Source: an uncultured Candidatus Saccharibacteria bacterium (GTDB lineage: Bacteria > Patescibacteriota > Doudnabacteria > UBA920). Taken from it: 64,000 nucleotides of DNA. Where the stretch lies: contig CAYGEJ010000003.1 in the NCBI GenBank assembly GCA_964348935.1, positions 7,287 through 71,286 on the forward strand, read 5' to 3'. Under the pieces are notes generated by a model. It did no database searches, was not told the origin of the DNA, and worked only from the letters and a program-made list of their open reading frames with translations. Positions 1 through 64,000 of the stretch are shown piece by piece. The position numbers and the translations under genes were made by a program. Numbering within the stretch: position 1 is the first letter of the stretch; each line of letters opens with the position of its first letter.

Positions 1-162
1 CATATCACCAGTTTTATAGTAATCACAATTATAATTTAGGGAGATAATTATCCACAAGATAAACCACTTTCTCCCACTTACAACCACTTTTTACCATTAC
101 CTAAGTATTATACTCCACAATTCACCAAAAGTCAATGCAGGTCCTTAGACACCCAAATAACA

Positions 163-188
163 AAATACCGCTTTTTTAAGCGGTATTT
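163..188. terminator. Intrinsic terminator hairpin AAATACCGC-TTTTTT-AAGCGGTATTT, 3' of the minus-strand gene ending at 281
   Basis: Perfect inverted repeat with U/A tracts on both sides, read from the sequence. Confidence 0.5.
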
Positions 189-280
189 GACATATTTTTT
201 AGTATTTATTTTTAACTATCCACAAACTTTAATCAAATTCGTTTTTTTGTCGAAAAATAATTTTAATTCACACATAAATA

Positions 281-769
281 TTAAATAAACGAACTAATTT
301 TATATGCAGCAACTCCAAAAGCCACTGAAACATTTAAACTTTCCTTCTTCCCCTTCATTGGTATTTCAACAACTTTGTCACATTGCCTCAAAAGCCCCAT
401 ATTAATACCCCCAACCTCTTCCCCAAGTACCAAAACCAAAGGAAATACTGGTTTAAATTTATTTATATTAATAGCTTTGGTATTATTTTCTAAACCCACA
501 ATGGTTATTTTTTTGTTTAGCGCTTTAAGTTTCTTAATCACTTTCCCAGCGGATTTGTCATATTCCCAAGGCACCCATTCGTCAGCACCAAGTGCCGATT
601 TAGATATCTTATTTTTATGCACAAGATTCGCTGGTGTCCCGGTATACCCGGTTAAATAAATTTTAGTTACTCCAAAAGCATCTGCGCTCCTGAATACTGA
701 GCCAACGTTATACAGGGAACGCATATTATGCGCTATTACAAAAAAATCTTTGGTTTTATTTTTTGCCAT
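281..769 (-). CDS. SpoU/TrmH-family RNA 2'-O-methyltransferase
   Basis: 162 aa. Has the LVLGEEVGGI motif and C-terminal SpoU-like motifs. Size is typical of the family. Confidence 0.6.
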   Translation of the reverse strand: MAKNKTKDFFVIAHNMRSLYNVGSVFRSADAFGVTKIYLTGYTGTPANLVHKNKISKSALGADEWVPWEYDKSAGKVIKKLKALNKKITIVGLENNTKAININKFKPVFPLVLVLGEEVGGINMGLLRQCDKVVEIPMKGKKESLNVSVAFGVAAYKISSFI

Positions 770-1274
770 TGTTTGTTTTAAAGAATAAGAAAATTAGAAC
801 ATAAGCAAGAATAAGTGCTGAATAATTTGTTACCATAAATACTGGGTGCCCCCAAGACATACCATGTGTAAACTTATAGCCGGATAAAGGAAATAAAAAA
901 GGAGTCTCATAAAAACCTTTATGAGTAGGGATATCTATAATTATATGGAGTAGCCAGCCAAACATTGGCCAATAAAACTTTCTATTACGAAAAGCGTACA
1001 CACTTAATGCCACTAGAGCAAAAATCACAGCGCTATGTGTAAAATTATAAGAATAAGCAGCAAACTTAAAAACCCACAAATCGCTATTAAAAGCACTTGG
1101 ACCAAACTGATTCCCGGAAAAAAGCATATAAAAAAAAGCTGGTGTAAAACCAACCAAATCTGGGATAACTCCAAAAAATACCGCAAATAAACGGTCTTTT
1201 ACTTGATTCTGATATTTTTTATAATAGACCACATTGGTCCACAACATGTGAGCAAATACATCCATTGGTTGCAC
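756..1274 (-). CDS. Integral membrane protein, possibly a YdjM/DUF457-like membrane-bound metal-dependent hydrolase
   Basis: 172 aa, multi-TM, with conserved His residues (HIIIDIPTH). Confidence 0.35.
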   Translation of the reverse strand: MQPMDVFAHMLWTNVVYYKKYQNQVKDRLFAVFFGVIPDLVGFTPAFFYMLFSGNQFGPSAFNSDLWVFKFAAYSYNFTHSAVIFALVALSVYAFRNRKFYWPMFGWLLHIIIDIPTHKGFYETPFLFPLSGYKFTHGMSWGHPVFMVTNYSALILAYVLIFLFFKTNNGKK

Positions 1275-1283
1275 TAATTACTT

Positions 1284-1703
1284 CTACGATAGCAAGTTTA
1301 AATTAAAATCCGGATTCATAACTCTTTGTGCCGCCCCTTCAATTTTTTTAAATGAAACCTCTACGGTCACAGAAACAATTAATCTAAAAACATGGCCACC
1401 AATTAAAGTAAAATCATTTCTACCAAATACTCCATGACAATGAATTATTGGCACCCCATCTTTTAACGAACCGTTTCCAATTAAAGACACGACTTCCATT
1501 TCTTCCATAAACGGTTTTTTTCTATAATCCTTAATGTGTGGGTTGAAAAATGCAAGCTCCACTTCAGAGCAAGCGCCCAATCCTTGAAATGAAGAAGTAA
1601 AAATAGCTTGCTCCTTCATAAAATTAGCAAGACCTGAAATTACATCATCGCCTTTATCAAAACGCAGGACAAAATTACTTCCGTCCTCAATAATAACTTT
1701 CAT
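1284..1703 (-). CDS. PPC/DUF296-domain protein (predicted DNA-binding)
   Basis: 139 aa with SLIGNGSL...HCHGVFG...GGHV pattern, characteristic of DUF296. Confidence 0.5.
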   Translation of the reverse strand: MKVIIEDGSNFVLRFDKGDDVISGLANFMKEQAIFTSSFQGLGACSEVELAFFNPHIKDYRKKPFMEEMEVVSLIGNGSLKDGVPIIHCHGVFGRNDFTLIGGHVFRLIVSVTVEVSFKKIEGAAQRVMNPDFNLNLLS

Positions 1704-1713
1704 ATATTATTTT

Positions 1714-2097
1714 TTAACCAAGCTTAACGCTACGAGCTAAAACATCTTTTACTTTTTGGATTATATCATCTACAGACTGATCGGACTTAAGTAAGTAATC
1801 CACAGCACCAGCCTCGACAATCTTACTTATAGTTTCAACATCGCCAATATTAGTCAAAACAATAACTGGTATCTTTGCTGTAGCTGGATTGGCTTTAAGT
1901 TCCCATAAAACTGAAATACCATCTAATTTTGGCATCATTATGTCTAACAATATTAAATCAGGAATTATTTCCTTGGCCTTGGTTACGGCTTCTTCTCCAT
2001 CGTAAGCAGGAGTTGCTTCGTAGCCGGCTGTCTTTAAAGCGTCGCAGAGAGAATTTGAAATAAGTTTATCATCTTCTGCAGCAAGTATTTTAACCAT
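1714..2097 (-). CDS. Stand-alone response regulator receiver domain (CheY-like)
   Basis: 127 aa. LLDIMMPKLDG phospho-acceptor Asp region and conserved Lys near the C-terminus. Confidence 0.75.
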   Translation of the reverse strand: MVKILAAEDDKLISNSLCDALKTAGYEATPAYDGEEAVTKAKEIIPDLILLDIMMPKLDGISVLWELKANPATAKIPVIVLTNIGDVETISKIVEAGAVDYLLKSDQSVDDIIQKVKDVLARSVKLG

Positions 2098-2200
2098 AAT
2101 AAATATATTAATTATTTTAATAATCTCTCATTTCTATGAGGATTATCTCTTAAATTTATTATAACACTTAACAAATAAACAACCAAATTCTCCTTGATTA

Positions 2201-3868
2201 TTAAGGCTTAATTGGTATAGAGAAGCAAAAAATACTTCCCAAGCCTTCGCCTGCGCTTTCTGCCCAAATTTTACCGCCAGACGCCTCAATAATCCCTTTA
2301 CTAACCACAAGTCCTAAACCTGTTCCTTTCTTACTTCTGTCTCCGGTTTTCAACTGTTTAAACTTACTAAATAAGTCAGCTAAATCCTCTCTAGATACTC
2401 CAATTCCACTATCTTTAACCGAGACTACCGCACGCTTTTCTTCCAGTTCTACATTAAAATTTATGTCAATTTGTCCGGAGTCGGTATACTTAATCGCATT
2501 ACTTATTAAATTTCCCAAAACTTGTCCTATTCTAACCCGATCGAATTTAAGCTTATATTTCTCAGGAGCTAATACATTTATAGTTAAGTGTTTAACTTCT
2601 GCTTGCGGTCTAAATACTTTAGCTTGTTCATTTATCAACTCAATAATATCGTACTCCTGAATATTTAGTTCAAATTTTCCTGCTTCAATTTTGGCAACGT
2701 CCAATAAATCATTAACCAATTCCAGCATATTATTAGAAGCGGTTTCTATTGTTATCATTGTATCCTTCACCTTAGCCGCGTCCACACCAGAAGCAACACT
2801 AACATTCTTCAGTAAGCTTTCAGAAGACCACCGCACTGCGGTTAAAGGAGCGCGAAGTTCATGAACCATCATTGCTGTAAATTCTTGCCTAAGTTTTTCT
2901 AAAGATTTTTCAGTAGTTATATCGTGGAAGAGCACACTTGCGGCAATTATTTGCCCCAAACTGTCTTTAACTGGAGAAATTGACACTTCCAATGCTTTAT
3001 CTTTCAACACAACCTCAGGCAGAGTTATAACTTTAGCTTCGGAAATCGCTTGTTCAATTTTGGTCCGAATATCAAGCTTGCCGGCCAAACTATCCACCAC
3101 GTCATACATATTTAAACGCTTATCTGTGACAATTCCAAGAATATTTTTAACTACCGGATTATATACTGTAATTTGGTTTGCTAAGTCTACTGTAATAACC
3201 CCGTCAGTTAAAGAATATATAACAGCTTCTAATTTACCTTTTTCACTTTCTAAAACTTCCTGCAACTTCGATACTGCAGTAGCAGCCTGGTTTGTAATAG
3301 CATATAAAATAGAAGCCTGCTCTTCACCATACCTACCCTTTTCGCTGGATGCCACATTAATAATTCCAACTAATTTTTGTGAAATAACTACAGGTAGGTT
3401 AAAAAAAGACTCAACACCAACTCTTAAATTATCATCTAAAATATTCCCTGTTACACTTTCATCCAAACCTTTTGGGGTTACCGGTTTATCTAAAATCGCC
3501 TCAAAAGACATTAGCATCTTATGCTTCACTTCTTCAATAAAACTATGATTAACGGTTTTCTCTACATGACACTTAAAAAGGACCTGTCCATCTTCACCTA
3601 ATACCATATAAGAAACTGTATCGTATGCCAATAAATTACCCAAGCTACTGGTAATAATATCTACAATTTTAGAAGTATCCAAAGAATAACCAATACGTTC
3701 ACTAATTTCCTTTAAAACCTGCGCCTGATAAACTTTTTGTTGTAATTCTAAGGATTGCCCAGCTTCTGCTTTTAAGAATTTTCTCTCTCTAAGCGAAGCA
3801 TAGATATACGCGCTGACAACTATTGCCAGCATAATAAAATCTATTACGAGTAATATATTAATTATCAT
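2201..3868 (-). CDS. Sensor histidine kinase (N-terminal TM, GAF/PAS-like sensory region, HisKA + HATPase_c)
   Basis: 555 aa. H-box HELRAPLTAV, N-box NLISNAIKYT, G-boxes DSGIGV and GTGLGL. Confidence 0.8.
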   Translation of the reverse strand: MIINILLVIDFIMLAIVVSAYIYASLRERKFLKAEAGQSLELQQKVYQAQVLKEISERIGYSLDTSKIVDIITSSLGNLLAYDTVSYMVLGEDGQVLFKCHVEKTVNHSFIEEVKHKMLMSFEAILDKPVTPKGLDESVTGNILDDNLRVGVESFFNLPVVISQKLVGIINVASSEKGRYGEEQASILYAITNQAATAVSKLQEVLESEKGKLEAVIYSLTDGVITVDLANQITVYNPVVKNILGIVTDKRLNMYDVVDSLAGKLDIRTKIEQAISEAKVITLPEVVLKDKALEVSISPVKDSLGQIIAASVLFHDITTEKSLEKLRQEFTAMMVHELRAPLTAVRWSSESLLKNVSVASGVDAAKVKDTMITIETASNNMLELVNDLLDVAKIEAGKFELNIQEYDIIELINEQAKVFRPQAEVKHLTINVLAPEKYKLKFDRVRIGQVLGNLISNAIKYTDSGQIDINFNVELEEKRAVVSVKDSGIGVSREDLADLFSKFKQLKTGDRSKKGTGLGLVVSKGIIEASGGKIWAESAGEGLGSIFCFSIPIKP

Positions 3869-3915
3869 TTTTGTTTCTATTTGATTCTAAGTCCCTAAAT
3901 ATTTTTTGTGCCTGA

Positions 3916-4185
3916 TTATTGTAAATTTTTTACTTCTGGATATTTTTCCAGTAAAGAATTTAAAGTCATTTGAGCAATTTGACCGGAAAGGTTCATATAT
4001 TCATTCGCCACACCTTTTAAAACCATTTGTAAGTCACCAGAAACTTCAACAACGCTCCCGTCGTCACCAATTTTCAAACCTGCAACTTTTCTGGCTTTAT
4101 CCAAAGCAATATTAGGTCCTAGTACAACCATTTGTTTTTGAATTAAGTCAGTTAACATTTTTTTGTATTCGCCTTGATCCGGCAT
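3916..4185 (-). CDS. Hypothetical small protein
   Basis: 89-aa ORF on the same strand as its neighbours, with no recognisable motif. Confidence 0.3.
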   Translation of the reverse strand: MPDQGEYKKMLTDLIQKQMVVLGPNIALDKARKVAGLKIGDDGSVVEVSGDLQMVLKGVANEYMNLSGQIAQMTLNSLLEKYPEVKNLQ

Positions 4186-4248
4186 ATTTTTCTTGCTCCT
4201 TAAAATAAGTTTTTGTATAATTAATTATACCATATTTTAATTTAATCT

Positions 4249-4277
4249 AAAAGCCCACCAAATTATGGTGGGCTTTT
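4249..4277 (-). terminator. Intrinsic terminator AAAAGCCCACC-AAATTA-TGGTGGGCTTTT, 3' of the giant surface-protein gene
   Basis: Perfect 10-bp stem with flanking A/T tracts. Confidence 0.6.
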
Positions 4278-4294
4278 ATCGAGCTAAATTTACC

Positions 4295-7200
4295 TTAAGG
4301 AATTTCAATAATTATTGGTACGCCTTTTCCAGTGTTAAACAAGATTAAAGGGGTGGAGCTAATTGGAGTAGTGGCCGCAACTCCAGCGCTTCTATTATAA
4401 CCAATTATGAACGAGTTTTGGAATCTGGCGGTAGACTGTGTGTATCCGGTTGGTATTGCTAATTGAGCTTCAAAAGTTAAAGCTCTTCTTAGTCCACTTG
4501 GGACATTATTTGCTGTTCCGGTAAGATTAAATACCAAAGTCTGGTTTGGAACCGTTCCAAATGCACAATATCGATTATTACCACTAGGCGTACAAGAACT
4601 ACCAGCAACTGCTCCGTCGTAAGTTAACTTTATTCCATTATAATAGGCGTTAAAGTCGGACTTGGTTGAAGGTTTCACCAAATTTGTTAAGGTATCCCTG
4701 ATAGTAATATTGGAAGAAGTTCCAGTACCACCGTCATTACACAAGTTAATTTGGAAAGTTACCACGTCGTTAAGTTTCAAATTAACCCCACCTGATAACG
4801 GATCTGTGCCTCCACAATTATTACTAGAGTATGCTGTTCCATTTATTCCAATAATATCTTTATCGGAAGTATTTAAGTTACCTGAGCCACAAGCTAAAAC
4901 CGCAGTCGGATTAAGGTTAGCTCCGCTATTTGGCGCAACTTTGGCTGTCTCAACTCCGCCAACTACAGCAGAAACCCAATAGTAATAAATACCTGCAGAA
5001 ACTGAATTTGTCCAAGTTAATGAAGTTAAACCACTCTGTACTAAATCTCCAGCTACCGGCGCTGACCCGGTGGTATTTCTGTAGACGTTGTATGAGGTCG
5101 CACTCGATACTGCAGACCAATTTATAGTCATTTGTGCGCAGGTTGAATTATCCAAAGAAACAGTGGTTGGACCTGGACCCCCAGATGGTGCGGTAACCGT
5201 GTAGGTAACTGTTAAAGTTCGACTGGTTGGATTCGAAGCTGGATCAGTTACAGTAATTATACAAGTATGAGTACCTACACCTACCGTACTTGGGCTATCC
5301 ACAGTAATTGCAACAGGTGTATATTGACCGACCGGAGATGAAGGCACAGCTCCAGTAACTGCAGGACCGGCATTATTAACTCCATTTACCCTACACCAGC
5401 TTTGGTTGCTAATTTCAGAATGCCAGACATCCGCACTACCAGTACTAGTAATTTGCAAAATTTGCTGGGAAGGAGCTGGAGAACCCGTTACTCCACTGAA
5501 AGACATTGTAGTTGGATTAAGCACAAATGAAGCCTGTGGTGCAGCGGTAACATCAACCGTGTCAACAACATTGCTTTGAGCGCAGACATTTGAACCAGTT
5601 CCTGCATTTAAGCTACAGGTAACTGTTTGAGTTCCGACTGTTGCCCCAGCAGTACAGTTAAACACTGCGGTGGTTTTATCATAAGAAGCCCATGTACAAG
5701 TACCACCACCTGTGACACTTGCGGTAATAGCATCTATACCGCTGCTGTCGTAATCACAGCGTGTAGTAAACGCCCCTCCTGCGGTAACTGAGGATGGAGA
5801 AACACTGCTTCTGGTAGGATCCGGGTTGTAATGCAAAGGTTCGCAAACCGGACCACCTCCGGAAGCAGTGCAATAATAATGGATAGTTCCGTCCGAGTTT
5901 CTCTTGGTTTGCCATGTTCTATTATTTACATCTGTCCACCTAAAAGGCTGCCCCCATGACTTTGGCGAAACACCTAAGTTTGTCCATGTAATATCTGGTG
6001 CTGGTGGTACCCATCCTGTGTTGGTATTCCATTTCAAATAAGTATTATTGTCTGTACCATAGTGGTAAACACCCCAGGCTGCAGGCGTATCTGTAAATGG
6101 CGGGTAATTTGTTATACCATTTAGGAAATCATAAGAGGAATTCCAGACACAAGGATTACCTAGAGAATAATTACAAGATTGATAGTGTATATTATTTCCC
6201 CAACCCCTTACAACCACAGCGTTTGCCCAATTATTTTGAATATTAGGTGTATTTGGCAAATAAATTCCAACCGGCTGGCTTGGAGTAGAACCACCACCAG
6301 GAATCTCTCTCCAGGTACTGTCACAAATAGCTTGATAGGGATTTACAACAATATTCCTTGTAAAACTGTCATTGTTGGAAGTACTTCCACCCCCAAAACA
6401 AACTATTGAATGAGTATCAGAGGCGGTTACACCTCCCAAAGGAGCGCTTCCATTTGCAGGCCAAGTAGTACCCAAAGAAGTAGCACCTCTAAATATTTCA
6501 CAATTTGTAGCATTGGTAGATGTCCAGACAAGCCCGCCTGTACTATTAGCAACAACATTTATTGGTCCGTCTACTGGTGCGCTTTGAGGCACGGAATCTC
6601 CCCAACCTTTAATGTCTACAACGGGAGCAGGTGCAACATTATAATTAATTCCTGCATCTTGGGGGTTATTAGTTGCGTTGGAGTCTGAAATACGAATTCC
6701 GCAGTCGCTATGCGGACCCACACCCACTATATTTGGAGCGCTTACTGTAACTGTTACATTTTGCGAAGTCCCGGCAGGAACAGTACCAGAAACTGCGCTT
6801 AAATTACACCAAGTAGCAGCACCATTCCTACTAAAAGTCCAGTTTAAAGACGAGCTACCGGTATTGGCTATATTTAAAGTTTGACCTGCAGGAGCTGTAC
6901 CACCGAAAATTCCGTTGAATGTCAAGTTTGTTGGCGAAAGTACTATTGTAGGCTTAAGAATATTACGAGTAAAGCTATCGGTATTAGAGGTTAACCCAGT
7001 AGAGCCTGTACAAACTATAGAATGCGTGTCTGACGAACTTACACCTCCCAAAGGAGCACTTCCATTTGCAGGCCAAGTAGTGCCCAAAGAAGTAGCACCT
7101 CTAAATATTTCACAACTTGAGGCATTGGACGTCCATATCAGACCTCCGGAAGTCATAGGATTAACATTAATTGGTCCGTCTACTGGTGCGCTTTGAGGCA

Positions 7201-8752
7201 CAGAATCTCCCCAACCTTTAATGTCTACAATAGGGGCGCCTACAATATTACGAGTAAAGCTATCGGTATTAGAGGTTAACCCAGTAGAGCCTGTACAAAC
7301 TATAGAATGCGTGTCTGACGAACTTACACCTCCCAAAGGAGCACTTCCATTTGCAGGCCAAGTAGTGCCCAAAGAAGTAGCACCTCTAAATATTTCACAA
7401 CTTGAGGCATTGGACGTCCATATCAGACCTCCGGAAGTCATAGGATTAACATTAATTGGTCCGTCTACTGGTGCGCTTTGAGGCACAGAATCTCCCCAAC
7501 CTTTAATGTCTACAATAGGAGGACATGCAGAAAGAGCAACTGGAGCACTTGCTCGAGTTGCAGAAAAGTTTCCAGAGGGGTTATGTAAGGAGTCTACCCA
7601 ATAATAATAAGTAGCTCCCGTAGGAGGATTGTCTACAAAACTTGTTACGTTTCCAACAACAGCAAAGGGCGTTGCAGGCTGCGCATTAGTAGTATGTCTA
7701 TAAAGCCTATAAGCATTTGCGTCCTGACCAGTGCCCCAAGTTAAAGTAATAGTTCTACTTGGGCAAATCCCTGTTATTGTATTTAAAAATGCAGGAACAC
7801 CTGTAATAACACGTAAAACCGGGTAAACAGTTGCGGTAGGCCCGGCGGCATAACCAACCCCAGTAACCGTAATTGAATAGTTACCAACACCAAGACCTGA
7901 AGTATTATTAACGGTTAGGGTGGCGGTATCATGTCCAAATGTAGTTGGGTCAACTACATTTGGCTCTGGGTCGCCATCTGAATCATAACTTGTTAGGGTT
8001 GGAGTAATAGTACAGTTTGCTCCCGCAGGACATACTGCCGACAAAGTTACCTTATTATAAAATCCTCCAAGCATTCGTACAGTTAAAAAATAAGATGTAC
8101 TACCGCCTCTTGTAATTGTTCTTGAAGAAGGGTCAACTATTATTTGAATACCGGGAACTACAACTGGAGGACAATCGCTTGAACAGTTGGCATTATTTTC
8201 TCCGGAAGAACAATAGGAATCACCACAGTATGGACCAACACCACTAGTGGTACTGCAAGTAGGATCTACCGGTTGGCAACTTCCCGGCGAACCAGCAGAC
8301 AAATCACAGAAAGTGTCACAAACAATGCTAGGAGGATGTGGACAATCTGCATTAGTTGAACAACCGCTTACAGGGGCAGAAGAGCAGGTATTTTCCTGTA
8401 AGGTTTTTGCACAAACCGCTCCTGGAGCAGACTGGGTTCCAGTAAAAACGCCCGTTACATCATCGTAACAATTCAACGATGCTATTGCATATGAGTAGCT
8501 GCAAGACTCGCATGTAGAATAAATTTGCTGTCCTGCGGGAGTAAAAGTGCAAACACCAGTTAGCTCTCTGGTACTAGCATTAGGATCAGGACCAGAACCA
8601 CAACCTGTAGGGAGCCCTGAAATACAGTATGCATTTACTTGAAAAACATAAAAAAAAGAAAAAATAAATAAAAATACAACTAGAAATTTAAAATTAAATA
8701 TATAATTATTTAAGAATAAAAAACTGCTTCTTATTAAATTTTTAAAATTCAT
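4295..8752 (-). CDS. Giant secreted/cell-surface protein: signal peptide, Cys-rich N-terminal region, then Thr/Ser/Gly-rich beta-domain repeats (Fn3/Ig-like)
   Basis: 1485 aa. N-terminal hydrophobic segment ends ...QVNA. More than 40 Cys fall in the first 200 residues. A 95-aa module occurs 3 times. Confidence 0.7.
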   Translation of the reverse strand: MNFKNLIRSSFLFLNNYIFNFKFLVVFLFIFSFFYVFQVNAYCISGLPTGCGSGPDPNASTRELTGVCTFTPAGQQIYSTCESCSYSYAIASLNCYDDVTGVFTGTQSAPGAVCAKTLQENTCSSAPVSGCSTNADCPHPPSIVCDTFCDLSAGSPGSCQPVDPTCSTTSGVGPYCGDSYCSSGENNANCSSDCPPVVVPGIQIIVDPSSRTITRGGSTSYFLTVRMLGGFYNKVTLSAVCPAGANCTITPTLTSYDSDGDPEPNVVDPTTFGHDTATLTVNNTSGLGVGNYSITVTGVGYAAGPTATVYPVLRVITGVPAFLNTITGICPSRTITLTWGTGQDANAYRLYRHTTNAQPATPFAVVGNVTSFVDNPPTGATYYYWVDSLHNPSGNFSATRASAPVALSACPPIVDIKGWGDSVPQSAPVDGPINVNPMTSGGLIWTSNASSCEIFRGATSLGTTWPANGSAPLGGVSSSDTHSIVCTGSTGLTSNTDSFTRNIVGAPIVDIKGWGDSVPQSAPVDGPINVNPMTSGGLIWTSNASSCEIFRGATSLGTTWPANGSAPLGGVSSSDTHSIVCTGSTGLTSNTDSFTRNILKPTIVLSPTNLTFNGIFGGTAPAGQTLNIANTGSSSLNWTFSRNGAATWCNLSAVSGTVPAGTSQNVTVTVSAPNIVGVGPHSDCGIRISDSNATNNPQDAGINYNVAPAPVVDIKGWGDSVPQSAPVDGPINVVANSTGGLVWTSTNATNCEIFRGATSLGTTWPANGSAPLGGVTASDTHSIVCFGGGSTSNNDSFTRNIVVNPYQAICDSTWREIPGGGSTPSQPVGIYLPNTPNIQNNWANAVVVRGWGNNIHYQSCNYSLGNPCVWNSSYDFLNGITNYPPFTDTPAAWGVYHYGTDNNTYLKWNTNTGWVPPAPDITWTNLGVSPKSWGQPFRWTDVNNRTWQTKRNSDGTIHYYCTASGGGPVCEPLHYNPDPTRSSVSPSSVTAGGAFTTRCDYDSSGIDAITASVTGGGTCTWASYDKTTAVFNCTAGATVGTQTVTCSLNAGTGSNVCAQSNVVDTVDVTAAPQASFVLNPTTMSFSGVTGSPAPSQQILQITSTGSADVWHSEISNQSWCRVNGVNNAGPAVTGAVPSSPVGQYTPVAITVDSPSTVGVGTHTCIITVTDPASNPTSRTLTVTYTVTAPSGGPGPTTVSLDNSTCAQMTINWSAVSSATSYNVYRNTTGSAPVAGDLVQSGLTSLTWTNSVSAGIYYYWVSAVVGGVETAKVAPNSGANLNPTAVLACGSGNLNTSDKDIIGINGTAYSSNNCGGTDPLSGGVNLKLNDVVTFQINLCNDGGTGTSSNITIRDTLTNLVKPSTKSDFNAYYNGIKLTYDGAVAGSSCTPSGNNRYCAFGTVPNQTLVFNLTGTANNVPSGLRRALTFEAQLAIPTGYTQSTARFQNSFIIGYNRSAGVAATTPISSTPLILFNTGKGVPIIIEIP
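6959..7528. repeat. Two perfect tandem copies of a 285-bp unit (95 aa) inside the giant gene; a diverged third copy lies at roughly 6390-6690
   Basis: Identical text from 6959 and from 7244. The overlapping plus-strand ORFs 6915..7196 and 7221..7481 translate identically. Confidence 0.85.
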
Positions 8753-8881
8753 ATTTTTATTTCAATTATACTTATTTTTTATATAATAATATTATAACAC
8801 ATTTTTTAACAGTACATAAGTAAACACAAGTTGATAACTTTACTAATTATAAAAAATACATTAGCCGATAAATTTAAAGCT

Positions 8882-8915
8882 TTGTCAACTTGCTTTTTTA
8901 GTCATTTTATGTAAT
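8882..8915 (+). promoter_or_regulatory. Candidate sigma70-type promoter in AT-rich DNA upstream of the TIG-like gene
   Basis: TTGTCA / TTGCTT -35-like elements are spaced from a TAATAAT -10-like element. This is a weak call. Confidence 0.3.
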
Positions 8916-8958
8916 AATCTTGGTAGATCCTTACCAAGTCCAAGGAGGACTTGAAGCG

Positions 8959-11124
8959 ATGACAAAACTAACTCAATTGTTAGTGGTTTTGGCATTTGCA
9001 ACAACCGTTGCCCTTGCTCAACCCACCATAAAAGTGAGCGGATTGTTGGGGGAAGTTACCCCCATTCGGATGCTTACAAACAGCCGAGGAGACACTGTCG
9101 TTTCGGCAAGAACGAATACAAGCGCTGTTCTATTGTTGAAGCTAGCCAATCAAAGCGATTTCACAGTCGCCTACAATGACCAAGGCAAAACCGACAAGAT
9201 TGCACTGGGCGGGTCTGGTAACCCGTTTACAAATGACCTAAACATCCAGAATTTTGCCGTCTACTTCACCACGCTGGACAGCCTGGGAACACAACGAAAA
9301 ACTTGGGAAATGCCTTTATCGAGCGGGCCTGCGAAAATGCTCGGCGAATTGGGTATGGATGTAAAAGTCCTACTAGTAAATTTTAACTACAGTCCAGTCG
9401 TGAAAAAACTGGAACTGGTGTCTGCGGTCAGGGAAGATTCCAGTGGTCGAAAGCTGATGTATGCAATTATCACTGGATATCTCGGATACTTTTCTCTTCA
9501 ACCCGATGGCAGCTTCCGAGAAGTAATGCTTACCGGTCACAATCAGTATATTTTTCCACCATTTGGCGTCAAAGTCGGATCGACCGACATAGACTTCACC
9601 ATAATTGGTGGTGCGGGTATATTGGAGCTAAGTAATTACAACCTCCAAACCAAGACCCAAAAACTGGTCGCCAAAACAGGTAGCAGCGTCGGGAACGAAA
9701 GCTTGCAAACAATGGCGGCAAGTATGGACAGCTGGAAAAAAACGACATTCCGCTACAAAACTGCCAACGGCGGTCGGGTGGCACAGGTCGTGGACGGTCA
9801 GACGACTGTCCTTTACGCCAGCAGTCAAGCAGTCGACGACCACGCGGTCAACATCGCGCACCTCTTCGTGCGCCAAGGGAACCGTGTTCTCATGGTCGAC
9901 GGCTTGAACTCCGCAATCCCAATCGCCTCGGTCGGCGACACGTTCGCCGGCAAGACGATTCGGGAGTTCTCTCTTCCAACACTAACCGCGCACGGGTGCT
10001 CGGTGAACTTCATGGCAAAAACCGACACTACTTCAGTGTCCGGCTCGCCGCATCTGTTTACGACTGCCCTCCCCTGTGTTTTGCAGGTACCGACAACTGA
10101 AGTAAAAGTTGGCGAAGCGGTAATTCTTTATGGTCAGAACCTTGGAACGGTCAACGACACGAAAATCGTTGACGCCGATAATGGCAATGTGTATACTCCA
10201 AACCTCATTACAAATGATACGGTAGTGTTCACGGCGCCTCGAATTGGCACCCGGTTCAAGGTAAAGACTAAAGGTCTTACCAGCAACACCTTTACGGTGA
10301 GAATTAACTCTGCTGTCGTACCGGTGATTGACAAGATCACAACGGCAACCGGCACCACCGGCGCAGTAGCTCCGAATGGGTTGTTCACTGTTTGGGGACA
10401 GAATTTGTCTCCTATCGTGTCAACCCGGTTCAACTACTACAACCCTGGCATCACGGTAGCCACTCGGCTACCCCTGCCTCGGCTTCTCGCCGGTGCAAAA
10501 GTGCTTGTAAACGGAGCAGAAATTCCGCTCCTGTTTGGTACCTGCTACGAGAGTGGCATCTGTCAATTCAACGCACAAGCACCAAGCACGCTCTTTGGCA
10601 CCACCGCTACGGTGGAGGTCCAGCGCTACACCGACGTTAACGGACGAGCACTTGAGGCCACAAGCCAAAAGTTCACCGTCGCCGTCCAACCCGTTGCCCC
10701 TGTAGTGTTCAGCTTTCCGAAAAATGAAGAAACACCTGACATTTCGGAACTGACTGTAATGCAAAATGGCGACAAAGCCTACCAGCTTGTAACCAGAAGT
10801 ACGCCCATGAAAGGTGGGCAAACCGTCGTATTGTATTCTACTGGTTTCGGACTAACCAGTCCTGAAATTCCTGTCGGCGAAGCTGCTGGAGAAACCTACG
10901 CTCCAGTTACTAGCCAAGTGAAGACTTGGCTCAAGTACAGGACCGGAGGCAATGAGAAGACTGAAGAGGCGGGCAATGTGGCAGTAGCATCACCACAGTT
11001 TCCTGGGGTAAACCAGGTAAACGTCAAATTGCCTGTTGTCCTTCCCGACCCTGGCACCAAGACGTTTCTCGTCGTAAAAGTTGGAGAGGAGTATGTTCCT
11101 GATATAGAACTCCCTTACAACTAG
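8959..11124 (+). CDS. Secreted IPT/TIG-like repeat protein, compositionally foreign
   Basis: The start was moved to ATG 8959, which follows an AAGGAGGA Shine-Dalgarno. The signal peptide is MTKLTQLLVVLAFATTVALA. Motifs VILYGQNLGT and LFTVWGQNL repeat. The C-terminal ...GNVAVASPQFPGVNQVNVKLP resembles acidobacterial TIG-protein C-termini. A 60-nt spot count gives about 52% GC. Confidence 0.6.
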   Translation: MTKLTQLLVVLAFATTVALAQPTIKVSGLLGEVTPIRMLTNSRGDTVVSARTNTSAVLLLKLANQSDFTVAYNDQGKTDKIALGGSGNPFTNDLNIQNFAVYFTTLDSLGTQRKTWEMPLSSGPAKMLGELGMDVKVLLVNFNYSPVVKKLELVSAVREDSSGRKLMYAIITGYLGYFSLQPDGSFREVMLTGHNQYIFPPFGVKVGSTDIDFTIIGGAGILELSNYNLQTKTQKLVAKTGSSVGNESLQTMAASMDSWKKTTFRYKTANGGRVAQVVDGQTTVLYASSQAVDDHAVNIAHLFVRQGNRVLMVDGLNSAIPIASVGDTFAGKTIREFSLPTLTAHGCSVNFMAKTDTTSVSGSPHLFTTALPCVLQVPTTEVKVGEAVILYGQNLGTVNDTKIVDADNGNVYTPNLITNDTVVFTAPRIGTRFKVKTKGLTSNTFTVRINSAVVPVIDKITTATGTTGAVAPNGLFTVWGQNLSPIVSTRFNYYNPGITVATRLPLPRLLAGAKVLVNGAEIPLLFGTCYESGICQFNAQAPSTLFGTTATVEVQRYTDVNGRALEATSQKFTVAVQPVAPVVFSFPKNEETPDISELTVMQNGDKAYQLVTRSTPMKGGQTVVLYSTGFGLTSPEIPVGEAAGETYAPVTSQVKTWLKYRTGGNEKTEEAGNVAVASPQFPGVNQVNVKLPVVLPDPGTKTFLVVKVGEEYVPDIELPYN

Positions 11125-11175
11125 CCTGTCATCGCTTCGACCTCCTTTTCCCCGCACATCGCGCAGGGATGAAAC

Positions 11176-11222
11176 AAACAAGCTAGACTTTCCCAACCAG
11201 GGATCGCTTAGCTTGTTTTTTA
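11176..11222 (+). terminator. Intrinsic terminator for the TIG-like gene
   Basis: AACAAGCTAG...CTTAGCTTGTT stem followed by TTTTTT. The loop contains TCCCAACCAGGGA. Confidence 0.6.
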
Positions 11223-11282
11223 TTCCCTTTTAATTACAGATATTTTGACAAAAATCCAGGACTAAATAGCTGTGCAAGATAA

Positions 11283-11330
11283 TTAAAAAACACCATACTA
11301 TTTATCCCCAACCAGGGATAGAATGGTGTT
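11283..11330 (-). terminator. Intrinsic terminator for the minus-strand gene 11345..11842
   Basis: AACACCAT...ATGGTGTT stem preceded by an A-tract. The loop contains TATCCCCAACCAGGGATA. Confidence 0.55.
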
Positions 11331-11344
11331 TAGTGATTTTTACT

Positions 11345-11842
11345 TTAGTTAGCAGGAATTGTACTGGAAAGGTTTTGCACTACGGTTACATCTATTGTAA
11401 CTTTTTTAGATAAATCATTTTGGTCAACCAAAATATACGCACGACCTGCATCTTTAGTTGCGTTTATGGTAAAAATTTTAGCTTGTTTATTTTCAACCAA
11501 AGTTGTTGCCCACCCCATATTAATCAAAAACTTCTCATACTCAATAGCAGCAGTTTTTTGAGCTAATTTACTTTCATAAATTAAAGTTCCCTGCACCGTA
11601 CCACTGGTAGCATTACTATTACTTGAAGACCTCGATATTACATTAGCACCAGGCTCTAATATCCATTCGGCGGTTATTCCCGGTGGATACATCTCTGCTA
11701 GAACAACTGTTTGTGATTCTTTTTTGTCTTCAATTATAGTTTGTGTAAACTTTTTATTCAAATATCCTCTTAAATAAAAAATTATTCCACTAACGAAAAT
11801 TAAAACTAGTATAAGATATATAAATTTTTTTTGGTTTGTCAT
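11345..11842 (-). CDS. N-terminally membrane-anchored hypothetical protein
   Basis: 165 aa, with a single TM followed by a Ser/Thr-rich soluble domain. Confidence 0.4.
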   Translation of the reverse strand: MTNQKKFIYLILVLIFVSGIIFYLRGYLNKKFTQTIIEDKKESQTVVLAEMYPPGITAEWILEPGANVISRSSSNSNATSGTVQGTLIYESKLAQKTAAIEYEKFLINMGWATTLVENKQAKIFTINATKDAGRAYILVDQNDLSKKVTIDVTVVQNLSSTIPAN

Positions 11843-11887
11843 TTGTTTATTATTAAAATTCTCTTATATAACAATTATAACACAAGG

Positions 11888-12268
11888 TTAATGCTTATTA
11901 TGACTAGCGTGCCTAACATGAATATGCCTAATTTTATGAAACAAAAAAGCGGAAATCCCCAAAATTAGCACACCTATCCAATATTGCATTGAGCCAAACA
12001 TAGAAACCCCTGTAAGTGGACTTAACCATAATAAATCGAACAGCAAATTAAAAATAGTCCAGAGAAATAATATAAAAATAACCTCTAAATAACTTAACAC
12101 ACCAAACCTTCTAATCATTGCAGTAACAACAACCCCAGTTAATACCCAAAAAACAATTTCCTGAATACCAGGGTCGGAAAAAATAGTGTAACTAAAAAAC
12201 CAGTACTTCAACAAGGCTAGAATTATCCACTGTATAAATGTAAAAAGTAGAAGTTTTTTGCCTGTCAT
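11888..12268 (-). CDS. Small polytopic membrane protein
   Basis: 126 aa with 3-4 TM segments. Confidence 0.4.
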   Translation of the reverse strand: MTGKKLLLFTFIQWIILALLKYWFFSYTIFSDPGIQEIVFWVLTGVVVTAMIRRFGVLSYLEVIFILFLWTIFNLLFDLLWLSPLTGVSMFGSMQYWIGVLILGISAFLFHKIRHIHVRHASHNKH

Positions 12269-12277
12269 AATTTAAAA

Positions 12278-12751
12278 TTACTTAACCGTGTTCAACTTTT
12301 TTGGCGCTCTCTTCCTAACTACGCGGCGAATTTTTGGTGCCGGACTAACCTCCACTGAAGTAACTGTATCCTTCGCCAAGCTTTCCAATTGCCATAAATC
12401 CTTTTCTAAATTTTCCTTTACTGAAGCTAACTTAATTCCAATACTTTTTGGGCTTCTATGTGGCCAGTAATGCCTGACCAAATGATCTGCTAATCCCCCA
12501 TGACTACCTTCTTCATAAATCCTGGAATACCAGTATAAACCCAGCCAAATACCATACCAAGCTCCTCCCATTAATGCAAAAGCTAAAGTAAAATAGTCTA
12601 TAGCTAAAAAGCGCCAATAAACAAACGTATCTACTAAATACCCGGAATCTACTAAATACAAATAAGTAAAAATTGCTGTTCTATGTAAAATAAAAAACAG
12701 AAAAACCCCAAGCATAGAACTCAAGAAAAGATAGAGCGATTTTTTTGCCAT
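12278..12751 (-). CDS. Small polytopic membrane protein with a basic C-terminal tail
   Basis: 157 aa with 4 TM segments and a KIRRVVRKRAPKK tail. Confidence 0.4.
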   Translation of the reverse strand: MAKKSLYLFLSSMLGVFLFFILHRTAIFTYLYLVDSGYLVDTFVYWRFLAIDYFTLAFALMGGAWYGIWLGLYWYSRIYEEGSHGGLADHLVRHYWPHRSPKSIGIKLASVKENLEKDLWQLESLAKDTVTSVEVSPAPKIRRVVRKRAPKKLNTVK

Positions 12752-12820
12752 ACATTTTTGTTTCTATAATATTTGTTGATTTTATTTATTATAGAATGTT
12801 TTTTATTTTAGTGCAAGTAT

Positions 12821-13828
12821 TTATTTTATACTCAATATACTCTTTTTATAACTATCCAAATTATCCAGTGCTATTCCAGTACCTTTTGCAACACACAGCA
12901 ACGCCTCTTCTGCAACATAACAAGGCACTCCAACGCTTTGGGAAATGTAATGATCTAAATTTCTTAATAATGCAGTTCCGCCAGTCATAACCATACCCTT
13001 ATCAATAATATCACTTGCCAATTCCGGTGGGGTTTCCTGGAGCACAGTTTTTACTGCTTTTGCTATCTCTGTTAGATCCTCGGAAATAGCTTGGACAATT
13101 TCGTTAGTGGTAATTGTAATTGTTTTAGGCAATCCTGAAACCATATCCCTGCCTTTTATCTCCATAACTTCTTCCTCACTCAAACCCAGAGCGCTACCAA
13201 TTGTAATTTTAATTTCTTCTGAAGTCCTATCCCCAATTGCCAAACCATGTCTTTTTTTTACAAAATCGATTATTGATTGATCAAGTCTATTACCGGCAAC
13301 TCGAACAGAAGTTGAATTTACAATTCCACCCAAAGAAAGCACTGCTACATCGGTTGTGCCCCCACCAATATCAATAATTAAATTACCTCTGGCTTCTGCA
13401 ATAGGAATACCCGCACCAATTGCCGAGGCAACCGTTTCTTTAATAACATAAGCAGATTTAGCACCGGCAGCCACAGCTGCATCTATAACTGCCCTTCTTT
13501 CGGTTGAAGTAATTCCGCCAGGAACGGAAATCATAACTTCCGGTCTAAAAAAACGTACGTTACCCAAGGCTTTATTAATAAAATATCTAAGCATAGCCTC
13601 AGTAACACGATAATCCGCAATAACCCCGTCTTTCATTGGACGACTAGCAACAATAGTCTCAGGAGTTCGACCCAACATTTCTTTAGCTTCTTGACCAACG
13701 GCTAAAACCCTATTATCCAGCAATGAAATTGCTACAACAGTAGGCTCGTTTATAATAATCCCTCTTTTTGGCACATAAACCAAAGTATTTGCCGTGCCAA
13801 GATCTATACCAATTTTAGTTTCGAACAT
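12821..13828 (-). CDS. mreB: Rod-shape-determining actin homologue MreB
   Basis: 335 aa. IGIDLGTANT phosphate-1, DIGGGTTD phosphate-2 and GGTALL adenosine motifs. Confidence 0.9.
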   Translation of the reverse strand: MFETKIGIDLGTANTLVYVPKRGIIINEPTVVAISLLDNRVLAVGQEAKEMLGRTPETIVASRPMKDGVIADYRVTEAMLRYFINKALGNVRFFRPEVMISVPGGITSTERRAVIDAAVAAGAKSAYVIKETVASAIGAGIPIAEARGNLIIDIGGGTTDVAVLSLGGIVNSTSVRVAGNRLDQSIIDFVKKRHGLAIGDRTSEEIKITIGSALGLSEEEVMEIKGRDMVSGLPKTITITTNEIVQAISEDLTEIAKAVKTVLQETPPELASDIIDKGMVMTGGTALLRNLDHYISQSVGVPCYVAEEALLCVAKGTGIALDNLDSYKKSILSIK

Positions 13829-13950
13829 ATTTTATATGTATTTACTACCTATTATCTATAACTTCATACCTTAATACCTAAGTCGTACTCTATTATAACA
13901 AAGGTTATGGATTTGTGAAAGACAATAAAATACTATAAAATATAGCTATT

Positions 13951-15243
13951 ATGCGTAAACGAACCCGATATCTACTACTCTTAGTTGGCTTTATATTCTT
14001 TCTCATTTTTGCACCTATTATTGTGCTTTATGTCAGAGGTGTCGCCTACGATTTTAAACAAGGAAGATTTGTTAAGACCGGTATTTTTGCAATTAAAACC
14101 AACCCAACCCACCTGGATGTTTTTATTAATGGCGAACTCAAGCAAAAAAAGGAAGGCGACATAAAATTCCTACTACCCGGCGAATATGAACTCCAATTAC
14201 ATAAAGAAGGTTATTTTAATTGGCAAAAAAGATTAACCATATACGAAGGTAAAGTTACCTGGGCAAGCCCACAACCTTACAAGATACATTTACTTAAACA
14301 AAATTCTCCGACCAACTTAGCTCAAGACGTATTAGATTTTTACCTTAATGACTTTAAGCTAGTCTATCTAACTAAAAACAGTATTAACATAGGGAGTATT
14401 AATGGCGAACGAGCAGACTTGATACTGCCAAAGTCAGTTAATACAATTCTTACCTCAGACAATAATAATTCATTCCTTTTAACAAATTCCGATTCCACAA
14501 CCAATAAACCTGTTGTATTATTTTTTAACACAGACACCAAACTTTTTAAAGACTTAAGTGACGTATTTATTTCTATTCCCAAATATTTGACCCTCGACGA
14601 AAACCAAGTCTACTATTTAGACGATTCTTCTCTTATTGCTTACGACATTTTAACCAAATCTAAAAAAATACTTCTCGAGAATATTAAAGCCTTCAACTTT
14701 GAGAATAATTCACTTTACTACGTTCAACAAAAAAATAACATAAATTCACTAAATATTAGTAACTCCTCTTTTACTCAAAATCAAGTCTTGGTAATCAACT
14801 TACCAGAATTTTCATCAGGACAAATAATTATCACTTTTGATAAACAAATACTTATATTGGCTGATGGTAATTTATACAAGGCCAACAACACTCTAGAAAA
14901 AATTGCTGACAACATTATAAATTTTAACTTTGACCAATTAAATTCCAATACCTCAATTTTACATTTAGGACAATTTGATTACTACAACCCATCATCACAA
15001 AACCTAAGCTTTGTCACTAGAACAAGCGAAGAAATTAAAAACTTAGTGGTTAAAAACAATATCGGCTACGCTTTCTTTATAAATAATACCGGGCTTAATG
15101 CCATAGAACTGGATACAAGGGATAAACAAAATCAGTATCTCTTAAGCCAAGGTACTGAAATAAAAAAGTTTCGTATTTATAATTCAGAACAAAATTTAAT
15201 ATTTTTAGACCAAACTTCGCTTAAAAATCTTGAGTTGCGATAA
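13951..15243 (+). CDS. Membrane-anchored protein with an N-terminal PEGA-like domain
   Basis: 430 aa. N-terminal TM, then LPGEYELQLHKEGYFNWQKRL (PEGA-like). Asn-rich beta-rich remainder. Confidence 0.45.
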   Translation: MRKRTRYLLLLVGFIFFLIFAPIIVLYVRGVAYDFKQGRFVKTGIFAIKTNPTHLDVFINGELKQKKEGDIKFLLPGEYELQLHKEGYFNWQKRLTIYEGKVTWASPQPYKIHLLKQNSPTNLAQDVLDFYLNDFKLVYLTKNSINIGSINGERADLILPKSVNTILTSDNNNSFLLTNSDSTTNKPVVLFFNTDTKLFKDLSDVFISIPKYLTLDENQVYYLDDSSLIAYDILTKSKKILLENIKAFNFENNSLYYVQQKNNINSLNISNSSFTQNQVLVINLPEFSSGQIIITFDKQILILADGNLYKANNTLEKIADNIINFNFDQLNSNTSILHLGQFDYYNPSSQNLSFVTRTSEEIKNLVVKNNIGYAFFINNTGLNAIELDTRDKQNQYLLSQGTEIKKFRIYNSEQNLIFLDQTSLKNLELR

Positions 15244-15246
15244 TCT

Positions 15247-15654
15247 TTAATTAATGCGCTCGTCTATGGCTTCATTCACTAATTTATCAGCTTCTTTGTT
15301 ATACTCGCGTCTGACGTGATGAAATACCACTTGCTTAAACTGACTTCTTAATTTAATCACTTCTCCGGCCAACATCTGCAATGTTGGCTCTTTTATTTTA
15401 TACCTACCCTGCATTTGCCTCACAATCAATTCACTGTCCATTCGAATCTCTAATTCCGCCTCAGGAAACAATTTTAAAACCTCTTCTAAAGCTAAAATTA
15501 AAGCTTTATACTCAGCCACATTATTCGTCACCTCACCCACATACTTTTTATATTTGTGTAATATTATTCCAGTAGCGTTTGCTACCACTACACCAATGCC
15601 TGCCGGGCCAGGATTCCCTCTCGCTCCACCATCTGTATTGATTATTAATTTCAT
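15247..15654 (-). CDS. rnhA: Ribonuclease HI
   Basis: 135 aa. INTDGGARGNPGPAGIGVV N-terminus and a conserved DEDD arrangement. Confidence 0.8.
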   Translation of the reverse strand: MKLIINTDGGARGNPGPAGIGVVVANATGIILHKYKKYVGEVTNNVAEYKALILALEEVLKLFPEAELEIRMDSELIVRQMQGRYKIKEPTLQMLAGEVIKLRSQFKQVVFHHVRREYNKEADKLVNEAIDERIN

Positions 15655-15670
15655 TCGAAATTTTGATTAA

Positions 15671-17392
15671 TTACCTATTAACTTGATGCTTAAAATCTAC
15701 TAATCTCATTTTAAACTCATTCCTACCATTCCAGTTATCTACCATTAACTCCACCGCAACATCTATAGTATCACCAACTTTTATATTTTTTTCAAGAGCG
15801 TTAAAACTAAAAGCAATTGAAGGTATACTTTTACCGGCCACACTTAAAACAAGCTGTGCATGTTGTTTTTTTTGACCAACCTGTCTTATACTTACAACTT
15901 CTAAGCCGTTCACTAAAAACTTCGGCTTAACATTATCTACTCCGAAAGGTTCCAACAAAAGCAATAAATTATAGGTATCAACTGTTAAGTCTGCGCTTTC
16001 TAACTCTGCTTCCAATAGCAATTTCGGAATTAAGTCATCTGGATTTAAATTAGTTTCGGCAAATTCTAAAATTTTTTCATAAAACTTTTCAAAATTTTCT
16101 GTTTTTAAAGTAAGCCCTGCCGCTTGTTTGTGCCCTCCAAATCTGACCAGATACTCAGAAGCATGCTTTAAAGATTCCACCACATCAAAATTACCAATAG
16201 TTCTGGCCGACCCCGTAGATTCAGATTCACCTTTTTCTAAAACAATAACCGGTTTTTTAAATTCTTCTACCAGTCTACCTGCCACCAAACCTACAATTCC
16301 CTTTGACCAATTTTCATTAGATAAAATTAAAATTTTTCTATCCAAAATACTCATTGCCTGATCCTTAGCTTCACTAACAATTCTTAACGTTTGATCCTGT
16401 CTTCTTTTATTAATTTCCTCTAACACATTTGCTCTTTCCAAAGCCCTTCCTGGATCATTTTCCATTAAAAGATGTAAGGCAGTGTCTGCATGTTCCAGTC
16501 TACCCGCAGCATTTAACCTTGGAGCTATAACAAATCCTAGAGTATGAGTATCTGCCGGCTTTTTAACAAAGTCAATATTTGCAACCTCCATAAGCGCTCG
16601 TAAACCAACCCACTTAGTTTTTTGCAAAACCTTTAATCCATACTTAACTAAAATCCGATTTTCACCCACTAATGAATGACAGTCCGCCACAGTGCCAATA
16701 GCTACTAAATCCAAAAGCCATTTTTCATAACCTTCTACGTATTTTTGACTTTTTTCTTTACACTTTTCACTAGATAATATTCCACAAGCAAGTTTAAAAG
16801 CCACCCCCACCCCGACTATATTTTCATAAGGATATTTATCCTTTCTATTTTTAGGATTAATTACCGCAAAAGCCTCGGGTAATTCACCAATAACTTCGTG
16901 GTGATCAGTAATTATAAAATCTATGTCATTATTCTTACAAAATTCTCCGGCATCTATAGCATTCGTTCCGCAATCTACCGTAATTAAAACACTACAACCC
17001 TGCTCCTTAATTTTAGCTAAAGCTTCCAAATTAATTCCATAACCCTCAGCAAATCTATCTGGAATATAAGAGTTTACTTCTACTCCCAAATACTTAAAAG
17101 TTTGTTGCAATACCGCATTGGCGGTCACTGCATCGGCATCATAGTCACCATAAATATAAATTACCTCTTTATTTTCAATAGCTTGCCAGATTCTATCTAC
17201 AGCTTTCTGCATATCGTTAAATAAAAAAGGACTATTAAGTTTAGAATATTCCGGGGCAAGAAATAAATTAATATCTTCTGCATTTAATAATCCTCGATTA
17301 GAGAGCAAACTTGCCAAAAACTTCGGATATTTCTGCAAGTCCGTGGTTATTCCGTCTAAATTTTTACTTTTTATTTCCCAATTCTTTAGCAT
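15671..17392 (-). CDS. recJ: Single-stranded-DNA-specific exonuclease RecJ
   Basis: 573 aa. DHH motifs (GDYDADAV, ITDHH) and GGHKQAAGL in the DHHA1 domain. Confidence 0.85.
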   Translation of the reverse strand: MLKNWEIKSKNLDGITTDLQKYPKFLASLLSNRGLLNAEDINLFLAPEYSKLNSPFLFNDMQKAVDRIWQAIENKEVIYIYGDYDADAVTANAVLQQTFKYLGVEVNSYIPDRFAEGYGINLEALAKIKEQGCSVLITVDCGTNAIDAGEFCKNNDIDFIITDHHEVIGELPEAFAVINPKNRKDKYPYENIVGVGVAFKLACGILSSEKCKEKSQKYVEGYEKWLLDLVAIGTVADCHSLVGENRILVKYGLKVLQKTKWVGLRALMEVANIDFVKKPADTHTLGFVIAPRLNAAGRLEHADTALHLLMENDPGRALERANVLEEINKRRQDQTLRIVSEAKDQAMSILDRKILILSNENWSKGIVGLVAGRLVEEFKKPVIVLEKGESESTGSARTIGNFDVVESLKHASEYLVRFGGHKQAAGLTLKTENFEKFYEKILEFAETNLNPDDLIPKLLLEAELESADLTVDTYNLLLLLEPFGVDNVKPKFLVNGLEVVSIRQVGQKKQHAQLVLSVAGKSIPSIAFSFNALEKNIKVGDTIDVAVELMVDNWNGRNEFKMRLVDFKHQVNR

Positions 17393-17505
17393 ATGCTCTA
17401 TTCTACCAAGTAAACAGCAAAATAAAAAGAGCGGATACTAAAATTCCGCTCAAATAATCTTCTATGGCACCACAATCTAGCAATACAGCATTTTAATAAC
17501 TAACA

Positions 17506-19125
17506 CTAATGTTTTTTAGGAACCTCGTCAATAACTCCAAGCAAGCTGACACCAGTCATCTCCTCAGGTTTAGGCAGGTTAAAAAACTCTAAGACCGTTG
17601 GAGCAATATCCGAAATAATCCCCGCTGGCACCCTGGAAGACAAAAATACATAACCATGTTCTATAGGTTTTGGAAACTTGTATTCATTTGCAATTAAAAG
17701 CAAAGGTACTGGATTAGTAGTATGATCTTTATCTATATCTCCAGTTTTAGAATGAATCATTTGCTCTACATTCCCATGGTCTGCGGTTATCATTAGTACC
17801 GCATCTCCCAACAAACAAGCATCCATAATCTTTTTTAAACATTTATCTATAAATTCCAAAGCTAACACTGCGGCTCGCAAACTGCCGGTATGGCCTACCA
17901 TATCCGGATTGGCAAAGTTTGCAAGAAAAAAATTAGTTTCTGTTTTAGATATTTTCTGAACCAAACTTTCGGTAAGTTTCTCTGCAGACATTTCGGGATG
18001 GTCGACATAATTACTACTGTTATTTGCCGGGCTGGTTACTATTTCCCTATCCTCACCAGGATATTTTTCGGTTCGTCCGCAATTAAAAAAAGCAGTGACG
18101 TGTGCATATTTCTCGCTTTCTGCTATATGGAATTGAGTAAATTTATTAGCCGACAAAACTTCGGCTAAATTATTTTTTAAATCCGTTGAGGTAAAAGCTA
18201 CATGTGCAGGCAACTTCGACGAATATTCTGTCATACTTGCAAAATATAAATTATTTAACACTGGTCTTCTGTACTCCTCTGGTAAATTTTGCGGAGCAAT
18301 AAAACATTCGGTAAGCTGAATAGCCCTGTCAGAACGAAAGTTGATAAAAATAATAGCATCATTCTCCTGAATTTTACCAACAGCCTCACTATTAGCATCC
18401 ACCATAACGGAAGGCTTAATCATTTCATCAAAAATCTGTGCTGAATAATTTTGCCTTATGCATTCCTCTGGTGAAGTATATTTCTCACCTTTACCTTCCA
18501 CCAATGCCTGATAGGTTAACAAGGTTTGCCCCCAATGTCCGCCCCTATCCATACCATAAAAACGTCCTGCTATAGTGGCTACAATACCAACCCCAGCTCG
18601 AGCTATTCGCTCGTTAAGTTTAGCTATGTCCATTAATGCTACTTTCGGCTCAGTATCCCTGCCGTCAGTAAACATATGTATATACACTTTTTTTAAACCC
18701 TTTTCACCAGCCAAAGAAAGCAAGGCATATAGATGTTCGTCAAAACTATGAACACCGCCAGCACTGACCAAGCCCAACAAGTGCAACGAGGACTTATTTT
18801 TTAAAGAGTGTTCAACTGCCTCTAAAAAAACCGGGTTCTTAAAAAAATCCCCGCTTTGAATTGAACTGGTAATTCGTGGTAAATCTTGTCCTACAATTCG
18901 ACCAGCACCAATATTCAAATGTCCGACTTCGCTATTGCCCATTTCTCCCCAAGGAAGCCCTACTAACGGTCCACTTGCTTGAAGAGTCAAACTAGGAAAA
19001 TTTTGAACAATATAATCCAAATGTGGCATTTTGGATACTGAAATAGCGTTACCGTGACTTGCTGGAGCAACGCCAAAACCGTCTAAAATTACTAACACAA
19101 CTTTTTTATACTGCTTATGATGCAT
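17506..19125 (-). CDS. gpmI: 2,3-bisphosphoglycerate-independent phosphoglycerate mutase
   Basis: 539 aa. VLVILDGFG N-terminus and ADHGN metal site. Confidence 0.85.
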   Translation of the reverse strand: MHHKQYKKVVLVILDGFGVAPASHGNAISVSKMPHLDYIVQNFPSLTLQASGPLVGLPWGEMGNSEVGHLNIGAGRIVGQDLPRITSSIQSGDFFKNPVFLEAVEHSLKNKSSLHLLGLVSAGGVHSFDEHLYALLSLAGEKGLKKVYIHMFTDGRDTEPKVALMDIAKLNERIARAGVGIVATIAGRFYGMDRGGHWGQTLLTYQALVEGKGEKYTSPEECIRQNYSAQIFDEMIKPSVMVDANSEAVGKIQENDAIIFINFRSDRAIQLTECFIAPQNLPEEYRRPVLNNLYFASMTEYSSKLPAHVAFTSTDLKNNLAEVLSANKFTQFHIAESEKYAHVTAFFNCGRTEKYPGEDREIVTSPANNSSNYVDHPEMSAEKLTESLVQKISKTETNFFLANFANPDMVGHTGSLRAAVLALEFIDKCLKKIMDACLLGDAVLMITADHGNVEQMIHSKTGDIDKDHTTNPVPLLLIANEYKFPKPIEHGYVFLSSRVPAGIISDIAPTVLEFFNLPKPEEMTGVSLLGVIDEVPKKH

Positions 19126-19162
19126 TTTGTTTTGGTTTCTGATTAGAGGTTTACACTATTTT

Positions 19163-20404
19163 TTAAATTAAAGTCTCTATTTCCAATAACCGATTATACT
19201 TTGCTACTCTTTCTCCCCGTGATGGTGCTCCAGCTTTAATATATTCCGCATTTACCGCCACGGCTAAATCTGAAATAAAGGTGTCACATGTTTCTCCGCT
19301 TCGGTGAGAAATAATAATTTTATATTTATTTTTTTGTGCTAATTTTATAGCAGAAATCGTTTCTGTAAGCGTACCAATTTGGTTCAACTTAATTAAAACC
19401 GAATTGGCAATTTTTTGAGTAACTCCCATTTGGATTCTAACTGGGTTCGTAACAAATAAATCATCGCCAATTAACAATGTTTCATTCCCTAGATTCTGAG
19501 TCAAAAACTTCCAACCCAGAAAATCATCTTCTGCACAGCCGTCTTCAATTGCCATAATTGGGTATTTTGACATCCATTTTTTATAAATTTGAAATATATT
19601 TGAAGGCTTAGCGGAAATTTTTGAAGCCTTAAGTTCATAAGTACCGCTTTTGGAATTGAAAAATTCACTAGAAGCTGCGTCTATACCCAAGGCAAATTCT
19701 GTTTCTAATTTATAACCTGCAGTTTTTATTGCCTGCTCAAGCTGTTTAAAAGCTTCTTCATTACTAGCAAGTTTGGGTGCAAATCCACCTTCATCGCCTA
19801 CAGATGTTGCCAACTTTTTATTTGCTAATTGCACTTTTAAAATATGAAACACTTCCGCACCCATTCTCAACTTGTTTGCAAAACTGCCTTTGAGTGGAAT
19901 AATAAAAAATTCTTGAATATCTAAACCACTGTCGGCGTGTACACCACCATTTATAACGTTAAAAAATGGTGTGGGAAGAGTTTTTTTCTCATAACCATAC
20001 TTATTGCTCAAGTATTCAAATAGTTCTTGTTTTTGAAGTTTTGCACCCAAACGAGCAACAGCCATAGAAACAGATAAAATAGCATTCGCACCAAGTTTTG
20101 CTTTATTTTCTGTACCATCAAGTTCCAACATAGCTTTATCCACAACTTCTTGGTCCGTTGCACTTAAGCCTACCACTACTTTGGAAATTTTATCGTTTAC
20201 ATTTTTACACGCTTTAAGAACACCCAATCCACCATATCGTTTTTCATCGCCATCTCTAAGCTCTAAAGCCTCGTGAACACCAGTAGAAGCACCACTGGGA
20301 ACACTCGCGGTTGCGTATGCATCCCCTACCCAAATCGTGGTTTGCACAGTTGGGTTACCCCTGCTGTCTAACACCTCCGAAGCGTAGATTTTAGTAATTT
20401 TCAT
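19163..20404 (-). CDS. eno: Enolase
   Basis: 413 aa. EVLDSRGNPTV, SHRSGETED-like and IKLNQIGT signatures. Confidence 0.95.
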   Translation of the reverse strand: MKITKIYASEVLDSRGNPTVQTTIWVGDAYATASVPSGASTGVHEALELRDGDEKRYGGLGVLKACKNVNDKISKVVVGLSATDQEVVDKAMLELDGTENKAKLGANAILSVSMAVARLGAKLQKQELFEYLSNKYGYEKKTLPTPFFNVINGGVHADSGLDIQEFFIIPLKGSFANKLRMGAEVFHILKVQLANKKLATSVGDEGGFAPKLASNEEAFKQLEQAIKTAGYKLETEFALGIDAASSEFFNSKSGTYELKASKISAKPSNIFQIYKKWMSKYPIMAIEDGCAEDDFLGWKFLTQNLGNETLLIGDDLFVTNPVRIQMGVTQKIANSVLIKLNQIGTLTETISAIKLAQKNKYKIIISHRSGETCDTFISDLAVAVNAEYIKAGAPSRGERVAKYNRLLEIETLI

Positions 20405-20472
20405 GGAGTTTGATAATTAATTCACCTTAATTATAACATAAAAATCCCGTTTTAACGGGATTTAACTTACTC

Positions 20473-21153
20473 TTAATCTTTAATCCTACGACCTGTAATA
20501 AAATCATAGAAAGGACCTACCATTGTACCAAATGCAAACGCCCACCACAATTCCTCAATAGGAATTTTAAATACAAATAAACCTGTTAAATTTTGTAACA
20601 TCCACCAACGATTAAACACATCAGGAAACATTTTAATAAACAAAGTATAAAACAAAATAATTAAAATTAGCATGCTTACCCCCCCACCCAAGGCTTCTGC
20701 TGTTAAATCTGTACGATAAAATAATATAAATAAACTAATAATGCCGAATAAAAAGATACTCGCGTAAATAGAGTTTACACCCAAAGATATTAAGCTACCC
20801 AAAATTAAAATTGCGACTACTACACTTGCTGGAACAAACCACATCCAATTATGGCTCTTATCTTTTCTTTTGCTAAAGAATTTATGGAAAATTTCCTTAT
20901 AAACCACACAGGCAATCCCCCCAATAAAAAAACCAAACAAGAAATCTTCAATTCCTATTGAATTACCAAAAAGTAAATCAGGCCTCCAATAATCTCGTAA
21001 ATAAATAATTTGTGATATAGGACCGCATACACCAAACACAAAACTTGTTACCAGTAATTCATGCCTTAAATCTTTTCTGTAAAAATATAAAAATAACCAA
21101 AAAGATCCGAGCAATAAATCTCCAATTAAATATGCATAAGTATAAGAAAACAT
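20473..21153 (-). CDS. Polytopic membrane protein of unknown function
   Basis: 226 aa, about 6 TM segments, Trp-rich. Confidence 0.4.
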   Translation of the reverse strand: MFSYTYAYLIGDLLLGSFWLFLYFYRKDLRHELLVTSFVFGVCGPISQIIYLRDYWRPDLLFGNSIGIEDFLFGFFIGGIACVVYKEIFHKFFSKRKDKSHNWMWFVPASVVVAILILGSLISLGVNSIYASIFLFGIISLFILFYRTDLTAEALGGGVSMLILIILFYTLFIKMFPDVFNRWWMLQNLTGLFVFKIPIEELWWAFAFGTMVGPFYDFITGRRIKD

Positions 21154-21156
21154 ATT

Positions 21157-22386
21157 TTATTTTAAAGCTTCTATCCCAGGAAGTTTTTTACCGGCTAAAT
21201 ATTCGAGCATTGCCCCACCTCCAGTGGATACATGATCTATATGGCTAAATTGATGAGAAAGCCTAATTGCATTAACAGTTTCACCTCCTCCGGCAACCAC
21301 AAAGGCTTTTCTACTTGCCACCGCGCCAACAATCCTAGAAAGCGACATAGTAGCCATATCAAACGGTTTAACTTCAAATAAACCCAATGGGCCGTTCCAA
21401 ACAATAGTCTTGGCTATTTTCAATTCCTTTGCATAAGTCATTATAGTCTTCGGCCCGGCATCTAAAATAATTTCCTTTTTGCCCACTTCATAAGGAGCGC
21501 AACATCTAATTGAATGCCTTTCCATTTTCTCGTTACTCACCACAACGTCTAAAGGTAGGACTATTTTTTGTTTAAAATTCTTTTCTAAAATCCACGCGGT
21601 TTTTACCGCTTCTTTTTCCACTTTAGACAAACCTATTTCATATCCCTTGCTTAAGAATAACAAGTTGGCAATTCCACCCCCAAGCAAAATTTTAGTGGCT
21701 TTTTCTCCTAAATTTTTTATTGTTTCAACCTTGTCCGATATTTTTATCCCACCAACCATTAATACAAACGGATTTTTATGCTTATGTAAAACCGAGTCTA
21801 AAAATTTAATTTCTTTTTCCAACAGTAAACCACAATAGGAAGGTAAATATTTGGTAATAGCCGAAATTGAACTTGCCTTTCTATGATCTACTCCAAAAGC
21901 GTCATTTACATAAACCTCCGCAAGTGCGGATAATTTTTTTGCAAAAGTTAAATCATTTTCTTCTTCACCTTCATAAAAGCGAAGATTTTCCAATAAAACC
22001 ACGTCTTTACTTTCTAAAGTTTCTAGTTGTTTTCGGTTTTTTTCTTCAACAATATTCCCGGTATAAAAAACCAAATGAGGAGTCGGATAGCTTGGAACCT
22101 TAGATCCAGATTCTACAAATTTTAAATTCAATAAATGCGACAATAATTCGGCAACAGGTTTTAAAGAATATTTTTTGTCTCTTTTGCCTTCCGGTCTGCC
22201 CAAATGACCACAAACAATAACTTTATTTCCGTTACCCCTTAAATATTCAATTGTAGGAATAACTTGCTCAATTCTAAAAGCATCACCCACCTTGCCGGTT
22301 TTTTTATCCAAAGGGACATTTACATCCACCCTCAGGAGTACGGTTTTATTTTTGATATTTGATTTTGATAAATATTTAATTGCCAT
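21157..22386 (-). CDS. pgk: Phosphoglycerate kinase
   Basis: 409 aa. LLRVDVNVPLD N-terminus and GGGA...STGGGA C-terminus. Confidence 0.9.
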   Translation of the reverse strand: MAIKYLSKSNIKNKTVLLRVDVNVPLDKKTGKVGDAFRIEQVIPTIEYLRGNGNKVIVCGHLGRPEGKRDKKYSLKPVAELLSHLLNLKFVESGSKVPSYPTPHLVFYTGNIVEEKNRKQLETLESKDVVLLENLRFYEGEEENDLTFAKKLSALAEVYVNDAFGVDHRKASSISAITKYLPSYCGLLLEKEIKFLDSVLHKHKNPFVLMVGGIKISDKVETIKNLGEKATKILLGGGIANLLFLSKGYEIGLSKVEKEAVKTAWILEKNFKQKIVLPLDVVVSNEKMERHSIRCCAPYEVGKKEIILDAGPKTIMTYAKELKIAKTIVWNGPLGLFEVKPFDMATMSLSRIVGAVASRKAFVVAGGGETVNAIRLSHQFSHIDHVSTGGGAMLEYLAGKKLPGIEALK

Positions 22387-22388
22387 TT

Positions 22389-23423
22389 TTATTTCTGACC
22401 TATCAGAATTGTTTCCTCTACTAATCTATTACTATAACCAAATTCATTATCATACCAAGCAATTACTTTTAAGAAGTTCCCGTCCACCACTTGTGTTAAA
22501 CCTAAATCCACAACGCAAGAAGCGGGATTCCCTACTATATCTGCTAAAACCAATTGTTCATTACTCGCTTCTAAAATACCTTTGTATTTCGGACTTGAGG
22601 CAGCATCTATAAACGCTTGATTAACTTCTTCTTTAGTGACATTTTTTTTCATTAACAAAGTAAAGTCCGACAAAGAGCCTACTGGAGTAGGTACTCGAAA
22701 TGACACCCCGTCAAACTTCCCCTTTAATTCAGGGATAACTTGGGCTGCAGAAATAGCCGCACCTGTGGTAGTTGGAATAATATTTACAGCCGCTGCTCTG
22801 GCACGTCGCAAATCATTCGCCTTACCACCCGGTGGTGGCCCGTCTACCAAATTTTGTTCTGCTGTATAACTGTGAATAGTAGACATAAATGCTTTTTCAA
22901 TACCAAATTTATTTTGCAAAACGTCTAATACCGGAGCAATACAGTTGGTTGTGCAAGAAGCATTACTTACAATTGGCTGACCATTATAATTACCTGCATT
23001 CACACCGAGGACTATTGTTGGAGTTACGCCTTCGTCTTTAGCAGGTGCAGAAATAACTACGTGCTTGGCTCCGGCTTTAATATGTGCAGAAGCGGAAGCA
23101 CTATCGGTGAACCTACCGGTACTCTCAATTACTACATCCGTATTAAACTTTCCCCATGGAAGATTAACCGGGTCTTTTTCGGCTGTAACTGGATATTTTT
23201 TTCCATCCACAATTATATTTGTTTCGTCAAAACTAATTTCGTGATGAAATCTGCCGTAGTTACTGTCATACTTTAACAAGTGTGCTAATACGGATGTAGC
23301 TGATAAATCATTTATTCCAACAATTTCAATTTCCGGTTTATCCATAGCAATCTTAAAAGCCTGTCTGCCAATTCGTCCAAAACCATTTATGCCTACTTTT
23401 ACTTTTTTTGCTCCGCCGAACAT
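22389..23423 (-). CDS. gap: Glyceraldehyde-3-phosphate dehydrogenase
   Basis: 344 aa. INGFGRIGR Rossmann motif and the ASCTTNC active-site Cys. Confidence 0.95.
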   Translation of the reverse strand: MFGGAKKVKVGINGFGRIGRQAFKIAMDKPEIEIVGINDLSATSVLAHLLKYDSNYGRFHHEISFDETNIIVDGKKYPVTAEKDPVNLPWGKFNTDVVIESTGRFTDSASASAHIKAGAKHVVISAPAKDEGVTPTIVLGVNAGNYNGQPIVSNASCTTNCIAPVLDVLQNKFGIEKAFMSTIHSYTAEQNLVDGPPPGGKANDLRRARAAAVNIIPTTTGAAISAAQVIPELKGKFDGVSFRVPTPVGSLSDFTLLMKKNVTKEEVNQAFIDAASSPKYKGILEASNEQLVLADIVGNPASCVVDLGLTQVVDGNFLKVIAWYDNEFGYSNRLVEETILIGQK

Positions 23424-23480
23424 AAATTATAATCTCCTTGTGTATTAATTTTATTGGTAAATCTTCTTTTATTTTCTATT

Positions 23481-23717
23481 CTAATTTTCTGCTTGATTCT
23501 TTAATAAATTTGTTGTTATTTTCTGCTGTTTTAGTTTATTTTCTTTCTTTATTCTAATCTGTTCGTGAGTTACTGGCAAATCTTGATATTCTGCAACGAA
23601 CAACAACTGACTTTTCCAAAATAATACCGAAGAAAATAAAATTATCCCAATAAATACAATAATACTAAACCTTAAGACGAAATTTGGATCACGAACTCCG
23701 GACCCAGAAATTGGCAT
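23481..23717 (-). CDS. Small membrane protein
   Basis: 78 aa with one TM. Confidence 0.3.
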   Translation of the reverse strand: MPISGSGVRDPNFVLRFSIIVFIGIILFSSVLFWKSQLLFVAEYQDLPVTHEQIRIKKENKLKQQKITTNLLKNQAEN

Positions 23718-23728
23718 AATGCAAAAAA

Positions 23729-24745
23729 TTAATCTTTTTTCTTTTCAATCAAATCCATAACATGCTTTTTCGTTTTATCATTTTCTATAGAAATCACTTT
23801 AAATTTCTTTAATTTCTTCAAATTAGTTTCAATCTCGTGCCTTTTTAACAAACCAGCCTGTGGACCAATTTGCTTCACCACACTCCCAGCATTCACCGGA
23901 CCCCACTGCAAAGCTTCCTCGTGAGTTTTACCATAAACTAAGGCAGCTATATAAGCCGTGGTAAAACCATCACCAGCTCCTGTAGCCTCTACTCGTGGTC
24001 CTGGGTATTCCGGAATATAATAAAAGCCCTCAGCACTGTAACTATAAGCCCCTTTACGACCGTCAGTTAAGGCAACCGCCTTTGGTCCAAGCTTGGAAAG
24101 TTTTCTACATAATTCTTCAGGATCACGGTCGCAATCACCGACCCAGCCTTGGGCTTCCTCAACATTAACCGAAAGCAAATTTGTACGTTTTAAAATTTCC
24201 AAATTGGCTTTTACACCAGCTCGGAGCTGGAAAGTCCCAGGATTGAAACCAAGCTTTACATTATATTTATCCAAATATTTACATAAATCTTTATAAATAG
24301 CCTCAAAACCTTCGCCCATACTTGTTAAATAAACCCACTGTGAAGACGAAAAAGAAGGCAACTTATATTTTCTATGTTCGTGATAAACTAAAATTGTCCG
24401 TTCACCTTTAAAAGAGATAACAGTAGATGCGTTAGTTGGATGCCTGTCATTCTTTTGAATATATTTGGTAGAGACGCCCTCTTTTTCCATTTTATGATAT
24501 ATTTCTCTTCCACCGGTATCATGAGCAAAGACCGTATAAAAAGCAGTTGTCAGTCCAAGCCGAGAAGAACCCACAGCATTATTTGCAGCATTCCCTGCAA
24601 CAGTACGATAAAATTTATCTACTGGTAATTTATCACCCCAATTAATCATTGCTTTTTTTACACCTTTAACCTCCACAACTTCAATGTCATGAATGAGTAA
24701 AAATGTGTCTATGGTAGCATCACCTATTGATATTATGTCGAACAT
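23729..24745 (-). CDS. PfkB-family carbohydrate kinase (ribokinase or 6-phosphofructokinase-2-like)
   Basis: 338 aa. ATGAGDGF motif and N-terminal GG region. Sits between gap and transketolase. Confidence 0.7.
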   Translation of the reverse strand: MFDIISIGDATIDTFLLIHDIEVVEVKGVKKAMINWGDKLPVDKFYRTVAGNAANNAVGSSRLGLTTAFYTVFAHDTGGREIYHKMEKEGVSTKYIQKNDRHPTNASTVISFKGERTILVYHEHRKYKLPSFSSSQWVYLTSMGEGFEAIYKDLCKYLDKYNVKLGFNPGTFQLRAGVKANLEILKRTNLLSVNVEEAQGWVGDCDRDPEELCRKLSKLGPKAVALTDGRKGAYSYSAEGFYYIPEYPGPRVEATGAGDGFTTAYIAALVYGKTHEEALQWGPVNAGSVVKQIGPQAGLLKRHEIETNLKKLKKFKVISIENDKTKKHVMDLIEKKKD

Positions 24746-24756
24746 TGAATTAGTGC

Positions 24757-25746
24757 TTAGTTATTAGATATTTTTTGTTTTCTTGCAATAACTTTCCTTA
24801 CTGCTTCTATAACGGCTTTTTTATCCATTTTATATTTTTCTAAAAGTTCTTCCGGTTTACCACTTTCTCCAAAACTATTTTGCATACCAACCATTTCCAC
24901 AGGCACTGGATAGTTTTGAGCTAGCACCTCGCACACCGCACTACCACAACCACCCATAACTTGATGCTCTTCTAAAGTTACCACAGCCCCGCATTTTTTA
25001 GCAGCATGTATTATCGTTTCCGAATCTATTGGTTTAATAGTGTGATTATTTACAACCATAACACTTATACCTTCTTTTTCCAATTCTATAGCAGCAAGCA
25101 TAGCGTTATACAATACCGGACCACTCCCAATTACCGCTACATCAGTACCTTCCCGAAAAATTATAGCTTTGCCAATTTCAAAAGGTGTTGTTCCGGTAGT
25201 CATAACCGGAGTTTTTTCCCGGGCAAATCTGAAATATGCCGGACCCTGCATTTTCCCTAATGCCAATGTGGCTTTTTTAGTTTCTATGCTGTCACAGGGC
25301 ACAACCACAGTTAAATTTGGTAAAGTTCTGGTTATGGCAATATCCTCTAGGGCTTGGTGAGTGGCTCCATCCGGTCCAACAGATATACCGGTATGCGCTC
25401 CAGCGACTTTAACATTCGCTTTACTATAACAAACACTTACCCGCAACTGATCCCAATTTCGGCCTGGTGAAAATACTGCATAACTTGAAACGAATGGGGT
25501 TTTCCCATAAAGCGCCAACCCCGCAGCAATGCCCATCATATTCTGCTCCGCAACTCCACATTCCACAAATTGATCAGGAAATCTTTTAGCAAAATCTAAT
25601 ACCCGAGTACTTTCTGCTAAGTCTGCTGTTAAAACTACCACATTTTTATCCGCTTCACCCAATTCCAAAAGCGCCTCACCGTAGCCATTTCTGGTCGGCA
25701 CTTGTTCAATATCTGCCTGTCCAATTTTTGGATTTAGACTGTTCAT
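24757..25746 (-). CDS. Transketolase, C-terminal (pyrimidine-binding) subunit
   Basis: 329 aa, starting at the Pyr domain (VPTRNGYGEAL...). Confidence 0.85.
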   Translation of the reverse strand: MNSLNPKIGQADIEQVPTRNGYGEALLELGEADKNVVVLTADLAESTRVLDFAKRFPDQFVECGVAEQNMMGIAAGLALYGKTPFVSSYAVFSPGRNWDQLRVSVCYSKANVKVAGAHTGISVGPDGATHQALEDIAITRTLPNLTVVVPCDSIETKKATLALGKMQGPAYFRFAREKTPVMTTGTTPFEIGKAIIFREGTDVAVIGSGPVLYNAMLAAIELEKEGISVMVVNNHTIKPIDSETIIHAAKKCGAVVTLEEHQVMGGCGSAVCEVLAQNYPVPVEMVGMQNSFGESGKPEELLEKYKMDKKAVIEAVRKVIARKQKISNN

Positions 25747-25749
25747 ATT

Positions 25750-25968
25750 TTATTCTTGTAGTTTTGCAATTTCCCATTTATCTGCCAATCCGTACATTTG
25801 CTCAATTGTCTTAGCAGTTGAAATCTCAGTTAAATACTTGCCCAATTTTTCTTCCATATTTAGTCCTTTCAATTTGGTATAGATTTTATCAGACAAATAA
25901 CTTTCATATTTCACTAATAAATCTTTTTCACTACTACCCCCTCCAAATTCTTCTTTTCTATATTCCAT
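25750..25968 (-). CDS. Small hypothetical ORF between the two transketolase halves
   Basis: 72 aa, charged, no motif recognised. Confidence 0.3.
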   Translation of the reverse strand: MEYRKEEFGGGSSEKDLLVKYESYLSDKIYTKLKGLNMEEKLGKYLTEISTAKTIEQMYGLADKWEIAKLQE

Positions 25969-25992
25969 AATTCTAAATTCAATATTCTAGTG

Positions 25993-26841
25993 CTATTGAT
26001 GTTCACTTGTTATCTTCCCTCGCATTGTCCTAAGTTCATCAAGCGCGATTTTTGATTGTTCTTTATTTGGCGGATTACCGTGCCACTTATAGTCGCCTTC
26101 CATAAAATCTACCCCCTTACCGGCAATTGTATGAGCTATAATAATCGTTGGTTTTTCGTAAATTGCTTTCGCCTCCATACAGGCATCTATAATTGATTGG
26201 ATGTTATGTCCGTCAACTTCCAAAACATGCCAACCAAAAGCTTTGTACTTTGCAGACAAGTCTTCTAAAGGCATAATATCTTCCGTGTATCCGTCTATCT
26301 GAATATTATTCCTATCCATTATTGCGGTAATATTGTTGAGTCTGTTATTTCCTGCAAACATTATTGCTTCCCAAATCTGCCCTTCTTGTTGTTCCCCATC
26401 TGACATAATTAAATATACGCGATTATGTTTATGATCCATTTTCAAACCCAATGCCTGACCAACCGCCTGACTAGAACCTTGAGAAAGCGGACCGCTAGTG
26501 TTTTCTATTCCAGGCAAAGCTAAATTATGTGGATGACCTTGTAACCTAGTATCTAATTTCCTTAAAGTTTTTAATTCCTCTTTTGGAAAGTACCCTGCTT
26601 CCGCCATAGTCGCATAAAGTACCGGGCAAATATGTCCGCAAGACAATATTAACCTGTCCCGACCTTCCCATTTTGGATCTTCTGGTTTATGATTCATTAC
26701 ACTAAAATATAATGCCGAAAAGACATCTGCCATATCAAGCGGACCCGCACTATGACCGCTCCCTGCGGTAACCAACATTTCTATAATATCTTGGCGAATA
26801 CTATTGGCTTTAAATTGTACTTCGTTTGATGATAATTTCAT
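25993..26841 (-). CDS. Transketolase, N-terminal (TPP-binding) subunit
   Basis: 282 aa. GSGHSAGPLDMADV and GDG...EG...N TPP motifs. Confidence 0.85.
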   Translation of the reverse strand: MKLSSNEVQFKANSIRQDIIEMLVTAGSGHSAGPLDMADVFSALYFSVMNHKPEDPKWEGRDRLILSCGHICPVLYATMAEAGYFPKEELKTLRKLDTRLQGHPHNLALPGIENTSGPLSQGSSQAVGQALGLKMDHKHNRVYLIMSDGEQQEGQIWEAIMFAGNNRLNNITAIMDRNNIQIDGYTEDIMPLEDLSAKYKAFGWHVLEVDGHNIQSIIDACMEAKAIYEKPTIIIAHTIAGKGVDFMEGDYKWHGNPPNKEQSKIALDELRTMRGKITSEHQ

Positions 26842-26896
26842 TTTGCGCTCTCCTAATTCAGAGAGTTTTAATTTATTTTTGTTTCAAAATTAAATT

Positions 26897-27535
26897 TTAA
26901 TTCACCAGCTGTTTTAATTTCTCATAATTTTCCGCCGGATTCCCTTCGTTGACAATTGCACTCCCCGCCACAATTAAATCCGCTCCAGCTTGAGAAACTT
27001 CCTTAACAACACTTAAATTAACCCCACCATCTATTTCTATTATAGCATTTGGAATAAGCTTTCTCAATTCTTTTATACGTGCTATTGTTGCCGTTATAAA
27101 ACTTTGACCTTGTTTACCAGGCACTACACTCATAATCAAATATTGGTCCGCCTCGACATCTTTCAAAATATTAATAGGTGTGGTTGGATTAATGGCAACC
27201 CCAGTCTTAAAACCCATTTTTTTAATCTCATCCAAAGTAAAATTAAGACTTTGTAAATTTTCAAACGCTTCGTAGTGCACAACTATTGTACTAAAACCTG
27301 AAAGTTGATAGTCTAAAAAATCCTTGGGATTACGAACCATTAAGTGAGCCTCCCATATAATTGCCGGATTCAAAACATCCATATCAGCAGCAGAAAGCAA
27401 CTGAGTGGTAATAAATTCCCCATCACCAAAATCTACCTGAACTCTTTCTACACCTGGGATTCTACTTATTAAAGACAGCTTTTGTTCAAAGCCTTCTTTG
27501 GTTGATTCTAATATTGCCGGAATGATTATAGACAT
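26897..27535 (-). CDS. rpe: Ribulose-phosphate 3-epimerase
   Basis: 212 aa. PAIL...HLMV...IDGGV pattern. Confidence 0.85.
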   Translation of the reverse strand: MSIIIPAILESTKEGFEQKLSLISRIPGVERVQVDFGDGEFITTQLLSAADMDVLNPAIIWEAHLMVRNPKDFLDYQLSGFSTIVVHYEAFENLQSLNFTLDEIKKMGFKTGVAINPTTPINILKDVEADQYLIMSVVPGKQGQSFITATIARIKELRKLIPNAIIEIDGGVNLSVVKEVSQAGADLIVAGSAIVNEGNPAENYEKLKQLVN

Positions 27536-27979
27536 TTATTTTTCTAGTTGGCTAATTTTATCTATTCTTCTCTGGTGCCTTCCACCGTCAAAACCTGTTT
27601 CAATAAATAAGTCTATTGCTCTTTGGACTTCTGCTTGGCTTAAAAACTTCGCCCCCAAAGATAACACATTGGCATTATTATGTTGTCTTGCAAGCGTAAT
27701 AACATCTTCATGACCACCATAATACAATACCGCTCTCACACCTTTAACCTTATTAGCAACAATTGCTTCGCCATTTCCACTCATCCCAATTACAATTCCC
27801 ATACTTCCAGGATTCTGCGAGACTTTTACAGCACATGGATAAATATAATCCGGATAGTCATCTTCTGGTTCAAATACGTGAGGTCCGCTATCCTCTACCA
27901 TTTGTCCAGTATTTTTTAAATGTTCGACAATTTTATTTTTTATTTCAAATCCTGCGTGATCAGATGCTATATAAATCAT
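27536..27979 (-). CDS. rpiB: Ribose-5-phosphate isomerase B
   Basis: 147 aa. IYIASDHAGFE N-terminus. Confidence 0.85.
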   Translation of the reverse strand: MIYIASDHAGFEIKNKIVEHLKNTGQMVEDSGPHVFEPEDDYPDYIYPCAVKVSQNPGSMGIVIGMSGNGEAIVANKVKGVRAVLYYGGHEDVITLARQHNNANVLSLGAKFLSQAEVQRAIDLFIETGFDGGRHQRRIDKISQLEK

Positions 27980-28049
27980 ATGGTAGGTTATAAGTTATAG
28001 GTGTTAAGTTTTCGCTTTAAACTACAAGCTATTAGCTAACAGCTATAAG

Positions 28050-28736
28050 CTACATATTAATTATTTGATTAAATTCTTCTGCTTTCAAACTCGCACCTCC
28101 AATTAATAGACCATCTACACTTCTTTGCTGTAAAAAAGATTTAGCGTTTTGCAAATTTACACTCCCTCCGTATAAAACTTTGTCTACTTTATACCTATTT
28201 TTTATAAATAAAGCAATTTGCTCAGCATGTTCAGGACTTGCATTCTTGCCAGTACCTATTGCCCAGACAGGCTCGTAAGCTACAATAACCTTACCGGCAT
28301 CTACACCTGCTAAACTTGCTTCCAACTGCTTTTTTAATACATCCACAACTTCCAAATCATCTTGTTCTACTGAAGTTCCAAATCCAACGCATAAAATAGG
28401 ACTTATTTTATTGACAAGCAGTGCTTTAATTTTTGCATTTATCATTTGATCAGTGTCACCTAATATACGTTTTTCACTGTGACCAACAATGGAATATTTT
28501 ATTTTTAAATCTTTTAACTGTAATGGGGAAACCTGCCCGGTAAAAGCACCCTTTTCATACCAATAACAATCTTGTGCCCCAAGATTTGGATATTTAACTT
28601 GAGAAAGATAAATAGTCGGCGGGCAAATTACAACTTTATTTTTTGCTTTTTGCAATATTGAACCAGTGAGCTTTATCGTCTCTTTTAAAGTTACAGGATT
28701 CAGTTTCCAATTAGCAACAATTAACTTCTTTGCCAT
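28050..28736 (-). CDS. tpiA: Triosephosphate isomerase
   Basis: 228 aa. VANWKLN, VGHSEKR and GGAS motifs. Confidence 0.9.
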   Translation of the reverse strand: MAKKLIVANWKLNPVTLKETIKLTGSILQKAKNKVVICPPTIYLSQVKYPNLGAQDCYWYEKGAFTGQVSPLQLKDLKIKYSIVGHSEKRILGDTDQMINAKIKALLVNKISPILCVGFGTSVEQDDLEVVDVLKKQLEASLAGVDAGKVIVAYEPVWAIGTGKNASPEHAEQIALFIKNRYKVDKVLYGGSVNLQNAKSFLQQRSVDGLLIGGASLKAEEFNQIINM

Positions 28737-28739
28737 AAA

Positions 28740-29741
28740 TTATTCTTCTCCTTTTAAGAATTTAGTACTAACCTCTGGTGGGATTGGGTTTACCGGAATA
28801 CCGGTTGCATATTCAAATCCAGCCCAAATGGTAATGCGTGGAAATATGGTCAGATGCCAATGATAAGCTTCTTCTTCGTGAGCACTGTGACGCTTGTCAG
28901 CAGCTCTTCTTAAAGGCATGTTATGAATATAAAAATTAAGTGGAGGATCGGATAGTTTGGTATAAAGCTGACCCAAGGTCACCTTGAGCACAAAAGAAAG
29001 ATGTTTAATTTCAACATCGGTCATATCTTCAAATCTCGCCCCGTGTTTTTTAGGTAATACCCAAGTTTCAAAGGGAGAACGCGAAGCATATGCCGAAATC
29101 ACTATAAAATGCTCACTTTCGTAGACAACACGTTCCTTTACGCTTATCTCCTCTTTAATAATATCACAGTATATACAACTTTTGTGGGTTTGAAAATAAT
29201 GATAGCACCCCATAATCTCACTATGAATATGAGGAGGGACAATAGGTGTGGCAATAATTTGATAATGAGGGTGAATAATACTTGCTCCGGCATCTCGTCC
29301 ATGATTATGGAAAATTTGTACGTAGGATAATTCCTGATGTTTTTCCATCTCCCCAATACGTTCAATAAAAGTTCTAATTGTTAATTCCACAATTCCAATT
29401 GACTGCAAAGCAACTGGTTCGTTGTGTGCCCGAGTTATAACCACTTCATGATCTCCATCTCCACTGTGCGAAATATAAAATTCTTTATGTCTATAAACAG
29501 TAGTGTGCTCCAGGCTGGCAAACTTATTTGGAATAATTCTAATATTCCAATTCTTACCATTTGGAGTTTTTAAAATTTCCGGATTTATATGTTCATTCCC
29601 AGGACAAAATACGCATTTCGCATCCACCTCGGGTACACCATGCATGACACTATAAGTTTTATACTGATCAGGTCTTTTACCTCGACTTGGGGCAATAAGT
29701 ACCCAGTTTTTGGTAATTGGATTTTGACGAAATTCAGACAT
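28740..29741 (-). CDS. galT: GalT-like HIT-superfamily hexose-1-phosphate nucleotidyltransferase
   Basis: 333 aa. CVFCPGNEH zinc site and HPHYQI (HxHxQ) active site. Substrate specificity cannot be set from sequence. Confidence 0.7.
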   Translation of the reverse strand: MSEFRQNPITKNWVLIAPSRGKRPDQYKTYSVMHGVPEVDAKCVFCPGNEHINPEILKTPNGKNWNIRIIPNKFASLEHTTVYRHKEFYISHSGDGDHEVVITRAHNEPVALQSIGIVELTIRTFIERIGEMEKHQELSYVQIFHNHGRDAGASIIHPHYQIIATPIVPPHIHSEIMGCYHYFQTHKSCIYCDIIKEEISVKERVVYESEHFIVISAYASRSPFETWVLPKKHGARFEDMTDVEIKHLSFVLKVTLGQLYTKLSDPPLNFYIHNMPLRRAADKRHSAHEEEAYHWHLTIFPRITIWAGFEYATGIPVNPIPPEVSTKFLKGEE

Positions 29742-30125
29742 TTATTGTATTTTATTTTTATCTAAATAATTTTGTAATAATATTTGCGCTGCTAAACTAT
29801 CTATGTTTTTTTTACCACCTGGAAGATTCTGTGCCATTTGGCTGGAGAATCTTTCATCTATTATTTCCACGGGTAATCCGGTTTTACTGCTAACCTGGTC
29901 TTTAAAGCTTCCAACTTCTCTAGTTTTATCTGTCTCCTGTCCATTCATATTTAAAGGCCAGCCTAGGACTATTAACCCAATTGAATTATTTAAAATTAAA
30001 ATATCAAGGCTTGCCCAAAATTCATTTGGTGAAAGTATGTCTAATTCTCTGGCAAAAGTCAGACTTTCGTCCGAAATCGCAAGTCCAATTCTTTTTTCAC
30101 CGTAATCTATTCCAAGTATCTTCAT
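29742..30125 (-). CDS. ruvX: Putative pre-16S rRNA nuclease / Holliday-junction resolvase-like YqgF
   Basis: 127 aa. ILGIDYGEKRIGLAISD N-terminus. Confidence 0.8.
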   Translation of the reverse strand: MKILGIDYGEKRIGLAISDESLTFARELDILSPNEFWASLDILILNNSIGLIVLGWPLNMNGQETDKTREVGSFKDQVSSKTGLPVEIIDERFSSQMAQNLPGGKKNIDSLAAQILLQNYLDKNKIQ

Positions 30126-30129
30126 TATA

Positions 30130-31407
30130 TTATTTACTTTCTCCCAAAGTCACGTTTATATTTTTTTCGCCACCTTTATGATAAACTTTTAAAACTATCA
30201 TATCATCTACTTTAAACTCTTTTAATAAATCTGACAAAGAATTTTGCTCGTCCAGTTTTTTACCATTAACTTCCAAAATAATATCATTTTCTACCAAGCC
30301 CGCTTTATCTGCAGGACTACCCGGAAGAACCGCAAAGTCCGCAGTAGATTGTCCTCTAACTATTAAAGCTCCATAACTTCTGGGTAATTTTTGATCTTCG
30401 GCTAAGCTTTGAGTTAAATTAATATACCTAACCCCTAAAAATACCCGTGTAATTTTTCCATTTTTCTTAAAACTTTCCAATGCTTTAATAGCTTCGTTTG
30501 ATGGAATGGCAAAACCAACCAACTGACCTTGTTGGTCAATTGCGGTATTTATACCAACAACTTCCCCAACAATGTTAAGTAAAGGCCCTCCGCTATTACC
30601 AGGATTAATTGCCGCGTCTGTTTGAATTACACCAGATAGTTCTTCCGTGCCGTCTTGTCCACCGGCTGTTATTTTTCTACCTATGCCGGAAATTATTCCG
30701 GTAGTAACAGTATTTTGGTATTGTCCCAAAGAATTTCCTATTGCTACCACACGCTGTCCAATTTGTACTTTGCTGGAATCTGATAAATTCAAAAAAGGAA
30801 CTCCTTTAACTTCAATTTTTACAAAAGCCAAATCTCCTACCGGATCCTTAGACAGAACTTTGGCTTCATATTTTTTCCCATCTTGAGTTAGGACTGTATA
30901 ACTGGCACTACTGTCTTCCACTACGTGCTTATTCGTTAAAATTAAGCCGTCCTCAGAAATAAAAAACCCGCTTCCGGCACCAATCTGCTGAATATTTGGC
31001 TTGTTAGAATTATCTGTCTGATATTGACTACCATAAAAAAAGTTAAAAAATGGATCTTCGCTAAATGGTCTAAGCCCATAACCCGGAATTTTACTCAAAT
31101 CTTTGGAAACCACAATAGACACTACTGCGTCTTTTGTTTTATTTACAACATCTATAACTGCAGAATCTTCGGTCAAAGTAACTCGCTGACCCGCACCTAC
31201 ACTTATAGAATTTTGCATTAATTTTTGAAAACCTGGCTTTTGCATTAAATACAAGCTACCAAAAGCTCCCCCTAATCCACCAAAAAACACACTTAATATA
31301 ATTACCGGAATTATAAATCTGGAGGTCAAATACTCACTCCCTCCTCCAATATTTACTAAATTATGATCTGCAACTTTATCTACGTGATTATTATTGATTT
31401 CTTGCAT
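30130..31407 (-). CDS. htrA: HtrA/DegP-family serine protease with PDZ domain
   Basis: 425 aa. N-terminal TM, catalytic triad context and GNSGGPLLN. Confidence 0.85.
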   Translation of the reverse strand: MQEINNNHVDKVADHNLVNIGGGSEYLTSRFIIPVIILSVFFGGLGGAFGSLYLMQKPGFQKLMQNSISVGAGQRVTLTEDSAVIDVVNKTKDAVVSIVVSKDLSKIPGYGLRPFSEDPFFNFFYGSQYQTDNSNKPNIQQIGAGSGFFISEDGLILTNKHVVEDSSASYTVLTQDGKKYEAKVLSKDPVGDLAFVKIEVKGVPFLNLSDSSKVQIGQRVVAIGNSLGQYQNTVTTGIISGIGRKITAGGQDGTEELSGVIQTDAAINPGNSGGPLLNIVGEVVGINTAIDQQGQLVGFAIPSNEAIKALESFKKNGKITRVFLGVRYINLTQSLAEDQKLPRSYGALIVRGQSTADFAVLPGSPADKAGLVENDIILEVNGKKLDEQNSLSDLLKEFKVDDMIVLKVYHKGGEKNINVTLGESK

Positions 31408-31532
31408 AAATTCCTATAGTTTGAACCCTATTAATGCTTTATTTATGAATATTTTGGATTCCTAAACCTAATTTATTATATCACAAAATAACTCTTCTAA
31501 ATACGATTTAGAAGAGTTATTAAATACGTTAA

Positions 31533-33047
31533 TTATGGTGCTGGCTCCAAACTAACCCCACTTAAAAGCTTAACTTGAGGAATTGCTATGCAAGTTTTTT
31601 GTTCTTGAAGCACCACTCCTTTAAATACAAATTTATTCAAAAAGGTTTGAGTAATTTGACTAGTAACTTTTTCTACCACAGTAGATTGTTGATCAGAGCG
31701 TCCTTCAGATAAATATCTAACAAATATACCCTGCATTGCACTAACACTGACCGCAACTGGAGTAATGATATTTCCAATAGGATCTCTGGCAGCTTTTTGA
31801 CCCGGACTATTCAACTCAATTCCTGCGGCTTTTTCCGCTGCGACTTGGGCTTGTATGGCAATATCTTTATAGTATAATTCCCACCCACGAGGGTCTGACA
31901 AAAAATTACCCACCCGAGCCATTTTTATATAATAGTCAGGGTCATTCGTATCCAAACTGGCTGGGTCAAACCCTAAATACGTATCGGCTTTGCCTTTAAA
32001 AGCATTGGCGTAGTCAATATTACTCCCACAATTAATTTGCGGTATAAAATTCTTAATCATTACCCTGTCAATTGGATCCTGAACATATTTATTTAAATAA
32101 TCGTTGGCATACTGACCGCTAATTAAAGCATCGGAGTAATACAAAAAATTGGATATCCTATAAGCTTCTTCAATTTTATTGGCCAGCTGGTCTAAAAATG
32201 CCAGCATAAATCTGGCAATTGCCGTAGCAACAATCTCATTTAAAGCTTCCTTAGCTTTTGCCCAAATATCTATTGTGGCCAGTTGCGCATTAGCCACCGG
32301 TATAAACCACTGCTGGTTATCATTTTTCGAAGCTACCAAACGATACTTGATGTTTAAAGTGTTAAATTCATCTTCTGCTACTCTATTAGCTTCAGAAATT
32401 ATTGTATAATTTTTGTACATATTTGACCAAGGATTTTCAACCGAACCAGACATATACTGTTTTGAAGTCTGGAGCAAATCCAGATAGGAATACAGGCCAA
32501 TCAATATCTGTTTATGGAAATTTACCGCCTCTTTAGGGACTGGGGTATTGGTAAATTGTTTTGTGGCTATGGTAATATCGGCAATTAAAACTTCTAGCTT
32601 ATTTTTATTTCCGGACAAGTTAAAAACATCATCTACACCTGCATCTGTAGCATTTTTAATTTTGTCGATAATTGGCGAACTGGATGAAATGTATTTTTCC
32701 AAAGCCACTTTGCCAGTTTCAGAAGTTATTTTTAATTGAGTATTGGCAATAACTGGAATGACAATTTTCTGCTTTATATTCAATTGCTCTTCCACTGCCA
32801 TCCGAACTTCTGACTCGGGTACTATTTCTTTGAATAATTTTTCCTGAGCTTCCGGTGTTGTATTAATTGAGGCTAAATATTTTTTATAAGCTTCTTGGTT
32901 TTTTACAAAGGCATCCTCAATTGCCTGTCTGTTAGTAGGGTCTTCAAAGCCAAATTGGGGCTTACTCCAAAAAGAAACCAGTCCTAATATAATAATTAGG
33001 ACTAGTACGGTTACTAAAGATTGTTTTTGTTGTTTTGTTTCTAACAT
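31533..33047 (-). CDS. Membrane-anchored hypothetical extracytoplasmic protein
   Basis: 504 aa. N-terminal TM and no recognisable motifs. Confidence 0.4.
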   Translation of the reverse strand: MLETKQQKQSLVTVLVLIIILGLVSFWSKPQFGFEDPTNRQAIEDAFVKNQEAYKKYLASINTTPEAQEKLFKEIVPESEVRMAVEEQLNIKQKIVIPVIANTQLKITSETGKVALEKYISSSSPIIDKIKNATDAGVDDVFNLSGNKNKLEVLIADITIATKQFTNTPVPKEAVNFHKQILIGLYSYLDLLQTSKQYMSGSVENPWSNMYKNYTIISEANRVAEDEFNTLNIKYRLVASKNDNQQWFIPVANAQLATIDIWAKAKEALNEIVATAIARFMLAFLDQLANKIEEAYRISNFLYYSDALISGQYANDYLNKYVQDPIDRVMIKNFIPQINCGSNIDYANAFKGKADTYLGFDPASLDTNDPDYYIKMARVGNFLSDPRGWELYYKDIAIQAQVAAEKAAGIELNSPGQKAARDPIGNIITPVAVSVSAMQGIFVRYLSEGRSDQQSTVVEKVTSQITQTFLNKFVFKGVVLQEQKTCIAIPQVKLLSGVSLEPAP

Positions 33048-33093
33048 AGAGACTTATTGTTATTATTATAACACAATATTCTCTTGCTAAATA

Positions 33094-34707
33094 TTATTCA
33101 ATAATCTCTCCACCAAAGACTTTTAAAGCTTCTCCAATCGCATCACTCGCACTAATTGTTAATTTCTCGTCTTTTGCAATAACCTTAGCTAATAAACCAA
33201 TTTTTTCTCCACTAATACTTTCTACAATTGTTTTAATTAAAGCGGTATTTTTTGGGCTTTCTAAATTTTGCTTATCAAAATTAAATTTCGACTGTAATAC
33301 AATTCTGCCTCGCTCCACCCCAATTAACGGGGAGTTCTTTAACAAACTTGCGAGTGGTCCATTTGCCTCTTTGACTTTCGCAATAACTTTTGGCCAAATA
33401 GCTTCAACTTGAGCTAAAGTTAAATTAGAGGTCTCCACCTCTTCTTGCACAGACTCCATTTCTAAAAACTCTGACTCTTGCTTTGTAGGTTTAATTACTG
33501 ACTCTAAAATAGGCTGTTCAACTTTTACTTGCACAGACTCTTGCCCGGCTGGGTTTACAATTACCTGACTTGCCAACAAATTTGCTGGCCGGGATAATAA
33601 ATTAACTTTTTTAAGTGCGCCTTCTAAACTCGCAACCAAAAGTGGCACCTGTGGATCCGGAGAATTCTGCAAGTCCTTATAGGATTTTAAAAATAACCTA
33701 ATTACGTACATTATATCCGTCGCCGAATAACCTTCAGTAAACTTATTTAAGTTAGCGTTTCGTTCTGCACTCAAACCAAAATTTGTGTTATTTTCAGTAA
33801 TTTTAAAAATTAAGGCTTTACGCAAATACTCCAAAAAATCTCGATTGAAAATTACATAATCCAAACCTTTCTCAGTAATACCATTAAAAAAAACTGGAAT
33901 TTCTTTGGCTTGCCCGGTTACAATTAACTCAAGTAATTTTTCGCAAAAACCAATATCTGTCACACCTAAAAGAAGTTGGCATTCTTCAATAGTAACATCT
34001 GCACCCAAAGTTAAAACTTTATCTAATAAAGATAAGGAGTCACGCACGCTACCTTCTGCATTCTGAGCGACCAGCTCTAAAATACTATTATCTAGCTTAA
34101 CTCCTTCTTCCTCACATAATTTTTCCAAATGACTAACTAGGTCGGCCTGGGATAAAGCTTTAAAATCAAACTTTTGTGTTCTGGAAATAATAGTTGCAGG
34201 AACCTTGTTTATTTCGGTGGTGGCTAAAATAAAAATTACATGTTTTGGAGGTTCTTCCAAAGTTTTTAACAGTGCATTAAACGCACTCTTTGAAAGCATA
34301 TGGACTTCGTCAATGATAAATACTTTAAATTTTCCAATTGACGGAGCGAATCTCACATGCTCAATTAAATCTCTAACGTTTTCAACACTGGTATTTGAAG
34401 CGGCATCTATTTCAACCAAATCTATAAAATTCCCTTGTTCCACTGCTTTGCAAACTTCACAAGCACCACACGCATCCCCACTCTCATGCTTATCAACCCC
34501 CGAATCTGATAAAAAACCCTTACAATTAACAGCTTTTGCTAAAATCCTAGCAATTGAGGTTTTTCCAACCCCCCTACTACCTGTAAACAAATATGCATGA
34601 GCAACACCCCCGGACATAACCTGGTTTTTTAAGGTCTGAATAATGAATTTTTGGTTTAAAACATCAGCAAAAGTTTGCGGTCGATATTTCCTATAAAGAA
34701 CAGCCAT
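33094..34707 (-). CDS. dnaX: DNA polymerase III subunit gamma/tau
   Basis: 537 aa. YRPQTFADV, GSRGVGKTS Walker A, Zn module CGACEVC, DEVHML Walker B. Confidence 0.9.
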   Translation of the reverse strand: MAVLYRKYRPQTFADVLNQKFIIQTLKNQVMSGGVAHAYLFTGSRGVGKTSIARILAKAVNCKGFLSDSGVDKHESGDACGACEVCKAVEQGNFIDLVEIDAASNTSVENVRDLIEHVRFAPSIGKFKVFIIDEVHMLSKSAFNALLKTLEEPPKHVIFILATTEINKVPATIISRTQKFDFKALSQADLVSHLEKLCEEEGVKLDNSILELVAQNAEGSVRDSLSLLDKVLTLGADVTIEECQLLLGVTDIGFCEKLLELIVTGQAKEIPVFFNGITEKGLDYVIFNRDFLEYLRKALIFKITENNTNFGLSAERNANLNKFTEGYSATDIMYVIRLFLKSYKDLQNSPDPQVPLLVASLEGALKKVNLLSRPANLLASQVIVNPAGQESVQVKVEQPILESVIKPTKQESEFLEMESVQEEVETSNLTLAQVEAIWPKVIAKVKEANGPLASLLKNSPLIGVERGRIVLQSKFNFDKQNLESPKNTALIKTIVESISGEKIGLLAKVIAKDEKLTISASDAIGEALKVFGGEIIE

Positions 34708-34819
34708 ATGGTATGAATTTAAGTCATTTTATTATATCATCTACCAAGTAAAAAACAAACAGGAACACTTATGTTCCTGCGTTTTATACTAATATTTTTA
34801 ACCAATATGGCTCTAAGCT

Positions 34820-35491
34820 TTATTTCTTAAATACCACCACTTTATAACCAATAAAATTCCAAAATAAGGAAACTCCGGTAGCTAAAATTACAGCAATATT
34901 TTTATTTAAATCCGGGTTAGCAATTGGTTGCCAGTAAGTAGAAATAACTCCGACCAAAGATGAATTAATCCCAAGGCCAATTAATGTGACGGCAAAAAAC
35001 ACTAAAAATGAATGTCCTTGATGATCCCAATCGGAAAGATGAAATCCAAAACGCTTCCATAACACTGTTTCTAAAATCAAATAGACCCCAAGCACTCCGA
35101 CATAATAAATTGGTGGAGCCTGTTGACTAGCGCCTAATAACACAAAAAAAACACCTAAAGTGCCCAAAATTCCCACCTGGATTAAACGAAGAAAATTTTT
35201 AAATATACTTATCCCTTGTTCAGATCCAAAGGTCCAAGTTTTGTTCCATAAATAGCTCTGCAACACTGCAGCTGAAAAACCCACCACCGATACCGCACTT
35301 AACCTTATCCCTTGGTTAATTCCAAGAGCTTTTGATACACCGTTTAAAATTAAAAAATTTAACCCGGTATTTAAAACCCCAATACAACCAAATCTTAAAA
35401 ATTGATAAACAACTGGGTATCTTTCCAAAAAACTGGTCACTTTAAAAGCAATTCCTTTATTCTCAACAACTTGATTGCTATCTATATTCAT
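34820..35491 (-). CDS. GtrA-like polytopic membrane protein
   Basis: 223 aa. The N-terminal FGCIGVLNTGLNFLILN resembles GtrA family. Confidence 0.4.
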   Translation of the reverse strand: MNIDSNQVVENKGIAFKVTSFLERYPVVYQFLRFGCIGVLNTGLNFLILNGVSKALGINQGIRLSAVSVVGFSAAVLQSYLWNKTWTFGSEQGISIFKNFLRLIQVGILGTLGVFFVLLGASQQAPPIYYVGVLGVYLILETVLWKRFGFHLSDWDHQGHSFLVFFAVTLIGLGINSSLVGVISTYWQPIANPDLNKNIAVILATGVSLFWNFIGYKVVVFKK

Positions 35492-35515
35492 AATTCTAAA
35501 TTCAATATTCTAATT

Positions 35516-36136
35516 TTATAATTCTTCATCAACATCCATAATAATTTTACCACTGCCTGCACCCTCACCTAATTCTACATCTGCGTATTTAGTACCTGAC
35601 CCTTTTTTGATTACATTTTCTACCGCTGCCCATTCAGATACGTGACTTTGTGGCACGACAATAGTAACTTCGTCACCAGCTTCGGCTTTAAAATAAGTGA
35701 GCGAAGCTAATAAAACTTTATAAGTTTTGCCTTCGGCTATAACTTTAAAATCACCTTTTTCATCAACCAAAAGAATACCTAATTTTTTAACTCTTTCCAC
35801 AGGTCCAATTTGTTTATAAATAAACGAACCGTCTTCAGAAATTGTAAGTTTAAGAACATCACCTTCAATAAGTTTAGATTTTGAAGCATAATTTGCTGGT
35901 ACAGGGTACTGTTTCTTGTCTGGGCCTATCATATTCTGACCATCAAAGACCCCTTCAATAACTTTCCCGCCTTCAGAAACGCTAAAAGTCATAGCTTTTT
36001 CGGAAAGCTGACTCAAGTTGGCCTTAGTTGCATTTCCACCCATTAATTCGCGCATTATTTGTTTGGCGGATTGAATATTTTTCTCAGCCGAATCTATCAT
36101 TTGCGCCAAAAGCGCTAAATTTGAAATTTTATCCAT
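35516..36136 (-). CDS. Hypothetical protein (first of six co-oriented genes around the T4CP-like ATPase)
   Basis: 206 aa, no motif recognised. Confidence 0.35.
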   Translation of the reverse strand: MDKISNLALLAQMIDSAEKNIQSAKQIMRELMGGNATKANLSQLSEKAMTFSVSEGGKVIEGVFDGQNMIGPDKKQYPVPANYASKSKLIEGDVLKLTISEDGSFIYKQIGPVERVKKLGILLVDEKGDFKVIAEGKTYKVLLASLTYFKAEAGDEVTIVVPQSHVSEWAAVENVIKKGSGTKYADVELGEGAGSGKIIMDVDEEL

Positions 36137-36226
36137 ACTTTTTATTTTATTTTTGTTTCGAGATATTAAATTAAATCTTAACTATTATAACAGCAATCCC
36201 AAAAAGAAGCAAATATACTGAAAATA

Positions 36227-36673
36227 CTACTTAATTCTTAATTCTGGCAATAACTTTGCCTTTTCAGAATTAGAAAGTAAATAATCACAAAATTTTGGGT
36301 ACTTTATACATAACTGCTGAATAGTCATACCGGGCAAGGCGGCTTCCTCCAGGAAATCTGCAGAAGCTTTTAAGTCTTCAGAAATAATTTTAGATGCATA
36401 CTCTTTAATTTCTTTTTCAAAAACTTTTAGATCATTAGCCTCATAACCAAAGTGTAGAGCTTGTTTTAAAGTACTTATTTCCTCAAAATCCTTTTCAATA
36501 TCGGTTAGCATAGACAAAGTCTGATTCTCGTCTCTGCAATTTTTAATTTTAGAAATAACCCTCTGAGAAATCTCGGCTGCACGAGGCAAAGAAGTTCGGC
36601 GGGAACGAATTGCTTCCGCTAAAAACAATGCGACTAAATTATTAAAATTTTGTCCGGGGTATACTGCTTCCAT
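36227..36673 (-). CDS. Hypothetical protein
   Basis: 148 aa, no motif recognised. Confidence 0.35.
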   Translation of the reverse strand: MEAVYPGQNFNNLVALFLAEAIRSRRTSLPRAAEISQRVISKIKNCRDENQTLSMLTDIEKDFEEISTLKQALHFGYEANDLKVFEKEIKEYASKIISEDLKASADFLEEAALPGMTIQQLCIKYPKFCDYLLSNSEKAKLLPELRIK

Positions 36674-36682
36674 AATTTTTAT

Positions 36683-36979
36683 TTAATGATGCCCTCCGCC
36701 ATGGCCGTGCCCATGACCTCCCCCGTGCCCTCCACCATGACCTCCTCCACCACTTGCGCCAAAAAATTCTGCAATTGAATTTTGTGGCTCAGTTACCGCT
36801 CCCACTCCAGCTTCCCAGGCAGAATCAGACAAATTCTCTATCCAGTCGCGCAAACCATTTTTTGCATATATATTTGCAAGGCTAATTACTGGCATTCCCA
36901 CATCAATAATAAATGACTCATCATTACCATGATGATGCGAGTGCGATTCTACATGATGCCCTCCGCCAAGTGCTGACAT
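36683..36979 (-). CDS. His/Gly-rich small protein (candidate metal-binding)
   Basis: 98 aa. N-terminus GGGHHVESHSHHHG, C-terminus GGGGHGGGHGGGHGHGHGGGHH. Confidence 0.5.
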   Translation of the reverse strand: MSALGGGHHVESHSHHHGNDESFIIDVGMPVISLANIYAKNGLRDWIENLSDSAWEAGVGAVTEPQNSIAEFFGASGGGGHGGGHGGGHGHGHGGGHH

Positions 36980-36982
36980 AAG

Positions 36983-37222
36983 TTAAATCTGATAGTTAAA
37001 AATATAATCTCTATCGTTGAGCTTAAACTTCAACTCCTCTAAAAAAGTATAATTCAACGTGTGCTTATTTATAAAAGCTATTAAATCTGCTCTGGTAGTA
37101 ACGTTATCACACACAGCGTAAAATTCTTTTAACAAGAAAACTATATCCTTTTTGGTAACCGTGCGGTTCATAAAGCTAAATGCCAAGAAAGCACAAAATA
37201 TATGAATGTAATTCTCTTCCAT
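36983..37222 (-). CDS. Small hypothetical protein
   Basis: 79 aa. Its start is 4 nt from the upstream neighbour's stop. Confidence 0.3.
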   Translation of the reverse strand: MEENYIHIFCAFLAFSFMNRTVTKKDIVFLLKEFYAVCDNVTTRADLIAFINKHTLNYTFLEELKFKLNDRDYIFNYQI

Positions 37223-37275
37223 AATTAAATCTTATAATAAAACCAAGCTAAATGCAATATTCCCAAATTAAAATT

Positions 37276-39831
37276 CTAAAGCCCTCGTTCAATATCTGGT
37301 AAGGCTTTACTCATATTTTCCGCAACTGCACTGGCCTTCATAATTTCTTCTTCTACCTCCGCTCTTGGCCTGCCGTGTTTTACTCGGGACAATTGACGTA
37401 TTGCTTTTGCCTGTTCCTCGTTACCATTTCTCAAAAGTGGATAAGTGGATACATTAAACGGCTTACTAGCTGTACCATTGATCATTAACTTCATATACGC
37501 GTTATAACGGTCAATATTTACTAGATCAAACTCATTAAAAGTCGGTTTGAATTCCTTTGCCATAACTTCACTGTCTTCCGCACCAATTCGAAAACAAACC
37601 ATACTGCCGGCGTTACCAAATACCGCATCTCTCAAATCTTTACTTGCCGCGCCTTGAGCCCCTGCTGCCTGTTCTAGTTGTCCTAAATATTGATGGGCAA
37701 CAATTAAATTCAACCTGTACTTTCTCGCTTCAGAAAGAATAGAAGAAAAAGCATCAGTTATAAAATTTTGGAACTCATCAACATATAAGTAAAAGTCTGG
37801 GCGGTCTGCTTCTTTAGTATCAGCACGGGACAACGCTGCCATTTGTAGCTTGGAAACTATAATTAAACCGAGTAGTTTAGCATTAATTTCTCCAACTTTT
37901 CCTTTAGCTAAATTAATAAGCAAAATTTTTCGATTATCCATTACTTCTCTAAAATTAAAAGCGGATTTGGATTGACCGACGATGTTGCGCATCATGGAAT
38001 TTTCAACAAACCTACCGACTTTGGATATTAAATAACCGAGCATTTCACTTTTGTGAAAATCGGAAGTTTTTGCCATTTCTTTTTCCCAAAATAATTTTAC
38101 CACCGGATCTTTAAGCTTGCTGACTTTATACTTTTGAAATTCCGTATCGGTAAAAATCCTTGGAATATCTGTAATTGTTCCAGGATGCTCTTCGTCCGCC
38201 ATTAAAGTAAGCATTGCGTTTCTCATATTATGCTCAAACATTGGCCCAAGCATAGCCGGGTCAGTCACTAATTTGTAGAAAATAGAAATCATTTCCTGTA
38301 CTGCAAAATCTTTCTGCTCTTCACTATCCACTTCGAGCATATTCAATCCTAAAGGTCTATCCATATCAAAAGGTTCAAACAGAATAACATCTTCTGCCCG
38401 CTCTTTCGGAATATGCGGTAAAATATCTTCAATAAAATCACCGTGAGGGTCTATAATACAAAGACCCTCACCGTTCTTAATATCCTGAACCGACATATAC
38501 TTCATAATTTCCGTTTTACCACTACCCGTACGCCCAATCACATACATATGACGCCTGCGATCATCCCTCTGCATAAAAACTTTAGTTTCCTGTCCCCGAT
38601 AAATATTTCTACCGAGCAGTAACCCCTCGCTTGGTAAGTTTACTGGTGGCGATGCTTTTTTACTAACCAACCACTTAATATTCGGGGTTTCTATATACGG
38701 AGTTGGTAAGTGCCATAATGAAGCCAGCTCCTCAGTATTAAAAATACTTTTACTGCCATAGTCTCGAAATACTCTAAAGATATAATCTTTTAAAACATCA
38801 TTTTTATCCCGTCTCTTTGTTTTCAATCCGTTAAACGGAGGCATATTGTATTGTAAAAATGAAGATAATAAATTACGCATATGCACATCTGCACTTCCAG
38901 GAATAGAAGATGAAGTAATAATTCTTATATTTGTTTTAAATCCAGGACGACTGGCCTTTTCTTCCAATTTTTTTACTATCTCCTGTTGCATTGGTGTTAA
39001 CTGAATCGGCGAAGAATATCCGGACAGGTCTTTATGCGCATGCGAACCTTGTTGATTGTTTCCACTACCAACACCCGCCAAAGCTTTGCCCAAACTTCTC
39101 ATAAAACCAATAAAAAAACGATAAAAATGTCCCTTCTCAACCATTTCCGGATTCTTACCCTGCTGAATTTCCAAAGCCATATGTCTGGGCCTACCCTGCC
39201 AAGAAGTTCCAGCAGGGCTAATAATATACTGAATTACCGCACCTTCGTTTTCTGCTAATTTACTCATTGCATTGGTCAGTGAATTCAGAGGATCACTTTC
39301 CGTAGTTTTATATGTACGAAATGGATACACTGACTGCTTACTTAACTCCAATTCTGCAACTTCAACTTTACCGTCTTTTTGAAACGGATTATACCCGGGC
39401 ACTTCTTCAATAAAAGCATGCGGATACTGTGCTTGAATTTGTTTTTCCACTAATTGCTGTAAATGCCTTGGGCAATTTACATAAAAAGCAATTTTTTTGT
39501 CGGTACAAGCAATTTCAAAACTAAAATAATCCTTACCTAAAAGCCAGCCCTTATAATGACCACTTTCTGAAAGCGAGGTAAATAATTGCTCTGCTACTGA
39601 AATTAAAAGCTTTTTCTCTTCTTCATTTTTTGGCCGACTATCATCTTTGTCAGGTGAGCCATCTTTTGGCATTTGAATTTCCAAAAATACCCAGTCCTGA
39701 ATTCTTGGTACTATATGTTTGGTATGATACCTATGGATTTTGTAGTAATAAAAAAGAACAGCAAAAAATATTGCTGTCAGTCCAATTAAAACTAGCACTG
39801 TTATATTGAATGTGCTTAACTCAAAAATCAT
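37276..39831 (-). CDS. Membrane-anchored VirD4/TraG/TraD-like (type IV coupling protein-like, FtsK/HerA superfamily) P-loop ATPase
   Basis: 851 aa. N-terminal TM, Walker A VIGRTGSGKT, Walker B FYLYVDEFQNF. The NLIVAHQYLGQLEQAAG...VFGNAGSMVCFRIG segment resembles the TraG-D C-terminal motif. Confidence 0.55.
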   Translation of the reverse strand: MIFELSTFNITVLVLIGLTAIFFAVLFYYYKIHRYHTKHIVPRIQDWVFLEIQMPKDGSPDKDDSRPKNEEEKKLLISVAEQLFTSLSESGHYKGWLLGKDYFSFEIACTDKKIAFYVNCPRHLQQLVEKQIQAQYPHAFIEEVPGYNPFQKDGKVEVAELELSKQSVYPFRTYKTTESDPLNSLTNAMSKLAENEGAVIQYIISPAGTSWQGRPRHMALEIQQGKNPEMVEKGHFYRFFIGFMRSLGKALAGVGSGNNQQGSHAHKDLSGYSSPIQLTPMQQEIVKKLEEKASRPGFKTNIRIITSSSIPGSADVHMRNLLSSFLQYNMPPFNGLKTKRRDKNDVLKDYIFRVFRDYGSKSIFNTEELASLWHLPTPYIETPNIKWLVSKKASPPVNLPSEGLLLGRNIYRGQETKVFMQRDDRRRHMYVIGRTGSGKTEIMKYMSVQDIKNGEGLCIIDPHGDFIEDILPHIPKERAEDVILFEPFDMDRPLGLNMLEVDSEEQKDFAVQEMISIFYKLVTDPAMLGPMFEHNMRNAMLTLMADEEHPGTITDIPRIFTDTEFQKYKVSKLKDPVVKLFWEKEMAKTSDFHKSEMLGYLISKVGRFVENSMMRNIVGQSKSAFNFREVMDNRKILLINLAKGKVGEINAKLLGLIIVSKLQMAALSRADTKEADRPDFYLYVDEFQNFITDAFSSILSEARKYRLNLIVAHQYLGQLEQAAGAQGAASKDLRDAVFGNAGSMVCFRIGAEDSEVMAKEFKPTFNEFDLVNIDRYNAYMKLMINGTASKPFNVSTYPLLRNGNEEQAKAIRQLSRVKHGRPRAEVEEEIMKASAVAENMSKALPDIERGL

Positions 39832-39859
39832 TTATTTTTGTTTTTATATATTTCTAGCT

Positions 39860-40249
39860 CTAACCACCCTTAGACTTTTCCTTAGCGTGTTTTATAAGGG
39901 CTTCCATTGCCTCATAACCGGCTCCTAACTCACTAGCTTTAATCAGATCTATATCACCACTTAACGCACCGGCTAAAACTTCTGGAGAAATGTCTTTATT
40001 CGGAATTGAATTTATGTTTTCTTGACTTCCTGAGTACAAATTTTCTTCAGACACAGGCGCTACCACTACCCCACTATCTATGGCTTTTATTTGTTCTCGT
40101 ATGTCCTCTGCTCGTTTCGGATCTAAATTTTTATCTCCCAACAATATCTCTAAATTTCTTTTTGTCTCATTTTGTTTAGCATTATCAACAAAACCTTCGG
40201 GTACAGGTTGGATTTCAATATTTTGTTGTTTAGATAATTCTGAAGCCAT
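39860..40249 (-). CDS. Hypothetical acidic protein
   Basis: 129 aa, 28 nt upstream of the ATPase. Confidence 0.35.
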   Translation of the reverse strand: MASELSKQQNIEIQPVPEGFVDNAKQNETKRNLEILLGDKNLDPKRAEDIREQIKAIDSGVVVAPVSEENLYSGSQENINSIPNKDISPEVLAGALSGDIDLIKASELGAGYEAMEALIKHAKEKSKGG

Positions 40250-40398
40250 AAATTACTTAACTATTATACCATATAATAACTAAATATTATACACCTTTTT
40301 TAACATTTTGTCAACCATTTTAGAAAAAATACTATAGCTATACATAATATAACTAAACAATGAAGATTTAATAAGTTTAATTTAAAGGGTCACTACTA

Positions 40399-40788
40399 TT
40401 ACTTATTAACGATCTTTAGCATAGCGTACTTTTCATTATTAAAAGTGTTAAAGCCGACCGCTTCAAAAAGATCAACCGCACTCGTTACACTCAATACCTC
40501 AAAAATTTGTAGTTTCTTAGCTTTCTTTAAACAAAGTAAAATTAACTTTTTTCCAATTCCTTGGTGCTGGTACTCTTCTTTCACAACCAAGCTCCTAATT
40601 TCTGCAAGACGCTTTGAATAAACCTCCAAGGCACAACACCCCACCACTTCCCCGTCTGCCAAAGCAACAAAAAACTCCTCAACTTGGGGAAAAAACTTTT
40701 GTACTAACTGTTTTGGATAAAGCTTAATTAACTTTTGAATATTTACCCAATCTGCTTTGGTTGCAGGTCTATAAGTTACTTTCTTCAT
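40399..40788 (-). CDS. GNAT-family N-acetyltransferase
   Basis: 129 aa. QHQGIGKKL acetyl-CoA-binding motif. Confidence 0.7.
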   Translation of the reverse strand: MKKVTYRPATKADWVNIQKLIKLYPKQLVQKFFPQVEEFFVALADGEVVGCCALEVYSKRLAEIRSLVVKEEYQHQGIGKKLILLCLKKAKKLQIFEVLSVTSAVDLFEAVGFNTFNNEKYAMLKIVNK

Positions 40789-41708
40789 CTTCTATCAAGA
40801 TCGTTTAAAGCTTTAACACTACCCGACAAAGTTTTCAATGTTTTGCTTAATTTATCTGTAATAAAATCACCAAGAGCAAATAGTTTTTCGATTTTAGCCT
40901 TGTTTGTTAAATACTTAGGGGTATATATGTAGACTTGATTTCCTATAAATTCCAAATTACAATTCGGCCAATTTTCTAACATCTTAGAAATAAAATCGGG
41001 AGTAAATAATTGCAAAGTTTCTATTTCATACTGCTCTTTGGTATATAAATCAAATTTATTATCTAATTTTTTATCAGTTTTTATTTTTACTGAATTATTA
41101 AAAGTAGCCCTTATACCACCAAAATACTGGCTATCCACCACAAGTAATACTGGAGGTAAACTAAAATTATAAGTTAATCGAATTAAGGTAAATCGTTTAA
41201 ACTCTTTGTGCTTACCGCTACCAATGGTATAAATATAATTAAATAGTTTTACTGGTATTTTATGTAATTCACCACTAAATACATTGGAAACATAAGGACT
41301 ATGGCCAATATTAAACAATGCACACTCTTTATCTTTTATAACCTCTGTTTTTGAATAGGTCAGATTATGGTTTTGAGCAAATTGTTGAAAAAATAAATTT
41401 TCAAATAATAAAGTATACCTTCTATTTACTATTGCAACCAATGTAATTGGTATTCCTAAAATAACCACAAATACACCAATTAAATCTTCCTCAGTCATCT
41501 TAAAATTAGGCATATACCACCAATAAAAAAATAGACTGGTTATCAAGAGCCATGAAAATAAAACAAACCAAAAAAGTCTTTTTTCGTCCAAAGTATAACT
41601 TCCAATAAAAGCTTTATGTGCATCACTGTCCACATCCTCAACTACAAAACCTTCAGGAAGCACAGGCTTTCTGGTGAACATTGAATATATTGTTTTAAAA
41701 AAGCTCAT
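40785..41708 (-). CDS. Membrane protein of unknown function
   Basis: Trimmed to the internal Met (MSFFKT...) to remove a 95-nt overlap with the upstream gene. Has 2 TM segments. Confidence 0.4.
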   Translation of the reverse strand: MSFFKTIYSMFTRKPVLPEGFVVEDVDSDAHKAFIGSYTLDEKRLFWFVLFSWLLITSLFFYWWYMPNFKMTEEDLIGVFVVILGIPITLVAIVNRRYTLLFENLFFQQFAQNHNLTYSKTEVIKDKECALFNIGHSPYVSNVFSGELHKIPVKLFNYIYTIGSGKHKEFKRFTLIRLTYNFSLPPVLLVVDSQYFGGIRATFNNSVKIKTDKKLDNKFDLYTKEQYEIETLQLFTPDFISKMLENWPNCNLEFIGNQVYIYTPKYLTNKAKIEKLFALGDFITDKLSKTLKTLSGSVKALNDLDRR

Positions 41709-41712
41709 TCTT

Positions 41713-42078
41713 TTATATTTTATTTTCTTTTGTCCATTTTTCTTCGAGTCTCCTAACACCCGCTTCGTCAAAGCCAAAATGATGCCCAATTTCATGCCAG
41801 ACCACACGGCGAACTAAATTTGGAATATTAGGTTCTCCACCAGAAAATTTTTCTATAGTTCCTTTCCAAATTGTAATTTTATCTGGTAAAGTTGGCATAA
41901 TCCCATAACTACTTCCGCGGTTAAGCTGAGAAACGCCATGATACAGCCCAAACAAACTATTATTCGGACTTTCCCCTTCCTCTACTATAATTGCTACGTT
42001 ATTAAGCTTGTTTTGAATAGCCTCAGGCAAAGCCTCTACCGACTGAGTTACCAAACTTTCAAAGTCTTCTAGTTGCAT
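41713..42078 (-). CDS. Small zincin-like metallopeptidase-fold protein (DUF1025-like)
   Basis: 121 aa. HEIGHHFG HExxH motif. Confidence 0.5.
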   Translation of the reverse strand: MQLEDFESLVTQSVEALPEAIQNKLNNVAIIVEEGESPNNSLFGLYHGVSQLNRGSSYGIMPTLPDKITIWKGTIEKFSGGEPNIPNLVRRVVWHEIGHHFGFDEAGVRRLEEKWTKENKI

Positions 42079-42680
42079 TATAGATTATATTTAACCATTT
42101 GTTGTTTAAAATCTGGGAAATTTGTATAAAATTCGGCATTAAAACCAAATTCCTTAGCCGAATCTATTGCTGATTGCTCATCATCCAGCACCAACACCTC
42201 GCTCTTTTCTACTTTAGGAATTCTATTATAAGCTTCTTGCCAGAAATTTATATCTGGTTTTAAGTAGCCAAGTTCTGCTGATGGTAATTTATCGTCTAAT
42301 ATATTTTTTAATCCTGCTACTTTCCATAAATATTCAACCCTATATTTTTCATTATTGGTAGAGAGGTAACACTTAATGCCTTTACTTCGCAAACCTAAAA
42401 TATATTCTTTCATTTCTAAATCCACAGTCGCTTCACCACTAAACCAGTAATCCATTATTTCTTCTACTGTGCCAGGCCAGTTCCAAACCGGTATCCACTT
42501 TACAAGCTGTTCTCTTAAATCTTTTTTTCCTAATTCACAGTCAATAAAATCTGTTTTAAAAAAAGATGTTATATTTTCAGGGTCAACTATAATTCCACGA
42601 TCTTCTTTTAACCTTTGACTAAAATATTTAACTCTTTTAATAATAGGCCCATCGCAGTCAAATAATATAACTTTTAACAT
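42078..42680 (-). CDS. HAD-superfamily hydrolase
   Basis: 200 aa. N-terminal ILFDCDG DxD motif and C-terminal LVLDDE motif IV. Confidence 0.6.
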   Translation of the reverse strand: MLKVILFDCDGPIIKRVKYFSQRLKEDRGIIVDPENITSFFKTDFIDCELGKKDLREQLVKWIPVWNWPGTVEEIMDYWFSGEATVDLEMKEYILGLRSKGIKCYLSTNNEKYRVEYLWKVAGLKNILDDKLPSAELGYLKPDINFWQEAYNRIPKVEKSEVLVLDDEQSAIDSAKEFGFNAEFYTNFPDFKQQMVKYNL

Positions 42681-42696
42681 AAATATTTAATTAAAA

Positions 42697-42741
42697 AACC
42701 TGCCACCGCCAGCTGGCGGTATTATGGCAGGTTTTTATCTT
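42697..42741. terminator. Bidirectional intrinsic terminator 3' of secY
   Basis: CCTGCCACCGCCAGCTGGCGG...TGGCAGG stem flanked by A- and T-tracts. Confidence 0.6.
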
Positions 42742-42814
42742 CGAGTAAAATATATAACTTAGCAAATTAGCACACTATATCTGTATTATCAGTTTTTATC
42801 TGTGTATCTGTGGT

Positions 42815-44095
42815 CTAAAAGCCTTCGTAATCATGCATGGTTAATTGGGCTTCAACTTTCTTGATTATTTCTATAACCACAGAAACCACAATGAGCAAAC
42901 TAGTACCTCCAAAAGTTAAGGAAGTCGTACCAGTATAATTTTGCATCACCAAAGGCAAGATAGCAATTACCGCCAAAAAGAAAGCACCAGCTAGGGTAAT
43001 TCTACTTAGAACCATACTTAGAAAATCTGCTGTCTGACCACCAGGTCTAAGACCCGGGACAAAACCGCCATTCTTTTGTACATTGTCGGCAATCTCAGTT
43101 GGATTAAACACAACAGCAGTGTAAAAATATGTAAAAGCCATAACCAATACAAAATAAGTTACGCCATAAAACAATCCTTGAGAGTTAAACAAGGCAATAG
43201 TCTTAGTTGCTAGGTTTGCCAAAACTGGACTCTTTGCACTCAAGAAAAATTGCGCTATCATTGCTGGAAAAAGCATAACAGAAATAGCAAAAATAATAGG
43301 AATTACACCGGCTTGGTTTAATCTTAAAGGCAAATGGGTATTAACACCACCAAAAAGTTTATTTCCTCGAACACGTTTGGCGTACGCAATAGGTATATTC
43401 CTCTGAGCCTCGGTCACCAGCACCACTCCGGCAATCACAATTAACACCATCGCAGCAAAAGCTAAAACCATTGGGAGTTTTGTTGGGTCATACCAGCTTG
43501 TAATAAAACCAAAATTAGCAGGAAGAGAAGCCACAATACCTGCAAAAATAATTAAGGAAACACCGTTTCCGATATCAAATTCCGACATAATTTCACCAAG
43601 CCACATCATTAACATAGTTCCGGCAGTTACAGAAATTAACACTGTAAACCATTGAAAAGGAGTAAAAACACCTAATACCGAAGCACCGCCCTGGCTTTGT
43701 AAAAGTCTAATTGTACCAAAAGCCTGAAGTGGTGCCAAGGCTATGGTTAAATAGCGAGTATATTGATTTATTTGAGTACGTCCGGCTTCGCCACCTTCTT
43801 TTTGCATTTCTACTAAAGATGGTATAACAATAGTTAACAATTGCATTATAATAGAGGCCGTAATATAAGGACCAACGCCTAACATGGCAACTGAAAAGTT
43901 GGTTAGACCACCACCGGAAAAAATATCCAATAAATTAAAAAATTGGCTTTGGGCAAAATAACTCTTAAGTCCGCTAACATCTATACCCGCAATCGGCACA
44001 TGGGCCAAAACTCGGGTTAAAAATAAAAGACCCAACACAATTAAAATTTTATTGCGAAGGTCTTTAGTTTTCCAAATTAAAGAAATTTTGTTCAT
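42815..44095 (-). CDS. secY: Preprotein translocase subunit SecY
   Basis: 426 aa, 10 TM segments, typical N-terminus and order after rplO. Confidence 0.95.
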   Translation of the reverse strand: MNKISLIWKTKDLRNKILIVLGLLFLTRVLAHVPIAGIDVSGLKSYFAQSQFFNLLDIFSGGGLTNFSVAMLGVGPYITASIIMQLLTIVIPSLVEMQKEGGEAGRTQINQYTRYLTIALAPLQAFGTIRLLQSQGGASVLGVFTPFQWFTVLISVTAGTMLMMWLGEIMSEFDIGNGVSLIIFAGIVASLPANFGFITSWYDPTKLPMVLAFAAMVLIVIAGVVLVTEAQRNIPIAYAKRVRGNKLFGGVNTHLPLRLNQAGVIPIIFAISVMLFPAMIAQFFLSAKSPVLANLATKTIALFNSQGLFYGVTYFVLVMAFTYFYTAVVFNPTEIADNVQKNGGFVPGLRPGGQTADFLSMVLSRITLAGAFFLAVIAILPLVMQNYTGTTSLTFGGTSLLIVVSVVIEIIKKVEAQLTMHDYEGF

Positions 44096-44166
44096 TTTGA
44101 TAGCGATTAGTATTTAGTAATTAGCGATTAGCCACTATTCCCTATTCGCTTATCGCTATAGGCTTT

Positions 44167-44601
44167 TTATAAAATTTTACCGCCGGCTTTTTCAACAGCT
44201 TCTTTAACAGAGGCTGAAACCGGAAGTTTAATAGAAAGCTTCTTTTTGATTTCACCTTTAAGAACTTTAACTTTAGTAACAGCACCATCCACAATTCCTT
44301 TAGATTTTAAGGATTGCAAGTTAACTGTATCACCATCGTTAAAAATATTCAAACTTGAAAGATTAACAGCGGTAGCTTTGACATTCAAACCTCTAAAACC
44401 GCGGGATTTAGGCAACTGCCTTACAAGTGGTTGGCGTCCACCTTCAAAAGTCGCTGGCATTTTACTGTGACCAGTACGTTTGGTTTGACCCTTGTTACCA
44501 CGAGTGGAATAAGTACCTTTTCCGCTACCCAAACCACGACCGACAACTTTACGGCGATGTACTGATTTTGGATTTTTCTTGAGTTGATGTAATTTGATCA
44601 T
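44167..44601 (-). CDS. rplO: 50S ribosomal protein L15
   Basis: 144 aa. GRGLGSGKG motif. Confidence 0.9.
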   Translation of the reverse strand: MIKLHQLKKNPKSVHRRKVVGRGLGSGKGTYSTRGNKGQTKRTGHSKMPATFEGGRQPLVRQLPKSRGFRGLNVKATAVNLSSLNIFNDGDTVNLQSLKSKGIVDGAVTKVKVLKGEIKKKLSIKLPVSASVKEAVEKAGGKIL

Positions 44602-44692
44602 AAATGTTACGAATACGAATTATTACGAACTTACGAATTTTGCACAAACTTAGTTTCGTAAGTTCGTACATGTTCGTACTTCGTAAAGTTAA

Positions 44693-45193
44693 TTACTTTC
44701 TCATCTTTGCTAAGGTTTCTCTGCTCTTCATTTTACTAAAAGCAGCGAATACAGCTTTAACATTGTTAACTTTGTTGTTAGAACCAAGCATTTTTACCAC
44801 TACGTTCTTCACACCGGCTAACTCCATAACAGAGCGAACCGCACCTCCGGCAATAACACCAGAACCAGGTTTAGCAGGTTTCATCATTAAACTGCTGGAC
44901 TTATACTTGATATTTAATAAATGAGGTATAGTCTCGTTAACCAAAGGAAGGGTGACCATGTTTTTCTTAGCAGCATTTACAGCTTTATTCACACTTTCAG
45001 AAACATCAGCTCCTTTTTTTAAGCCCATTCCTACTTTACCTTTGTGGTCACCAATAACAACTAACGCACGAAAACGCATACGTTTACCACCAGCTACGAC
45101 ACGGGTAACACGCTTAACTTCCACCACTTTCTGGTCGAATTCGCTTTTTTCTCGGCCTTCGCCTTCACGTTGTTGTCTTCTTCGTTTTTCCAT
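44693..45193 (-). CDS. rpsE: 30S ribosomal protein S5
   Basis: 166 aa. Conserved VVAGGKRMRF region. Confidence 0.95.
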   Translation of the reverse strand: MEKRRRQQREGEGREKSEFDQKVVEVKRVTRVVAGGKRMRFRALVVIGDHKGKVGMGLKKGADVSESVNKAVNAAKKNMVTLPLVNETIPHLLNIKYKSSSLMMKPAKPGSGVIAGGAVRSVMELAGVKNVVVKMLGSNNKVNNVKAVFAAFSKMKSRETLAKMRK

Positions 45194-45215
45194 AAAATAT
45201 AGTTGTAAGTTCTAA

Positions 45216-45569
45216 TTAAAATTCAAGTCCGCCTTCACGGGCGCCTTCTGCTAAAGATTTAACTCTTCCATGATATGGGAAACCACCGCGGTCAAACTTT
45301 ACAGCTTTAATGTTCTTTACCATGGCTTTGGTAGCGATCATTTTACCAACTTCTTTCGCAACATCGCTCTTCTTACCCTTGGTCTTTACCTCGGCACTGG
45401 AAGCGGCGACTAAAGTTTTACCAGCTGTATCATCTATTAACTGAGCGTAAATATGCCTGTTTGCTTTAAAAACTGCAAGTCTTGGTCTCTCGGCAATACC
45501 AACTACCCTGCTACGAACTCTTTTGTGGCGGATTGCAAGTTTTAAATTTTTCTGCTTGTTCTTGTTCAT
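45216..45569 (-). CDS. rplR: 50S ribosomal protein L18
   Basis: 117 aa. [14 protein letters not shown] region. Confidence 0.9.
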
Positions 45570-45651
45570 ATGTTTTAGTTAAAAGTTCTAAGTTGTAAAG
45601 TTCTAAGTTGTAAGTACTTACTACTTACCAACATACAACTTACTACTTGAT

Positions 45652-46206
45652 TTATTTTCCGCCTCCGACCACTTTCACTACTTTACCAGCTTTTCTTAAA
45701 ATGACTTCGTCGGAATATTTAATACCTTTTCCTTTGTATGGCTCAGGTTTTTTGAGTTCGCGAATTTCAGCAGCGAACTGTCCGACCTGTTGCTTATCTG
45801 CTCCTGTAATAGTAATAGTATTTTTATCTACAACAACAGTTATTCCAGTTGGAATATCAACTTCTACCGGGTGAGAAAAACCTAATGCCATAACAATCTT
45901 GGTTCCTTGAGTGGCTACCTTAAAACCTACCCCAACAACTTCCAACTTTTTTTCAAAACCTTTAGTTACTCCTTCAACCAAGTTCTGAATTAAAGCGCGG
46001 AATAAACCCCAAAGAGCTTTCTCCTTCTTGTTTTCCTTACCTTTGACATCTACTAAAATTTCTTTTTCATTTACAACAACTTCCACTTTTTCATGGATAG
46101 GCAATATTAAAGTTCCTTTAGGACCAGTTACGGTTAAGGTAAGATCTTTCTTCACAGCAGTGACTCCGGAAGGAAGCATTACAGGTTTTTTTCCAACTCT
46201 AGACAT
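45652..46206 (-). CDS. rplF: 50S ribosomal protein L6
   Basis: 184 aa. MSRVGKKPV N-terminus. Confidence 0.95.
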   Translation of the reverse strand: MSRVGKKPVMLPSGVTAVKKDLTLTVTGPKGTLILPIHEKVEVVVNEKEILVDVKGKENKKEKALWGLFRALIQNLVEGVTKGFEKKLEVVGVGFKVATQGTKIVMALGFSHPVEVDIPTGITVVVDKNTITITGADKQQVGQFAAEIRELKKPEPYKGKGIKYSDEVILRKAGKVVKVVGGGK

Positions 46207-46293
46207 AAATGTAATTTAGGGACTATAACTATAATTTATAACGATAACAATTAATTGTTAGAGTTATGTTTATTGTTATTGTTAATTAATATT

Positions 46294-46686
46294 TTACCAA
46301 ATCTGACAAACGACTTCTCCACCAACCTTAGACTTGCGGGCTTGTCTATCTGTCATTAAGCCTTTAGAAGTAGAAACCACAGTTACTCCATATCCGCTGT
46401 TCGTTCGAGGAATTTTATCTGAAGCCAAATAAATTCTTTGACCGGGCTTACTCACTCTTTTAATACCTGCTATTACAGACTCACCACTTTCAGTATATTT
46501 TAAGTTAACTTGAAGCATTTTATGGGTACCGGTTACTTCATTAACACCAGCCACAAAACCTTCTTTAAATAGCAATTGAGCTAAGTTAGCTTTGAATTTT
46601 GAAAATGGTAAAACTAGCTCAGTTTTCTGGGCAGCGGCCGCATTGCGGATGCGAGTTAACATGTCGGCTATTGGGTCTGTGAACAT
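46294..46686 (-). CDS. rpsH: 30S ribosomal protein S8
   Basis: 130 aa. DPIADMLTRIRNA N-terminus. Confidence 0.95.
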   Translation of the reverse strand: MFTDPIADMLTRIRNAAAAQKTELVLPFSKFKANLAQLLFKEGFVAGVNEVTGTHKMLQVNLKYTESGESVIAGIKRVSKPGQRIYLASDKIPRTNSGYGVTVVSTSKGLMTDRQARKSKVGGEVVCQIW

Positions 46687-46710
46687 AGTATTAGTTAAAA
46701 TTTAAATTAA

Positions 46711-46905
46711 TTACCAGGAAGCTTTTACAACGCCGGGAATTTCTCCCTTACTTGCCAGCTCTCTAAAACATATACGGCACATATCGAAATCTCTCATATA
46801 GGCAGCTTTACGTCCACACTTCCAACATCTTCTAATAAGCCTAGTTGAAAATTTAGGTTTAATTCTGCTTCGCTTGGATTTTGCAATTTGTGCTTGTGTA
46901 GCCAT
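46711..46905 (-). CDS. rpsN: 30S ribosomal protein S14, short zinc-binding type (S14Z)
   Basis: 64 aa. CxxC...CxxC zinc motif. Confidence 0.9.
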
Positions 46906-46911
46906 ATTTTT

Positions 46912-47451
46912 TTACTTCTTAAAAGGAAATCCCATTTGTGTTAATAATTCTCTTGCTGGCTCATCTTTACCAGCGTTTGTTACTATCGATACTTCTAGAC
47001 CAAATACATTTTCTAAACTTTCTGAGGAAATTTCAGGGAAGAACAATTGTTCTTTAAGTCCCAAGTGGTAGTTACCGCGTCCGTCAAAACTGTTCTTTGG
47101 CACTCCTTGAAAATCTCTGACGCGAGGAAGTGCAATATTGATTAACTTATCCAAAAAGCTATACATTCTATATCCTCGGAGCGTGCAAACCACACCAACA
47201 ATTTGATTCTCTCTGACTTTAAATCCGGCAATTGATTTTCTGGCTTTAGTCTTTACAGGAGTTTGTCCGGTAACCTTCTTTATATCTTCAACAATCAATT
47301 CAATCTTTTTCTTATCGTCTTTGAATTTACCAACGCCAACAGTAACCATGACTTTAACAATTTTTGGCACTTCCATAACATTCTTAAAGCCAAACTTCTG
47401 TTTTAAAGCTGGTGCAATCTTAGTATTAAATTGTTCCTGTAATCTTTCCAT
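46912..47451 (-). CDS. rplE: 50S ribosomal protein L5
   Basis: 179 aa, conserved L5 core. Confidence 0.95.
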   Translation of the reverse strand: MERLQEQFNTKIAPALKQKFGFKNVMEVPKIVKVMVTVGVGKFKDDKKKIELIVEDIKKVTGQTPVKTKARKSIAGFKVRENQIVGVVCTLRGYRMYSFLDKLINIALPRVRDFQGVPKNSFDGRGNYHLGLKEQLFFPEISSESLENVFGLEVSIVTNAGKDEPARELLTQMGFPFKK

Positions 47452-47474
47452 AAATCTATTCTATAAAAATTATT

Positions 47475-47798
47475 TTATACTGCTTTACCGCTGGCTTTTG
47501 CAATTCTTTGCTTATTACCATTTTCCAAAAAAGTATAGTTAACACGGGAAGGATTTCCGGAATGCGGGTCAACAAGCATAACTTTCGATATTGGTAAACC
47601 GCCAAAGAAAGTTACCTTTTTGCCTTTTTCACCAGCTTTTTTTGCACGTTCAAACTTGGTGTGCAAATTTACGTTCTCAACCACAAGCTTGCCAATCTTA
47701 GGCATAACTTTTATAACTTTACCTGTTTTACCCTTATCTTTTCCGGAGAGAATTTTAACGGTATCGCCTGTCTTAATTTTTAGTCTAATGTTATTCAT
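47475..47798 (-). CDS. rplX: 50S ribosomal protein L24
   Basis: 107 aa, KOW motif. Confidence 0.9.
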   Translation of the reverse strand: MNNIRLKIKTGDTVKILSGKDKGKTGKVIKVMPKIGKLVVENVNLHTKFERAKKAGEKGKKVTFFGGLPISKVMLVDPHSGNPSRVNYTFLENGNKQRIAKASGKAV

Positions 47799-47799
47799 A

Positions 47800-48192
47800 T
47801 TAAATTACTTCAGGGGCTAATGATACAATCTTTTTAAATCCGTCCTCAAAAGCACCTTTAGCTTTTTCACGAATTTCACGAGGAATAGGTCCGAATATAC
47901 GAGTACCTTTTGGTTCACCTTTTTCTTTATCCACCAATACACCGGCATTTTCATCAAAGCGAATGTAAGAACCATCTTTTCTACGAATTTCTTTGCGCAA
48001 TCGAACAATTACAGCATAAACCTTATCACCTTTTTTCAATGTGGAAGTTGGAGATACTTGCTTTACAGATCCTGCTACTACGTCACCAATACGAGCAAAA
48101 CGGTTGCTATTTTTTCCGTTAACAGAAAAAACGTTGACGATTTTTACGCCGGTGTTATCTGCTATTTTAATCCATGATCGTACTTGTAACAT
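47800..48192 (-). CDS. rplN: 50S ribosomal protein L14
   Basis: 130 aa. IRFDENAGVL...GTRIFGPI...IVSLAPEV. Confidence 0.95.
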   Translation of the reverse strand: MLQVRSWIKIADNTGVKIVNVFSVNGKNSNRFARIGDVVAGSVKQVSPTSTLKKGDKVYAVIVRLRKEIRRKDGSYIRFDENAGVLVDKEKGEPKGTRIFGPIPREIREKAKGAFEDGFKKIVSLAPEVI

Positions 48193-48277
48193 ATTGTTTT
48201 AAATTTATCAGCTTGTCAGCTATTCAGTAAATCAGTATTACTGATTCGCTGAGCAGCTGACGAGCCTATTTTCTATA

Positions 48278-48526
48278 TTAAGCTTTGCTAATTACTTTAA
48301 ACTTCTTATCTTTGCTAATAGGTCTAGTAGATTCAATAATAACCCTGTCTCCTTTGTGGTATTCATTGGTCTCGTCATGTGCCTTAAACTTCTTGGAAAC
48401 AGTATAAGATTTCTTATATTTATTATGACGCTTTCTCATATCAACTTTAACCACAACGGTCTTATCCATTTTATCGGATGTAACCAAGCCGGTCATTTGT
48501 TGTTTTTTAGGGGTTGTTGTTGTCAT
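48278..48526 (-). CDS. rpsQ: 30S ribosomal protein S17
   Basis: 82 aa, conserved core. Confidence 0.9.
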   Translation of the reverse strand: MTTTTPKKQQMTGLVTSDKMDKTVVVKVDMRKRHNKYKKSYTVSKKFKAHDETNEYHKGDRVIIESTRPISKDKKFKVISKA

Positions 48527-48530
48527 ATTC

Positions 48531-48725
48531 TTACTTGCTATTTACTGTTTGATGAAGATAAGTCATGGCTCTGGCAATATCTTTCTTAACTGCTTTGAGC
48601 TCGTTAGTATTCTTTAATTGATTCAACTTTATTTTAACTGCTAAATCATGAGCCTTCCCTCGAAGTTCAGTAATCATATGCTTGATTTCGGATTCAGATT
48701 TAGATTTAAATTCTTTAAATTCCAT
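48531..48725 (-). CDS. rpmC: 50S ribosomal protein L29
   Basis: 64 aa helical protein in the expected position. Confidence 0.85.
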   Translation of the reverse strand: MEFKEFKSKSESEIKHMITELRGKAHDLAVKIKLNQLKNTNELKAVKKDIARAMTYLHQTVNSK

Positions 48726-48814
48726 ATGTATTAGTTACTAGTTTCTAGTTGCTAGTGATTAGTAAAAAGTTGCTAAGATTCTAGCCACTTATCACTAACC
48801 ACTAGTCACTTGTC

Positions 48815-49231
48815 TTAACCTCTGTGTTCCTTTACTAAAAATCTTGATTTCACTGGTAATTTGTAACTGGCGAGCCTCATAGCTTCCTGTGCCTGTTCTT
48901 TAGTTACGCCATCCATTTCAAATAAAATTCTACCTTTTTTTACAACGCTGACAAAGTGGTCAACTGCACCTTTACCTCCACCCATAGGGCTTTCGTTACC
49001 GTGTAAAGTTACAGGCTTGTCTGCAAAAATTCTAATCCAAATTTTTCCACCCCTTTGAACATAACGTGTCATTGCTCTTCTAGCTGCTTCAATTTGACGA
49101 GCAGTAACCCAAGAGCTTTCCATGGCTTTAAGAGCAAATGTACCGAAGGCAATCTCTTGCCCGGCAGTTGCTTGACCATAGGTATGACCGCGGTGATGTT
49201 TGCGGTGTTTAAGTTTTTTAGGGATGAACAT
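48815..49231 (-). CDS. rplP: 50S ribosomal protein L16
   Basis: 138 aa, typical N-terminus. Confidence 0.95.
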
Positions 49232-49253
49232 ATAGTAATATTAAAATCTACAA

Positions 49254-49934
49254 TTATTTAACTTTTTCTTCTTTAACTACTTTTCCATTTGGAATTCTTC
49301 TTTCAAAGATATCCCCTTTATAAATCCAAACTTTAATTCCGACTGTGCCATATGTGGTAAATGCTGTACTTCTGGCAAAATCTATATTAGCTCTTAAAGT
49401 ATGTAATGGAATTTTACCTAAAGACAAATGCTCAGTTCTGGCAATATCAGCTCCGTTCAAACGTCCGCCAATAGCGACTTTAGCACCTTTTGCTCCAGCA
49501 TTCATTATTTGCTCCAAGCTTTGCTTCATCAATCTTCTAAAGGCTACGCGTTTTTCCAACTGCTCAGCTATTCCGTTTGCAATAACCAGGGCCTGTAAAT
49601 TAACATCTCTTATTTCTTCTATGTTTACTTTCAATTCCTGTTTAATTCCAAGCTTGGTCTTAATCTTCTTTTTTAACTCTTCAATCCCAGCTCCACCTTT
49701 ACCAATAATTATACCAGGTTTGGTGGTCTTAATAATTACAGTGATTGTTCCGTCATTAAGTCTTTCAATATCAATTCTAACTAAACCGGCCTTCTTTAAA
49801 TGCAATTCCAAGTACTCTCGGATTCTTACATCTTCTTTTAATTGCTTAGCGTAACCATTCTTAGAAAACCACTTGGATTTCCAGGTATCAGTAATCTTTA
49901 CGCGTAATGAAGTTGGATTTATCTTATGTCCCAT
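49254..49934 (-). CDS. rpsC: 30S ribosomal protein S3
   Basis: 226 aa, KH domain. Confidence 0.95.
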   Translation of the reverse strand: MGHKINPTSLRVKITDTWKSKWFSKNGYAKQLKEDVRIREYLELHLKKAGLVRIDIERLNDGTITVIIKTTKPGIIIGKGGAGIEELKKKIKTKLGIKQELKVNIEEIRDVNLQALVIANGIAEQLEKRVAFRRLMKQSLEQIMNAGAKGAKVAIGGRLNGADIARTEHLSLGKIPLHTLRANIDFARSTAFTTYGTVGIKVWIYKGDIFERRIPNGKVVKEEKVK

Positions 49935-49990
49935 AATTTAGTTAGTTTAGTTAGTTAGAGAACAGGTTCTCTAATAATCTCTGCTGTTGT

Positions 49991-50566
49991 TTATTCTCCG
50001 GTTTTTCTATTAAATAATCTTCTCTTATTGGCTACTTTATTCATTTTCATCTGTTCATCAGTTTTGAATACCTGACTCTTCTTTTTCTCGTCGCTAGCAG
50101 CCCTCTTATTTACAGCTTCCTTGCTATCAACGCTTACTTCAGCAGGCTCTTCTTTTGCTTTATTTAAGAATCCAAGTTTGGCCTTACTAGCCTTACCAGC
50201 CTTGCGTTCTTCTAAAACTAAATTAATATGGCACATTTTTCGCTTTATTTCGAAAGCGCTCCCACGTGCTCTAGGGAAATACCTTTTCATAACTTTTCCC
50301 ATATCTGCTGTTACATCTTTAACAAAAAGGAATTGAGTGTCATATGAAAAATTATTTTTTGCATTGGCAATTGCGGATTCAAGCAACTTTATCAACATTG
50401 GAGCAGCTTTTTTATTTGCGTGCTGAAGCTGGACAATAGCATCCTGTGCATTCATACCCTTAATTAGGTTAGTTACCAAGCGCATTTTTCTTGGAGCAAT
50501 ATGAAGATGCCTTGCAGTAGCATGTACTAATTTAGGTGATTCAGTTTTTGTAGTTGCTTTATTCAT
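49991..50566 (-). CDS. rplV: 50S ribosomal protein L22 with a roughly 75-aa Lys/Glu-rich C-terminal extension
   Basis: 191 aa. L22 core in the first 115 aa, then a charged low-complexity tail. Confidence 0.9.
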   Translation of the reverse strand: MNKATTKTESPKLVHATARHLHIAPRKMRLVTNLIKGMNAQDAIVQLQHANKKAAPMLIKLLESAIANAKNNFSYDTQFLFVKDVTADMGKVMKRYFPRARGSAFEIKRKMCHINLVLEERKAGKASKAKLGFLNKAKEEPAEVSVDSKEAVNKRAASDEKKKSQVFKTDEQMKMNKVANKRRLFNRKTGE

Positions 50567-50627
50567 AATTCAGTTGCTAAGTAACTTATATACTTATTCG
50601 CTTATTTACTCATATGCTTGTTTTAAA

Positions 50628-50960
50628 CTACTTCTTTGCTGGTTCCTTTGTGGCTGTCATTTTGGCTTTTTCTGCTTCAGCTTTTGCCATTTCTTGCTCT
50701 TTAGCCATCTTACCACCATGCCTAATGAATTTGCGAGTAGGAGAGAATTCACCTAATTTGTGACCAACCATGTTGTCGGTAACAAATACAGGCGTGTGTG
50801 CCCTGCCGTTATGCACCAAGAAGGTAAAGCCTACAAATTCCGGAGCAATAGTACAGGAACGAGACCAGGTTTTAATCTGGGTTTGTCCGGCTTTGCCGTT
50901 TTGCACTTTCTTTAAGACTCTTGGGTCTACGTATGGTCCTTTTTTAAGTGATCTAGACAT
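50628..50960 (-). CDS. rpsS: 30S ribosomal protein S19
   Basis: 110 aa. Has a C-terminal Lys/Ala-rich tail. Confidence 0.95.
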
Positions 50961-50963
50961 AAA

Positions 50964-51800
50964 TTACTTAGCTCTTCTCTTTATTATCATTTGATTAGAA
51001 TACTTTTTCTTACTTCTGGTCTTCACTCCGAGTGCGTGTCTGCCCCAAGGAGTTTTTGGATATTTCATACCAATTGGGTTATGACCTTCTCCTCCACCAT
51101 GAGGGTGATCTACTGGGTTCATAGCTTTACCACGTACACTTGGTCTCCAACCCATCAATCTCTTTCTTCCGGCTTTTCCAATTCTGACATTCATCCAGTC
51201 ACTGTTAGCAAGTTGTCCAATTGTAGCTAAACAAGTATCTTTAACTTTTCTAATTTCACTGCTAGGAAGCTTAAGTAAGGAATAGCCTGCTTCTGTAGTT
51301 TGCAATGTTGCGTATGCGCCTGCACTTCTAGCCATTCTGCCACCTTGTCCAGGTGCTAACTCTATATCGTGAACCAAAGTACCTACAGGTATATTCTTTA
51401 AAGCTAAACGGTTTCCAGGTAAAATTTCTGCTGTTTCGCCGTACATTACTCTGTCGCCAACTTTAAGCCCTTGTGGGGTTAAAATATATTGCTTGTCTCC
51501 GTTAGAATATGCTAATAAAGAAATAAAAGCAGTTCTGGTTGGATCGTATTCAATAGTAGTAACTATAGCAGGAATATTCTTTTTATTCTCTCTGGAAAAA
51601 TCTACAATTCTGTATTTGCGTCTGGCTCCACCACCCTGGTGTCTAACAGTAATTTTACCGCTGTTGTTGCGACCTGCTGGCTTAGCCTTGCTGACAATTA
51701 AACCTTTAGGGGTTTTAGTCTTTTTATGCAATACCGAATAATCGGTCACACTATGAATGCGCCTTCCAGGAGATGTTGGTTTGTATAATTTTACGGCCAT
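50964..51800 (-). CDS. rplB: 50S ribosomal protein L2
   Basis: 278 aa. C-terminal GGGEGHNP... region conserved. Confidence 0.97.
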
Positions 51801-51818
51801 ATAATAAATCTAAATATT

Positions 51819-52187
51819 TTATACTACGTCGGTTAATCCTTCAATCTTGTCGCCTTTTCTAAGTGTAACGATTGCTTTTTTAAAGGCTTGTGTCTTTCCT
51901 TTTGTTTTACCAAAAGTCCTGACTTTGCCTTTGTTATTAATCATATTCACTTGAACAACCTTCACTTTATAAAATGCTTCTACAGCTTTCTTAACTTCTA
52001 CTTTATTGGAAGCTTTTAAAACTTTAAAAACATATTTATTTAATGCAGACAAATGTCCGGATTTTTCAGAAATTCGTGGTTGGATTAAAACAGTAGGAAT
52101 TCTAATTTCAGGTGCGGATGAAGAAGAAGCTTCTGCTACTGCAGCCTTCTCTTTCTTTTCTTCAGTTTTACTCTTTAGAATGGCCAT
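51819..52187 (-). CDS. rplW: 50S ribosomal protein L23 (with N-terminal extension)
   Basis: 122 aa. L23 core in the C-terminal two-thirds. Confidence 0.85.
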   Translation of the reverse strand: MAILKSKTEEKKEKAAVAEASSSSAPEIRIPTVLIQPRISEKSGHLSALNKYVFKVLKASNKVEVKKAVEAFYKVKVVQVNMINNKGKVRTFGKTKGKTQAFKKAIVTLRKGDKIEGLTDVV

Positions 52188-52212
52188 ATGTATGGAAAAT
52201 TATCTTCTGGAA

Positions 52213-52869
52213 TTATTTCTTCTCTTTAATCTTTAAATAAGTTTTTTCAATTACTCCAAGACTGTCTTTTAACACAATCATGCTATCAGCCTTTAAAACA
52301 TCAACGAGGTTCAAGCTACTAGCCAATACGGCTGTTACAAAAGGAAGGTTTCTGGTGCCTCTGACCAATTTGTCGTCTTTCTTAGGCATAACCAACAACT
52401 GCTTTTTGCCGATAGTATTTACCGAGGCTTTTAAACCTTGTAAAACCTTCAACATATCTTTAGTTTTTGGTTGATCTAAGTTAATTTGGTCAACAACGAT
52501 AAATTGATTGTCTTTAGCTTTATCGGAAAGGGTCATAAACAAAGCCTGAGTTTTAGCCTTCTTGTTTATTTTTAATTCCCAGTTGCGAGTAGATCTTGGA
52601 CCAAAGGTAACTCCACCATGTCTCCAAATAGGACTTCGTGTAGAACCAGCGCGAGCTCTTCCAGTACCTTTTTGCTTCCAAGGCTTTTTACCACCACCAC
52701 TTACTTCACCTCTGGTTTTGGTATTAGAGCTTCCCTGACGGGAGTTAGTCATATGAATTCTAGTTGCTTCAGCGAGTAAATGAGCGTTTGGCTTAACATC
52801 AAAAATCTTTGAGTTTAACTCAATATCGCCAATGGCTTCTGCTTTCTGGTTGTAAAGTTTGACTTTCAT
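52213..52869 (-). CDS. rplD: 50S ribosomal protein L4
   Basis: 218 aa, KPWKQKGTGRAR motif. Confidence 0.95.
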   Translation of the reverse strand: MKVKLYNQKAEAIGDIELNSKIFDVKPNAHLLAEATRIHMTNSRQGSSNTKTRGEVSGGGKKPWKQKGTGRARAGSTRSPIWRHGGVTFGPRSTRNWELKINKKAKTQALFMTLSDKAKDNQFIVVDQINLDQPKTKDMLKVLQGLKASVNTIGKKQLLVMPKKDDKLVRGTRNLPFVTAVLASSLNLVDVLKADSMIVLKDSLGVIEKTYLKIKEKK

Positions 52870-52890
52870 AGTGTTAGATACTCAACTAGT

Positions 52891-53556
52891 TTATTTCTTC
52901 TTCTTAACTTCTTTTTCCTTTTCAACTCTTACCAAATCCTTTACTTTTCCGGTCGAAACAATTTTTACTAAACCGTTTCTGTGTCCTGGAACAGCACCTT
53001 TTAAAGTAATTAGGTTATTCTTGGCGTCCACTTCAACAACTTGCAAATTCTTAACAGTAACTTGTTCTACACCAAAGTGACCAGCCATTCTCATACCTTT
53101 TCTGACGTGCTGAGGAAAACGTTGTCCAATAGAACCAACACTGCGTGGCTTATCGTGACCGTGACTAGCAGGAAAACCAGCGAAACCATGTCTTTTCATA
53201 GCACCAGCGAAACCTCTACCTTTACTTACACCTATTATATCTACCACTTCTCCAGGGACGAAACCAGAAATATCAACATTTTGTCCTTTGGTATATTTTT
53301 CAGCATCTTCTACTCTAAATTCAGATAAAACGGCAAAACTTCCCAAATCCTTTAAGTGACCTTGTAAAGATTTAGAAAGCTTTTTCTTTTTTCCCGTACC
53401 AATTTGTACTGCGCTATATTTGTCTTTTCCGGAAATAGTCTTAACCTGAGTCACAACCATTTTACCAGCTTTTACCACAGTAACAGGAATAACTTCACCA
53501 GTGGCGGAGTCAAAGTACTGAGTCATATTCAATTTGTGTCCAACTAAGAAGTTCAT
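52891..53556 (-). CDS. rplC: 50S ribosomal protein L3
   Basis: 221 aa, GFAGAMKRHGFAG motif. Confidence 0.95.
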   Translation of the reverse strand: MNFLVGHKLNMTQYFDSATGEVIPVTVVKAGKMVVTQVKTISGKDKYSAVQIGTGKKKKLSKSLQGHLKDLGSFAVLSEFRVEDAEKYTKGQNVDISGFVPGEVVDIIGVSKGRGFAGAMKRHGFAGFPASHGHDKPRSVGSIGQRFPQHVRKGMRMAGHFGVEQVTVKNLQVVEVDAKNNLITLKGAVPGHRNGLVKIVSTGKVKDLVRVEKEKEVKKKK

Positions 53557-53701
53557 GTTCTAGAAAATTAAAAATACGGGCCGATTTGCCCGCATGAATA
53601 AAAATAGATTAGTCTATCCTTACTTATGTGAGTAAATCGTTTTCTATTTCCTTGATCTGCCAGCTGGCAAATTTGGGGTAATAGAACTAATTTACAATTA
53701 T

Positions 53702-54025
53702 TTAACTCATCTTGATTTCTACATCTACTCCTGCCGGTAAGCTCAAATTTGTTAGAGCGTCTATTGTCTTTGGAGTTGCGGAGACTATATCTATTAATCT
53801 CTTATGGACACGCATTTCAAATTGCTCTCTACTGTCTTTGTGTACGAAAGTGGAACGAAGTACAGTGTACTTTGTTTTTTCGGTTGGCAATGGAATGGGC
53901 CCAGAAATAGTAGCGCCAGTTCGCTTGGCTGTTTCCACAATCTGTTTAGCACTTTGATCAATAAGCTTATGGTCATAAGCTCTTATCTTTATGCGGATTT
54001 TTGGTACTGCTACTTCCTTGTCCAT
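53702..54025 (-). CDS. rpsJ: 30S ribosomal protein S10
   Basis: 107 aa, [15 protein letters not shown]-terminus. Confidence 0.95.
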
Positions 54026-54105
54026 TTTGTTAAGGATCTTATTTATATTTAATTAAATTATGCGCTTTTTAAAAGGCTTTTATTCTTTTTCGAAGCACTT
54101 GCAAT

Positions 54106-54134
54106 ATTTTATACGATGTTTGTATATTTGTCAA
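54106..54134 (-). promoter_or_regulatory. Candidate sigma70-type promoter of the S10 operon (minus strand)
   Basis: The reverse complement gives TTGACA, a 17-nt spacer, then TAAAAT, about 80 nt upstream of rpsJ. Confidence 0.45.
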
Positions 54135-54171
54135 ATGGTTTATACCACAATTTCATATACAACTAACAACC

Positions 54172-54200
54172 TTGACAAAAGGCTTGAAAAGGTGTATAAT
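54172..54200 (+). promoter_or_regulatory. Near-consensus sigma70-type promoter driving the plus-strand island genes
   Basis: TTGACA (54172-54177), a 17-nt spacer, then TGtTATAAT with TATAAT at 54195-54200. Confidence 0.55.
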
Positions 54201-54316
54201 AAATATCTTAGTGTCAAAATTTAGTGAATATTTATTTGGATTTAATGGCTTTCCTATGCGGGAAAAACTATAAAATCTTAATCTGGTGCTCGCTAAACAA
54301 TCTCCTGGAGGAGAAA

Positions 54317-54487
54317 ATGAAACAAGACCACTCGAACCTTGATTGGTTCGTAAGGGATTTCATGACAGTGATCATAATCCTTTTCGTGTTGTTTGCCCCG
54401 ACCGTCTGGCTGACACTGGATACGGCCAACATTAAAGGAAATCCATCGGCCTACGTTTGGGAGCGAACCGTCGTCGCAATTAAATAG
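54317..54487 (+). CDS. 56-aa small membrane peptide (one TM)
   Basis: A GGAGGAG Shine-Dalgarno lies 6 nt upstream. Hydrophobic core VIIILFVLFAPTVWLTL. This is the shorter in-frame start within track ORF 54224..54487. Confidence 0.45.
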   Translation: MKQDHSNLDWFVRDFMTVIIILFVLFAPTVWLTLDTANIKGNPSAYVWERTVVAIK

Positions 54488-54509
54488 CGATGGCGAATAA
54501 AACAAAAAT

Positions 54510-54557
54510 GGAAGCGTGTCGGCTCCCCCCACGCGCTTCCACCAATTTTCTTTTTTT
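54510..54557 (+). terminator. Intrinsic terminator after the small peptide gene
   Basis: GGAAGCGTG...CACGCGCTTCC stem followed by a T7 run. Confidence 0.6.
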
Positions 54558-54671
54558 ACTACTTACTACACAAGCTAATATTTCTTCTAGCAAAATTGTT
54601 TACAAATCCTTGTAACCAGTTTTGTCAGAAGGATAGCAGTATCAAATTCTTCGACAACAGGGAGAATCCCC

Positions 54672-54968
54672 ATGCAAATAGTTCTGGACCAAAAAGGCTT
54701 CTACGAAGCCGCACTGCTCGGCCTCGAGGCGCAAAAAACGCGCATCGAGAAAATGATCACCGGCATTAAGCAACTCGCCGGCAAAAAACCGGTAACGACG
54801 AACATCGCCGAGGCGGCCAAAGTCGCCATCGGCGCCCGCAAAAAGCACGCCAACGGTGCCGGCGCCAAACGCAAAAAACGGAACCTGAGCCCCGAAGCTC
54901 GCCAGCGTATCGCCGATGCGCAAAAGAAGCGCTGGGCGGCGTTCCGGAAGGACGGCGCGGCGGCCTAA
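54672..54968 (+). CDS. 98-aa basic Lys/Arg/Ala-rich protein, possibly nucleic-acid-binding
   Basis: Spot counts of about 55% GC. AGGGAGA Shine-Dalgarno. Helical N-terminus, then GARKKHANGAGAKRKKRNLSPEARQRIADAQKKRWAAFRK. Confidence 0.5.
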   Translation: MQIVLDQKGFYEAALLGLEAQKTRIEKMITGIKQLAGKKPVTTNIAEAAKVAIGARKKHANGAGAKRKKRNLSPEARQRIADAQKKRWAAFRKDGAAA

Positions 54969-55013
54969 AGGAGGAATATAGCGAAATATGATGTTTCGCT
55001 CAAACAAACACAC

Positions 55014-55050
55014 GCGGTAGAAGACACTATGTCTTTTACCGCTATTTTTT
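55014..55050 (+). terminator. Intrinsic terminator after the basic-protein gene; its stem overlaps the stop of a 10-codon mini-ORF
   Basis: GCGGTAGAAGACA-CTA-TGTCTTTTACCGC stem followed by a T-run. Confidence 0.5.
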
Positions 55051-55109
55051 ATATTTGCTAAATTTCTATAAAATCTCTAGACTACTATAAAATCACTAAG
55101 GGGGAAACG

Positions 55110-55484
55110 ATGCCTAAACACACCGTCTTCTTTATTTTTTTCGCCCTAGGCCTTAATGCCCAGCAAGCGAGCGAGAGTAAGTTCCGTTGTAGCGACGGGA
55201 ACGTAACTTGGAAACCCGGCAACACGCCGAGCACAAAGGATCAAGGGTCCGCGCAAACGGAGTGCTGCAAGCTCCGCACCAACTACCAAAACTACGGCAA
55301 AGACCAAAAAGACCTGGAGGCATGCAAAAATATACCTCCGGACAAAGAACGTCTTGACCTGTTCTATGTAGAGTGTCGTATGTTCAATATGCCGTGGTGC
55401 TCCTATCTACTCCCCAAATCAATGGGAAAGGACTACTCCACCAAACCCAAACCTCCTGCAAAGGCCACAAAGAAACTCAAGTAA
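55110..55484 (+). CDS. Small secreted Cys-rich protein (8 Cys), Lys-rich C-terminal tail
   Basis: 124 aa. AAGGGGG Shine-Dalgarno. Signal peptide MPKHTVFFIFFALGLNAQQA. The GC is elevated. Confidence 0.5.
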   Translation: MPKHTVFFIFFALGLNAQQASESKFRCSDGNVTWKPGNTPSTKDQGSAQTECCKLRTNYQNYGKDQKDLEACKNIPPDKERLDLFYVECRMFNMPWCSYLLPKSMGKDYSTKPKPPAKATKKLK

Positions 55485-55491
55485 ATCCACC

Positions 55492-55530
55492 GGTCGGGAT
55501 ACCTCTCAGGTTCCCCGACCGCATTTTTTT
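55492..55530 (+). terminator. Intrinsic terminator after the Cys-rich protein gene
   Basis: GGTCGGG...CCCGACC stem followed by a T8 run. Confidence 0.6.
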
Positions 55531-55606
55531 AATTAAACTATTTTTCTCAATGCTAATTGCATTCTCTCCTCTATGTATAAATAGAAATTTTATTTACACA
55601 TCTGCC

Positions 55607-55647
55607 AAAACAAAACTCCTCCCGATAAAATCGGGAGGAGTTTTTCT
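55607..55647. terminator. Bidirectional intrinsic terminator, serving tuf on the minus strand
   Basis: AAACTCCTCCCGAT-AAAA-TCGGGAGGAGTTT with flanking A/T tracts. Confidence 0.65.
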
Positions 55648-55673
55648 ATAAACTATTAGCTAACAGCTATAAG

Positions 55674-56855
55674 CTATTTTAAAATTTTTGTTACAACACC
55701 AGCACCTACAGTGTGCCCACCTTCTCTGATGGCGAATTTACCTTTTTCTTCTAAAGCTACTGGGGTAATTAACTTAACTACCAATTTTACAGTATCTCCA
55801 GGCATAACCATTTCTTGGCCTTCTGGCAAAGTAATGTCACCGGTAACGTCGGTTGTTCTAATGTAGAATTGTGGCTTATAACCTTTAAAGAATGGAGTAT
55901 GACGTCCGCCTTCTTCTTTGGTCAAAACATAAATTTCAGTTTCAAATTCTGTATGTGGGTTAATGGAACCTGGTTTACATAATACTTGTCCGCGTTCTAC
56001 TTCATCTTTCTTAGTACCACGAAGCAAAATACCAGCATTGTCCCCTGCCATACCGCTATCTAACTGTTTATTGAACATTTCAATACCAGTTACAACAGTT
56101 TTTGCTGTTGGCTTAAGACCAACGATTTCAATTTCTTCGTTAATCTTAATTTGACCTCTTTCAATTCTACCTGTGACTACAGTTCCTCTTCCTTCAATTG
56201 AGAAAATGTCTTCGATAGGCATTAAGAAAGGTTGATCAACTTCACGAGTAGGATCAGGGATGTAAGTATCTAAAGTATCAACCAATTTTAAAATAGTTGC
56301 TTCATATTCAGCATCGCCTTCCAAAGCTTTCAAAGCAGAACCACGAATAATTGGAGTATCTTTTCCAGGGAAATCATACTTTGTCAAAAGATCTCTAATT
56401 TCTTCTTCTACTAAGTCCAACAGTTCAGCATCCTGAACCATATCACACTTGTTCATATAAACAACAATGAACTTAACACCTACCTGGTTAGCAAGCAAAA
56501 TATGCTCACGAGTTTGAGGCATTGGACCGTCAGCGGCGGATACCACCAAAATAGCACCATCCATTTGAGCAGCACCAGTTATCATGTTTTTGATATAGTC
56601 AGCGTGACCAGGACAGTCTACGTGAGCGTAGTGTCTCTTGGCGCTTTCGTATTCAACGTGAGCGGTGTTAATGGTAATACCACGGGCTTTTTCTTCAGGA
56701 GCGTTATCGATAGAATCGTATGCTCTTGCTTTTGCTCCTCCAGTTTTGGAAAGCACAGTAGTAATAGCAGCTGTCAAAGTGGTTTTACCGTGGTCAACGT
56801 GACCAATGGTTCCAACGTTGACGTGTGTCTTACTACGGTCAAATTTATCAGCCAT
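55674..56855 (-). CDS. tuf: Elongation factor Tu
   Basis: 393 aa. [14 protein letters not shown] and NKCD G-motifs. Confidence 0.97.
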
Positions 56856-57040
56856 TTGTTTTAGCCTTTCTTTCTCCTGCCTAGGCAGGAGGATTTGCTC
56901 GAGAAACCCTAGGTCTTAAGCCCTGTAGATATTTGGCACAAGACCAAGGGTTTATCTCTTTTTTCCCTTACGGAATCCAGAGCAAAAATTAATTATTTAC
57001 ATAAATATCCGCCAAAATGTTATTAAGGCGAACAAGATAT

Positions 57041-57069
57041 ATTTTAAAGATATTTAATCTAATTGTCAA
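57041..57069 (-). promoter_or_regulatory. Candidate sigma70-type promoter for tuf with a roughly 185-nt leader
   Basis: The reverse complement gives TTGACA (57064-57069), a 17-nt spacer, then TAAAAT (57041-57046). Confidence 0.4.
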
Positions 57070-57077
57070 ACCGGAGC

Positions 57078-57665
57078 TTATTTCGTAAATTTAAAAGTAT
57101 TTAAAATTTGCTCTAAAACTTCCATTGGCTTTGTTTGGTCTATTTCTGTTTTTGTACCTGGCTCATAATTAGAAATATTGGCAGTATGAATGGTTAAAGC
57201 CAACTCAAAGCAACTGTTACCGTTAAGTGTTCTATAAATTGTGGCATCGTATAAATTTCCAGCTCCTACACCAGAAGTTTGACCTACATAATAGGTAATG
57301 CCGTTAATTACCTTCGTAGATGTCATTGGCTTGCCAGTATCCTGGTTCATAAAACACAGCGCACTATCTTTAGCATAGGCAGTACTTATTGTAAAAGCTG
57401 AATCTATAAAATTAGTTTCTGGATAACTATTTTTTAAAGGTTGAATTTGGACAATTGGCTCAGAAAGGGTTGCGTAAGATGCTTGGGTAAAGCCAAAGTC
57501 TTGTGGATACTTAAATTCAAAGCTATACGGAATAAAAATATAAGTAGACCAATTATCTATTAGTTCTTGATTATTAATTGGCGTTGGATTTTCTACGACT
57601 GGCGATGTTTTATTACAACTTACTGCTAAAAACGCAACTGCTAGTAACAAATATATTTTTTTCAT
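57078..57665 (-). CDS. Putative lipoprotein
   Basis: 195 aa. Signal peptide with lipobox LAVSC. Confidence 0.5.
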   Translation of the reverse strand: MKKIYLLLAVAFLAVSCNKTSPVVENPTPINNQELIDNWSTYIFIPYSFEFKYPQDFGFTQASYATLSEPIVQIQPLKNSYPETNFIDSAFTISTAYAKDSALCFMNQDTGKPMTSTKVINGITYYVGQTSGVGAGNLYDATIYRTLNGNSCFELALTIHTANISNYEPGTKTEIDQTKPMEVLEQILNTFKFTK

Positions 57666-57721
57666 ATTTTTTTCTTTAATGATTTATCTGCGTTATCTGT
57701 CTTAATCTGCGTATCTGTGGT

Positions 57722-58120
57722 TTATATATCATCTAAATCTAATTTTGGACCTTCAAAGTCAAAAGAAGGGTCTATAACTTCTTCTCTCAAATCAACCGCT
57801 CCGGGACGCGTGATTGGATGACCGTCAAACCGAGTAAGATCTGGCGGATGACTAATAACAGTTGGTCCTTTTTCTACTTGTTTATTTGAAATTGCAATAT
57901 CTGATACTACCGGAGTAATATCTTCAGTTAATTGCGCGTTTAATATTTCCTTATTAATTTTTTCAACATCTAGCATTTGCTTCTGTAGTTTACCAATAAG
58001 TAGTTTTTGATACTCCTCTACAGGCATAATTACCAAACTTGCATTCCCCTGCTCGTCCAATATAAAAAACTTTCCTCCATCCGCCTTCGCTAAATTAATA
58101 AGGTCATTTAAATTGTTCAT
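57722..58120 (-). CDS. Hypothetical acidic protein
   Basis: 132 aa, no motif recognised. Confidence 0.35.
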   Translation of the reverse strand: MNNLNDLINLAKADGGKFFILDEQGNASLVIMPVEEYQKLLIGKLQKQMLDVEKINKEILNAQLTEDITPVVSDIAISNKQVEKGPTVISHPPDLTRFDGHPITRPGAVDLREEVIDPSFDFEGPKLDLDDI

Positions 58121-58533
58121 AAGTTTATAAATATTAAGCGTGTCATTCCAGACTCGCCTGCCCTCCTTTGGAGAGATCCGGAATCCATGAATATTCTATA
58201 TTAAGTTTCCCTCCACCAGCTGGCGGATTATCGAGAATGACAAATCAATAACCTCCCTTAATCCCTCCTCTGCAAGGAGGGAAATTACTGCAGTTGCAGT
58301 TATTCCTCTCCCTTTTAGGGGAGAAGGTTAGCCTGCCCGCCGTAGCCTTGGCGAAGGAGGGGTGAGGGTACTTAATCCTCTAACTCTCTTAATTATACTC
58401 GCCCGCTCGGGCATTTACAACTACTATAATTTTTGATATTCTACAGTGTCGTCACTAGCGCCGGCTAAACGACCCAATGCAAACCCGCTTTGAAGTTATT
58501 GGACTAGAATGACCGGTTGAGAGAGGAGGAAAT

Positions 58534-58755
58534 ATGGCACTTGAAGATTCAACAGCTAACACACCCCAAGACGAATCAGATCAAGCAAAACAAGCAAGGA
58601 GAATGCTTCTCCAAGAATTCTTGCTTGCATCAACAGAAAACCCAAGTCTCATCGCTGGGTTTTTTACCGAACCTATCCTTCAAGAAATAGTTGATCGAAT
58701 AACAAAGCGATCAAGACTTCTTACACAGCTGAAAACGGCCTTAAAACGCCGCTAG
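58534..58755 (+). CDS. 73-aa acidic/helical small protein
   Basis: A GAGGAGGA Shine-Dalgarno lies 5 nt upstream. Elevated GC. Followed by a T-rich terminator-like tract. Confidence 0.4.
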   Translation: MALEDSTANTPQDESDQAKQARRMLLQEFLLASTENPSLIAGFFTEPILQEIVDRITKRSRLLTQLKTALKRR

Positions 58756-58913
58756 CACTCTCGCCCAACGTCTACCGACCGCGGGCTTTTTTATTTGCCT
58801 ATTTACATTGCATAATTAATTTGTTATTCTGTACTGTCATCCTGGAACCGGCAGGATAGATACGTCCCAATGTAGGACGGAGTTAGTTTAGTACCGATAG
58901 TTAGGAGGAAACT

Positions 58914-59141
58914 ATGAGAAGATACATCATACCTTTGTCAGGGTTAGTGGTTTGCCTTGAATTATTGTATTGGGAGGCAACCCATAGAGACATGATTCCA
59001 CAGTTGTCTGACGGCATCAAAATAACGATGCTGATCATGACTCTCTTGGGGATGGGGGTGTTCGTATTCGGCATTGCCAAACCGCTGTGGAATGACTCCT
59101 GGAAGTACTGGGAGAAACGATTGAGAGGAGCGACGAAATGA
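58914..59141 (+). CDS. 75-aa two-TM membrane peptide
   Basis: TAGGAGGAA Shine-Dalgarno. Hydrophobic helices LVVCLELLYW and ITMLIMTLLGMGVFVFGIA. Its stop overlaps the next start (ATGA). Confidence 0.45.
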   Translation: MRRYIIPLSGLVVCLELLYWEATHRDMIPQLSDGIKITMLIMTLLGMGVFVFGIAKPLWNDSWKYWEKRLRGATK

Positions 59142-59359
59142 CCGCACGACACAAGTGCACTGTCTCCGGAAGAGTGCCTGTTATGCAAGCACGACGGAAT
59201 TCAAACATTATCCCATTTGGGGAAACCGTCGGTCTAGAAGGACCCACATGGAAAGGAGTACGCAAGACCGTCCCCATTCTACTATACGAAGGGAAAGATA
59301 AGTACGACACTGCATCTATCCCCATCGCATTCTGCCCGTTCTGCGGGAAAAAACTCTAA
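59138..59359 (+). CDS. 73-aa zinc-ribbon-like small protein (CxxS...CPFC)
   Basis: Start ATGA coupled to the upstream gene, preceded by GAGAGGAG. The Cys pair FCPFCGKK is at the C-terminus. Confidence 0.4.
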   Translation: MTARHKCTVSGRVPVMQARRNSNIIPFGETVGLEGPTWKGVRKTVPILLYEGKDKYDTASIPIAFCPFCGKKL

Positions 59360-59377
59360 CCAAAACCTCGGCGCAGT

Positions 59378-59436
59378 GCCCAGAGCCAGCGGTTCAATTA
59401 ATACCTGAACTTCTGGCGCTGGGCTTTTTTATTTTT
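59378..59436 (+). terminator. Intrinsic terminator after the coupled pair
   Basis: GCCCAGAGCCAG...CTGGCGCTGGGC stem followed by a T6AT5 run. Confidence 0.6.
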
Positions 59437-59463
59437 AATTCTGGTTGATCACGATTTTGATAT

Positions 59464-59502
59464 AAAAAAATTTGAGCCGTCCACCTAAAAGGCAGACGGC
59501 TC
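59464..59502 (-). terminator. Intrinsic terminator for the minus-strand gene 59514..60065
   Basis: GAGCCGTC...GACGGCTC stem preceded by an A7 run. Confidence 0.5.
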
Positions 59503-59513
59503 ATGCGCCAGGA

Positions 59514-60065
59514 TTAATCGAGAGTGATTTTTGACAGGGGGTAGGGATGTACGTATCGGTAACCTTCCTTAACATCTAAGAATTCGAACCTGACCCAGCT
59601 GCCTTTGAACCAACCACTACTTGTGGATAGGAATGTTCTGCTGGAATCGCCAATTCCCACCGTTCCGCAAGAAATCTCACAACGGGAATTCAGGGGTGGC
59701 CAAGGCAAACCATTTTCTGTGAACTCGACGCTGTTTTGGTTAGGTTCTTGTTGTTCCCATTCTAAGATGGTGCATACAACCGGAAACCGAGCTTCCAGGA
59801 TCCTTACCACAACCCTATCAAGATTACCCGGCACATCAAAAAGAAATTCGACGCGTTGTCCCACCTTCAAGTTGTGTGGGTAAATACCTCTATCCCTAAC
59901 CACCTTGGGCGTCTTATCCGAAGACGTAAGCACCAACCACAACCCTTGCAACCCAATAATGCTTTTGCATGGCTTAAATGGGAAAATTATAATAAAAAAC
60001 CCTGCAGCTAAAATAGAAAGGACAGCGACTACAATCATCACGATAGCCTGACTTAAAATCTTCAT
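59514..60065 (-). CDS. N-terminally membrane-anchored extracytoplasmic protein
   Basis: The start was set at the internal Met (MKIL...), which follows a GGAGGAGAAGAG Shine-Dalgarno; the track ORF begins 8 codons earlier at a non-ATG start. One TM. The body has moderately elevated GC. Confidence 0.45.
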   Translation of the reverse strand: MKILSQAIVMIVVAVLSILAAGFFIIIFPFKPCKSIIGLQGLWLVLTSSDKTPKVVRDRGIYPHNLKVGQRVEFLFDVPGNLDRVVVRILEARFPVVCTILEWEQQEPNQNSVEFTENGLPWPPLNSRCEISCGTVGIGDSSRTFLSTSSGWFKGSWVRFEFLDVKEGYRYVHPYPLSKITLD

Positions 60066-60130
60066 CTCTTCTCCTCCAGTTTGTATCAAAAAAACACTTT
60101 ATAACAATTTCGCGCTTATGTCAATTGTAA

Positions 60131-60162
60131 AAGGGCTAACCCCATATGGGGTTAGCCCTTTA
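60131..60162 (-). terminator. Hairpin 3' of fusA
   Basis: AAAGGGCTAACCCC-ATAT-GGGGTTAGCCCTTT is a perfect 14-bp stem. The T-tract on the minus strand is short. Confidence 0.45.
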
Positions 60163-60239
60163 TCTGTTTTATCTGTTTTAATCCGCGCCTGCCTGCCAAA
60201 GATTGAGGCATAACCGCTTGCGGGCAGGCATCCGCGGTC

Positions 60240-62363
60240 TTACATACCTTTTCTTACGTTGATACCCGCGCGAGATTCAATAATCTTAGCAGCAACGTTC
60301 TTTGGTACTTCTGCGTAATGGTCAAATTCCATAGTGTAGGAAGCTTGACCTTGAGTCATAGAGCGAAGTGCTGTAGCGTATCCGAACATTTCGGAAAGCG
60401 GAACAAAACTGTCTATAACTTTCAAATGCAAGCGGTCTGTCATTTCGTTAATTTGAGCTCTCTTAGAGTTCAAGTCACCAATAACATCACCCATGTTTGT
60501 TTCTGGAGTTATAACTTCAACTTTCATTATAGGTTCCAAAATAATTGGGTCGGCACGCTTAATGACTTCTTGCAAACCTTTAGAAGCAGCAATTTTGAAA
60601 GCCATTTCGCTAGAGTCAACATCGTGGTAAGAACCGTCGTAAAGAGCAATTCTAAAGTCTACAAGTGGGTAACCGGCAATAACACCGTTAGCTGCAGATT
60701 CTTGAATACCTTTGTCGACTGGTTTAATAAATTCTTTTGGAATAGCTCCACCAACAATTTCGTCGACGAATTCATAACCTTTACCGCGTTCAAGAGGTTC
60801 GGCACGTAAGTAAACGTGTCCGTATTGACCTTTACCACCAGACTGACGAATATATTTACTTTCAGCAGTTGCAGTATTCTTGATGGTTTCTTTGTAAGCT
60901 ACTTCTGGTTTACCAACATTAGCCTCTACTTTAAACTCGCGCTTCATACGGTCAACAATAATTTCAAGGTGCAATTCACCCATACCGGAAATAATTGTTT
61001 GTTGAGTTTCTTCGTCACCGCGAATACGGAAAGTTGGGTCTTCTTCGGCAAGCTTAGACAAAGCAATACCCATTTTTTCTTGGTCAGCTTTGGTCTTAGG
61101 CTCAATAGACATAGAAATAACTGGCTCAGCGAATTTAATGCGTTCAAGCATCATTGGTTTGTCTACGTCGCAAAGAGTATCTCCAGTAAATGTGTTTTTA
61201 GGTCCCACAAGAGCACAAATGTCTCCAGCAAAAACTTCTTTAACTTCGTCGCGTTCGTCGGCACGCATACGAACAATACGTCCTACGCGTTCCTTGTCGC
61301 CAGTTCTGGCGTTAAGTACATAACTCCCAGCTTCAAGTTTTCCAGCGTAAACGCGGAAGAAACAAAGTCTACCTACGAATGGGTCGGTAGCAATTTTAAA
61401 AGCCAAAGCTGTAAATGGCTCTTCATCGCTTGGTTTGCGCTCTAATGGCTCACCGGATTTTAATTCAGTTCCTTTAGTATTTCCTCTGTCAATTGGACTT
61501 GGTAGAAAATTTACAACGGCATCCAACACTGTTTGTACAATAATACCGCGTCCGTCTCCGCCAAGTACTGGAAAGAATTTTCCACCTTGAACAGACTTAC
61601 GAATCGCCCCTAAAAATTCTTGTTCAGTTAATTCTTGTCCGCCCAAATACTTCTCCATTAATACATCATCAATCTCAACTACTTTTTCAAGCAATCTTTG
61701 ACGATATTCTTTACACTTTTCTACCATATCGGCAGGCACTTCACCAACAGTAAATTCCTTATCAGTAAAATCTTTATAGGTATAAGATTTCATACCAACA
61801 AGATCTACTACTCCGTTTATTTCTTTTTCAAAACCAATTGGTAATTGAATTGGAAAGGCATTTGGTGAGAGGCGTTTTAAAATGGAGTCTAAGGACTTAT
61901 AAAAATCTCCTCCAGTTTGGTTTATTTTGTTAATAAAACAAATACGAGGAACATTATACTTGTCGGCTTGGCGCCATACAGTCTCAGACTGTGGCTCCAC
62001 ACCCATTTTACCGTCGAATACAGTAACAGCACCGTCTAGCACACGTAAAGAACGCTCTACTTCTACTGTAAAGTCTACGTGACCTGGAGTATCTATAATG
62101 TTAATTTTGTGTTTAACATCTCCAGCTAATTTAATAAATTTTGGCGCCCAGTAACAAGTAACAGCGGCAGCAGTAATTGTAATACCGCGTTCACGTTCTT
62201 GTTCCATCCAATCGGTTGTGGTCTCACCTTCGTGAACCGCGCCAATTTTGTGGGTCATACCGGTGTTGTATAAAACACCTTCAGTAACAGTGGTCTTACC
62301 AGCGTCAATGTGAGCGATAATACCAATATTACGGGTAACTTCTATGGGATATTCTCTTGGCAT
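60240..62363 (-). CDS. fusA: Elongation factor G
   Basis: 707 aa. [14 protein letters not shown] and NKID G-motifs. Confidence 0.97.
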
Positions 62364-62411
62364 AGTTATTAGTTGTTAGTAATAGTGTTTAGTTTGTTTT
62401 TATCTGTAAAA

Positions 62412-62960
62412 TTAACGTCGATTGAAACGGGCAAAGTGAGCAAAAGCTTTGTTAGCTTCAGCCATTCTGTGTACATCTTCACGTTTCTTCATAGCTCCGC
62501 CGGTCTTGTTAAAGGCGTCAAAAATTTCAGAGGCTAAACGTTCAGCCATTCTAATCCCTTTTTTACCGCGGGAAGCAATAAGTAACCAGCGCATAGCTAG
62601 AGTTGTTTTGCGAGGTTCCATAACTTCCATAGGAACTTGGTAATTAGCTCCGCCAATTCTGCGGGACTTAAGTTCCATAATTGGAGCAATATTTTTTAAT
62701 GCAATATCGAATACTGCACGTCCGTCTAATTTTTTGTCAGTCTTTTCTTTTTCACCTTCAGCTTTTTTCTCGGAAGGAGCAACTGGCATGTCTTTTACTT
62801 TTTCACCAACAATATCTAAAGCATCGTAAAAGATTTTGCGAGCAACATTCTTTTTCCCGCGCTCCATAATATAGTTTATAAACTTGGCATATTTAACGGA
62901 ACCATACTTTGGGTCTGGTTCTGGTACGTGTTTATCGTAACTTCTTGATTTTCTTGGCAT
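62412..62960 (-). CDS. rpsG: 30S ribosomal protein S7
   Basis: 182 aa, conserved S7 core. Confidence 0.95.
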   Translation of the reverse strand: MPRKSRSYDKHVPEPDPKYGSVKYAKFINYIMERGKKNVARKIFYDALDIVGEKVKDMPVAPSEKKAEGEKEKTDKKLDGRAVFDIALKNIAPIMELKSRRIGGANYQVPMEVMEPRKTTLAMRWLLIASRGKKGIRMAERLASEIFDAFNKTGGAMKKREDVHRMAEANKAFAHFARFNRR

Positions 62961-63044
62961 ATTTTTAGCTTTTAGGTTATAGGTTTTAGCTTATAGAACT
63001 GCCGGTTTCCCTAACAGCTATAAGCTATTAGCTATAAGCTTGAA

Positions 63045-63458
63045 TTACTTTCTCTTTGCTCCATATTTGGATCTTGAGCGTTTACGACCTTCAACGCCTA
63101 ATGTGTCTAGTTTACCTCTAACAATGTGGTAACGAACACCCGGTAAATCTTTTACTCTTCCACCGCGGATCATTACTACACTGTGCTCTTGCAAGTTGTG
63201 ACCAATACCTGGAATATAAGCAATAACTTCCATACCGTTGGTTAACTTAACCTTAGCAACTTTACGCAAAGCTGAGTTTGGTTTCTTAGGTGTAGTTGTA
63301 TAAACCTTTAAACAAACTCCGCGCATAAAAGGTGCGCCAGTTTTTATGAACAATGTCTTGTTCTTAATTAAGTTCTGGCGACGCATAAGTGCAGGGCTCT
63401 TGCTCTTGTACTTAAAGGCGTGCCTTCCCTTTCTTACCAATTGATTAATTGTTGGCAT
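63045..63458 (-). CDS. rpsL: 30S ribosomal protein S12
   Basis: 137 aa. [13 protein letters not shown]-terminus. Confidence 0.95.
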
Positions 63459-63828
63459 TTTGTTAGTTCCTAGTTTCTAGTCGCTAGTGACTAGTTATTT
63501 ATAAATTTGAATAAGTGCGATGTTTTTGACTAGTATCTAGCAACTAGCCACTCGCAACTAACTTTGAGCAATAAAAAACTGACAAAAGATGTCAGATCTT
63601 CTGCTTTCGCCTAATTGGTACTCATCAGAAACCTCTTGATGTATCCCTGCATTTACTCCTCTCCCCTTGCGGAAGAGGTTAGATGAGGGGTTTGTTTCCC
63701 AAAACTAGCGACCGATAAAGGTAAATCCCATATTAACTTAATTTATAATGTTTTCAAATCCTAAATCTGAAATCTTATATCTTAAATCTTTCTGGGGGTT
63801 TCTTATTCAATTAAAGTTATTTTACAAC

Positions 63829-63858
63829 ATTGACAAGATTATGTCAATTTGGTAATTT
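63829..63858 (+). promoter_or_regulatory. Candidate promoter overlapped by the operator-like palindrome ATTGACA-AGATTA-TGTCAAT
   Basis: TTGACA (63830-63835), a 17-nt spacer, then TAATTT. The palindrome spans 63829-63848. Confidence 0.4.
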
Positions 63859-63889
63859 TATAACCTAAAACCTTACAGGAGAGGAATAA

Positions 63890-64000
63890 ATGAAGACTGC
63901 CTGGTTGATTTGTAGCAACTACAGGATTCGTATGGGTCTTGCTCAAGCCTTGGGCATGGCTAATTACACTGTTGAGTTTGTCGTTTCTGAATTTGAACTC
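63890..64000 (+). CDS. Partial ORF (5' end only) running off the window
   Basis: An AGGAGAGG Shine-Dalgarno lies 6 nt upstream of the ATG. MKTAWLICSNYRIRMGLAQALG... It is not in the ORF track because it is truncated. Confidence 0.3.
   Translation, partial: MKTAWLICSNYRIRMGLAQALGMANYTVEFVVSEFEL

Follow-up and report, generated by a model that had tools for sequence, protein, structure and literature searches.

Genes and predicted transcription unit at the locus

The window analysed here, a stretch of 64,000 nucleotides on a contig of Doudnabacteria-like Patescibacteria, carries six ORFs on its minus strand, coding for proteins of 129, 851, 79, 98, 148 and 206 aa and separated by gaps of 28, 53, 3, 9 and 90 nt; a preliminary description of this DNA had given their coordinates and lengths exactly. 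That description regarded the ORFs as a tight six-gene operon centred on the 851-aa protein, a coupling-protein-like ATPase. The ORFs do lie close together on the same strand, but both features are uninformative here because they match the genome background: the minus strand carries 71 of the 76 called genes of the window, and same-strand gaps have a median of 45 nt (80% are ≤90 nt). A perfect match to a sigma-70-type promoter (TTGACA-17 nt-TATAAT; 40286..40314, minus strand; 12 of 12 consensus positions, read directly from the sequence) lies 37 nt before the ATG of the 129-aa ORF. The exact pattern occurs only twice in the 64 kb (0 expected from 100 shuffles), and the copy at 40286..40314 probably marks where the transcription unit starts. 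At the other end, a gene for a 223-aa GtrA/DPMS-family membrane protein (34820..35491, minus strand; Pfam GtrA_DPMS_TM, E = 4.9e-15) begins 24 nt beyond the 206-aa ORF and probably closes the unit. Between its stop codon and dnaX, a scan and direct reading revealed a terminator-like hairpin (34759..34780, minus strand; 9 bp with 4 G-C pairs, followed by TTTGTTTTTT), which is the sole well-placed hairpin with a T-run and, by its match to the consensus, a putative terminator. Together, promoter and terminator suggest a bracketed unit of seven genes, including the GtrA-like gene, rather than of six.

Conservation of the small ORFs was assessed over 84 loci from many Patescibacteria lineages. Directly upstream of the ATPase gene, the confirmed 129-aa ORF (39860..40249, minus strand) codes for an acidic low-complexity protein (net charge -8) without a match in Pfam, NCBIfam, PHROG or PADLOC, and its sequence was found at the window locus only; the related loci L001 and L003 hold positional equivalents of 120-123 aa that can barely be aligned with it. 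A small acidic same-strand ORF ending ≤200 nt from the ATPase start was present in 51 of 73 loci (median net charge -5, median gap ~10 nt, several overlapping the ATPase start by 4 nt), and hhalign detected no homology among the upstream families F3, F5 and the 129-aa group. Conservation beside the ATPase gene applies to the position and not to the sequence, the upstream ORFs belonging to mutually unrelated lineage-specific families. The 129-aa protein may be an adaptor or regulator of the ATPase specific to its lineage, an adaptor role of the upstream small proteins being a guess because they are not homologous between lineages.

Among the ORFs downstream of the ATPase gene, the clade-specific 79-aa ORF (36983..37222, minus strand; ORF confirmed) belongs to a family present in 4 of the 84 loci, with homologues of 35-41% identity in the closest relatives L001-L003 only, and had no match in Pfam, NCBIfam, PHROG or PADLOC. 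The confirmed 98-aa ORF (36683..36979, minus strand; net charge -8), also clade-specific and without a family match, belongs to a family found in 2 of the 84 loci and has His/Gly-rich N- and C-termini, which the ORFs in the same position in L001, L003, L090 and L093 (83-92 aa) retain around a diverged middle. The helical 148-aa ORF (36227..36673, minus strand), which had no significant family match, is patchily distributed: its family occurs in a few sister-clade loci of the 84, is missing from L001 and L003, and in L005, L099 and L103 is represented by homologues of 30-37% identity directly after the ATPase gene. We read these three ORFs as fast-evolving clade-specific filler, co-transcribed with the ATPase gene but not machine parts.

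The 206-aa protein (35516..36136, minus strand; homologues and AF2 model), on the other hand, is a conserved Patescibacteria protein with more than 7,800 homologues, none of which has a Pfam domain, and with a NYASKSKL motif that is invariant or nearly so. Its AF2 model (pLDDT 70 overall, ~80-87 for aa 57-178) comprises two helices at the N-terminus and a pair of small beta domains with five strands each and OB/S1/cold-shock-like topology, followed by an acidic tail that in this clade ends in DEEL (VDEEL here, DEDEEL as the consensus in close relatives); weak Foldseek matches were obtained to the RNase R/RNase II cold-shock pair, S1, IF1, IF5A and the tandem OB of Mpa (best E = 7e-4). In a reciprocal search from this family, 37 of 52 loci encoded DnaX downstream but only 16 of 64 encoded the ATPase upstream, and the order 206-aa protein, GtrA, DnaX recurred in many loci. 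The 206-aa protein is mainly linked to GtrA and DnaX rather than to the ATPase, and in our reading the OB-like and GtrA-like proteins form a separate conserved trio with dnaX, as co-transcribed neighbours and not machine parts. The earlier proposal that the ATPase and five small partners make up a self-contained device is not supported, as small-ORF conservation largely fails across the 84 loci: the 206-aa family and the upstream position are conserved, but the 79-, 98- and 148-aa ORFs and the sequence of the 129-aa protein are not. Profile searches placed the N-domain of the ATPase in a family (DUF8128, see below) and gave no significant family match for the 129-, 79-, 98- and 148-aa proteins.

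Architecture of the 851-aa ATPase

The 851-aa protein (37276..39831, minus strand) is a VirD4/TraG/TrwB-type coupling-protein ATPase, that is, a type IV coupling protein (T4CP) of the VirD4/TrwB family and the DUF8128 subfamily, on the basis of Pfam and NCBIfam matches, homologues and its AF2 model. A transmembrane (TM) anchor is followed by the DUF8128 N-domain (~350 aa) and then by a nucleotide-binding domain like that of TrwB, which includes an all-alpha insertion and a TraG-D_C segment. All four T4CP-type Pfam models passed their gathering cut-offs (T4SS-DNA_transf, 38.8 bits vs 20.1; TrwB_AAD_bind, 38.2 vs 20.5, aa 419-730; DUF87, 34.9 vs 23.2; TraG-D_C, 22.9 vs 22, aa 681-749), while the NCBIfam T4CP equivalog models all stayed far below theirs (SXT_TraD, 58.5 vs 366). 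The AF2 model (pLDDT 81.8) reached TM scores of 0.61-0.66 against TrwB, normalised to TrwB. Foldseek matched it to VirB4, TrwB, HerA, Cagbeta and DotL, and DotL and TrwB were the sole matches of a PDB sequence search. The coupling-protein character assigned to the ATPase at the outset is borne out by these results, as are its N-terminal TM segment, Walker motifs and TraG-D-like C-terminal segment.

The TM helix (aa ~8-30; 39742..39810, minus strand) is the sole such segment of the protein in a Kyte-Doolittle analysis (2.64 in a 19-residue window at the N-terminus) and forms one long helix (aa 7-45) in the AF2 model. The basic stretch KIHRYHTKH follows it, which under the positive-inside rule would put most of the protein in the cytoplasm. 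The alpha/beta domain DUF8128 (PF26449; aa ~46-400; 38632..39696, minus strand) was located from precomputed Pfam assignments, and the nucleotide-binding domain (aa ~404-800; 37432..38622, minus strand) from motifs, TrwB_AAD_bind and the AF2 model, whose secondary structure places the all-alpha insertion at aa 505-618. Walker A (GRTGSGKT, aa 433-440; 38512-38535, minus strand) and Walker B (YLYVDE, aa 681-686; 37774-37791, minus strand), read from the sequence, were invariant together with many other positions in two alignments of 33 and 64 sequences (A1 and A3). The catalytic motifs of the protein are intact, and it has an all-alpha insertion and one membrane anchor.

Its membrane anchor, its housekeeping locus near dnaX and its membership in the FtsK-HerA superfamily of P-loop ATPases would also fit a chromosome-segregation translocase of the FtsK/SpoIIIE type. 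We consider this very unlikely: FtsK_SpoIIIE reached 13.3 bits where the cut-off is 24 and no stretch passed, a gamma-domain match was absent, there is one TM helix and not four or more, the best structural matches were VirB4, TrwB, Cagbeta and DotL rather than FtsK, and at least one member of the phylum, the saccharibacterium TM7x, has a separately annotated FtsK (PMC10768705). By the test set beforehand, the protein is a coupling protein rather than FtsK.

The best Foldseek PDB matches of the whole model were VirB4 chains (R388 TrwK; E = 9e-15, ~930 columns, TM ~0.3), a suggestive hint that the N-domain may resemble that of TrwK/VirB4. The VirB4 models CagE_TrbE_VirB, P-loop_TraG and AAA_10 had no match in the Pfam scan of the 851-aa protein, NCBIfam VirB4_plasma scored 15.6 against a cut-off of 590, and the N-domain profile did not match the one plasmid VirB4 with which it was compared.

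DUF8128 relatives and conservation in Patescibacteria

The N-domain had been thought to be unique, but phmmer retrieved 2,163 cluster representatives (E ≤ 1e-3), and DUF8128 is common to coupling proteins of Bacillus, Clostridium and Streptomyces-type plasmids and of Bacillus phages. A PDB sequence search with the domain gave no match, and a literature search on the term DUF8128 found no paper that uses it and no experimental work on any such protein. In hhalign, the N-domain aligned with that of a T4CP-like protein of Bacillus subtilis (WP_213380696; probability 99%, E = 3e-18, 232 columns), encoded on the 65-kb plasmid NRS6107_2, where genes for a replication-relaxation family protein, a conjugal transfer protein, TcpE and a VirB4-like ATPase follow. 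On an Embleya plasmid the order is PrgI, VirB4-like, homologue (WP_331738717), replication-relaxation and NlpC/P60, and phage G has genes for TrbL-like and VirB4-like proteins together with the homologue gp156, a full-length match to the 851-aa model (TM 0.63-0.65). The plasmid and phage DUF8128 genes adjoin VirB4, VirB3, VirB6-like and relaxase-family genes. The 851-aa protein has the N-domain type of coupling proteins of monoderm conjugative plasmids and some Bacillus phages.

More than 4,600 homologues of the 851-aa protein were found, the best 120 of which are all from Patescibacteria (72-100% identity); close relatives are named 'type IV secretion system DNA-binding domain-containing protein' at NCBI. 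Among at least 600 genome loci, the 80 retained span many Patescibacteria lineages, with identities from 68% down to 40%. Compared with two relatives, the ATPase showed 78% and 74% identity, SecY 81% and 81%, and DnaX 53% and 50%, and synteny with the ribosomal protein operon (ribosomal proteins of the window were assigned via synteny with L001 and L003), SecY and DnaX is preserved in relatives. The gene is near-universal in Patescibacteria, conserved at the level of SecY and set in housekeeping surroundings, and the T4CP is chromosomal and vertically inherited. In line with the earlier description, no relaxase, VirB4, pilin, secretin, T4SS or com genes were found across the 64-kb window in a scan covering most ORFs over ~200 aa; except for two of unknown function, the large ORFs scanned code for housekeeping proteins (EF-G, EF-Tu, SecY, enzymes of glycolysis and the pentose-phosphate pathway, RecJ, MreB, a histidine kinase and DnaX). 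The ±8-kb flanks of the 80 related loci contained no T4SS component, relaxase or pilin gene either, the neighbours checked there being CysS, AspS, CorA, ribonucleotide reductase, methyltransferases and DnaX.

The plasmid and phage homologues, a full-length match to phrog_5156 (E = 1.8e-94; members in SPO1-like phages) and a PADLOC mad8 match on the ATPase domain (E = 1.2e-17) could point to what is left of an integrated conjugative element, a prophage or a defence island, the small ORFs being its cargo. Such an origin is extremely unlikely, given that the G+C content (0.35-0.37) and GC skew equal those of the flanks, that integrase, relaxase, tRNA, repeat boundary and other MADS components (PADLOC) are absent, that SecY and DnaX synteny is conserved in relatives, and that identity is 40-100% to Patescibacteria homologues versus 20-29% to plasmid and phage ones.

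Orphan T4CPs in Patescibacteria were reported in 2025. According to Quinonero-Coronel et al. (PMC12102498), 5,713 T4CP homologues occur in the phylum, only 148 of them near virB4, so that the lack of T4SS parts near a T4CP gene is the published rule. The 851-aa gene is almost certainly one of these 5,713 VirD4-type homologues; as far as it was examined, that paper describes neither DUF8128 nor the relatives on plasmids and in phages, nor does it mention the small acidic ORF upstream, synteny with dnaX or conservation at the level of SecY. The ORFs, the T4CP identity and the missing T4SS neighbours of the preliminary description stand, while the unique N-domain and the dedicated six-gene machine do not: since most small neighbours are not dedicated partners, the locus holds a known kind of orphan coupling protein.

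Proposed role and comparison with known systems

We favour, with a probability of about 0.5, a role of the T4CP as a motor and substrate receptor that is tethered to the membrane and feeds a channel whose genes lie elsewhere. A hexamer tethered to the membrane on its cytoplasmic face would bind a substrate (protein-bound DNA, or protein) via the all-alpha and DUF8128 domains and use ATP to push it into the channel, probably aided or gated by the small acidic protein from the upstream ORF. Subunits with a single TM helix each are unlikely to make a conduit, which argues for a motor and receptor and not a complete translocon. The channel would most likely be the monoderm-type T4SS that most Patescibacteria have at another locus; the T4SS of the phylum derives from the monoderm MPF-FATA class (PMC12102498). 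It is only homology that points to a physical link between ATPase and T4SS, because no T4SS genes lie in the window or the related flanks. Conservation to the level of SecY would be unusual in a mobile-element coupling protein and counts against a T4SS motor, as do the low NCBIfam equivalog scores and a Tn-seq study whose authors saw no recognisable coupling protein or relaxase in the T4SS cluster (PMC10633639).

The ATPase may instead, though we regard this as doubtful, be an exapted housekeeping motor independent of T4SS, that is, an ancestral monoderm T4SS coupling protein now engaged in VirB4-free DNA handling at the membrane, such as DNA uptake, in which it would pull DNA through ComEC, or the clearing or positioning of chromosomal DNA. 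Conservation equal to that of SecY and ribosomal proteins, housekeeping neighbourhoods with adjacent T4SS genes in 0 of 84 loci, and the proximity of dnaX (26 of 84 loci) and the OB-like protein are consistent with this. According to PMC12102498, moreover, T4CP homologues are more widespread than VirB4 (2,918 vs 2,417 of 3,035 genomes), the T4CP homologue of Southlakia epibionticum is dispensable where T4SS genes are essential, both of which also speak against a T4SS motor, and the authors themselves keep exaptation as possible. However, direct evidence for another partner is lacking, the lone TM helix provides no channel of its own, and the link of the OB-like protein to the ATPase is weak because that protein tracks DnaX and GtrA. 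Deletion of comEC in S. epibionticum abolishes competence without affecting viability (PMC12857230), so an uptake role would not explain such strong conservation, and with ftsK annotated in TM7x a replacement of FtsK is not obviously needed.

With the VirD4/TrwB/TraD/TraG T4CPs, for example TrwB of R388 (PDB 1E9R), Cagbeta and DotL, the 851-aa protein shares the RecA-like nucleotide-binding domain with Walker A/B motifs, the all-alpha insertion, the TraG-D_C segment and a membrane anchor at the N-terminus. Canonical T4CPs such as TrwB have two TM helices, whereas the 851-aa protein has one, and unlike the VirD4/TrwB/TraD/TraG proteins it carries the 350-aa DUF8128 domain between anchor and ATPase and is encoded by a chromosomal gene that is near-universal in its phylum, conserved like SecY and without nearby relaxase or T4SS genes. 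With VirB4 (TrwK of R388, PDB 7O42/8RTD) it has in common an N-terminal alpha/beta domain of ~400 aa followed by a TrwB-like C-terminal ATPase. The coupling genes of the DUF8128 type on mobile elements adjoin replication-relaxation and T4SS genes (VirB4-like, PrgI, TcpE, TrbL-like, NlpC/P60), none of which lies near the window gene; despite an identity of only 20-29%, their products have the same architecture over the whole length as the 851-aa protein, including the N-domain.

A coupling-protein-family ATPase with one membrane anchor

The 851-aa protein (37276..39831, minus strand) is an ATPase of the coupling-protein family; its catalytic motifs are intact, and it has one membrane anchor. 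The Pfam models T4SS-DNA_transf (38.8 bits, cut-off 20.1), TrwB_AAD_bind (38.2 bits, cut-off 20.5), TraG-D_C (22.9 bits, cut-off 22) and DUF87, the last confined to aa 415-510, all exceeded their gathering scores and covered aa 414-750. The NCBIfam equivalog models for specific coupling protein (T4CP) types all fell far under their cut-offs, and NCBIfam gave sub-threshold matches only, to the TraD, CD1115, CedB/CedD and HerA models. Since the Pfam family models passed and the equivalogs failed, the ATPase is assigned to the T4CP family without a named subtype. Sequence matches in the PDB were to DotL and TrwB only, near the Walker A motif. In alignments, the Walker A (GRTGSGKT) and Walker B (YLYVDE) motifs were invariant across the ATPase family, and on these intact motifs the protein is predicted to be very probably active. 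An identical ATPase was found on a 75-kb NCBI/ENA contig; the nearest relatives are labelled Candidatus Doudnabacteria or Patescibacteria and are named T4SS DNA-binding-domain proteins by NCBI.

An AF2 model of the ATPase was built from a 64-sequence alignment (mean pLDDT 81.8). The N-terminal transmembrane (TM) segment reported in the preliminary description is present as a single hydrophobic helix (aa ~8-30), modelled as a long helix, whereas canonical T4CPs have two TM helices. The N-domain (aa 46-400) is alpha/beta and well predicted, and the RecA-like domain carries an all-alpha insertion, helical at aa 505-618. In a Foldseek search of the PDB, the model matched TrwB with an E-value of ~2e-12 and a TM score of 0.61-0.66 normalised to TrwB, and HerA, Cagbeta and DotL were also among the matches. 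This TrwB-like fold, together with the Pfam scores, bears out the VirD4/TraG-like identity that had been proposed. The top Foldseek matches were the R388 TrwK/VirB4 chains (E=9e-15, ~930 columns), with an overall TM score of only ~0.3. As the ~930-column alignment spans both proteins entirely, it suggests that the N-domain may resemble the VirB4 N-terminal domain, which we regard as a lead and not a result. By sequence models the protein is not a VirB4 ATPase: the VirB4 Pfam models (CagE_TrbE_VirB, AAA_10/P-loop_TraG) were absent from its matches, and NCBIfam VirB4_plasma scored 15.6 against a cut-off of 590. A profile of the N-domain gave no real match to PDB sequences and none to a plasmid VirB4.

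FtsK-like, mobile-element-remnant and defence-system readings of the locus were disfavoured by direct tests. The ATPase is not an FtsK/SpoIIIE translocase, the alternative named at the outset: the FtsK_SpoIIIE model reached 13.3 bits against a cut-off of 24, no stretch passed, there was no match to the gamma domain, and the protein has a single TM helix. A role as a replacement for FtsK is weakened, for TM7x only, by the annotated ftsK of that organism (PMC10768705). A HerA-NurA helicase is disfavoured by NCBIfam HerA scores of 14.3 against 970 and 11.7 against 800, and by the lack of a NurA-like neighbour. For MADS defence, PADLOC mad8 matched the ATPase domain only (E=1.2e-17), and the five small proteins encoded beside the ATPase had no mad match.

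Neighbouring small genes and the transcription unit

Six minus-strand ORFs were confirmed where they had been described, coding for proteins of 129 (39860..40249), 851, 79 (36983..37222), 98 (36683..36979), 148 (36227..36673) and 206 aa (35516..36136) and separated by 28, 53, 3, 9 and 90 nt. These gaps had been read as a tight six-gene operon, a part of the description that holds only partly. The minus strand carries 71 of the 76 called genes of the window, and same-strand gaps have a median of 45 nt, with 80% at or below 90 nt; tight spacing and a shared strand are thus the genome background, and neither alone indicates an operon. The G+C content of the window is ~0.36 with a strong GC skew. 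The skew is uniformly negative, which, with 71 of 76 genes on one strand, is consistent with a single replichore and co-directional genes.

A perfect TTGACA-17-TATAAT promoter (40314-40286, minus strand) lies 37 nt upstream of the 129-aa ORF; two exact sites of this kind occur in the 64 kb, against none expected. At the other end, 24 nt beyond the 206-aa ORF, is a gene coding for a GtrA-family membrane protein (34820-35491, minus strand, Pfam), and 3' of it a terminator-like hairpin with a T-run (34780-34759, minus strand). The predicted promoter and hairpin suggest one transcription unit, and because the hairpin is found only after the GtrA-like gene, this unit would likely comprise seven genes, not six.

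The only other perfect promoter site of the window (54172-54200, plus strand) is oppositely oriented and has a near-identical 3' spacer (AAAAGGTGTATAAT). It lies in the 1.6 kb that separate rpsJ (53702-54025) from tuf (55674-56855), a stretch of higher G+C content (~0.42) with three small plus-strand ORFs, coding for a hydrophobic 87-aa protein (54224-54487), a very basic 98-aa protein (54672-54968) and a 124-aa protein with a signal-peptide-like start and many Cys residues (55110-55484). The stretch looks like a small inserted cassette, divergently transcribed, inside the str/S10 region.

The five small proteins had no significant match in profile searches of Pfam, NCBIfam, PHROGs and PADLOC, and their conservation was assessed by calling and clustering ORFs in 84 ATPase loci. 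Across these loci the 129-aa sequence was found in the window only; the closest relatives carry proteins of 120-123 aa at its position that are barely alignable. Of the 73 loci that extend far enough upstream, 51 have as their next gene in that direction one that shares the strand of the ATPase, codes for at most 330 aa and ends within 200 nt of it (median gap ~10 nt, with several overlapping the ATPase start by 4 nt). The proteins at this position are acidic, polar in the N-terminal half and more hydrophobic in the C-terminal half, and include two families without a Pfam match, F3 (~170 aa, 22-24 loci) and F5 (~135 aa, 13-14 loci). Iterated HMM searches and hhalign gave no mutual remote homology among the upstream families F3, F5, F66/F75 and the 129-aa group, nor between family F20 and other small ORFs (probabilities <1% in each case). 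A small acidic ORF just upstream of the ATPase is therefore conserved in position, not in sequence.

On the downstream side, the 79-aa ORF occurs in the closest relatives only (35-41% identity), as does the 98-aa ORF, of which only the His/Gly-rich ends are kept. The 148-aa ORF is missing from the closest relatives, and its sister-clade homologues (30-37% identity) lie directly after the ATPase. His/Gly-rich N- and C-termini (e.g. GGGGGGHGH) around a diverged middle were seen in the 98-aa ORF (36683-36979) and in its positional equivalents in the comparison loci L001 (12828-13106), L003 (12861-13136), L090 (376-627) and L093 (301-561); such ends may point to metal binding or to a low-complexity tail protein.

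For the 206-aa protein, over 7,800 homologues were found; it carries no Pfam domain, has motifs that are near-invariant (e.g. NYASKSKL), and lies downstream of the ATPase in 27 of the 84 loci. In a reciprocal test that started from the 206-aa family in metagenome contigs, 37 of 52 loci had DnaX no more than three genes downstream, often beyond a GtrA-like gene, whereas the ATPase was upstream in only 16 of 64, indicating that the 206-aa protein belongs primarily with GtrA and DnaX. The trio of 206-aa OB-like, GtrA and DnaX genes (35516-36136, 34820-35491 and 33094-34707) is widely recurrent in Patescibacteria independently of the ATPase, including many of the comparison loci L088-L167; a second recurrent context has proteins of ~435, ~310 and ~125 aa in front of the 206-aa family. 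The AF2 model of the 206-aa protein (pLDDT 70 overall, ~80-87 for aa 57-178) starts with two helices and continues with a pair of five-stranded beta domains, in each of which a short helix follows strand 3, and Foldseek gave weak matches to the tandem cold-shock/S1/OB domains of RNase R, RNase II, S1, IF1, IF5A and Mpa (best E=7e-4). On this model, nucleic acid binding is plausible. An acidic tail ending in DEEL (DEDEEL consensus in close relatives) is found in some lineages only; this restriction, the weak OB matches and the stronger GtrA/DnaX association weaken a role as an SSB-like partner of the ATPase.

A six-gene translocation device with five partners, as first proposed, is therefore not upheld: the 129-aa sequence was found in the window only, the 79-, 98- and 148-aa proteins are limited to clades, and the 206-aa protein is tied to GtrA and DnaX. 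Small ORFs without conservation had been named beforehand as the outcome that would count against the proposal, and this is largely what was observed, the upstream position and the 206-aa protein being the exceptions.

Genomic context, constraint and a possible role

In line with the preliminary description, no relaxase, VirB4, pilin or secretin gene was found in the 64-kb window, nor a VirB6, com or integrase gene, and the flanks of the 84 ATPase loci contained no T4SS genes or relaxase. A coupling protein far from T4SS genes is the norm in Patescibacteria (PMC12102498). The window also encodes EF-G, EF-Tu, SecY, a Zincin_1 protein, DnaX, an HtrA-type protease, RuvX, glycolytic and pentose-phosphate enzymes, RecJ, MreB and a histidine kinase, as well as a ribosomal protein operon assigned by synteny with L001 and L003, two of the closest relatives. 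There were no tRNA genes in the 64 kb, and an Rfam scan of it returned no RNA family. An ICE or prophage was rejected on a composition equal to that of the flanks, the lack of a tRNA in the window, housekeeping neighbours, synteny kept in relatives and missing hallmark genes.

Three further regions of the window stood out. Block 4001-12000 has a G+C content of 0.42-0.43 against ~0.35, and contains a gene for a 1,485-aa protein with a weak BACON_2 match only (4295-8752, minus strand) and a 734-aa ORF without a Pfam match (8920-11124, plus strand), one of very few plus-strand genes; it may be an acquired surface-protein island. Between the Zincin_1 and SecY genes and the 129-aa ORF, three genes are extra relative to L001 and L003 (40399-42680), coding for a HAD hydrolase, a basic 340-aa protein with two TM helices and no family match (40785-41807) and a GNAT acetyltransferase (40399-40788). 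The 504-aa protein encoded after dnaX (31533-33047) has a lone N-terminal TM helix and matched no family; it keeps its position in L001 (16464-18128) and L003 (16397-18268), as proteins of 554-623 aa with 32-35% identity, and is a fast-evolving envelope protein.

With one genome per species, a pattern scan turned up at least 600 ATPase loci. The 80 that were kept bear the lineage labels Doudna-, Magasanik-, Uhr-, Komeili-, Falkow-, Staskawicz-, Berkel-, Moran-, Peregrini-, Curtiss-, Levy-, Davies- and Woesebacteria, among others, and ATPase identity across them drops from 68% to 40%, a graded pattern that fits vertical descent. In two relatives with the whole neighbourhood in common, the ATPase was 78% and 74% identical, SecY 81% in both, and DnaX 53% and 50%; six ribosomal proteins, compared likewise, ranged from 60% to 87%. 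Identity close to the level of SecY points to a housekeeping-grade constraint on the gene. In keeping with this, VirD4-type homologues have been counted at 5,713 in 2,918 of 3,035 Patescibacteria genomes, only 148 of them near virB4, with VirB4 present in 2,417 genomes and relaxases rare; in S. epibionticum the T4SS is essential and the T4CP homologue is not (PMC12102498). The Tn-seq study describes a T4SS cluster without a recognisable coupling protein or relaxase (PMC10633639).

We give a probability of about one half to the reading that the ATPase feeds substrate to a channel encoded elsewhere, most economically the phylum's own MPF-FATA-derived T4SS. The ATPase would form a hexamer tethered to the cytoplasmic face of the membrane, bind substrate and pass it to that channel; with one TM helix per subunit, it is itself unlikely to be the conduit. 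The upstream acidic protein may act as a lineage-specific adaptor or regulator. The main rival, that the ATPase was exapted to a T4SS-independent role, is rather unlikely on our estimate; it draws on a gene more widespread than VirB4, a T4CP homologue dispensable where the T4SS is essential, very high conservation and neighbourhoods that are always housekeeping. A broader version, which we consider speculative and improbable, makes the DUF8128 coupling protein (named for its N-domain) a core T4SS-independent membrane motor of Patescibacteria with lineage-specific small acidic partners, handling DNA or another polymer at the envelope, for example in import from or export to a host; if true, it would explain both the spread beyond VirB4 and the SecY-level conservation.

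A large part of bacterial diversity falls within Patescibacteria, which are host-dependent, and the passage of material to and from their hosts is little understood. In the one species of theirs that is open to genetics the T4SS is essential, yet it apparently lacks a coupling protein and relaxase. The obvious choice for the coupling protein that is missing is the DUF8128 T4CP family, which might otherwise be an exapted motor. The handles for deciding are the DUF8128 domain held in common with experimentally tractable conjugative plasmids, the conserved upstream position, and the neighbours to disregard.

Relation to known systems

The value of the analysis is mostly negative: the six-gene device is no module, and orphan T4CPs of Patescibacteria are already on record, the ATPase being a further member of this catalogued set. 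Judging by the literature searched, the following appear to be new to our knowledge: the link of DUF8128 to plasmid and phage coupling proteins beside relaxase-family genes, the possible VirB4-like N-domain, the SecY-level conservation, the conserved position of the upstream acidic ORF, and the separateness of the 206-aa/GtrA/DnaX trio from the ATPase. The search found no paper mentioning DUF8128 and nothing useful on replication-relaxation proteins characterised together with a T4CP.

PF26449 (DUF8128), N-terminal of the ATPase domain, is present in the identical protein and all listed homologues, an assignment taken from precomputed Pfam annotation. With aa 1-405 as query, phmmer retrieved 2,163 of 1.84 billion cluster representatives at E<=1e-3 and 177 at E<=1e-30; the N-domain, once described as unique, is thus shared with many proteins, including plasmid and phage homologues. 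The whole ATPase matched phrog_5156 (E=1.8e-94), and full-length homologues with 20-23% identity were found in SPO1-like Bacillus phages, phage G (gp156) and Geobacillus phage D6E, the BFVD model of gp156 superposing on the ATPase model with a TM score of 0.63-0.65. Plasmid homologues that include the N-domain come from Bacillus subtilis, Clostridium botulinum, Clostridium sporogenes, Embleya and others, and hhalign matched the N-domain profile to the B. subtilis plasmid protein with a probability of 99% (E=3e-18). The N-domain is therefore conserved and common to coupling proteins of conjugative elements. The conjugation-like genes of the lytic Bacillus phages (phage G, 87009-97114, locus L085; SPO1L1, 55439-67838, locus L084) are annotated as hypothetical or mis-annotated as MsbA-like.

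Known T4CPs work with small partners such as CagZ, TraM, PcfF and the DotL adaptors, which offer an analogy for the upstream acidic protein. Downstream of the homologue's gene on the B. subtilis plasmid come those for a member of the replication-relaxation family, a conjugal transfer protein, TcpE and a VirB4-like ATPase; the Embleya cluster runs from PrgI through a VirB4-like ATPase to the homologue, and on to a replication-relaxation protein and NlpC/P60. Phage G encodes in a row TrbL_4 (VirB6-like, gp153), P-loop_TraG/AAA_10 (VirB4-like, gp155) and the T4CP-like gp156, and in SPO1-like phages, among them SPO1L1, the T4CP-like homologue has an Alp7A-type actin before it and a Replic_Relax protein after it. 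By these conjugation contexts, DUF8128 marks a coupling-protein subfamily of monoderm mobile elements.

Follow-up and report, generated by a model that had tools for sequence, protein, structure and literature searches.

Extra genes between tuf and rpsJ are not without precedent, as exemplified by bfd-bfr in Enterobacterales, which we take to be a known interruption of this junction and which we also observed in Sodalis. Those inserts match the composition of their hosts and have known functions, whereas the genes described here, which likewise separate tuf from rpsJ, run antisense to both flanking genes, are of foreign composition and are uncharacterised. A second point of reference is provided by the Patescibacteria themselves, whose genomes are tiny and which presumably live on other cells. 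To our knowledge, their exported proteins are almost entirely uncharacterised. Both genomic islands and the exchange of genes, chiefly among Patescibacteria, are on record (Gios et al. 2025, PMC12455944). Our cassette resembles these small islands in its atypical composition, in its accessory genes of unknown function within a streamlined candidate-phyla-radiation genome, and in having a likely donor in the same phylum. It differs in its size of about 1.5 kb, the lack of mobility genes, its position in the str-S10 junction within a slot common to its nearest relative, and in encoding three families that are all undescribed. As in phage morons, each cassette gene has its own terminator, the first gene has a strong promoter, and the composition is unlike that of the surroundings; however, the cassette lies outside a prophage and has neither phage homologues nor adjacent phage genes.

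Together, our results point to a small accessory cassette that was probably imported horizontally, and they do not define a new type of system. No general principle is changed, gene exchange among Patescibacteria being already documented. What the locus offers is three testable candidate proteins that are under purifying selection and carry strong expression signals, as well as two undescribed families, that of ORF2 and the six-cysteine family of ORF3 (with no detectable fold relative), which could receive names and assays. It further suggests that, in Patescibacteria, even the place where the str operon meets the S10 ribosomal operon can act as an exchangeable site for accessory genes.

The tuf-rpsJ spacer and its composition

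In the window, by which we mean the whole 64-kb stretch of DNA that was analyzed, rpsJ (53702..54025, minus strand) and tuf (55674..56855, minus strand) are separated by 1648 bp, in agreement with the 1.65 kb of the original prediction. The closest matches to both genes are Patescibacteria metagenome-assembled genomes, and in the window the gene for ribosomal protein S5 is followed directly by that for L15, without L30 between them; by these criteria the organism is Patescibacteria-like. The spacer contains a perfect sigma-70 promoter, three plus-strand genes encoding proteins of 56, 98 and 124 amino acids (ORF1, ORF2 and ORF3, respectively), three strong private terminators and the bidirectional terminator of tuf.

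The coding parts of the cassette carry codon usage that is foreign to the genome. The GC contents of ORF1, ORF2 and ORF3 were 0.47, 0.60 and 0.49, with GC3 values of 0.61, 0.73 and 0.60 that correspond to z = 8-11 relative to 63 host genes, which have a mean GC3 of 0.287 (sd 0.039, maximum 0.41). Because the anomaly resides at synonymous sites, it is not explained by amino-acid content. In codon-usage likelihood, the cassette fared worst under the table of its host, at -2.20 bits per codon (host genes reach -1.35 to -1.69), and far better with tables from mid-GC Patescibacteria or with high-GC tables (-1.59 to -1.73 bits per codon). Intergenic GC was 0.28-0.40 in the cassette and 0.29 in the host. 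Measured against the contig, the anomaly put forward in the original prediction (about 48-60% coding GC against about 32% for the host) was thus borne out at synonymous sites and by the poor fit of the host codon table, but the host figure itself was not, GC in 1-kb windows being mostly 0.31-0.40 and intergenic GC 0.29. Neither the 3' end of tuf nor the 5' end of rpsJ showed raised GC3, and there is therefore no footprint of homologous replacement through the flanking genes.

A diverged copy of the cassette was recovered from other metagenomes as two contigs (L089 and L084) that overlap by 73 nt. Counterparts of ORF1, ORF2 and ORF3 follow one another in it as they do in the window, accompanied by an extra secreted gene of 158 amino acids, and its GC3 is 0.51-0.63. 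Comparison with this copy yielded dN/dS values of 0.26 for ORF1 (dS 2.2; the orthologue in L089 has 73 amino acids), 0.20 for ORF2 relative to its L089 counterpart, and 0.23 for ORF3 relative to its orthologue P0101 (70% identity), with dS spanning 0.8-2.2 across the three genes. From these ratios we conclude that all three are genuine genes, which answers the doubt, raised in the original prediction, as to whether the reading frames are conserved. The intergenic control regions are more conserved between the two copies than synonymous sites.

Control elements of the cassette

A promoter and a promoter-like site lie divergently at the rpsJ side of the spacer. The minus-strand promoter-like site TTGACA-17-TAAAAT (54106..54134, 11 of 12 consensus positions) points toward rpsJ and is probably the promoter of the S10 operon; the region around it (54074-54137) shows weak DNA similarity to L004, the closest sequenced relative. 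The plus-strand cassette promoter, TTGACA-17-TATAAT (54172..54200), matches the sigma-70 consensus at 12 of 12 positions and has a single perfect counterpart in the 64 kb, a host site at 40286..40314. Both share AAAAGGTGTATAAT, by which the first cassette promoter looks host-like. Sites with at most one mismatch numbered seven in 64 kb, against 0.92 expected. The promoter had been described as a near-consensus TTGACA-17-TGnTATAAT, of which the two hexamers and their spacing stand, but the extended -10 element does not, TGn being out of register. A consensus scan returned no promoter of their own for ORF2 or ORF3; the terminator that had been ascribed to each gene stands, and a consensus promoter is shown ahead of ORF1 only.

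The 5' leader of ORF1 (54201..54316, plus strand, about 116 nt) can be aligned with L089, in which its 21-nt core at 54245..54265 (ATGGCTTTCCTATGCGGGAAA) is identical, and it folds into a long imperfect hairpin (z = -2.3). The 10-mer CTATAAAATC occurs three times in 64 kb (0.29 expected), in all cases inside the cassette, with one copy in the ORF1 leader (54268) and two upstream of ORF3 (55066 and 55085). Upstream of ORF2, a plus-strand region at 54585..54650 is about 90% identical to L089, the coding DNA beside it being about 68% identical. The promoter scan found no consensus promoter in this region; it contains a palindrome, TTACAA-N4-TTGTAA (54600..54615), whose arms are kept in L089 with a changed spacer, and the number of such palindromes in the window is not above chance. 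The region upstream of ORF3 (55043..55109, plus strand) is nearly identical in L084, with about 55 nt almost 100% identical compared to 77% in coding DNA. Searches of the leaders and intergenic regions against Rfam yielded nothing at the gathering threshold and terminator-like noise alone at E up to 1, and the window had no match to a covariance model built from the leader that precedes other genes of the ORF3 family.

Each gene is followed by a plus-strand terminator made up of a hairpin and a T-run: one after ORF1 (54509..54541, -19.9 kcal/mol, z = -5.7), a 13-bp stem with a T-run after ORF2 (55014..55042, -19.7 kcal/mol, z = -8.4), both conserved in L089, and a third after ORF3 (55491..55521, -20.7 kcal/mol, z = -5.4), whose stem carries compensatory changes in L084 (GGTCGGG/CCCGACC to GACCGGG/CCCGGTC). 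Beyond them, a perfect 15-nt inverted repeat between an A-run and a T-run (55612..55644, both strands) has folding energies of -23.9 and -24.4 kcal/mol, one for each strand. It acts as a bidirectional terminator, at which tuf ends on the minus strand, as does plus-strand transcription that runs on from the cassette.

Between ORF2 and ORF3, the plus-strand segment 54970..55020 comprises a AGGAGGAAT box, a small hairpin (54980..55000, -8.6 kcal/mol, z = -3.9) and a mini-ORF of 10 codons (54988..55020). The mini-ORF exists as it had been predicted, with its stop inside the stem of the ORF2 terminator, but its peptide, frame and stop position are not conserved in L089; the box and hairpin are kept there, with one compensatory change (GCGAAA/TTTCGC to GCGAAC/GTTCGC). 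The arrangement is reminiscent of leader-peptide attenuators of the erm/cat and trp types, which likewise have a Shine-Dalgarno-like box (here AGGAGGAAT) and a short ORF that enters an intrinsic terminator stem upstream of a gene. It departs from them in its variable peptide and stop position and in the long spacing of 13-16 nt between box and ATG.

The encoded proteins and their families

ORF1 (54317..54487, plus strand, 56 aa) is preceded by a GGAGGAG Shine-Dalgarno sequence and has one hydrophobic span at residues 18-32, in line with its original description as a peptide with one transmembrane segment and a strong terminator. We accordingly class it as a predicted single-pass membrane peptide. 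ORF1, ORF2 and ORF3 alike, as well as their relatives, gave no significant match in Pfam, NCBIfam, PHROGs or PADLOC, nor did ORF2 in a PDB sequence-profile search.

ORF2 (54672..54968, plus strand, 98 aa) is indeed very basic, with 23 K+R versus 8 D+E residues and a net charge of about +15. Its AlphaFold model contains helices at residues 7-35 and 74-97 (pLDDT >90) and is disordered at 41-62, so that the predicted layout places a disordered linker between a long helix at the N-terminus and a basic one (KRNLSPEARQRIADAQKKRWAAFRK) at the C-terminus. In architecture only, this recalls small proteins of the nucleoid-associated or xenogeneic-silencer type (H-NS, Lsr2, MvaT class). Common to both would be a length of about 100 residues, a helix at the N-terminus that may serve self-association, a flexible linker, and at the C-terminus a basic segment of nucleic-acid-binding type. 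ORF2 has no sequence or fold homology to that class, however, and its C-terminal part consists of one basic helix bearing the invariant signature S..IA.AQ..RW. Judged by its architecture, ORF2 may be a dimeric nucleic-acid-binding regulator, or a nucleoid- or ribosome-associated protein. The family comprises about 100 members or more, with 46-62% identity over the full length; 31 of them had no Pfam match, and a literature search for the motif returned nothing significant. Two-repeat relatives bear an AT-hook-like GRPRK, and in the high-GC genomes examined, among them one labelled Bryobacteraceae (phylum Acidobacteriota), the relatives lie directly after dtd. We also considered a NUMOD3 homing-endonuclease motif for the C-terminus and rejected it, as the only match was to phrog_314 at E = 0.023 and neither ORF2 nor its 31 relatives matched Pfam.

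ORF3 (55110..55484, plus strand, 124 aa) begins with a signal-peptide-like segment, from which we infer that it is probably Sec-secreted. It had been described as a secreted protein with eight cysteines; the length and signal-like segment hold, whereas the cysteine count is six, all invariant, and they are followed by a Lys/Pro-rich tail. The core of its AlphaFold model has pLDDT values of 80-93, and a fold search gave no match. Its distant family consists of P0119-P0125, and an exhaustive search of representatives yielded four true distant relatives; two ankyrin or TPR repeat proteins from this search were spurious and were discarded. On its architecture, ORF3 could be an exported envelope or host-surface protein, and ORF1 could be a membrane partner.

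The slot in relatives and the origin of the cassette

In L004, which is 88% identical in tuf and 93% in rpsJ, the spacer measures 1645 bp and opens with a perfect TTGACA-17-TATAAT promoter that is divergent from the rpsJ promoter as in the window. A leader then precedes an ORF2-family gene, and this gene and the TPR-like gene after it each end in a terminator. The ORF2-family gene is a distant homologue (30% identity) that keeps 10 of 10 invariant family positions, and the GC3 of the spacer genes (0.56-0.60) matches that of their host (0.55). The TPR-like gene was compared with the TPR gene beside an ORF3-family gene in another contig (L192) and proved unrelated. Scans of GTDB and JGI returned no genome nearer than L004, and a JGI metagenome scan with rpsJ returned no close relative, the best match being 79%. 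Over 114 loci the median gap between tuf and rpsJ was about 130 bp, which upholds adjacency as the norm, and 13% of the loci had gaps of at least 500 bp. These data do not support the view that the cassette is a unique insertion into the most conserved gene neighbourhood. As expected from that view, the two genes adjoin in most related genomes, but in the only close relative, L004, the slot is filled with an ORF2-family gene and different cargo; conversely, the original prediction held that an ancestral cassette would appear in relatives with the same genes, place and composition, and L004 has a related gene at the same place but differs in its partner genes and in its composition relative to the host.

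Established, then, are the genes as real genes, the terminators together with the first promoter, the foreign codon usage and a slot that is common with the nearest relative. The cassette is neither a one-off insertion nor a classical mobile element. The account that we hold to be probable, with some reserve, is that the tuf-rpsJ spacer acts, in this lineage specifically, as a variable slot that accommodates small accessory genes, the present alleles of which were imported from a higher-GC genome. The slot would be limited by the tuf terminator on one side and the S10-operon promoter on the other, and driven by its own consensus sigma-70 promoter directed away from rpsJ; its current cargo would be three separately terminated genes, the first for a membrane peptide with a single pass, the second for a small basic protein with two helices and the third for a six-cysteine protein that is secreted. 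Another Patescibacterium is the most likely putative donor of ORF3, of ORF1 and of the cassette as a whole, and ORF2 appears to have a deeper link to a family common in high-GC genomes, including the one labelled Bryobacteraceae. Import may have occurred by allelic replacement or illegitimate insertion rather than by a mobile element. In line with import, the ORF3 family was seen only in Patescibacteria-like contigs, and its GC3 stays at 0.59-0.71 next to neighbouring genes at 0.27, 0.40 or 0.55-0.68. In two lower-GC contigs (L188 and L194), the ORF3-family gene forms a GC-rich islet that runs antisense to the adjacent genes, with a near-consensus promoter and a leader of some 120 nt in front and a private terminator behind; promoters that are near-perfect equivalents of the cassette promoter precede accessory genes in these two contigs and in L004. 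In substance, the acquired accessory module of the original prediction was right, given the foreign codon usage, the real genes with their own terminators, and the adjacency of tuf and rpsJ in most relatives.

Several other explanations have to be weighed against a variable slot with imported alleles. The abrupt change in composition at the cassette could reflect an assembly chimera, in which the DNA of a GC-richer organism was joined into a low-GC contig. However, the ENA contig and two Logan assemblies, obtained from different runs with different assemblers, agree at 100% identity over a stretch that begins in rpsJ, spans the cassette with both junctions and ends in tuf; moreover, the intergenic DNA of the cassette is AT-rich like that of the host and bears a host-style promoter, and L004, a genome obtained independently in a different study, has the same slot design. 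The three identical assemblies rule out misassembly to the extent possible, and we assign a chimera a negligible probability. If the genes were instead native and ancestral, inherited vertically in the clade with GC-rich synonymous sites kept by selection (e.g. on mRNA structure, stability or translation), this would agree with the ORF2-family gene in the same slot of L004, the host-like first promoter, the GC3 of about 0.6-0.7 that the ORF3 family displays in hosts from 0.27 to 0.68, and the diverged copy, which retains a GC3 of 0.51-0.63 despite dS of 0.8-2.2; such divergence without GC decay could mean that composition is held by constraint and is not a sign of recent arrival. Against it, none of the 63 host genes (0/63) exceeds a GC3 of 0.41, the L004 cassette has the composition of its own host, and ORF2 is far closer to proteins of genomes with 61-67% GC (46-55% identity, with 87% DNA identity to one over 77 nt) than to the same-site gene of L004. 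We know of no precedent for selection that keeps three unrelated small genes 30-45 points over genomic GC3, and consider native inheritance doubtful.

Descent from a phage moron or another mobile element, of which a remnant would persist between tuf and rpsJ, is suggested by the promoter-gene-terminator units, the foreign composition, the presence of the ORF2 C-terminal motif in 16 IMG/VR contigs, and weak PHROG matches (phrog_1709, E = 0.005; phrog_314, E = 0.023). The window nonetheless contains no tRNA, the cassette has no meaningful flanking direct repeats, and the three ORFs are without significant Pfam or PHROG matches, so none of them is an integrase or transposase. By tblastn, neither ORF2 nor ORF3 matched any of 50,697 phage records, and a search of 72,556 plasmid records with ORF2 was likewise empty; ORF3 and the two conserved intergenic motifs were absent from IMG/VR, where most ORF2 matches cover mainly the C-terminal part. 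The mobile, moron-like cassette initially proposed is thus not borne out, and we regard such an ancestry as very improbable. A toxin-immunity or bacteriocin-like module, with ORF3 as secreted antimicrobial or contact effector, ORF1 as membrane immunity peptide and ORF2 as regulator, would fit a small secreted cationic disulfide-rich protein encoded along with a small membrane peptide, the different gene content among relatives, and the cassette-specific 10-mer ahead of both ORF1 and ORF3. Toxin-immunity pairs are usually tightly co-transcribed, whereas the cassette genes are separately terminated; they match nothing in Pfam, NCBIfam, PHROGs or PADLOC, and elsewhere the ORF3 family is found without partners of the ORF1 or ORF2 type, which makes a module of this type unlikely. 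The toxin/immunity and host-interaction effector roles of the original prediction are conjectural.

A broader possibility, to which we give only a slim chance, is that ORF3-family genes, sometimes with ORF1-like or ORF2-like partners, form a mobile secreted host-interaction set that circulates among Patescibacteria, occupies insulated intergenic slots, brings its own control elements, and keeps a donor-like GC3 of about 0.6-0.7 through turnover that outpaces decay. These elements would be the near-consensus promoter, the structured leader or mini-ORF attenuator, and CTATAAAATC, which ORF2 may read. Several ORF3-family sites adjoin strongly expressed translation genes, namely tuf-rpsJ, rpsO and rpsB-tsf.

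Gene content and signals of the rpsJ–tuf spacer

The window is contained in ENA contig ERZ27247837 k141_813485, carries nearly all of its genes on the minus strand, holds the str-S10-spc ribosomal cluster, and has a GC content of 0.31–0.40 in most 1-kb windows. The best matches for its tuf and rpsJ were Patescibacteria metagenome-assembled genomes. This placement is supported by the S5–L15 junction (44167..45193, minus strand), where 91 nt and no L30 gene separate the two genes, an arrangement described for bacteria of the candidate phyla radiation. Logan assemblies of two separate sequencing runs (L002 and L003) match the window at 100% identity from rpsJ, across the whole cassette, into tuf, which makes a chimeric join very unlikely; the cassette is not an artefact.

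The 1648-bp spacer between rpsJ (ending at 54025, minus strand) and tuf (ending at 55674, minus strand) contains three plus-strand genes, ORF1 (54317..54487, 56 aa), ORF2 (54672..54968, 98 aa) and ORF3 (55110..55484, 124 aa). A sequence scan placed a promoter-like site facing rpsJ at 54134..54106 (minus strand) and a perfect TTGACA-17-TATAAT promoter in the opposite direction at 54172..54200 (plus strand); the strong cassette promoter and the S10 promoter stand back to back. Perfect promoters of this type occur just twice in the 64-kb window; allowing up to one mismatch gives 7 sites where 0.92 would be expected. The other perfect site (40286..40314, minus strand) has the block AAAAGGTGTATAAT, made up of the spacer end and the -10 element, in common with the cassette promoter and lies upstream of a 129-aa ORF (39860..40249) without a family match.

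The original prediction had given every cassette gene a Shine-Dalgarno sequence and its own terminator, and both were found: a Shine-Dalgarno precedes each gene, and a strong hairpin with a T-run lies 3' of each of ORF1, ORF2 and ORF3. The spacer also holds the convergent, bidirectional tuf terminator, which shields tuf. Terminator hairpins of the spacer reach -19.7 to -24.4 kcal/mol (z -5.4 to -8.5 against shuffles). The 10-mer CTATAAAATC has three copies in 64 kb (0.29 expected), every one inside the cassette and upstream of ORF1 or ORF3; speculatively, it could be the site of a regulator that the cassette itself encodes.

A diverged copy of the cassette is spread over two short contigs, L089 (SRR12901042) and L084 (SRR32051697), which come from unrelated samples and overlap by 73 nt; its order is ORF1-like gene (73 aa), terminator, ORF2-like gene (100 aa), hairpins, a secreted 158-aa gene that is extra relative to the window cassette, terminator, ORF3-like gene (122 aa) and terminator. 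Lack of conservation had been named as grounds for doubting the ORFs; all three are conserved in this copy, with dN/dS of 0.26, 0.20 and 0.23 and dS of 2.2, 1.4 and 0.8 for ORF1, ORF2 and ORF3, respectively. Between the two copies, terminator stems carry compensatory changes, control regions are better conserved than synonymous sites, and a ~55-nt stretch ahead of ORF3 is nearly the same in both. Judged by these comparisons, ORF1, ORF2 and ORF3 are real genes. The proposed mini-ORF (54988..55020) is present with its stop inside a terminator stem, but peptide, frame and stop differ in the diverged copy, which retains only the AGGAGGAAT box and small hairpin of the region with one compensatory change. 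On this alignment the mini-ORF encodes no conserved peptide, and the region may be a regulatory device.

Composition and origin of the cassette

Third-position GC (GC3) was 0.61, 0.73 and 0.60 for ORF1, ORF2 and ORF3, compared to a host mean of 0.287 (63 genes; sd 0.039, maximum 0.41), corresponding to z = 8 to 11. The earlier spot counts of raised GC in the coding parts are thus borne out, with the anomaly located at synonymous sites; intergenic GC is 0.28–0.40 in the cassette versus 0.29 in the host. Given its amino acids, the codon choice of the cassette scored -2.20 bits per codon under the host table, the worst fit, where host genes score -1.35 to -1.69, and fitted far better under mid-GC Patescibacteria or high-GC tables (-1.59 to -1.73).

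As had been assumed, tuf and rpsJ are usually adjacent (median gap ~130 bp in 114 loci), with gaps of at least 500 bp in 15 of the 114. The only close relative found, L004 (CAYOXN010000002.1; tuf 88%, rpsJ 93%, GC 0.48), has a 1645-bp spacer of the same design as the window: a perfect TTGACA-17-TATAAT promoter facing away from that of rpsJ, a ~130-nt leader, a 109-aa gene with 30% identity to ORF2 and all ten invariant ORF2-family positions kept, a terminator, a 207-aa TPR-like gene, a second terminator and the tuf terminator. Its spacer genes have GC3 of 0.56–0.60 versus 0.55 in the host. This same-design spacer with host-like GC3 indicates that the slot is common to the clade, while its cargo and host-relative composition vary. 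The slot is not unique to the window, being filled in L004 as well; an insertion, as originally proposed, would concern the foreign cargo. No integrase, tRNA or flanking repeat was found that would point to a mobile element. On balance, we favor a small accessory cassette that was acquired by horizontal import, carries three undescribed but real genes and occupies a variable slot specific to the clade. The locus does not amount to a new type of system.

The ORF3 family occurs in genomic contexts that appear Patescibacteria-like. Its genes have GC3 of 0.60 in the window (neighbours 0.29), 0.59 in contig L188 (about 0.27), 0.61 in L194 (about 0.40), 0.63 in L191/L192 (0.52–0.66) and 0.71 in L195 (0.68). 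The L188 and L194 genes run antisense to the genes beside them (rpsO in one contig, sigma-70 and SecDF in the other), and each is equipped with a TG-containing near-consensus promoter, a ~120-nt leader and its own terminator, a design that the window cassette shares. Constraint may keep ORF3-family genes GC-rich; the simplest reading of the pattern, however, is that low-GC genomes have repeatedly taken them up from GC-richer Patescibacteria, which agrees with the report that most transfers into Patescibacteria originate from other Patescibacteria (PMC12455944). The low-GC L188 contig carries, close to its ORF3-family gene, a further GC-rich gene, a 157-aa ORF of no assigned family (6373-6846, minus strand; GC3 0.50 versus about 0.27 in the host).

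Protein families and proposed working

ORF3 gave one close homologue in a first search, and an exhaustive profile search yielded a small family of proteins (160–275 aa) with a signal peptide and a Lys/Pro-rich tail. Eight cysteines had been claimed for ORF3; it has six, every one invariant across the family. Most members carry a ~45-aa helical insert between two cysteines that stand next to each other in ORF3. The model core is confident (pLDDT 80–93), and a fold search found no relative. ORF1 is a predicted single-pass membrane peptide, with its only known relative in L089.

ORF2 is a member of an uncharacterised family of ~100-aa proteins, built from an N-terminal helix, a linker rich in Ala and Pro, and a basic C-terminal helix bearing an invariant S..IA.AQ..RW signature; AlphaFold models residues 7-35 and 74-97 as helices, with pLDDT above 90, and the middle as disordered. 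Many members are 46–55% identical to ORF2, two-repeat relatives contain an AT-hook-like GRPRK, and searches of Pfam, NCBIfam and PDB gave zero matches to the family. In the four contigs examined (L085–L088; 61–67% GC), the family gene always follows dtd (D-aminoacyl-tRNA deacylase) immediately, at a distance of 4 nt; the family thus adjoins translation-related genes both there and in the Patescibacteria loci. Window ORF2 DNA is 87% identical over 77 nt to one gene from such high-GC contigs, and one close member in another record is annotated Bryobacteraceae.

The first promoter would transcribe ORF1, and expression of ORF2 and ORF3 would come either from read-through or from their upstream regions, which are conserved but do not fit the consensus. 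ORF3 would be exported via the Sec pathway and form three disulfides, ORF1 would reside in the membrane, and ORF2 could dimerize through its first helix and bind nucleic acid through the basic one.

Four ORF3-family genes on other Patescibacteria-like contigs share a 5' leader (L194:1543-1670, L188:7879-8003, L195:101-225, L192:3444-3526), in which an SD-like GGAGG, the start of a short upstream ORF and GGAAGC precede a long hairpin, ACUUCCAG...CUGGAAGU. From just these four sequences, RNAalifold predicted 24 pairs, 6 with compensatory changes, suggesting a candidate undescribed cis-regulatory leader. Its covariance model did not match the window, in which the top-scoring position (E = 0.63) lies outside the cassette.

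Other unusual regions of the window

A 734-aa ORF (8920..11124, plus strand), on the opposite strand to nearly all genes, forms another island of foreign composition (GC 0.50; GC3 0.53 versus 0.29 in the host); its Pfam matches were weak and sub-threshold (DUF6645, DP-EP), and PADLOC gave none. Foreign origin was rejected for a 1485-aa ORF (4295..8752, minus strand; GC 0.43, GC2 0.57, GC3 0.27; weak BACON_2 match), since its raised GC comes from second codon positions and reflects amino-acid composition.

The fusA–tuf junction is also split, by ~3.4 kb (56856..60239) holding a 195-aa lipoprotein-like ORF (57078..57665; host-like GC3 0.23), a 132-aa ORF with a weak RelB/Phd-like N-terminus (57722..58120), a GC-rich stretch with short ORFs only (58200-59400; GC 0.43–0.52), within which lies a 73-aa ORF ending CPFCGKKL (59138..59359; GC3 0.50), and a 191-aa membrane ORF (59514..60089; GC3 0.46). 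Several other Patescibacteria loci have fusA–tuf gaps of 1–4.6 kb.

Follow-up and report, generated by a model that had tools for sequence, protein, structure and literature searches.

A variable microgene block beside fusA in a Candidatus Doudnabacteria genome, a probable instance of a locus architecture common to the phylum

Anatomy of the block

The DNA between fusA and tuf was analyzed within a 64-kb stretch (the window) of an uncultured Doudnabacteria (CPR) genome; all coordinates are positions in the window. A first-pass annotation had described 58121-60239 as one inserted block, and all the features it listed were found where it had placed them. The features of the region are the following:

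57722-58120, minus strand: p132, native Doudnabacteria-specific gene between fusA and tuf, assigned by synteny (context, not cargo)
58121-58391, minus strand: p132 5' leader, 271 nt, hairpin-dense (MFE -94.7 kcal/mol, z -3.4)
58392-58420, minus strand: predicted native p132 promoter, TTGTAAA-N16-TATAAT (single match in the window, expected 0.00)
58414-58442, plus strand: predicted antisense promoter, copy 1, for ORF1; its -35 overlaps the p132 -35 by 7 nt
58534-58755, plus strand: ORF1, 73 aa, probably a helical microprotein (GGAGG at 58525-58529)
58802-58830, plus strand: predicted antisense promoter, copy 2, TTTACA-N12-TTTGTTATTCT, for ORF2-ORF3 (motif match)
58914-59141, plus strand: ORF2, 75 aa, hydrophobic microprotein in which two segments are hydrophobic and putatively transmembrane (GGAGG at 58904-58908)
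59138-59359, plus strand: ORF3, 73-aa basic zinc-ribbon microprotein (H5-K-C7 ... C66-P-F-C69-G), ATGA-coupled to ORF2
59378-59435, plus strand: ORF2-ORF3 terminator (-29.4 kcal/mol, z -3.6, then U6AU5)
59473-59503, minus strand: ORF4 terminator, 14-bp stem and T-run (-24.4 kcal/mol, z -5.7)
59514-60065, minus strand: ORF4, 183 aa, predicted N-terminal membrane anchor and probably beta-rich domain (GGAGG at 60073-60077)
60096-60124, minus strand: predicted promoter-like site of ORF4, TTGACA-17-TAAAGT (consensus scan, 10/12 matches)
60130-60161, no strand assigned: perfect 16+16 palindrome that forms the fusA terminator, perhaps acting in both directions; right limit of the variable cargo
60159-60187, minus strand: native motif of heptad repeats following the stop codon, ACAGATAA type (pairs with 57683-57711 as direct repeat D4)
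60178-60232, minus strand: GC-rich, REP-like hairpin in the fusA 3' UTR, immediately behind the stop codon (fold 60120-60245, z -6.1)

About 500 nt of the block are native, namely the fusA 3' UTR and terminator, the p132 promoter and the hairpin-rich p132 leader; the truly variable cargo is about 58421-60129. The description of 58121-60239 therefore holds for its features, which are real, but not for its limits, 60130-60239 being native fusA 3' UTR and terminator. The same applies to the hairpin-dense non-coding stretch of some 410 nt, which had been counted as cassette DNA. It is present (58121-58533, 413 nt), and for either strand its predicted fold is more stable than those of shuffled controls (z -3.7 and -3.0), but 58121-58420 is the native p132 leader and promoter.

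The p132 leader is about 40-75 nt long in relatives versus 271 nt here, where it is expanded by REP/MITE-like palindromes at about 58142-58245 and 58305-58375. The element at 58305 has a second copy at 63658, and 58332-58361 matches hairpins downstream of tuf in two related loci (L017 and L030). The GCCTGCC arms of the fusA 3' UTR hairpin recur at 58156 and 58331, and 60158-60239 resembles a stretch upstream of rpsL in L017 (74% over 82 nt). A hairpin is found at the position equivalent to 60130-60161 in L005, L015-L017, L021, L026, L029, L036 and others. By Rfam scan, the window gave no match at the gathering threshold, and the hairpin-dense stretch belongs to no Rfam family. The sole sub-threshold match, to rli51, is at chance level (E 0.059) and lies at 57695-57816, outside that stretch.

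The coding part of the description also held. Three plus-strand genes of 73, 75 and 73 aa are present as ORF1, ORF2 and ORF3, the last two overlapping by ATGA, and a strong terminator follows (stem 59378-59424, -29.4 kcal/mol, then a U-run). The convergent minus-strand gene for a membrane-anchored protein, ORF4, has its own Shine-Dalgarno (SD) site and terminator and the same orientation as the operon; it measures 183 aa rather than 180, counted from the ATG behind GGAGG. As had been proposed, the units are modular and self-contained, each with predicted promoter, SD, ORF and terminator, the terminator of ORF1 (58763-58792) being weak (z 0.13). In the AlphaFold model of ORF4 only helix 3-27 is confident (pLDDT 75-93), the remainder being poor; overall, the models of ORF3 (pLDDT 51) and ORF4 (pLDDT 44) are too poor to support a function.

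The elevated GC content was borne out, with 0.43-0.50 measured in the block versus 0.40 in fusA and a genome value of about 0.35. A better separation was obtained by GC3, which ranges between 0.23 and 0.34 in native genes (0.25 in p132) and reaches 0.61 in ORF2, 0.50 in ORF3 and 0.47 in ORF4, so that a foreign character of these three ORFs is supported by composition. The GC3 of ORF1 (0.31) is native-like, and ORF1 may be an old resident.

Both junctions are covered at 100% identity in three more assemblies (one Logan assembly of a public run and two from ENA), and an assembly chimera is excluded because these independent assemblies span them. Exact-protein look-ups with ORF4, ORF3, p132 and fusA, made for empty-site or variant contigs of the strain, returned identical arrangements only, and JGI metagenomes held no closer relative with p132 identity above 60%.

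Conserved position of p132 and of the antisense promoters

The block had been thought to split fusA from tuf. This did not survive comparison with relatives, since all 27 GTDB species representatives in which fusA and tuf could both be located have a p132 homologue between them, and every fusA-bearing locus has one immediately downstream of that gene. To judge from this gene order, the fusA-tuf separation is ancestral. The p132 promoter was matched once in each of 24 other loci, immediately ahead of p132 in the sense orientation.

The ORF1 and ORF2-ORF3 units each open with a predicted 29-nt extended -10 promoter, TTTACA-N12-TTTGNTANTCT, placed antisense in the gap beside fusA (58414-58442 and 58802-58830). 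This motif, which was defined after inspecting the present locus, has two exact matches in the window versus 0.03 expected. Dereplicated relatives contain 17 exact matches, 17/17 antisense, and its occurrences over 55 related loci are exclusively antisense and restricted to the two gaps beside fusA and the stretch upstream of rpsL. An nhmmer profile found 33 matches at E<1 over about 620 kb, the background outside the str region being the window and flanks of up to 8 kb per locus. All of them are antisense and confined to the rpsG>fusA and fusA>p132 gaps, the stretch upstream of rpsL or, on contigs without fusA, that upstream of p132; 16 of the 33 lie outside the training set. The one IMG/VR match to the promoter (L077) falls inside an RNA-virus polyprotein and was dismissed as due to chance.

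In related loci GGAGG-ATG always stands on the 3' side of the promoter and introduces an unrelated ORF, about 70 aa long; the promoter precedes P0005, described below, and 14 other antisense microgenes. The leaders 3' of the promoter form two conserved subtypes, with too few sequences for covariation. The back-to-back geometry with the p132 promoter is also seen in L016, L021, L029, L036, L053, L055 and L062, the two promoters overlapping by a fixed 7 nt wherever both are present. The plan of the fusA-p132 gap is likewise conserved (3' UTR motif, terminator, cargo, TTGTAAAG promoter, leader), with gap sizes in relatives between 87 and 2119 nt and unrelated ORFs inside. Because the promoter is conserved across Doudnabacteria at exactly these positions, the slots are taken as ancestral, only the coding cargo being variable. 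The synteny test of ancestry thus gave a mixed answer: position and promoters are ancestral, and the genes are not.

A GGAGG SD site was found upstream of none of 59 native genes in the window versus three of the four block genes (Fisher p 1e-4). It is perfect ahead of ORF1 and ORF2, each of which thus combines GGAGG, ATG and a short ORF in a genome whose native genes lack SD sites, and likewise ahead of ORF4 (CCTCC on the plus strand). Clade-wide, 32 SD-led antisense ORFs occur in 38 kb of fusA-flanking gaps versus 29 in the other 420 kb; 18 of these 29 lie upstream of rpsL or p132.

Homology and turnover of the coding sequences

No homologues of ORF1, ORF2 and ORF4 were found in relatives or among 1.84 billion representative proteins. 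With the four ORFs concatenated as query, a word-indexed search returned nothing, and an exhaustive one only self matches and P0005. A candidate match of ORF1 to a 78-aa ORF upstream of rpsL in L005 was rejected as not significant (E 0.16 in a small database). For ORF3 a single homologue turned up, P0005 (E 1.3e-10; 53% identical in phmmer and 49% in BLASTP). P0005 occurs alone, in antisense orientation, between rpsG and fusA of a sister lineage; pN is 0.33 versus a pS of 0.79. A profile built from ORF3 and P0005 added no members. Against Pfam, PHROG, PADLOC and NCBIfam the block ORFs drew nothing but generic zinc-ribbon matches below threshold, with no integrase, transposase or relaxase. For ORF2-ORF3 as a type II toxin-antitoxin pair, no toxin or antitoxin family of Pfam or PADLOC was matched.

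Types of cargo recur in relatives. Small hydrophobic (TM-like) proteins are found repeatedly in the same slots, and CPxCG zinc-ribbon ORFs number 11 antisense beside fusA versus 2 elsewhere (p 5e-21, for a motif defined after inspecting the present locus and for clade samples related by phylogeny, so that p-values overstate independence). Slot ORFs measure about 45-145 aa across lineages, clustering at 60-90 aa. In four cargo pairs pN is well below pS, which shows purifying selection on them. Orthologous cargo occupies the same slot of sister species in L029/L036, L038/L039 and L042/L044, two of these three pairs being under purifying selection. L025 carries paralogues in both slots, and the ORF3 family occupies different slots in its two lineages.

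The cargo is hypervariable. Even the near-identical strains L005 and L006 (99.9% from fusA to rpsL, 99.1% on the tuf side) hold different cargo between the same flanking core genes. In L006, 71 nt of the fusA 3' end recur as a copy with synonymous variants, and mismatches cluster in the p132 orthologue; both L006 and L008 have a small cassette bounded by a duplicated fusA 3' end. Cargo GC3 stays at 0.55 +/- 0.09 regardless of host GC3, which ranges from 0.30 to 0.69 (r 0.23). This independence and the L005/L006 difference suggest that cargo is exchanged through recombination within the conserved flanks. The block of the window itself bears no recombination scar and no remnants of fusA, p132 or other core genes, and for this reason the exchange route is extrapolated from L005/L006 and from composition.

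Mobility functions and the tuf-rpsJ cassette

The region had been read as an inserted cassette, a reading for which neither mobility genes nor boundary repeats were found. Neither the block nor its surroundings to about 8 kb yielded an integrase or transposase, and integrase domains were likewise absent from the block and from the stretch of the contig, 56.6-74.9 kb, that is annotated. Among repeats of the att type left by integration, the only flanking candidate is D4 (57683-57711 / 60159-60187). It was rejected as a pair of att sites, being a genome-wide motif after stop codons; the heptad motif is also seen at 42778-42815 and after fusA in relatives. Phage and plasmid records contained no match to the block. 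The one partial IMG/VR match to ORF3 (L048) extends over no more than a generic FCPFCG zinc-ribbon C-terminus in a high-GC phage and was discarded as an origin.

Kinship with the cassette between tuf and rpsJ, also proposed, found no support: the two have no common DNA, protein, boundary repeat or promoter copy. A search of both cassettes against each other and the window for boundary repeats produced only chance 12-15-mers. The tuf-rpsJ cassette includes a 98-aa gene conserved in the same gap of five other loci.

Discussion

The block is likely this genome's version of an architecture common to Candidatus Doudnabacteria and not a one-off insertion. The str cluster in the phylum would be cut into separate transcription units (rpsL-rpsG, fusA, p132 and tuf), and the gaps on either side of fusA, with the stretch upstream of rpsL, would serve as antisense expression slots. 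A slot would consist of a sigma-70-type extended -10 promoter (TTTACA-N12-TTTGNTANTCT), a leader, a GGAGG SD site and a lineage-specific ORF. The window would contain two such slots, one for ORF1 and one for the coupled pair of the hydrophobic, probably membrane-located ORF2 and the zinc-ribbon ORF3; the membrane-anchored ORF4 would form a third unit, oriented like the operon. The coding cargo would be replaced by homologous recombination, with the conserved fusA or rpsG end as homology arm on one side and promoter, leader or p132 on the other, so that no dedicated recombinase would be needed, and it would be drawn from a pool common to Doudnabacteria of differing GC.

A discrete, horizontally acquired mobile cassette (integrative, integron-like or MITE-borne) of the same family as the tuf-rpsJ one would account for the raised GC3 of ORF2, ORF3 and ORF4, for the orphan status of the block ORFs, for the flanking 29-nt direct repeat and for the small cassettes bounded by fusA 3'-end duplications in L006 and L008. 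This reading is nevertheless largely refuted, and we regard it as very unlikely. The direct repeat is the genome-wide post-stop motif, integrase and transposase are missing from the block and about 8 kb around it, and no fusA or p132 remnant is left in the block. Both antisense promoters are ancestral to the clade, each unit has a predicted promoter of its own, unlike integron cassettes, nothing is shared with the tuf-rpsJ cassette, and phage and plasmid matches are lacking but for the generic zinc-ribbon C-terminus of ORF3. That the block is a chimera, or non-coding DNA with chance ORFs, is hardly credible: its atypical composition and the failure of one gene caller to report ORF2 and ORF3 would fit, against which stand junctions spanned at 100% identity in independent assemblies, an annotated frame that is the best of six for ORF1, ORF2 and ORF4, a conserved homologue of ORF3, and SD, promoter and terminator signals in register.

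Purely vertical history, with ancient slots, ORFs evolving past detectable orthology and a GC3 set by mRNA selection rather than transfer, is consistent with the conserved promoter slots, with same-slot orthologues in sister species (two pairs under purifying selection) and with the native-like GC3 of ORF1. It is put in doubt by the different slots of the ORF3 family in its two lineages, the L025 paralogues in both slots, the cargo difference and recombination scars of the near-identical L005/L006, the lack of correlation between cargo and host GC3, and the unrelated fold classes of the cargo (hydrophobic TM-like, zinc ribbon, helical); we hold it to be rather improbable. Alternatively, the antisense transcripts might be the functional products, insulating or regulating the units around fusA, with incidental ORFs. 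The promoter (with the leader in subgroups) is indeed conserved while the coding sequence is not, and the units point at the rpsG and fusA ends with strong, partly bidirectional terminators. Yet GGAGG is kept at correct ATG spacing although native genes have no SD, ORF lengths cluster at 60-90 aa, pN is well below pS in four pairs, and protein classes (zinc ribbon, small hydrophobic TM-like) recur, all of which makes this a very improbable account.

Within the slot architecture, the cargo would be co-regulated through the common promoter. It may comprise accessory, fast-evolving conflict microproteins of the envelope or binding nucleic acids, for instance in toxin/immunity or phage exclusion, an assignment made with low confidence. 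A more ambitious reading combines a phylum-wide slot system, recombinase-free homologous exchange of cargo between lineages and microprotein expression dependent on ribosome state; taken jointly, these are unlikely to hold. The fixed platform would be the conserved antisense promoter with one of the genome's few SD sites. Because native genes are SD-independent, only ribosomes whose anti-SD is accessible would produce the microproteins, and this dependence would link microprotein synthesis to the state of the translation machinery whose genes adjoin the locus. If true, the locus would be of a new kind, joining recombinase-free cassette exchange to ribosome-state-dependent expression.

Under the preferred slot reading, what had looked like foreign DNA inserted into a ribosomal operon becomes a locus design conserved in a CPR phylum, in which fixed antisense promoters and rare SD sites would act as sockets for fast-turnover microprotein genes next to an essential translation factor. 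The 29-nt promoter with GGAGG would then be a searchable signature for unannotated CPR microproteins, and the locus a natural case of gene exchange with conserved core genes as homology arms and a test case for SD-led translation where other genes do not use SD. More generally, GC-atypical blocks in conserved operons need not be single insertion events.

Several known systems invite comparison. Putative mobile promoters are homologous promoter regions found upstream of non-homologous genes; here too one conserved promoter sequence precedes unrelated ORFs, but the copies are not dispersed, standing at fixed syntenic positions with the fixed 7-nt overlap with the p132 promoter. Integron cassettes are similar as short, unrelated, exchangeable ORFs beside a conserved expression element. 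The block differs in having no intI and no recognised attI/attC-type sites, in hairpins that follow the ORFs and lead into T-runs, as in terminators, and in an exchange that appears homology-driven. As in type I toxin-antitoxin systems, ORF2 and several slot ORFs are short and hydrophobic with a strong SD and long structured leaders, and the slot cargo is intergenic and hard to detect by homology; on the other hand, an antisense RNA partner was not found, many slot ORFs code for soluble proteins, and ORF2 has 75 aa with two predicted TM segments.

Phage morons are independent promoter-ORF-terminator units of atypical composition (PMC3594210). The block units, likewise autonomous by their predicted sites (promoters 58414-58442, 58802-58830 and 60124-60096; terminators 59378-59435 and 59503-59473), show a promoter-like site, strong SD, short ORF and intrinsic terminator, sit between essential genes without disturbing them and, save for ORF1, differ in composition from their neighbours. 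Unlike morons, they reside in the str cluster of a bacterial chromosome, among rpsL, rpsG, fusA, tuf and S10-operon genes and with no phage genes near; a single locus-specific promoter, conserved throughout the phylum, is common to them, and they match nothing in phage collections. In Flavobacterium johnsoniae, which is SD-independent, rpsU is a rare SD-led gene (PMC7797042, PMC13000453). There as here, native genes lack SD sites and a few translation-adjacent genes have a strong GGAGG, but the SD-led genes of Doudnabacteria are hypervariable orphans and not a ribosomal protein gene.

The slots can also be set beside the hotspots of horizontal transfer. Chromosomal hotspots and islets hold accessory genes between conserved core genes. 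Variable content between conserved flanks, differences between near-identical strains and scars in the flanking core genes are common to both; the slots differ in spanning only a few hundred bases to 2 kb and containing microgenes, in their strictly antisense orientation, and in that promoter and SD are kept while only the ORF changes.

A further parallel with hotspots is the selfish cargo (HicAB, GIY-YIG and DUF559) in neighbouring gaps of relatives.

Anatomy and composition of the block

The higher-GC block at 58121-60239, lying between a native gene of 132 aa (p132) and fusA, is best described as two conserved antisense expression slots, with one further unit in sense orientation, in a phylum-wide hotspot; the slots are occupied by strain-specific microprotein genes. 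A slot is here a conserved antisense promoter, followed by a leader, GGAGG and a short lineage-specific ORF; the variable coding content of the gaps is called cargo. All the features listed for the block in the first-pass annotation (the hairpin-dense stretch, four ORFs, Shine-Dalgarno sites (SDs), terminators and raised GC) were found to be present.

Features of the block and of the gap containing it
58121-58533: non-coding stretch, 413 nt; both strands fold better than shuffled controls (z -3.7 and -3.0)
58392-58420: p132 promoter; sole match in 64 kb, expected 0.00
58534-58755, plus strand: ORF1, 73 aa
58914-59141, plus strand: ORF2, 75 aa; ATGA overlap with ORF3
59138-59359, plus strand: ORF3, 73 aa
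59378-59424: stem of the strong terminator after ORF3, followed by a U-run
59514-60065, minus strand, convergent to ORF1-3: ORF4, 183 aa; own promoter-like site, SD and terminator
60130-60161: terminator of the fusA>p132 gap, a perfect palindrome

The block is not an assembly chimera, since both junctions are spanned at 100% identity by three further assemblies (Logan ERR3094292, ENA ERZ27247817 and ENA ERZ27247828); ENA contig ERZ27247837 k141_813485 also matches the window at 100% identity. With a GC content of 0.43-0.50, the block stands above the genome baseline (about 0.35). Its variable cargo, at about 58421-60129, is separated more sharply by third-codon-position GC (GC3): native genes range between 0.23 and 0.34, ORF2, ORF3 and ORF4 reach 0.61, 0.50 and 0.47, and ORF1 (0.31) is native-like.

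Gap organization in the clade

Homologues of p132 (57722-58120, minus strand) were found in 33 GTDB species representatives and 24 JGI metagenome contigs. The representatives bearing it are taken as one Doudnabacteria-related clade, 11 of the records being titled Candidatus Doudnabacteria and the others carrying generic titles (Patescibacteria group, uncultured Saccharibacteria, bacterium). The gene lies between fusA and tuf in 27/27 species representatives where both could be placed, and the order fusA, p132, tuf is identical in the five longest metagenome contigs carrying all three. The genes fusA and tuf were therefore ancestrally apart in the clade; contrary to the earlier proposal, the block did not split them. 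The p132 gene is specific to Doudnabacteria. It has its own conserved promoter and no SD; its N-terminus weakly resembles Phd/YefM or RelB (E 0.004-0.03), and its C-terminus carries a conserved acidic motif, DLREEVID.SFDFEGPK. Relatives of the 195-aa lipoprotein gene are also located in the p132-tuf gap.

The lengths of the rpsG>fusA, fusA>p132, p132>tuf and tuf>rpsJ gaps differ greatly between species; the fusA>p132 gap ranges between 87 and 2119 nt, the window having the longest. When gap ends were aligned, a common order was found across species: fusA stop, heptad-repeat motif, GC-rich terminator hairpin, variable content, conserved promoter TTGTAAAG-N15-TATAAT, short leader and p132. The promoter has one match per locus in 24 other loci and, given its position in the window, the hairpin-dense sequence 58121-58391 is the p132 5' leader, 271 nt long against about 40-75 nt in relatives. 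This leader is enlarged by REP/MITE-like palindromes; in two related loci (L017 and L030), hairpins found 3' of tuf match its segment 58332-58361. Its REP-like hairpin at 58305-58375 recurs in the window at 63658-63692.

Heptad-repeat motifs (ACAGATAA/CGCAGAT type) lie directly 3' of minus-strand gene stops at 42778-42815, 57683-57721 and 60159-60187. Repeats of this kind follow fusA in most Doudnabacteria loci, and similar ones precede it in some; they may be a 3' UTR element or a protein-binding site. A 29-nt direct repeat flanking p132 and the block was considered as an att site, and rejected, being this same post-stop motif, also present at 42778-42815 and in relatives. An AGCTA type is also found after stop codons, and the repeat at 55653-55673 is the same as that at 28029-28049.

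A shared predicted antisense promoter

ORF1, ORF2 and P0005, an ORF3 homologue from a sister lineage, are all preceded by the motif TTTACA-N12-TTTGNTANTCT. Its apparent -35 box and TGn-extended -10 box, separated by a 17-nt spacer, mark it as a predicted promoter, whose activity we infer. Exactly two matches occur in the 64-kb window, both within the block (expected 0.03). In dereplicated relatives there are 17, all antisense to str genes (the rpsL, rpsG, fusA, tuf cluster); downstream of each come a leader, GGAGG with an ATG, and a short ORF. A profile of the motif, run on both strands of about 620 kb, produced 33 matches at E<1, all antisense, and confined to the two fusA-flanking gaps (rpsG>fusA and fusA>p132), to the region upstream of rpsL and, where a contig lacks fusA, to that upstream of p132; the 16 outside the training set immediately precede SD-led ORFs.

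The antisense -35 box of the fusA>p132 gap (TTTACAA) and that of p132 (TTGTAAA) are reverse complements, and the two promoters overlap by a constant 7 nt, in seven other species as in the window; this makes ORF1 and p132 divergent partners at a conserved, predicted bidirectional promoter. Two leader subtypes, about 55-68 nt long and each with a hairpin in the few sequences available, are kept across species in front of unrelated ORFs, and could be cis-regulatory RNAs.

Leader subtypes between antisense promoter and SD in related loci
Subtype 1: L017 5357-5424, L021 7705-7768, L029 7805-7869, L055 482-547
Subtype 2: L018 4944-5005, L028 5232-5286, L053 1406-1461

A third antisense unit was noted upstream of rpsL (63830-64000, plus strand), with a promoter-like site (63830-63858) that departs from the motif at two positions, an SD, and a 154-aa ORF that opens with an ATG at about 63890 and runs off the window end.

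The SD separates cargo from native genes as well. GGAGG at -22 to -4 is present for ORF1, ORF2 and ORF4 and for 0/59 native window genes (Fisher p 1e-4; p-values given here are upper bounds on significance, because both motifs, CPxCG and the antisense promoter, were defined after seeing the block and the species are related). The upstream regions of native genes are A/T-rich and SD-less, with 5/59 matching four of the five GGAGG positions, and translation in this organism seems to start mostly without SD pairing. Clade-wide, SD-led ORFs (GGAGG-N4-9-ATG opening an ORF of 40 aa or more) number 32 antisense in the fusA-flanking gaps (38 kb) versus 29 in the other 420 kb, 18 of the latter being upstream of rpsL or p132; their lengths cluster around 60-90 aa. 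This contrast recalls rpsU in SD-blind Bacteroidia, the likeness being that of few SD-led genes against SD-less native ones (PMC7797042, PMC13000453).

Cargo proteins

When ORF1-4 were compared exhaustively by phmmer with 1.84 billion representative proteins, the matches were the ORFs themselves and a single relative of ORF3, P0005 (76 aa, E 1.3e-10, 53% identity); profile searches with the ORF3/P0005 pair found no further members. Phage and plasmid collections contained no match, and Pfam, PHROG, PADLOC and NCBIfam gave just sub-threshold zinc-ribbon matches, for ORF3. The structures that AlphaFold predicted for ORF3 (pLDDT 51) and ORF4 (pLDDT 44) were poor, the N-terminal helix of ORF4, a membrane anchor, being the one exception. 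In its host, whose fusA protein is 93% identical, P0005 is antisense in a gap different from that of ORF3, between rpsG and fusA, with its own promoter, SD and terminator. The two proteins share putative zinc ligands (H5, C7, C66, C69), and their genes show a pN of 0.33 and a pS of 0.79. In four cargo pairs pN is well below pS, which identifies them as protein-coding genes under selection.

Small hydrophobic, putatively transmembrane proteins (ORF2-like) and zinc ribbons (ORF3-like) are recurrent cargo classes. In six-frame translation, CPxCG occurs 11 times antisense beside fusA versus 2 elsewhere (Poisson p 5e-21). In one species (L025), fusA is flanked on either side by a zinc-ribbon microgene of about 70 aa (CC...FCPNCG); the two, at 2057-2275 and 5137-5346, are antisense and paralogous, with E 1e-10 between them.

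Cargo turnover

The block had been interpreted as an insertion of modular foreign cargo. Modular, partly foreign cargo is indeed found, a single insertion is not. Synteny, proposed as a test of ancestry, gave a divided answer: ORF1, ORF2 and ORF4 have no relatives in 68 related loci (619 kb), but the promoter positions are common to the clade. Cargo GC3 is 0.55 +/- 0.09 regardless of host core GC3 (0.30-0.69; r 0.23), which fits genes recruited from a pool common to several lineages.

Two near-identical strains, L005 and L006, share 99.9% identity over fusA to rpsL and 99.1% towards tuf, and the cargo that separates fusA from the p132 orthologue differs between them. In L006 (6994-7669, versus L005 5955-6085), 546 nt are inserted at the stop codon of fusA; the insert contains an SD-led 81-aa hydrophobic microgene with two hydrophobic segments, and is bounded by a 71-nt second fusA 3' end that differs from the first at synonymous positions only. 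The functional fusA copy of L006 has its stop codon changed from TAA to TAG, and mismatches in the p132 orthologue of this strain are clustered in the 5' half. Such a pattern is typical of interlineage recombination with the conserved flanks as anchors, which could be of the Campbell or double-crossover type. No scar of this type was found in the window's own block; we infer the mechanism and route by which its cargo would be exchanged, as well as the functions of its proteins. Functionally, the units may behave like phage morons (PMC3594210) and recombination-hotspot islets.

Other cargo types were observed in the p132>tuf and fusA>p132 gaps of L016, L021, L025, L026, L028, L032 and L036. Judged by eye, the gap cargo of relatives includes HicA/HicB pairs, GIY-YIG nuclease-like and DUF559 endonuclease-like genes, the DUF559-like family occupying different gaps in different species. 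The presence of such genes in neighbouring gaps indicates that these sites tolerate selfish cargo.

The tuf>rpsJ block and other islands

The block in the tuf>rpsJ gap had been suggested to be either an independent insertion of similar cargo or a member of the same family of elements. The two were searched against each other, and have no DNA, protein, boundary repeat or antisense promoter copy in common; their likeness is limited to antisense, self-contained small genes. A 98-aa gene of the tuf>rpsJ block (54672-54968, plus strand) has homologues in the same gap, also antisense, in five related loci (L020, L029, L036, L047 and L060), and is a conserved resident of this gap, not a private insertion. 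Its product is basic (GC3 of the gene 0.73), with weak PHROG matches (E 0.005-0.02) that include a homing-endonuclease family.

Two other higher-GC islands (0.42-0.51) encode large orphan proteins, one of 1485 aa with a marginal BACON_2 match (4295-8752, minus strand), the other of 734 aa with no Pfam match (8920-11124, plus strand).
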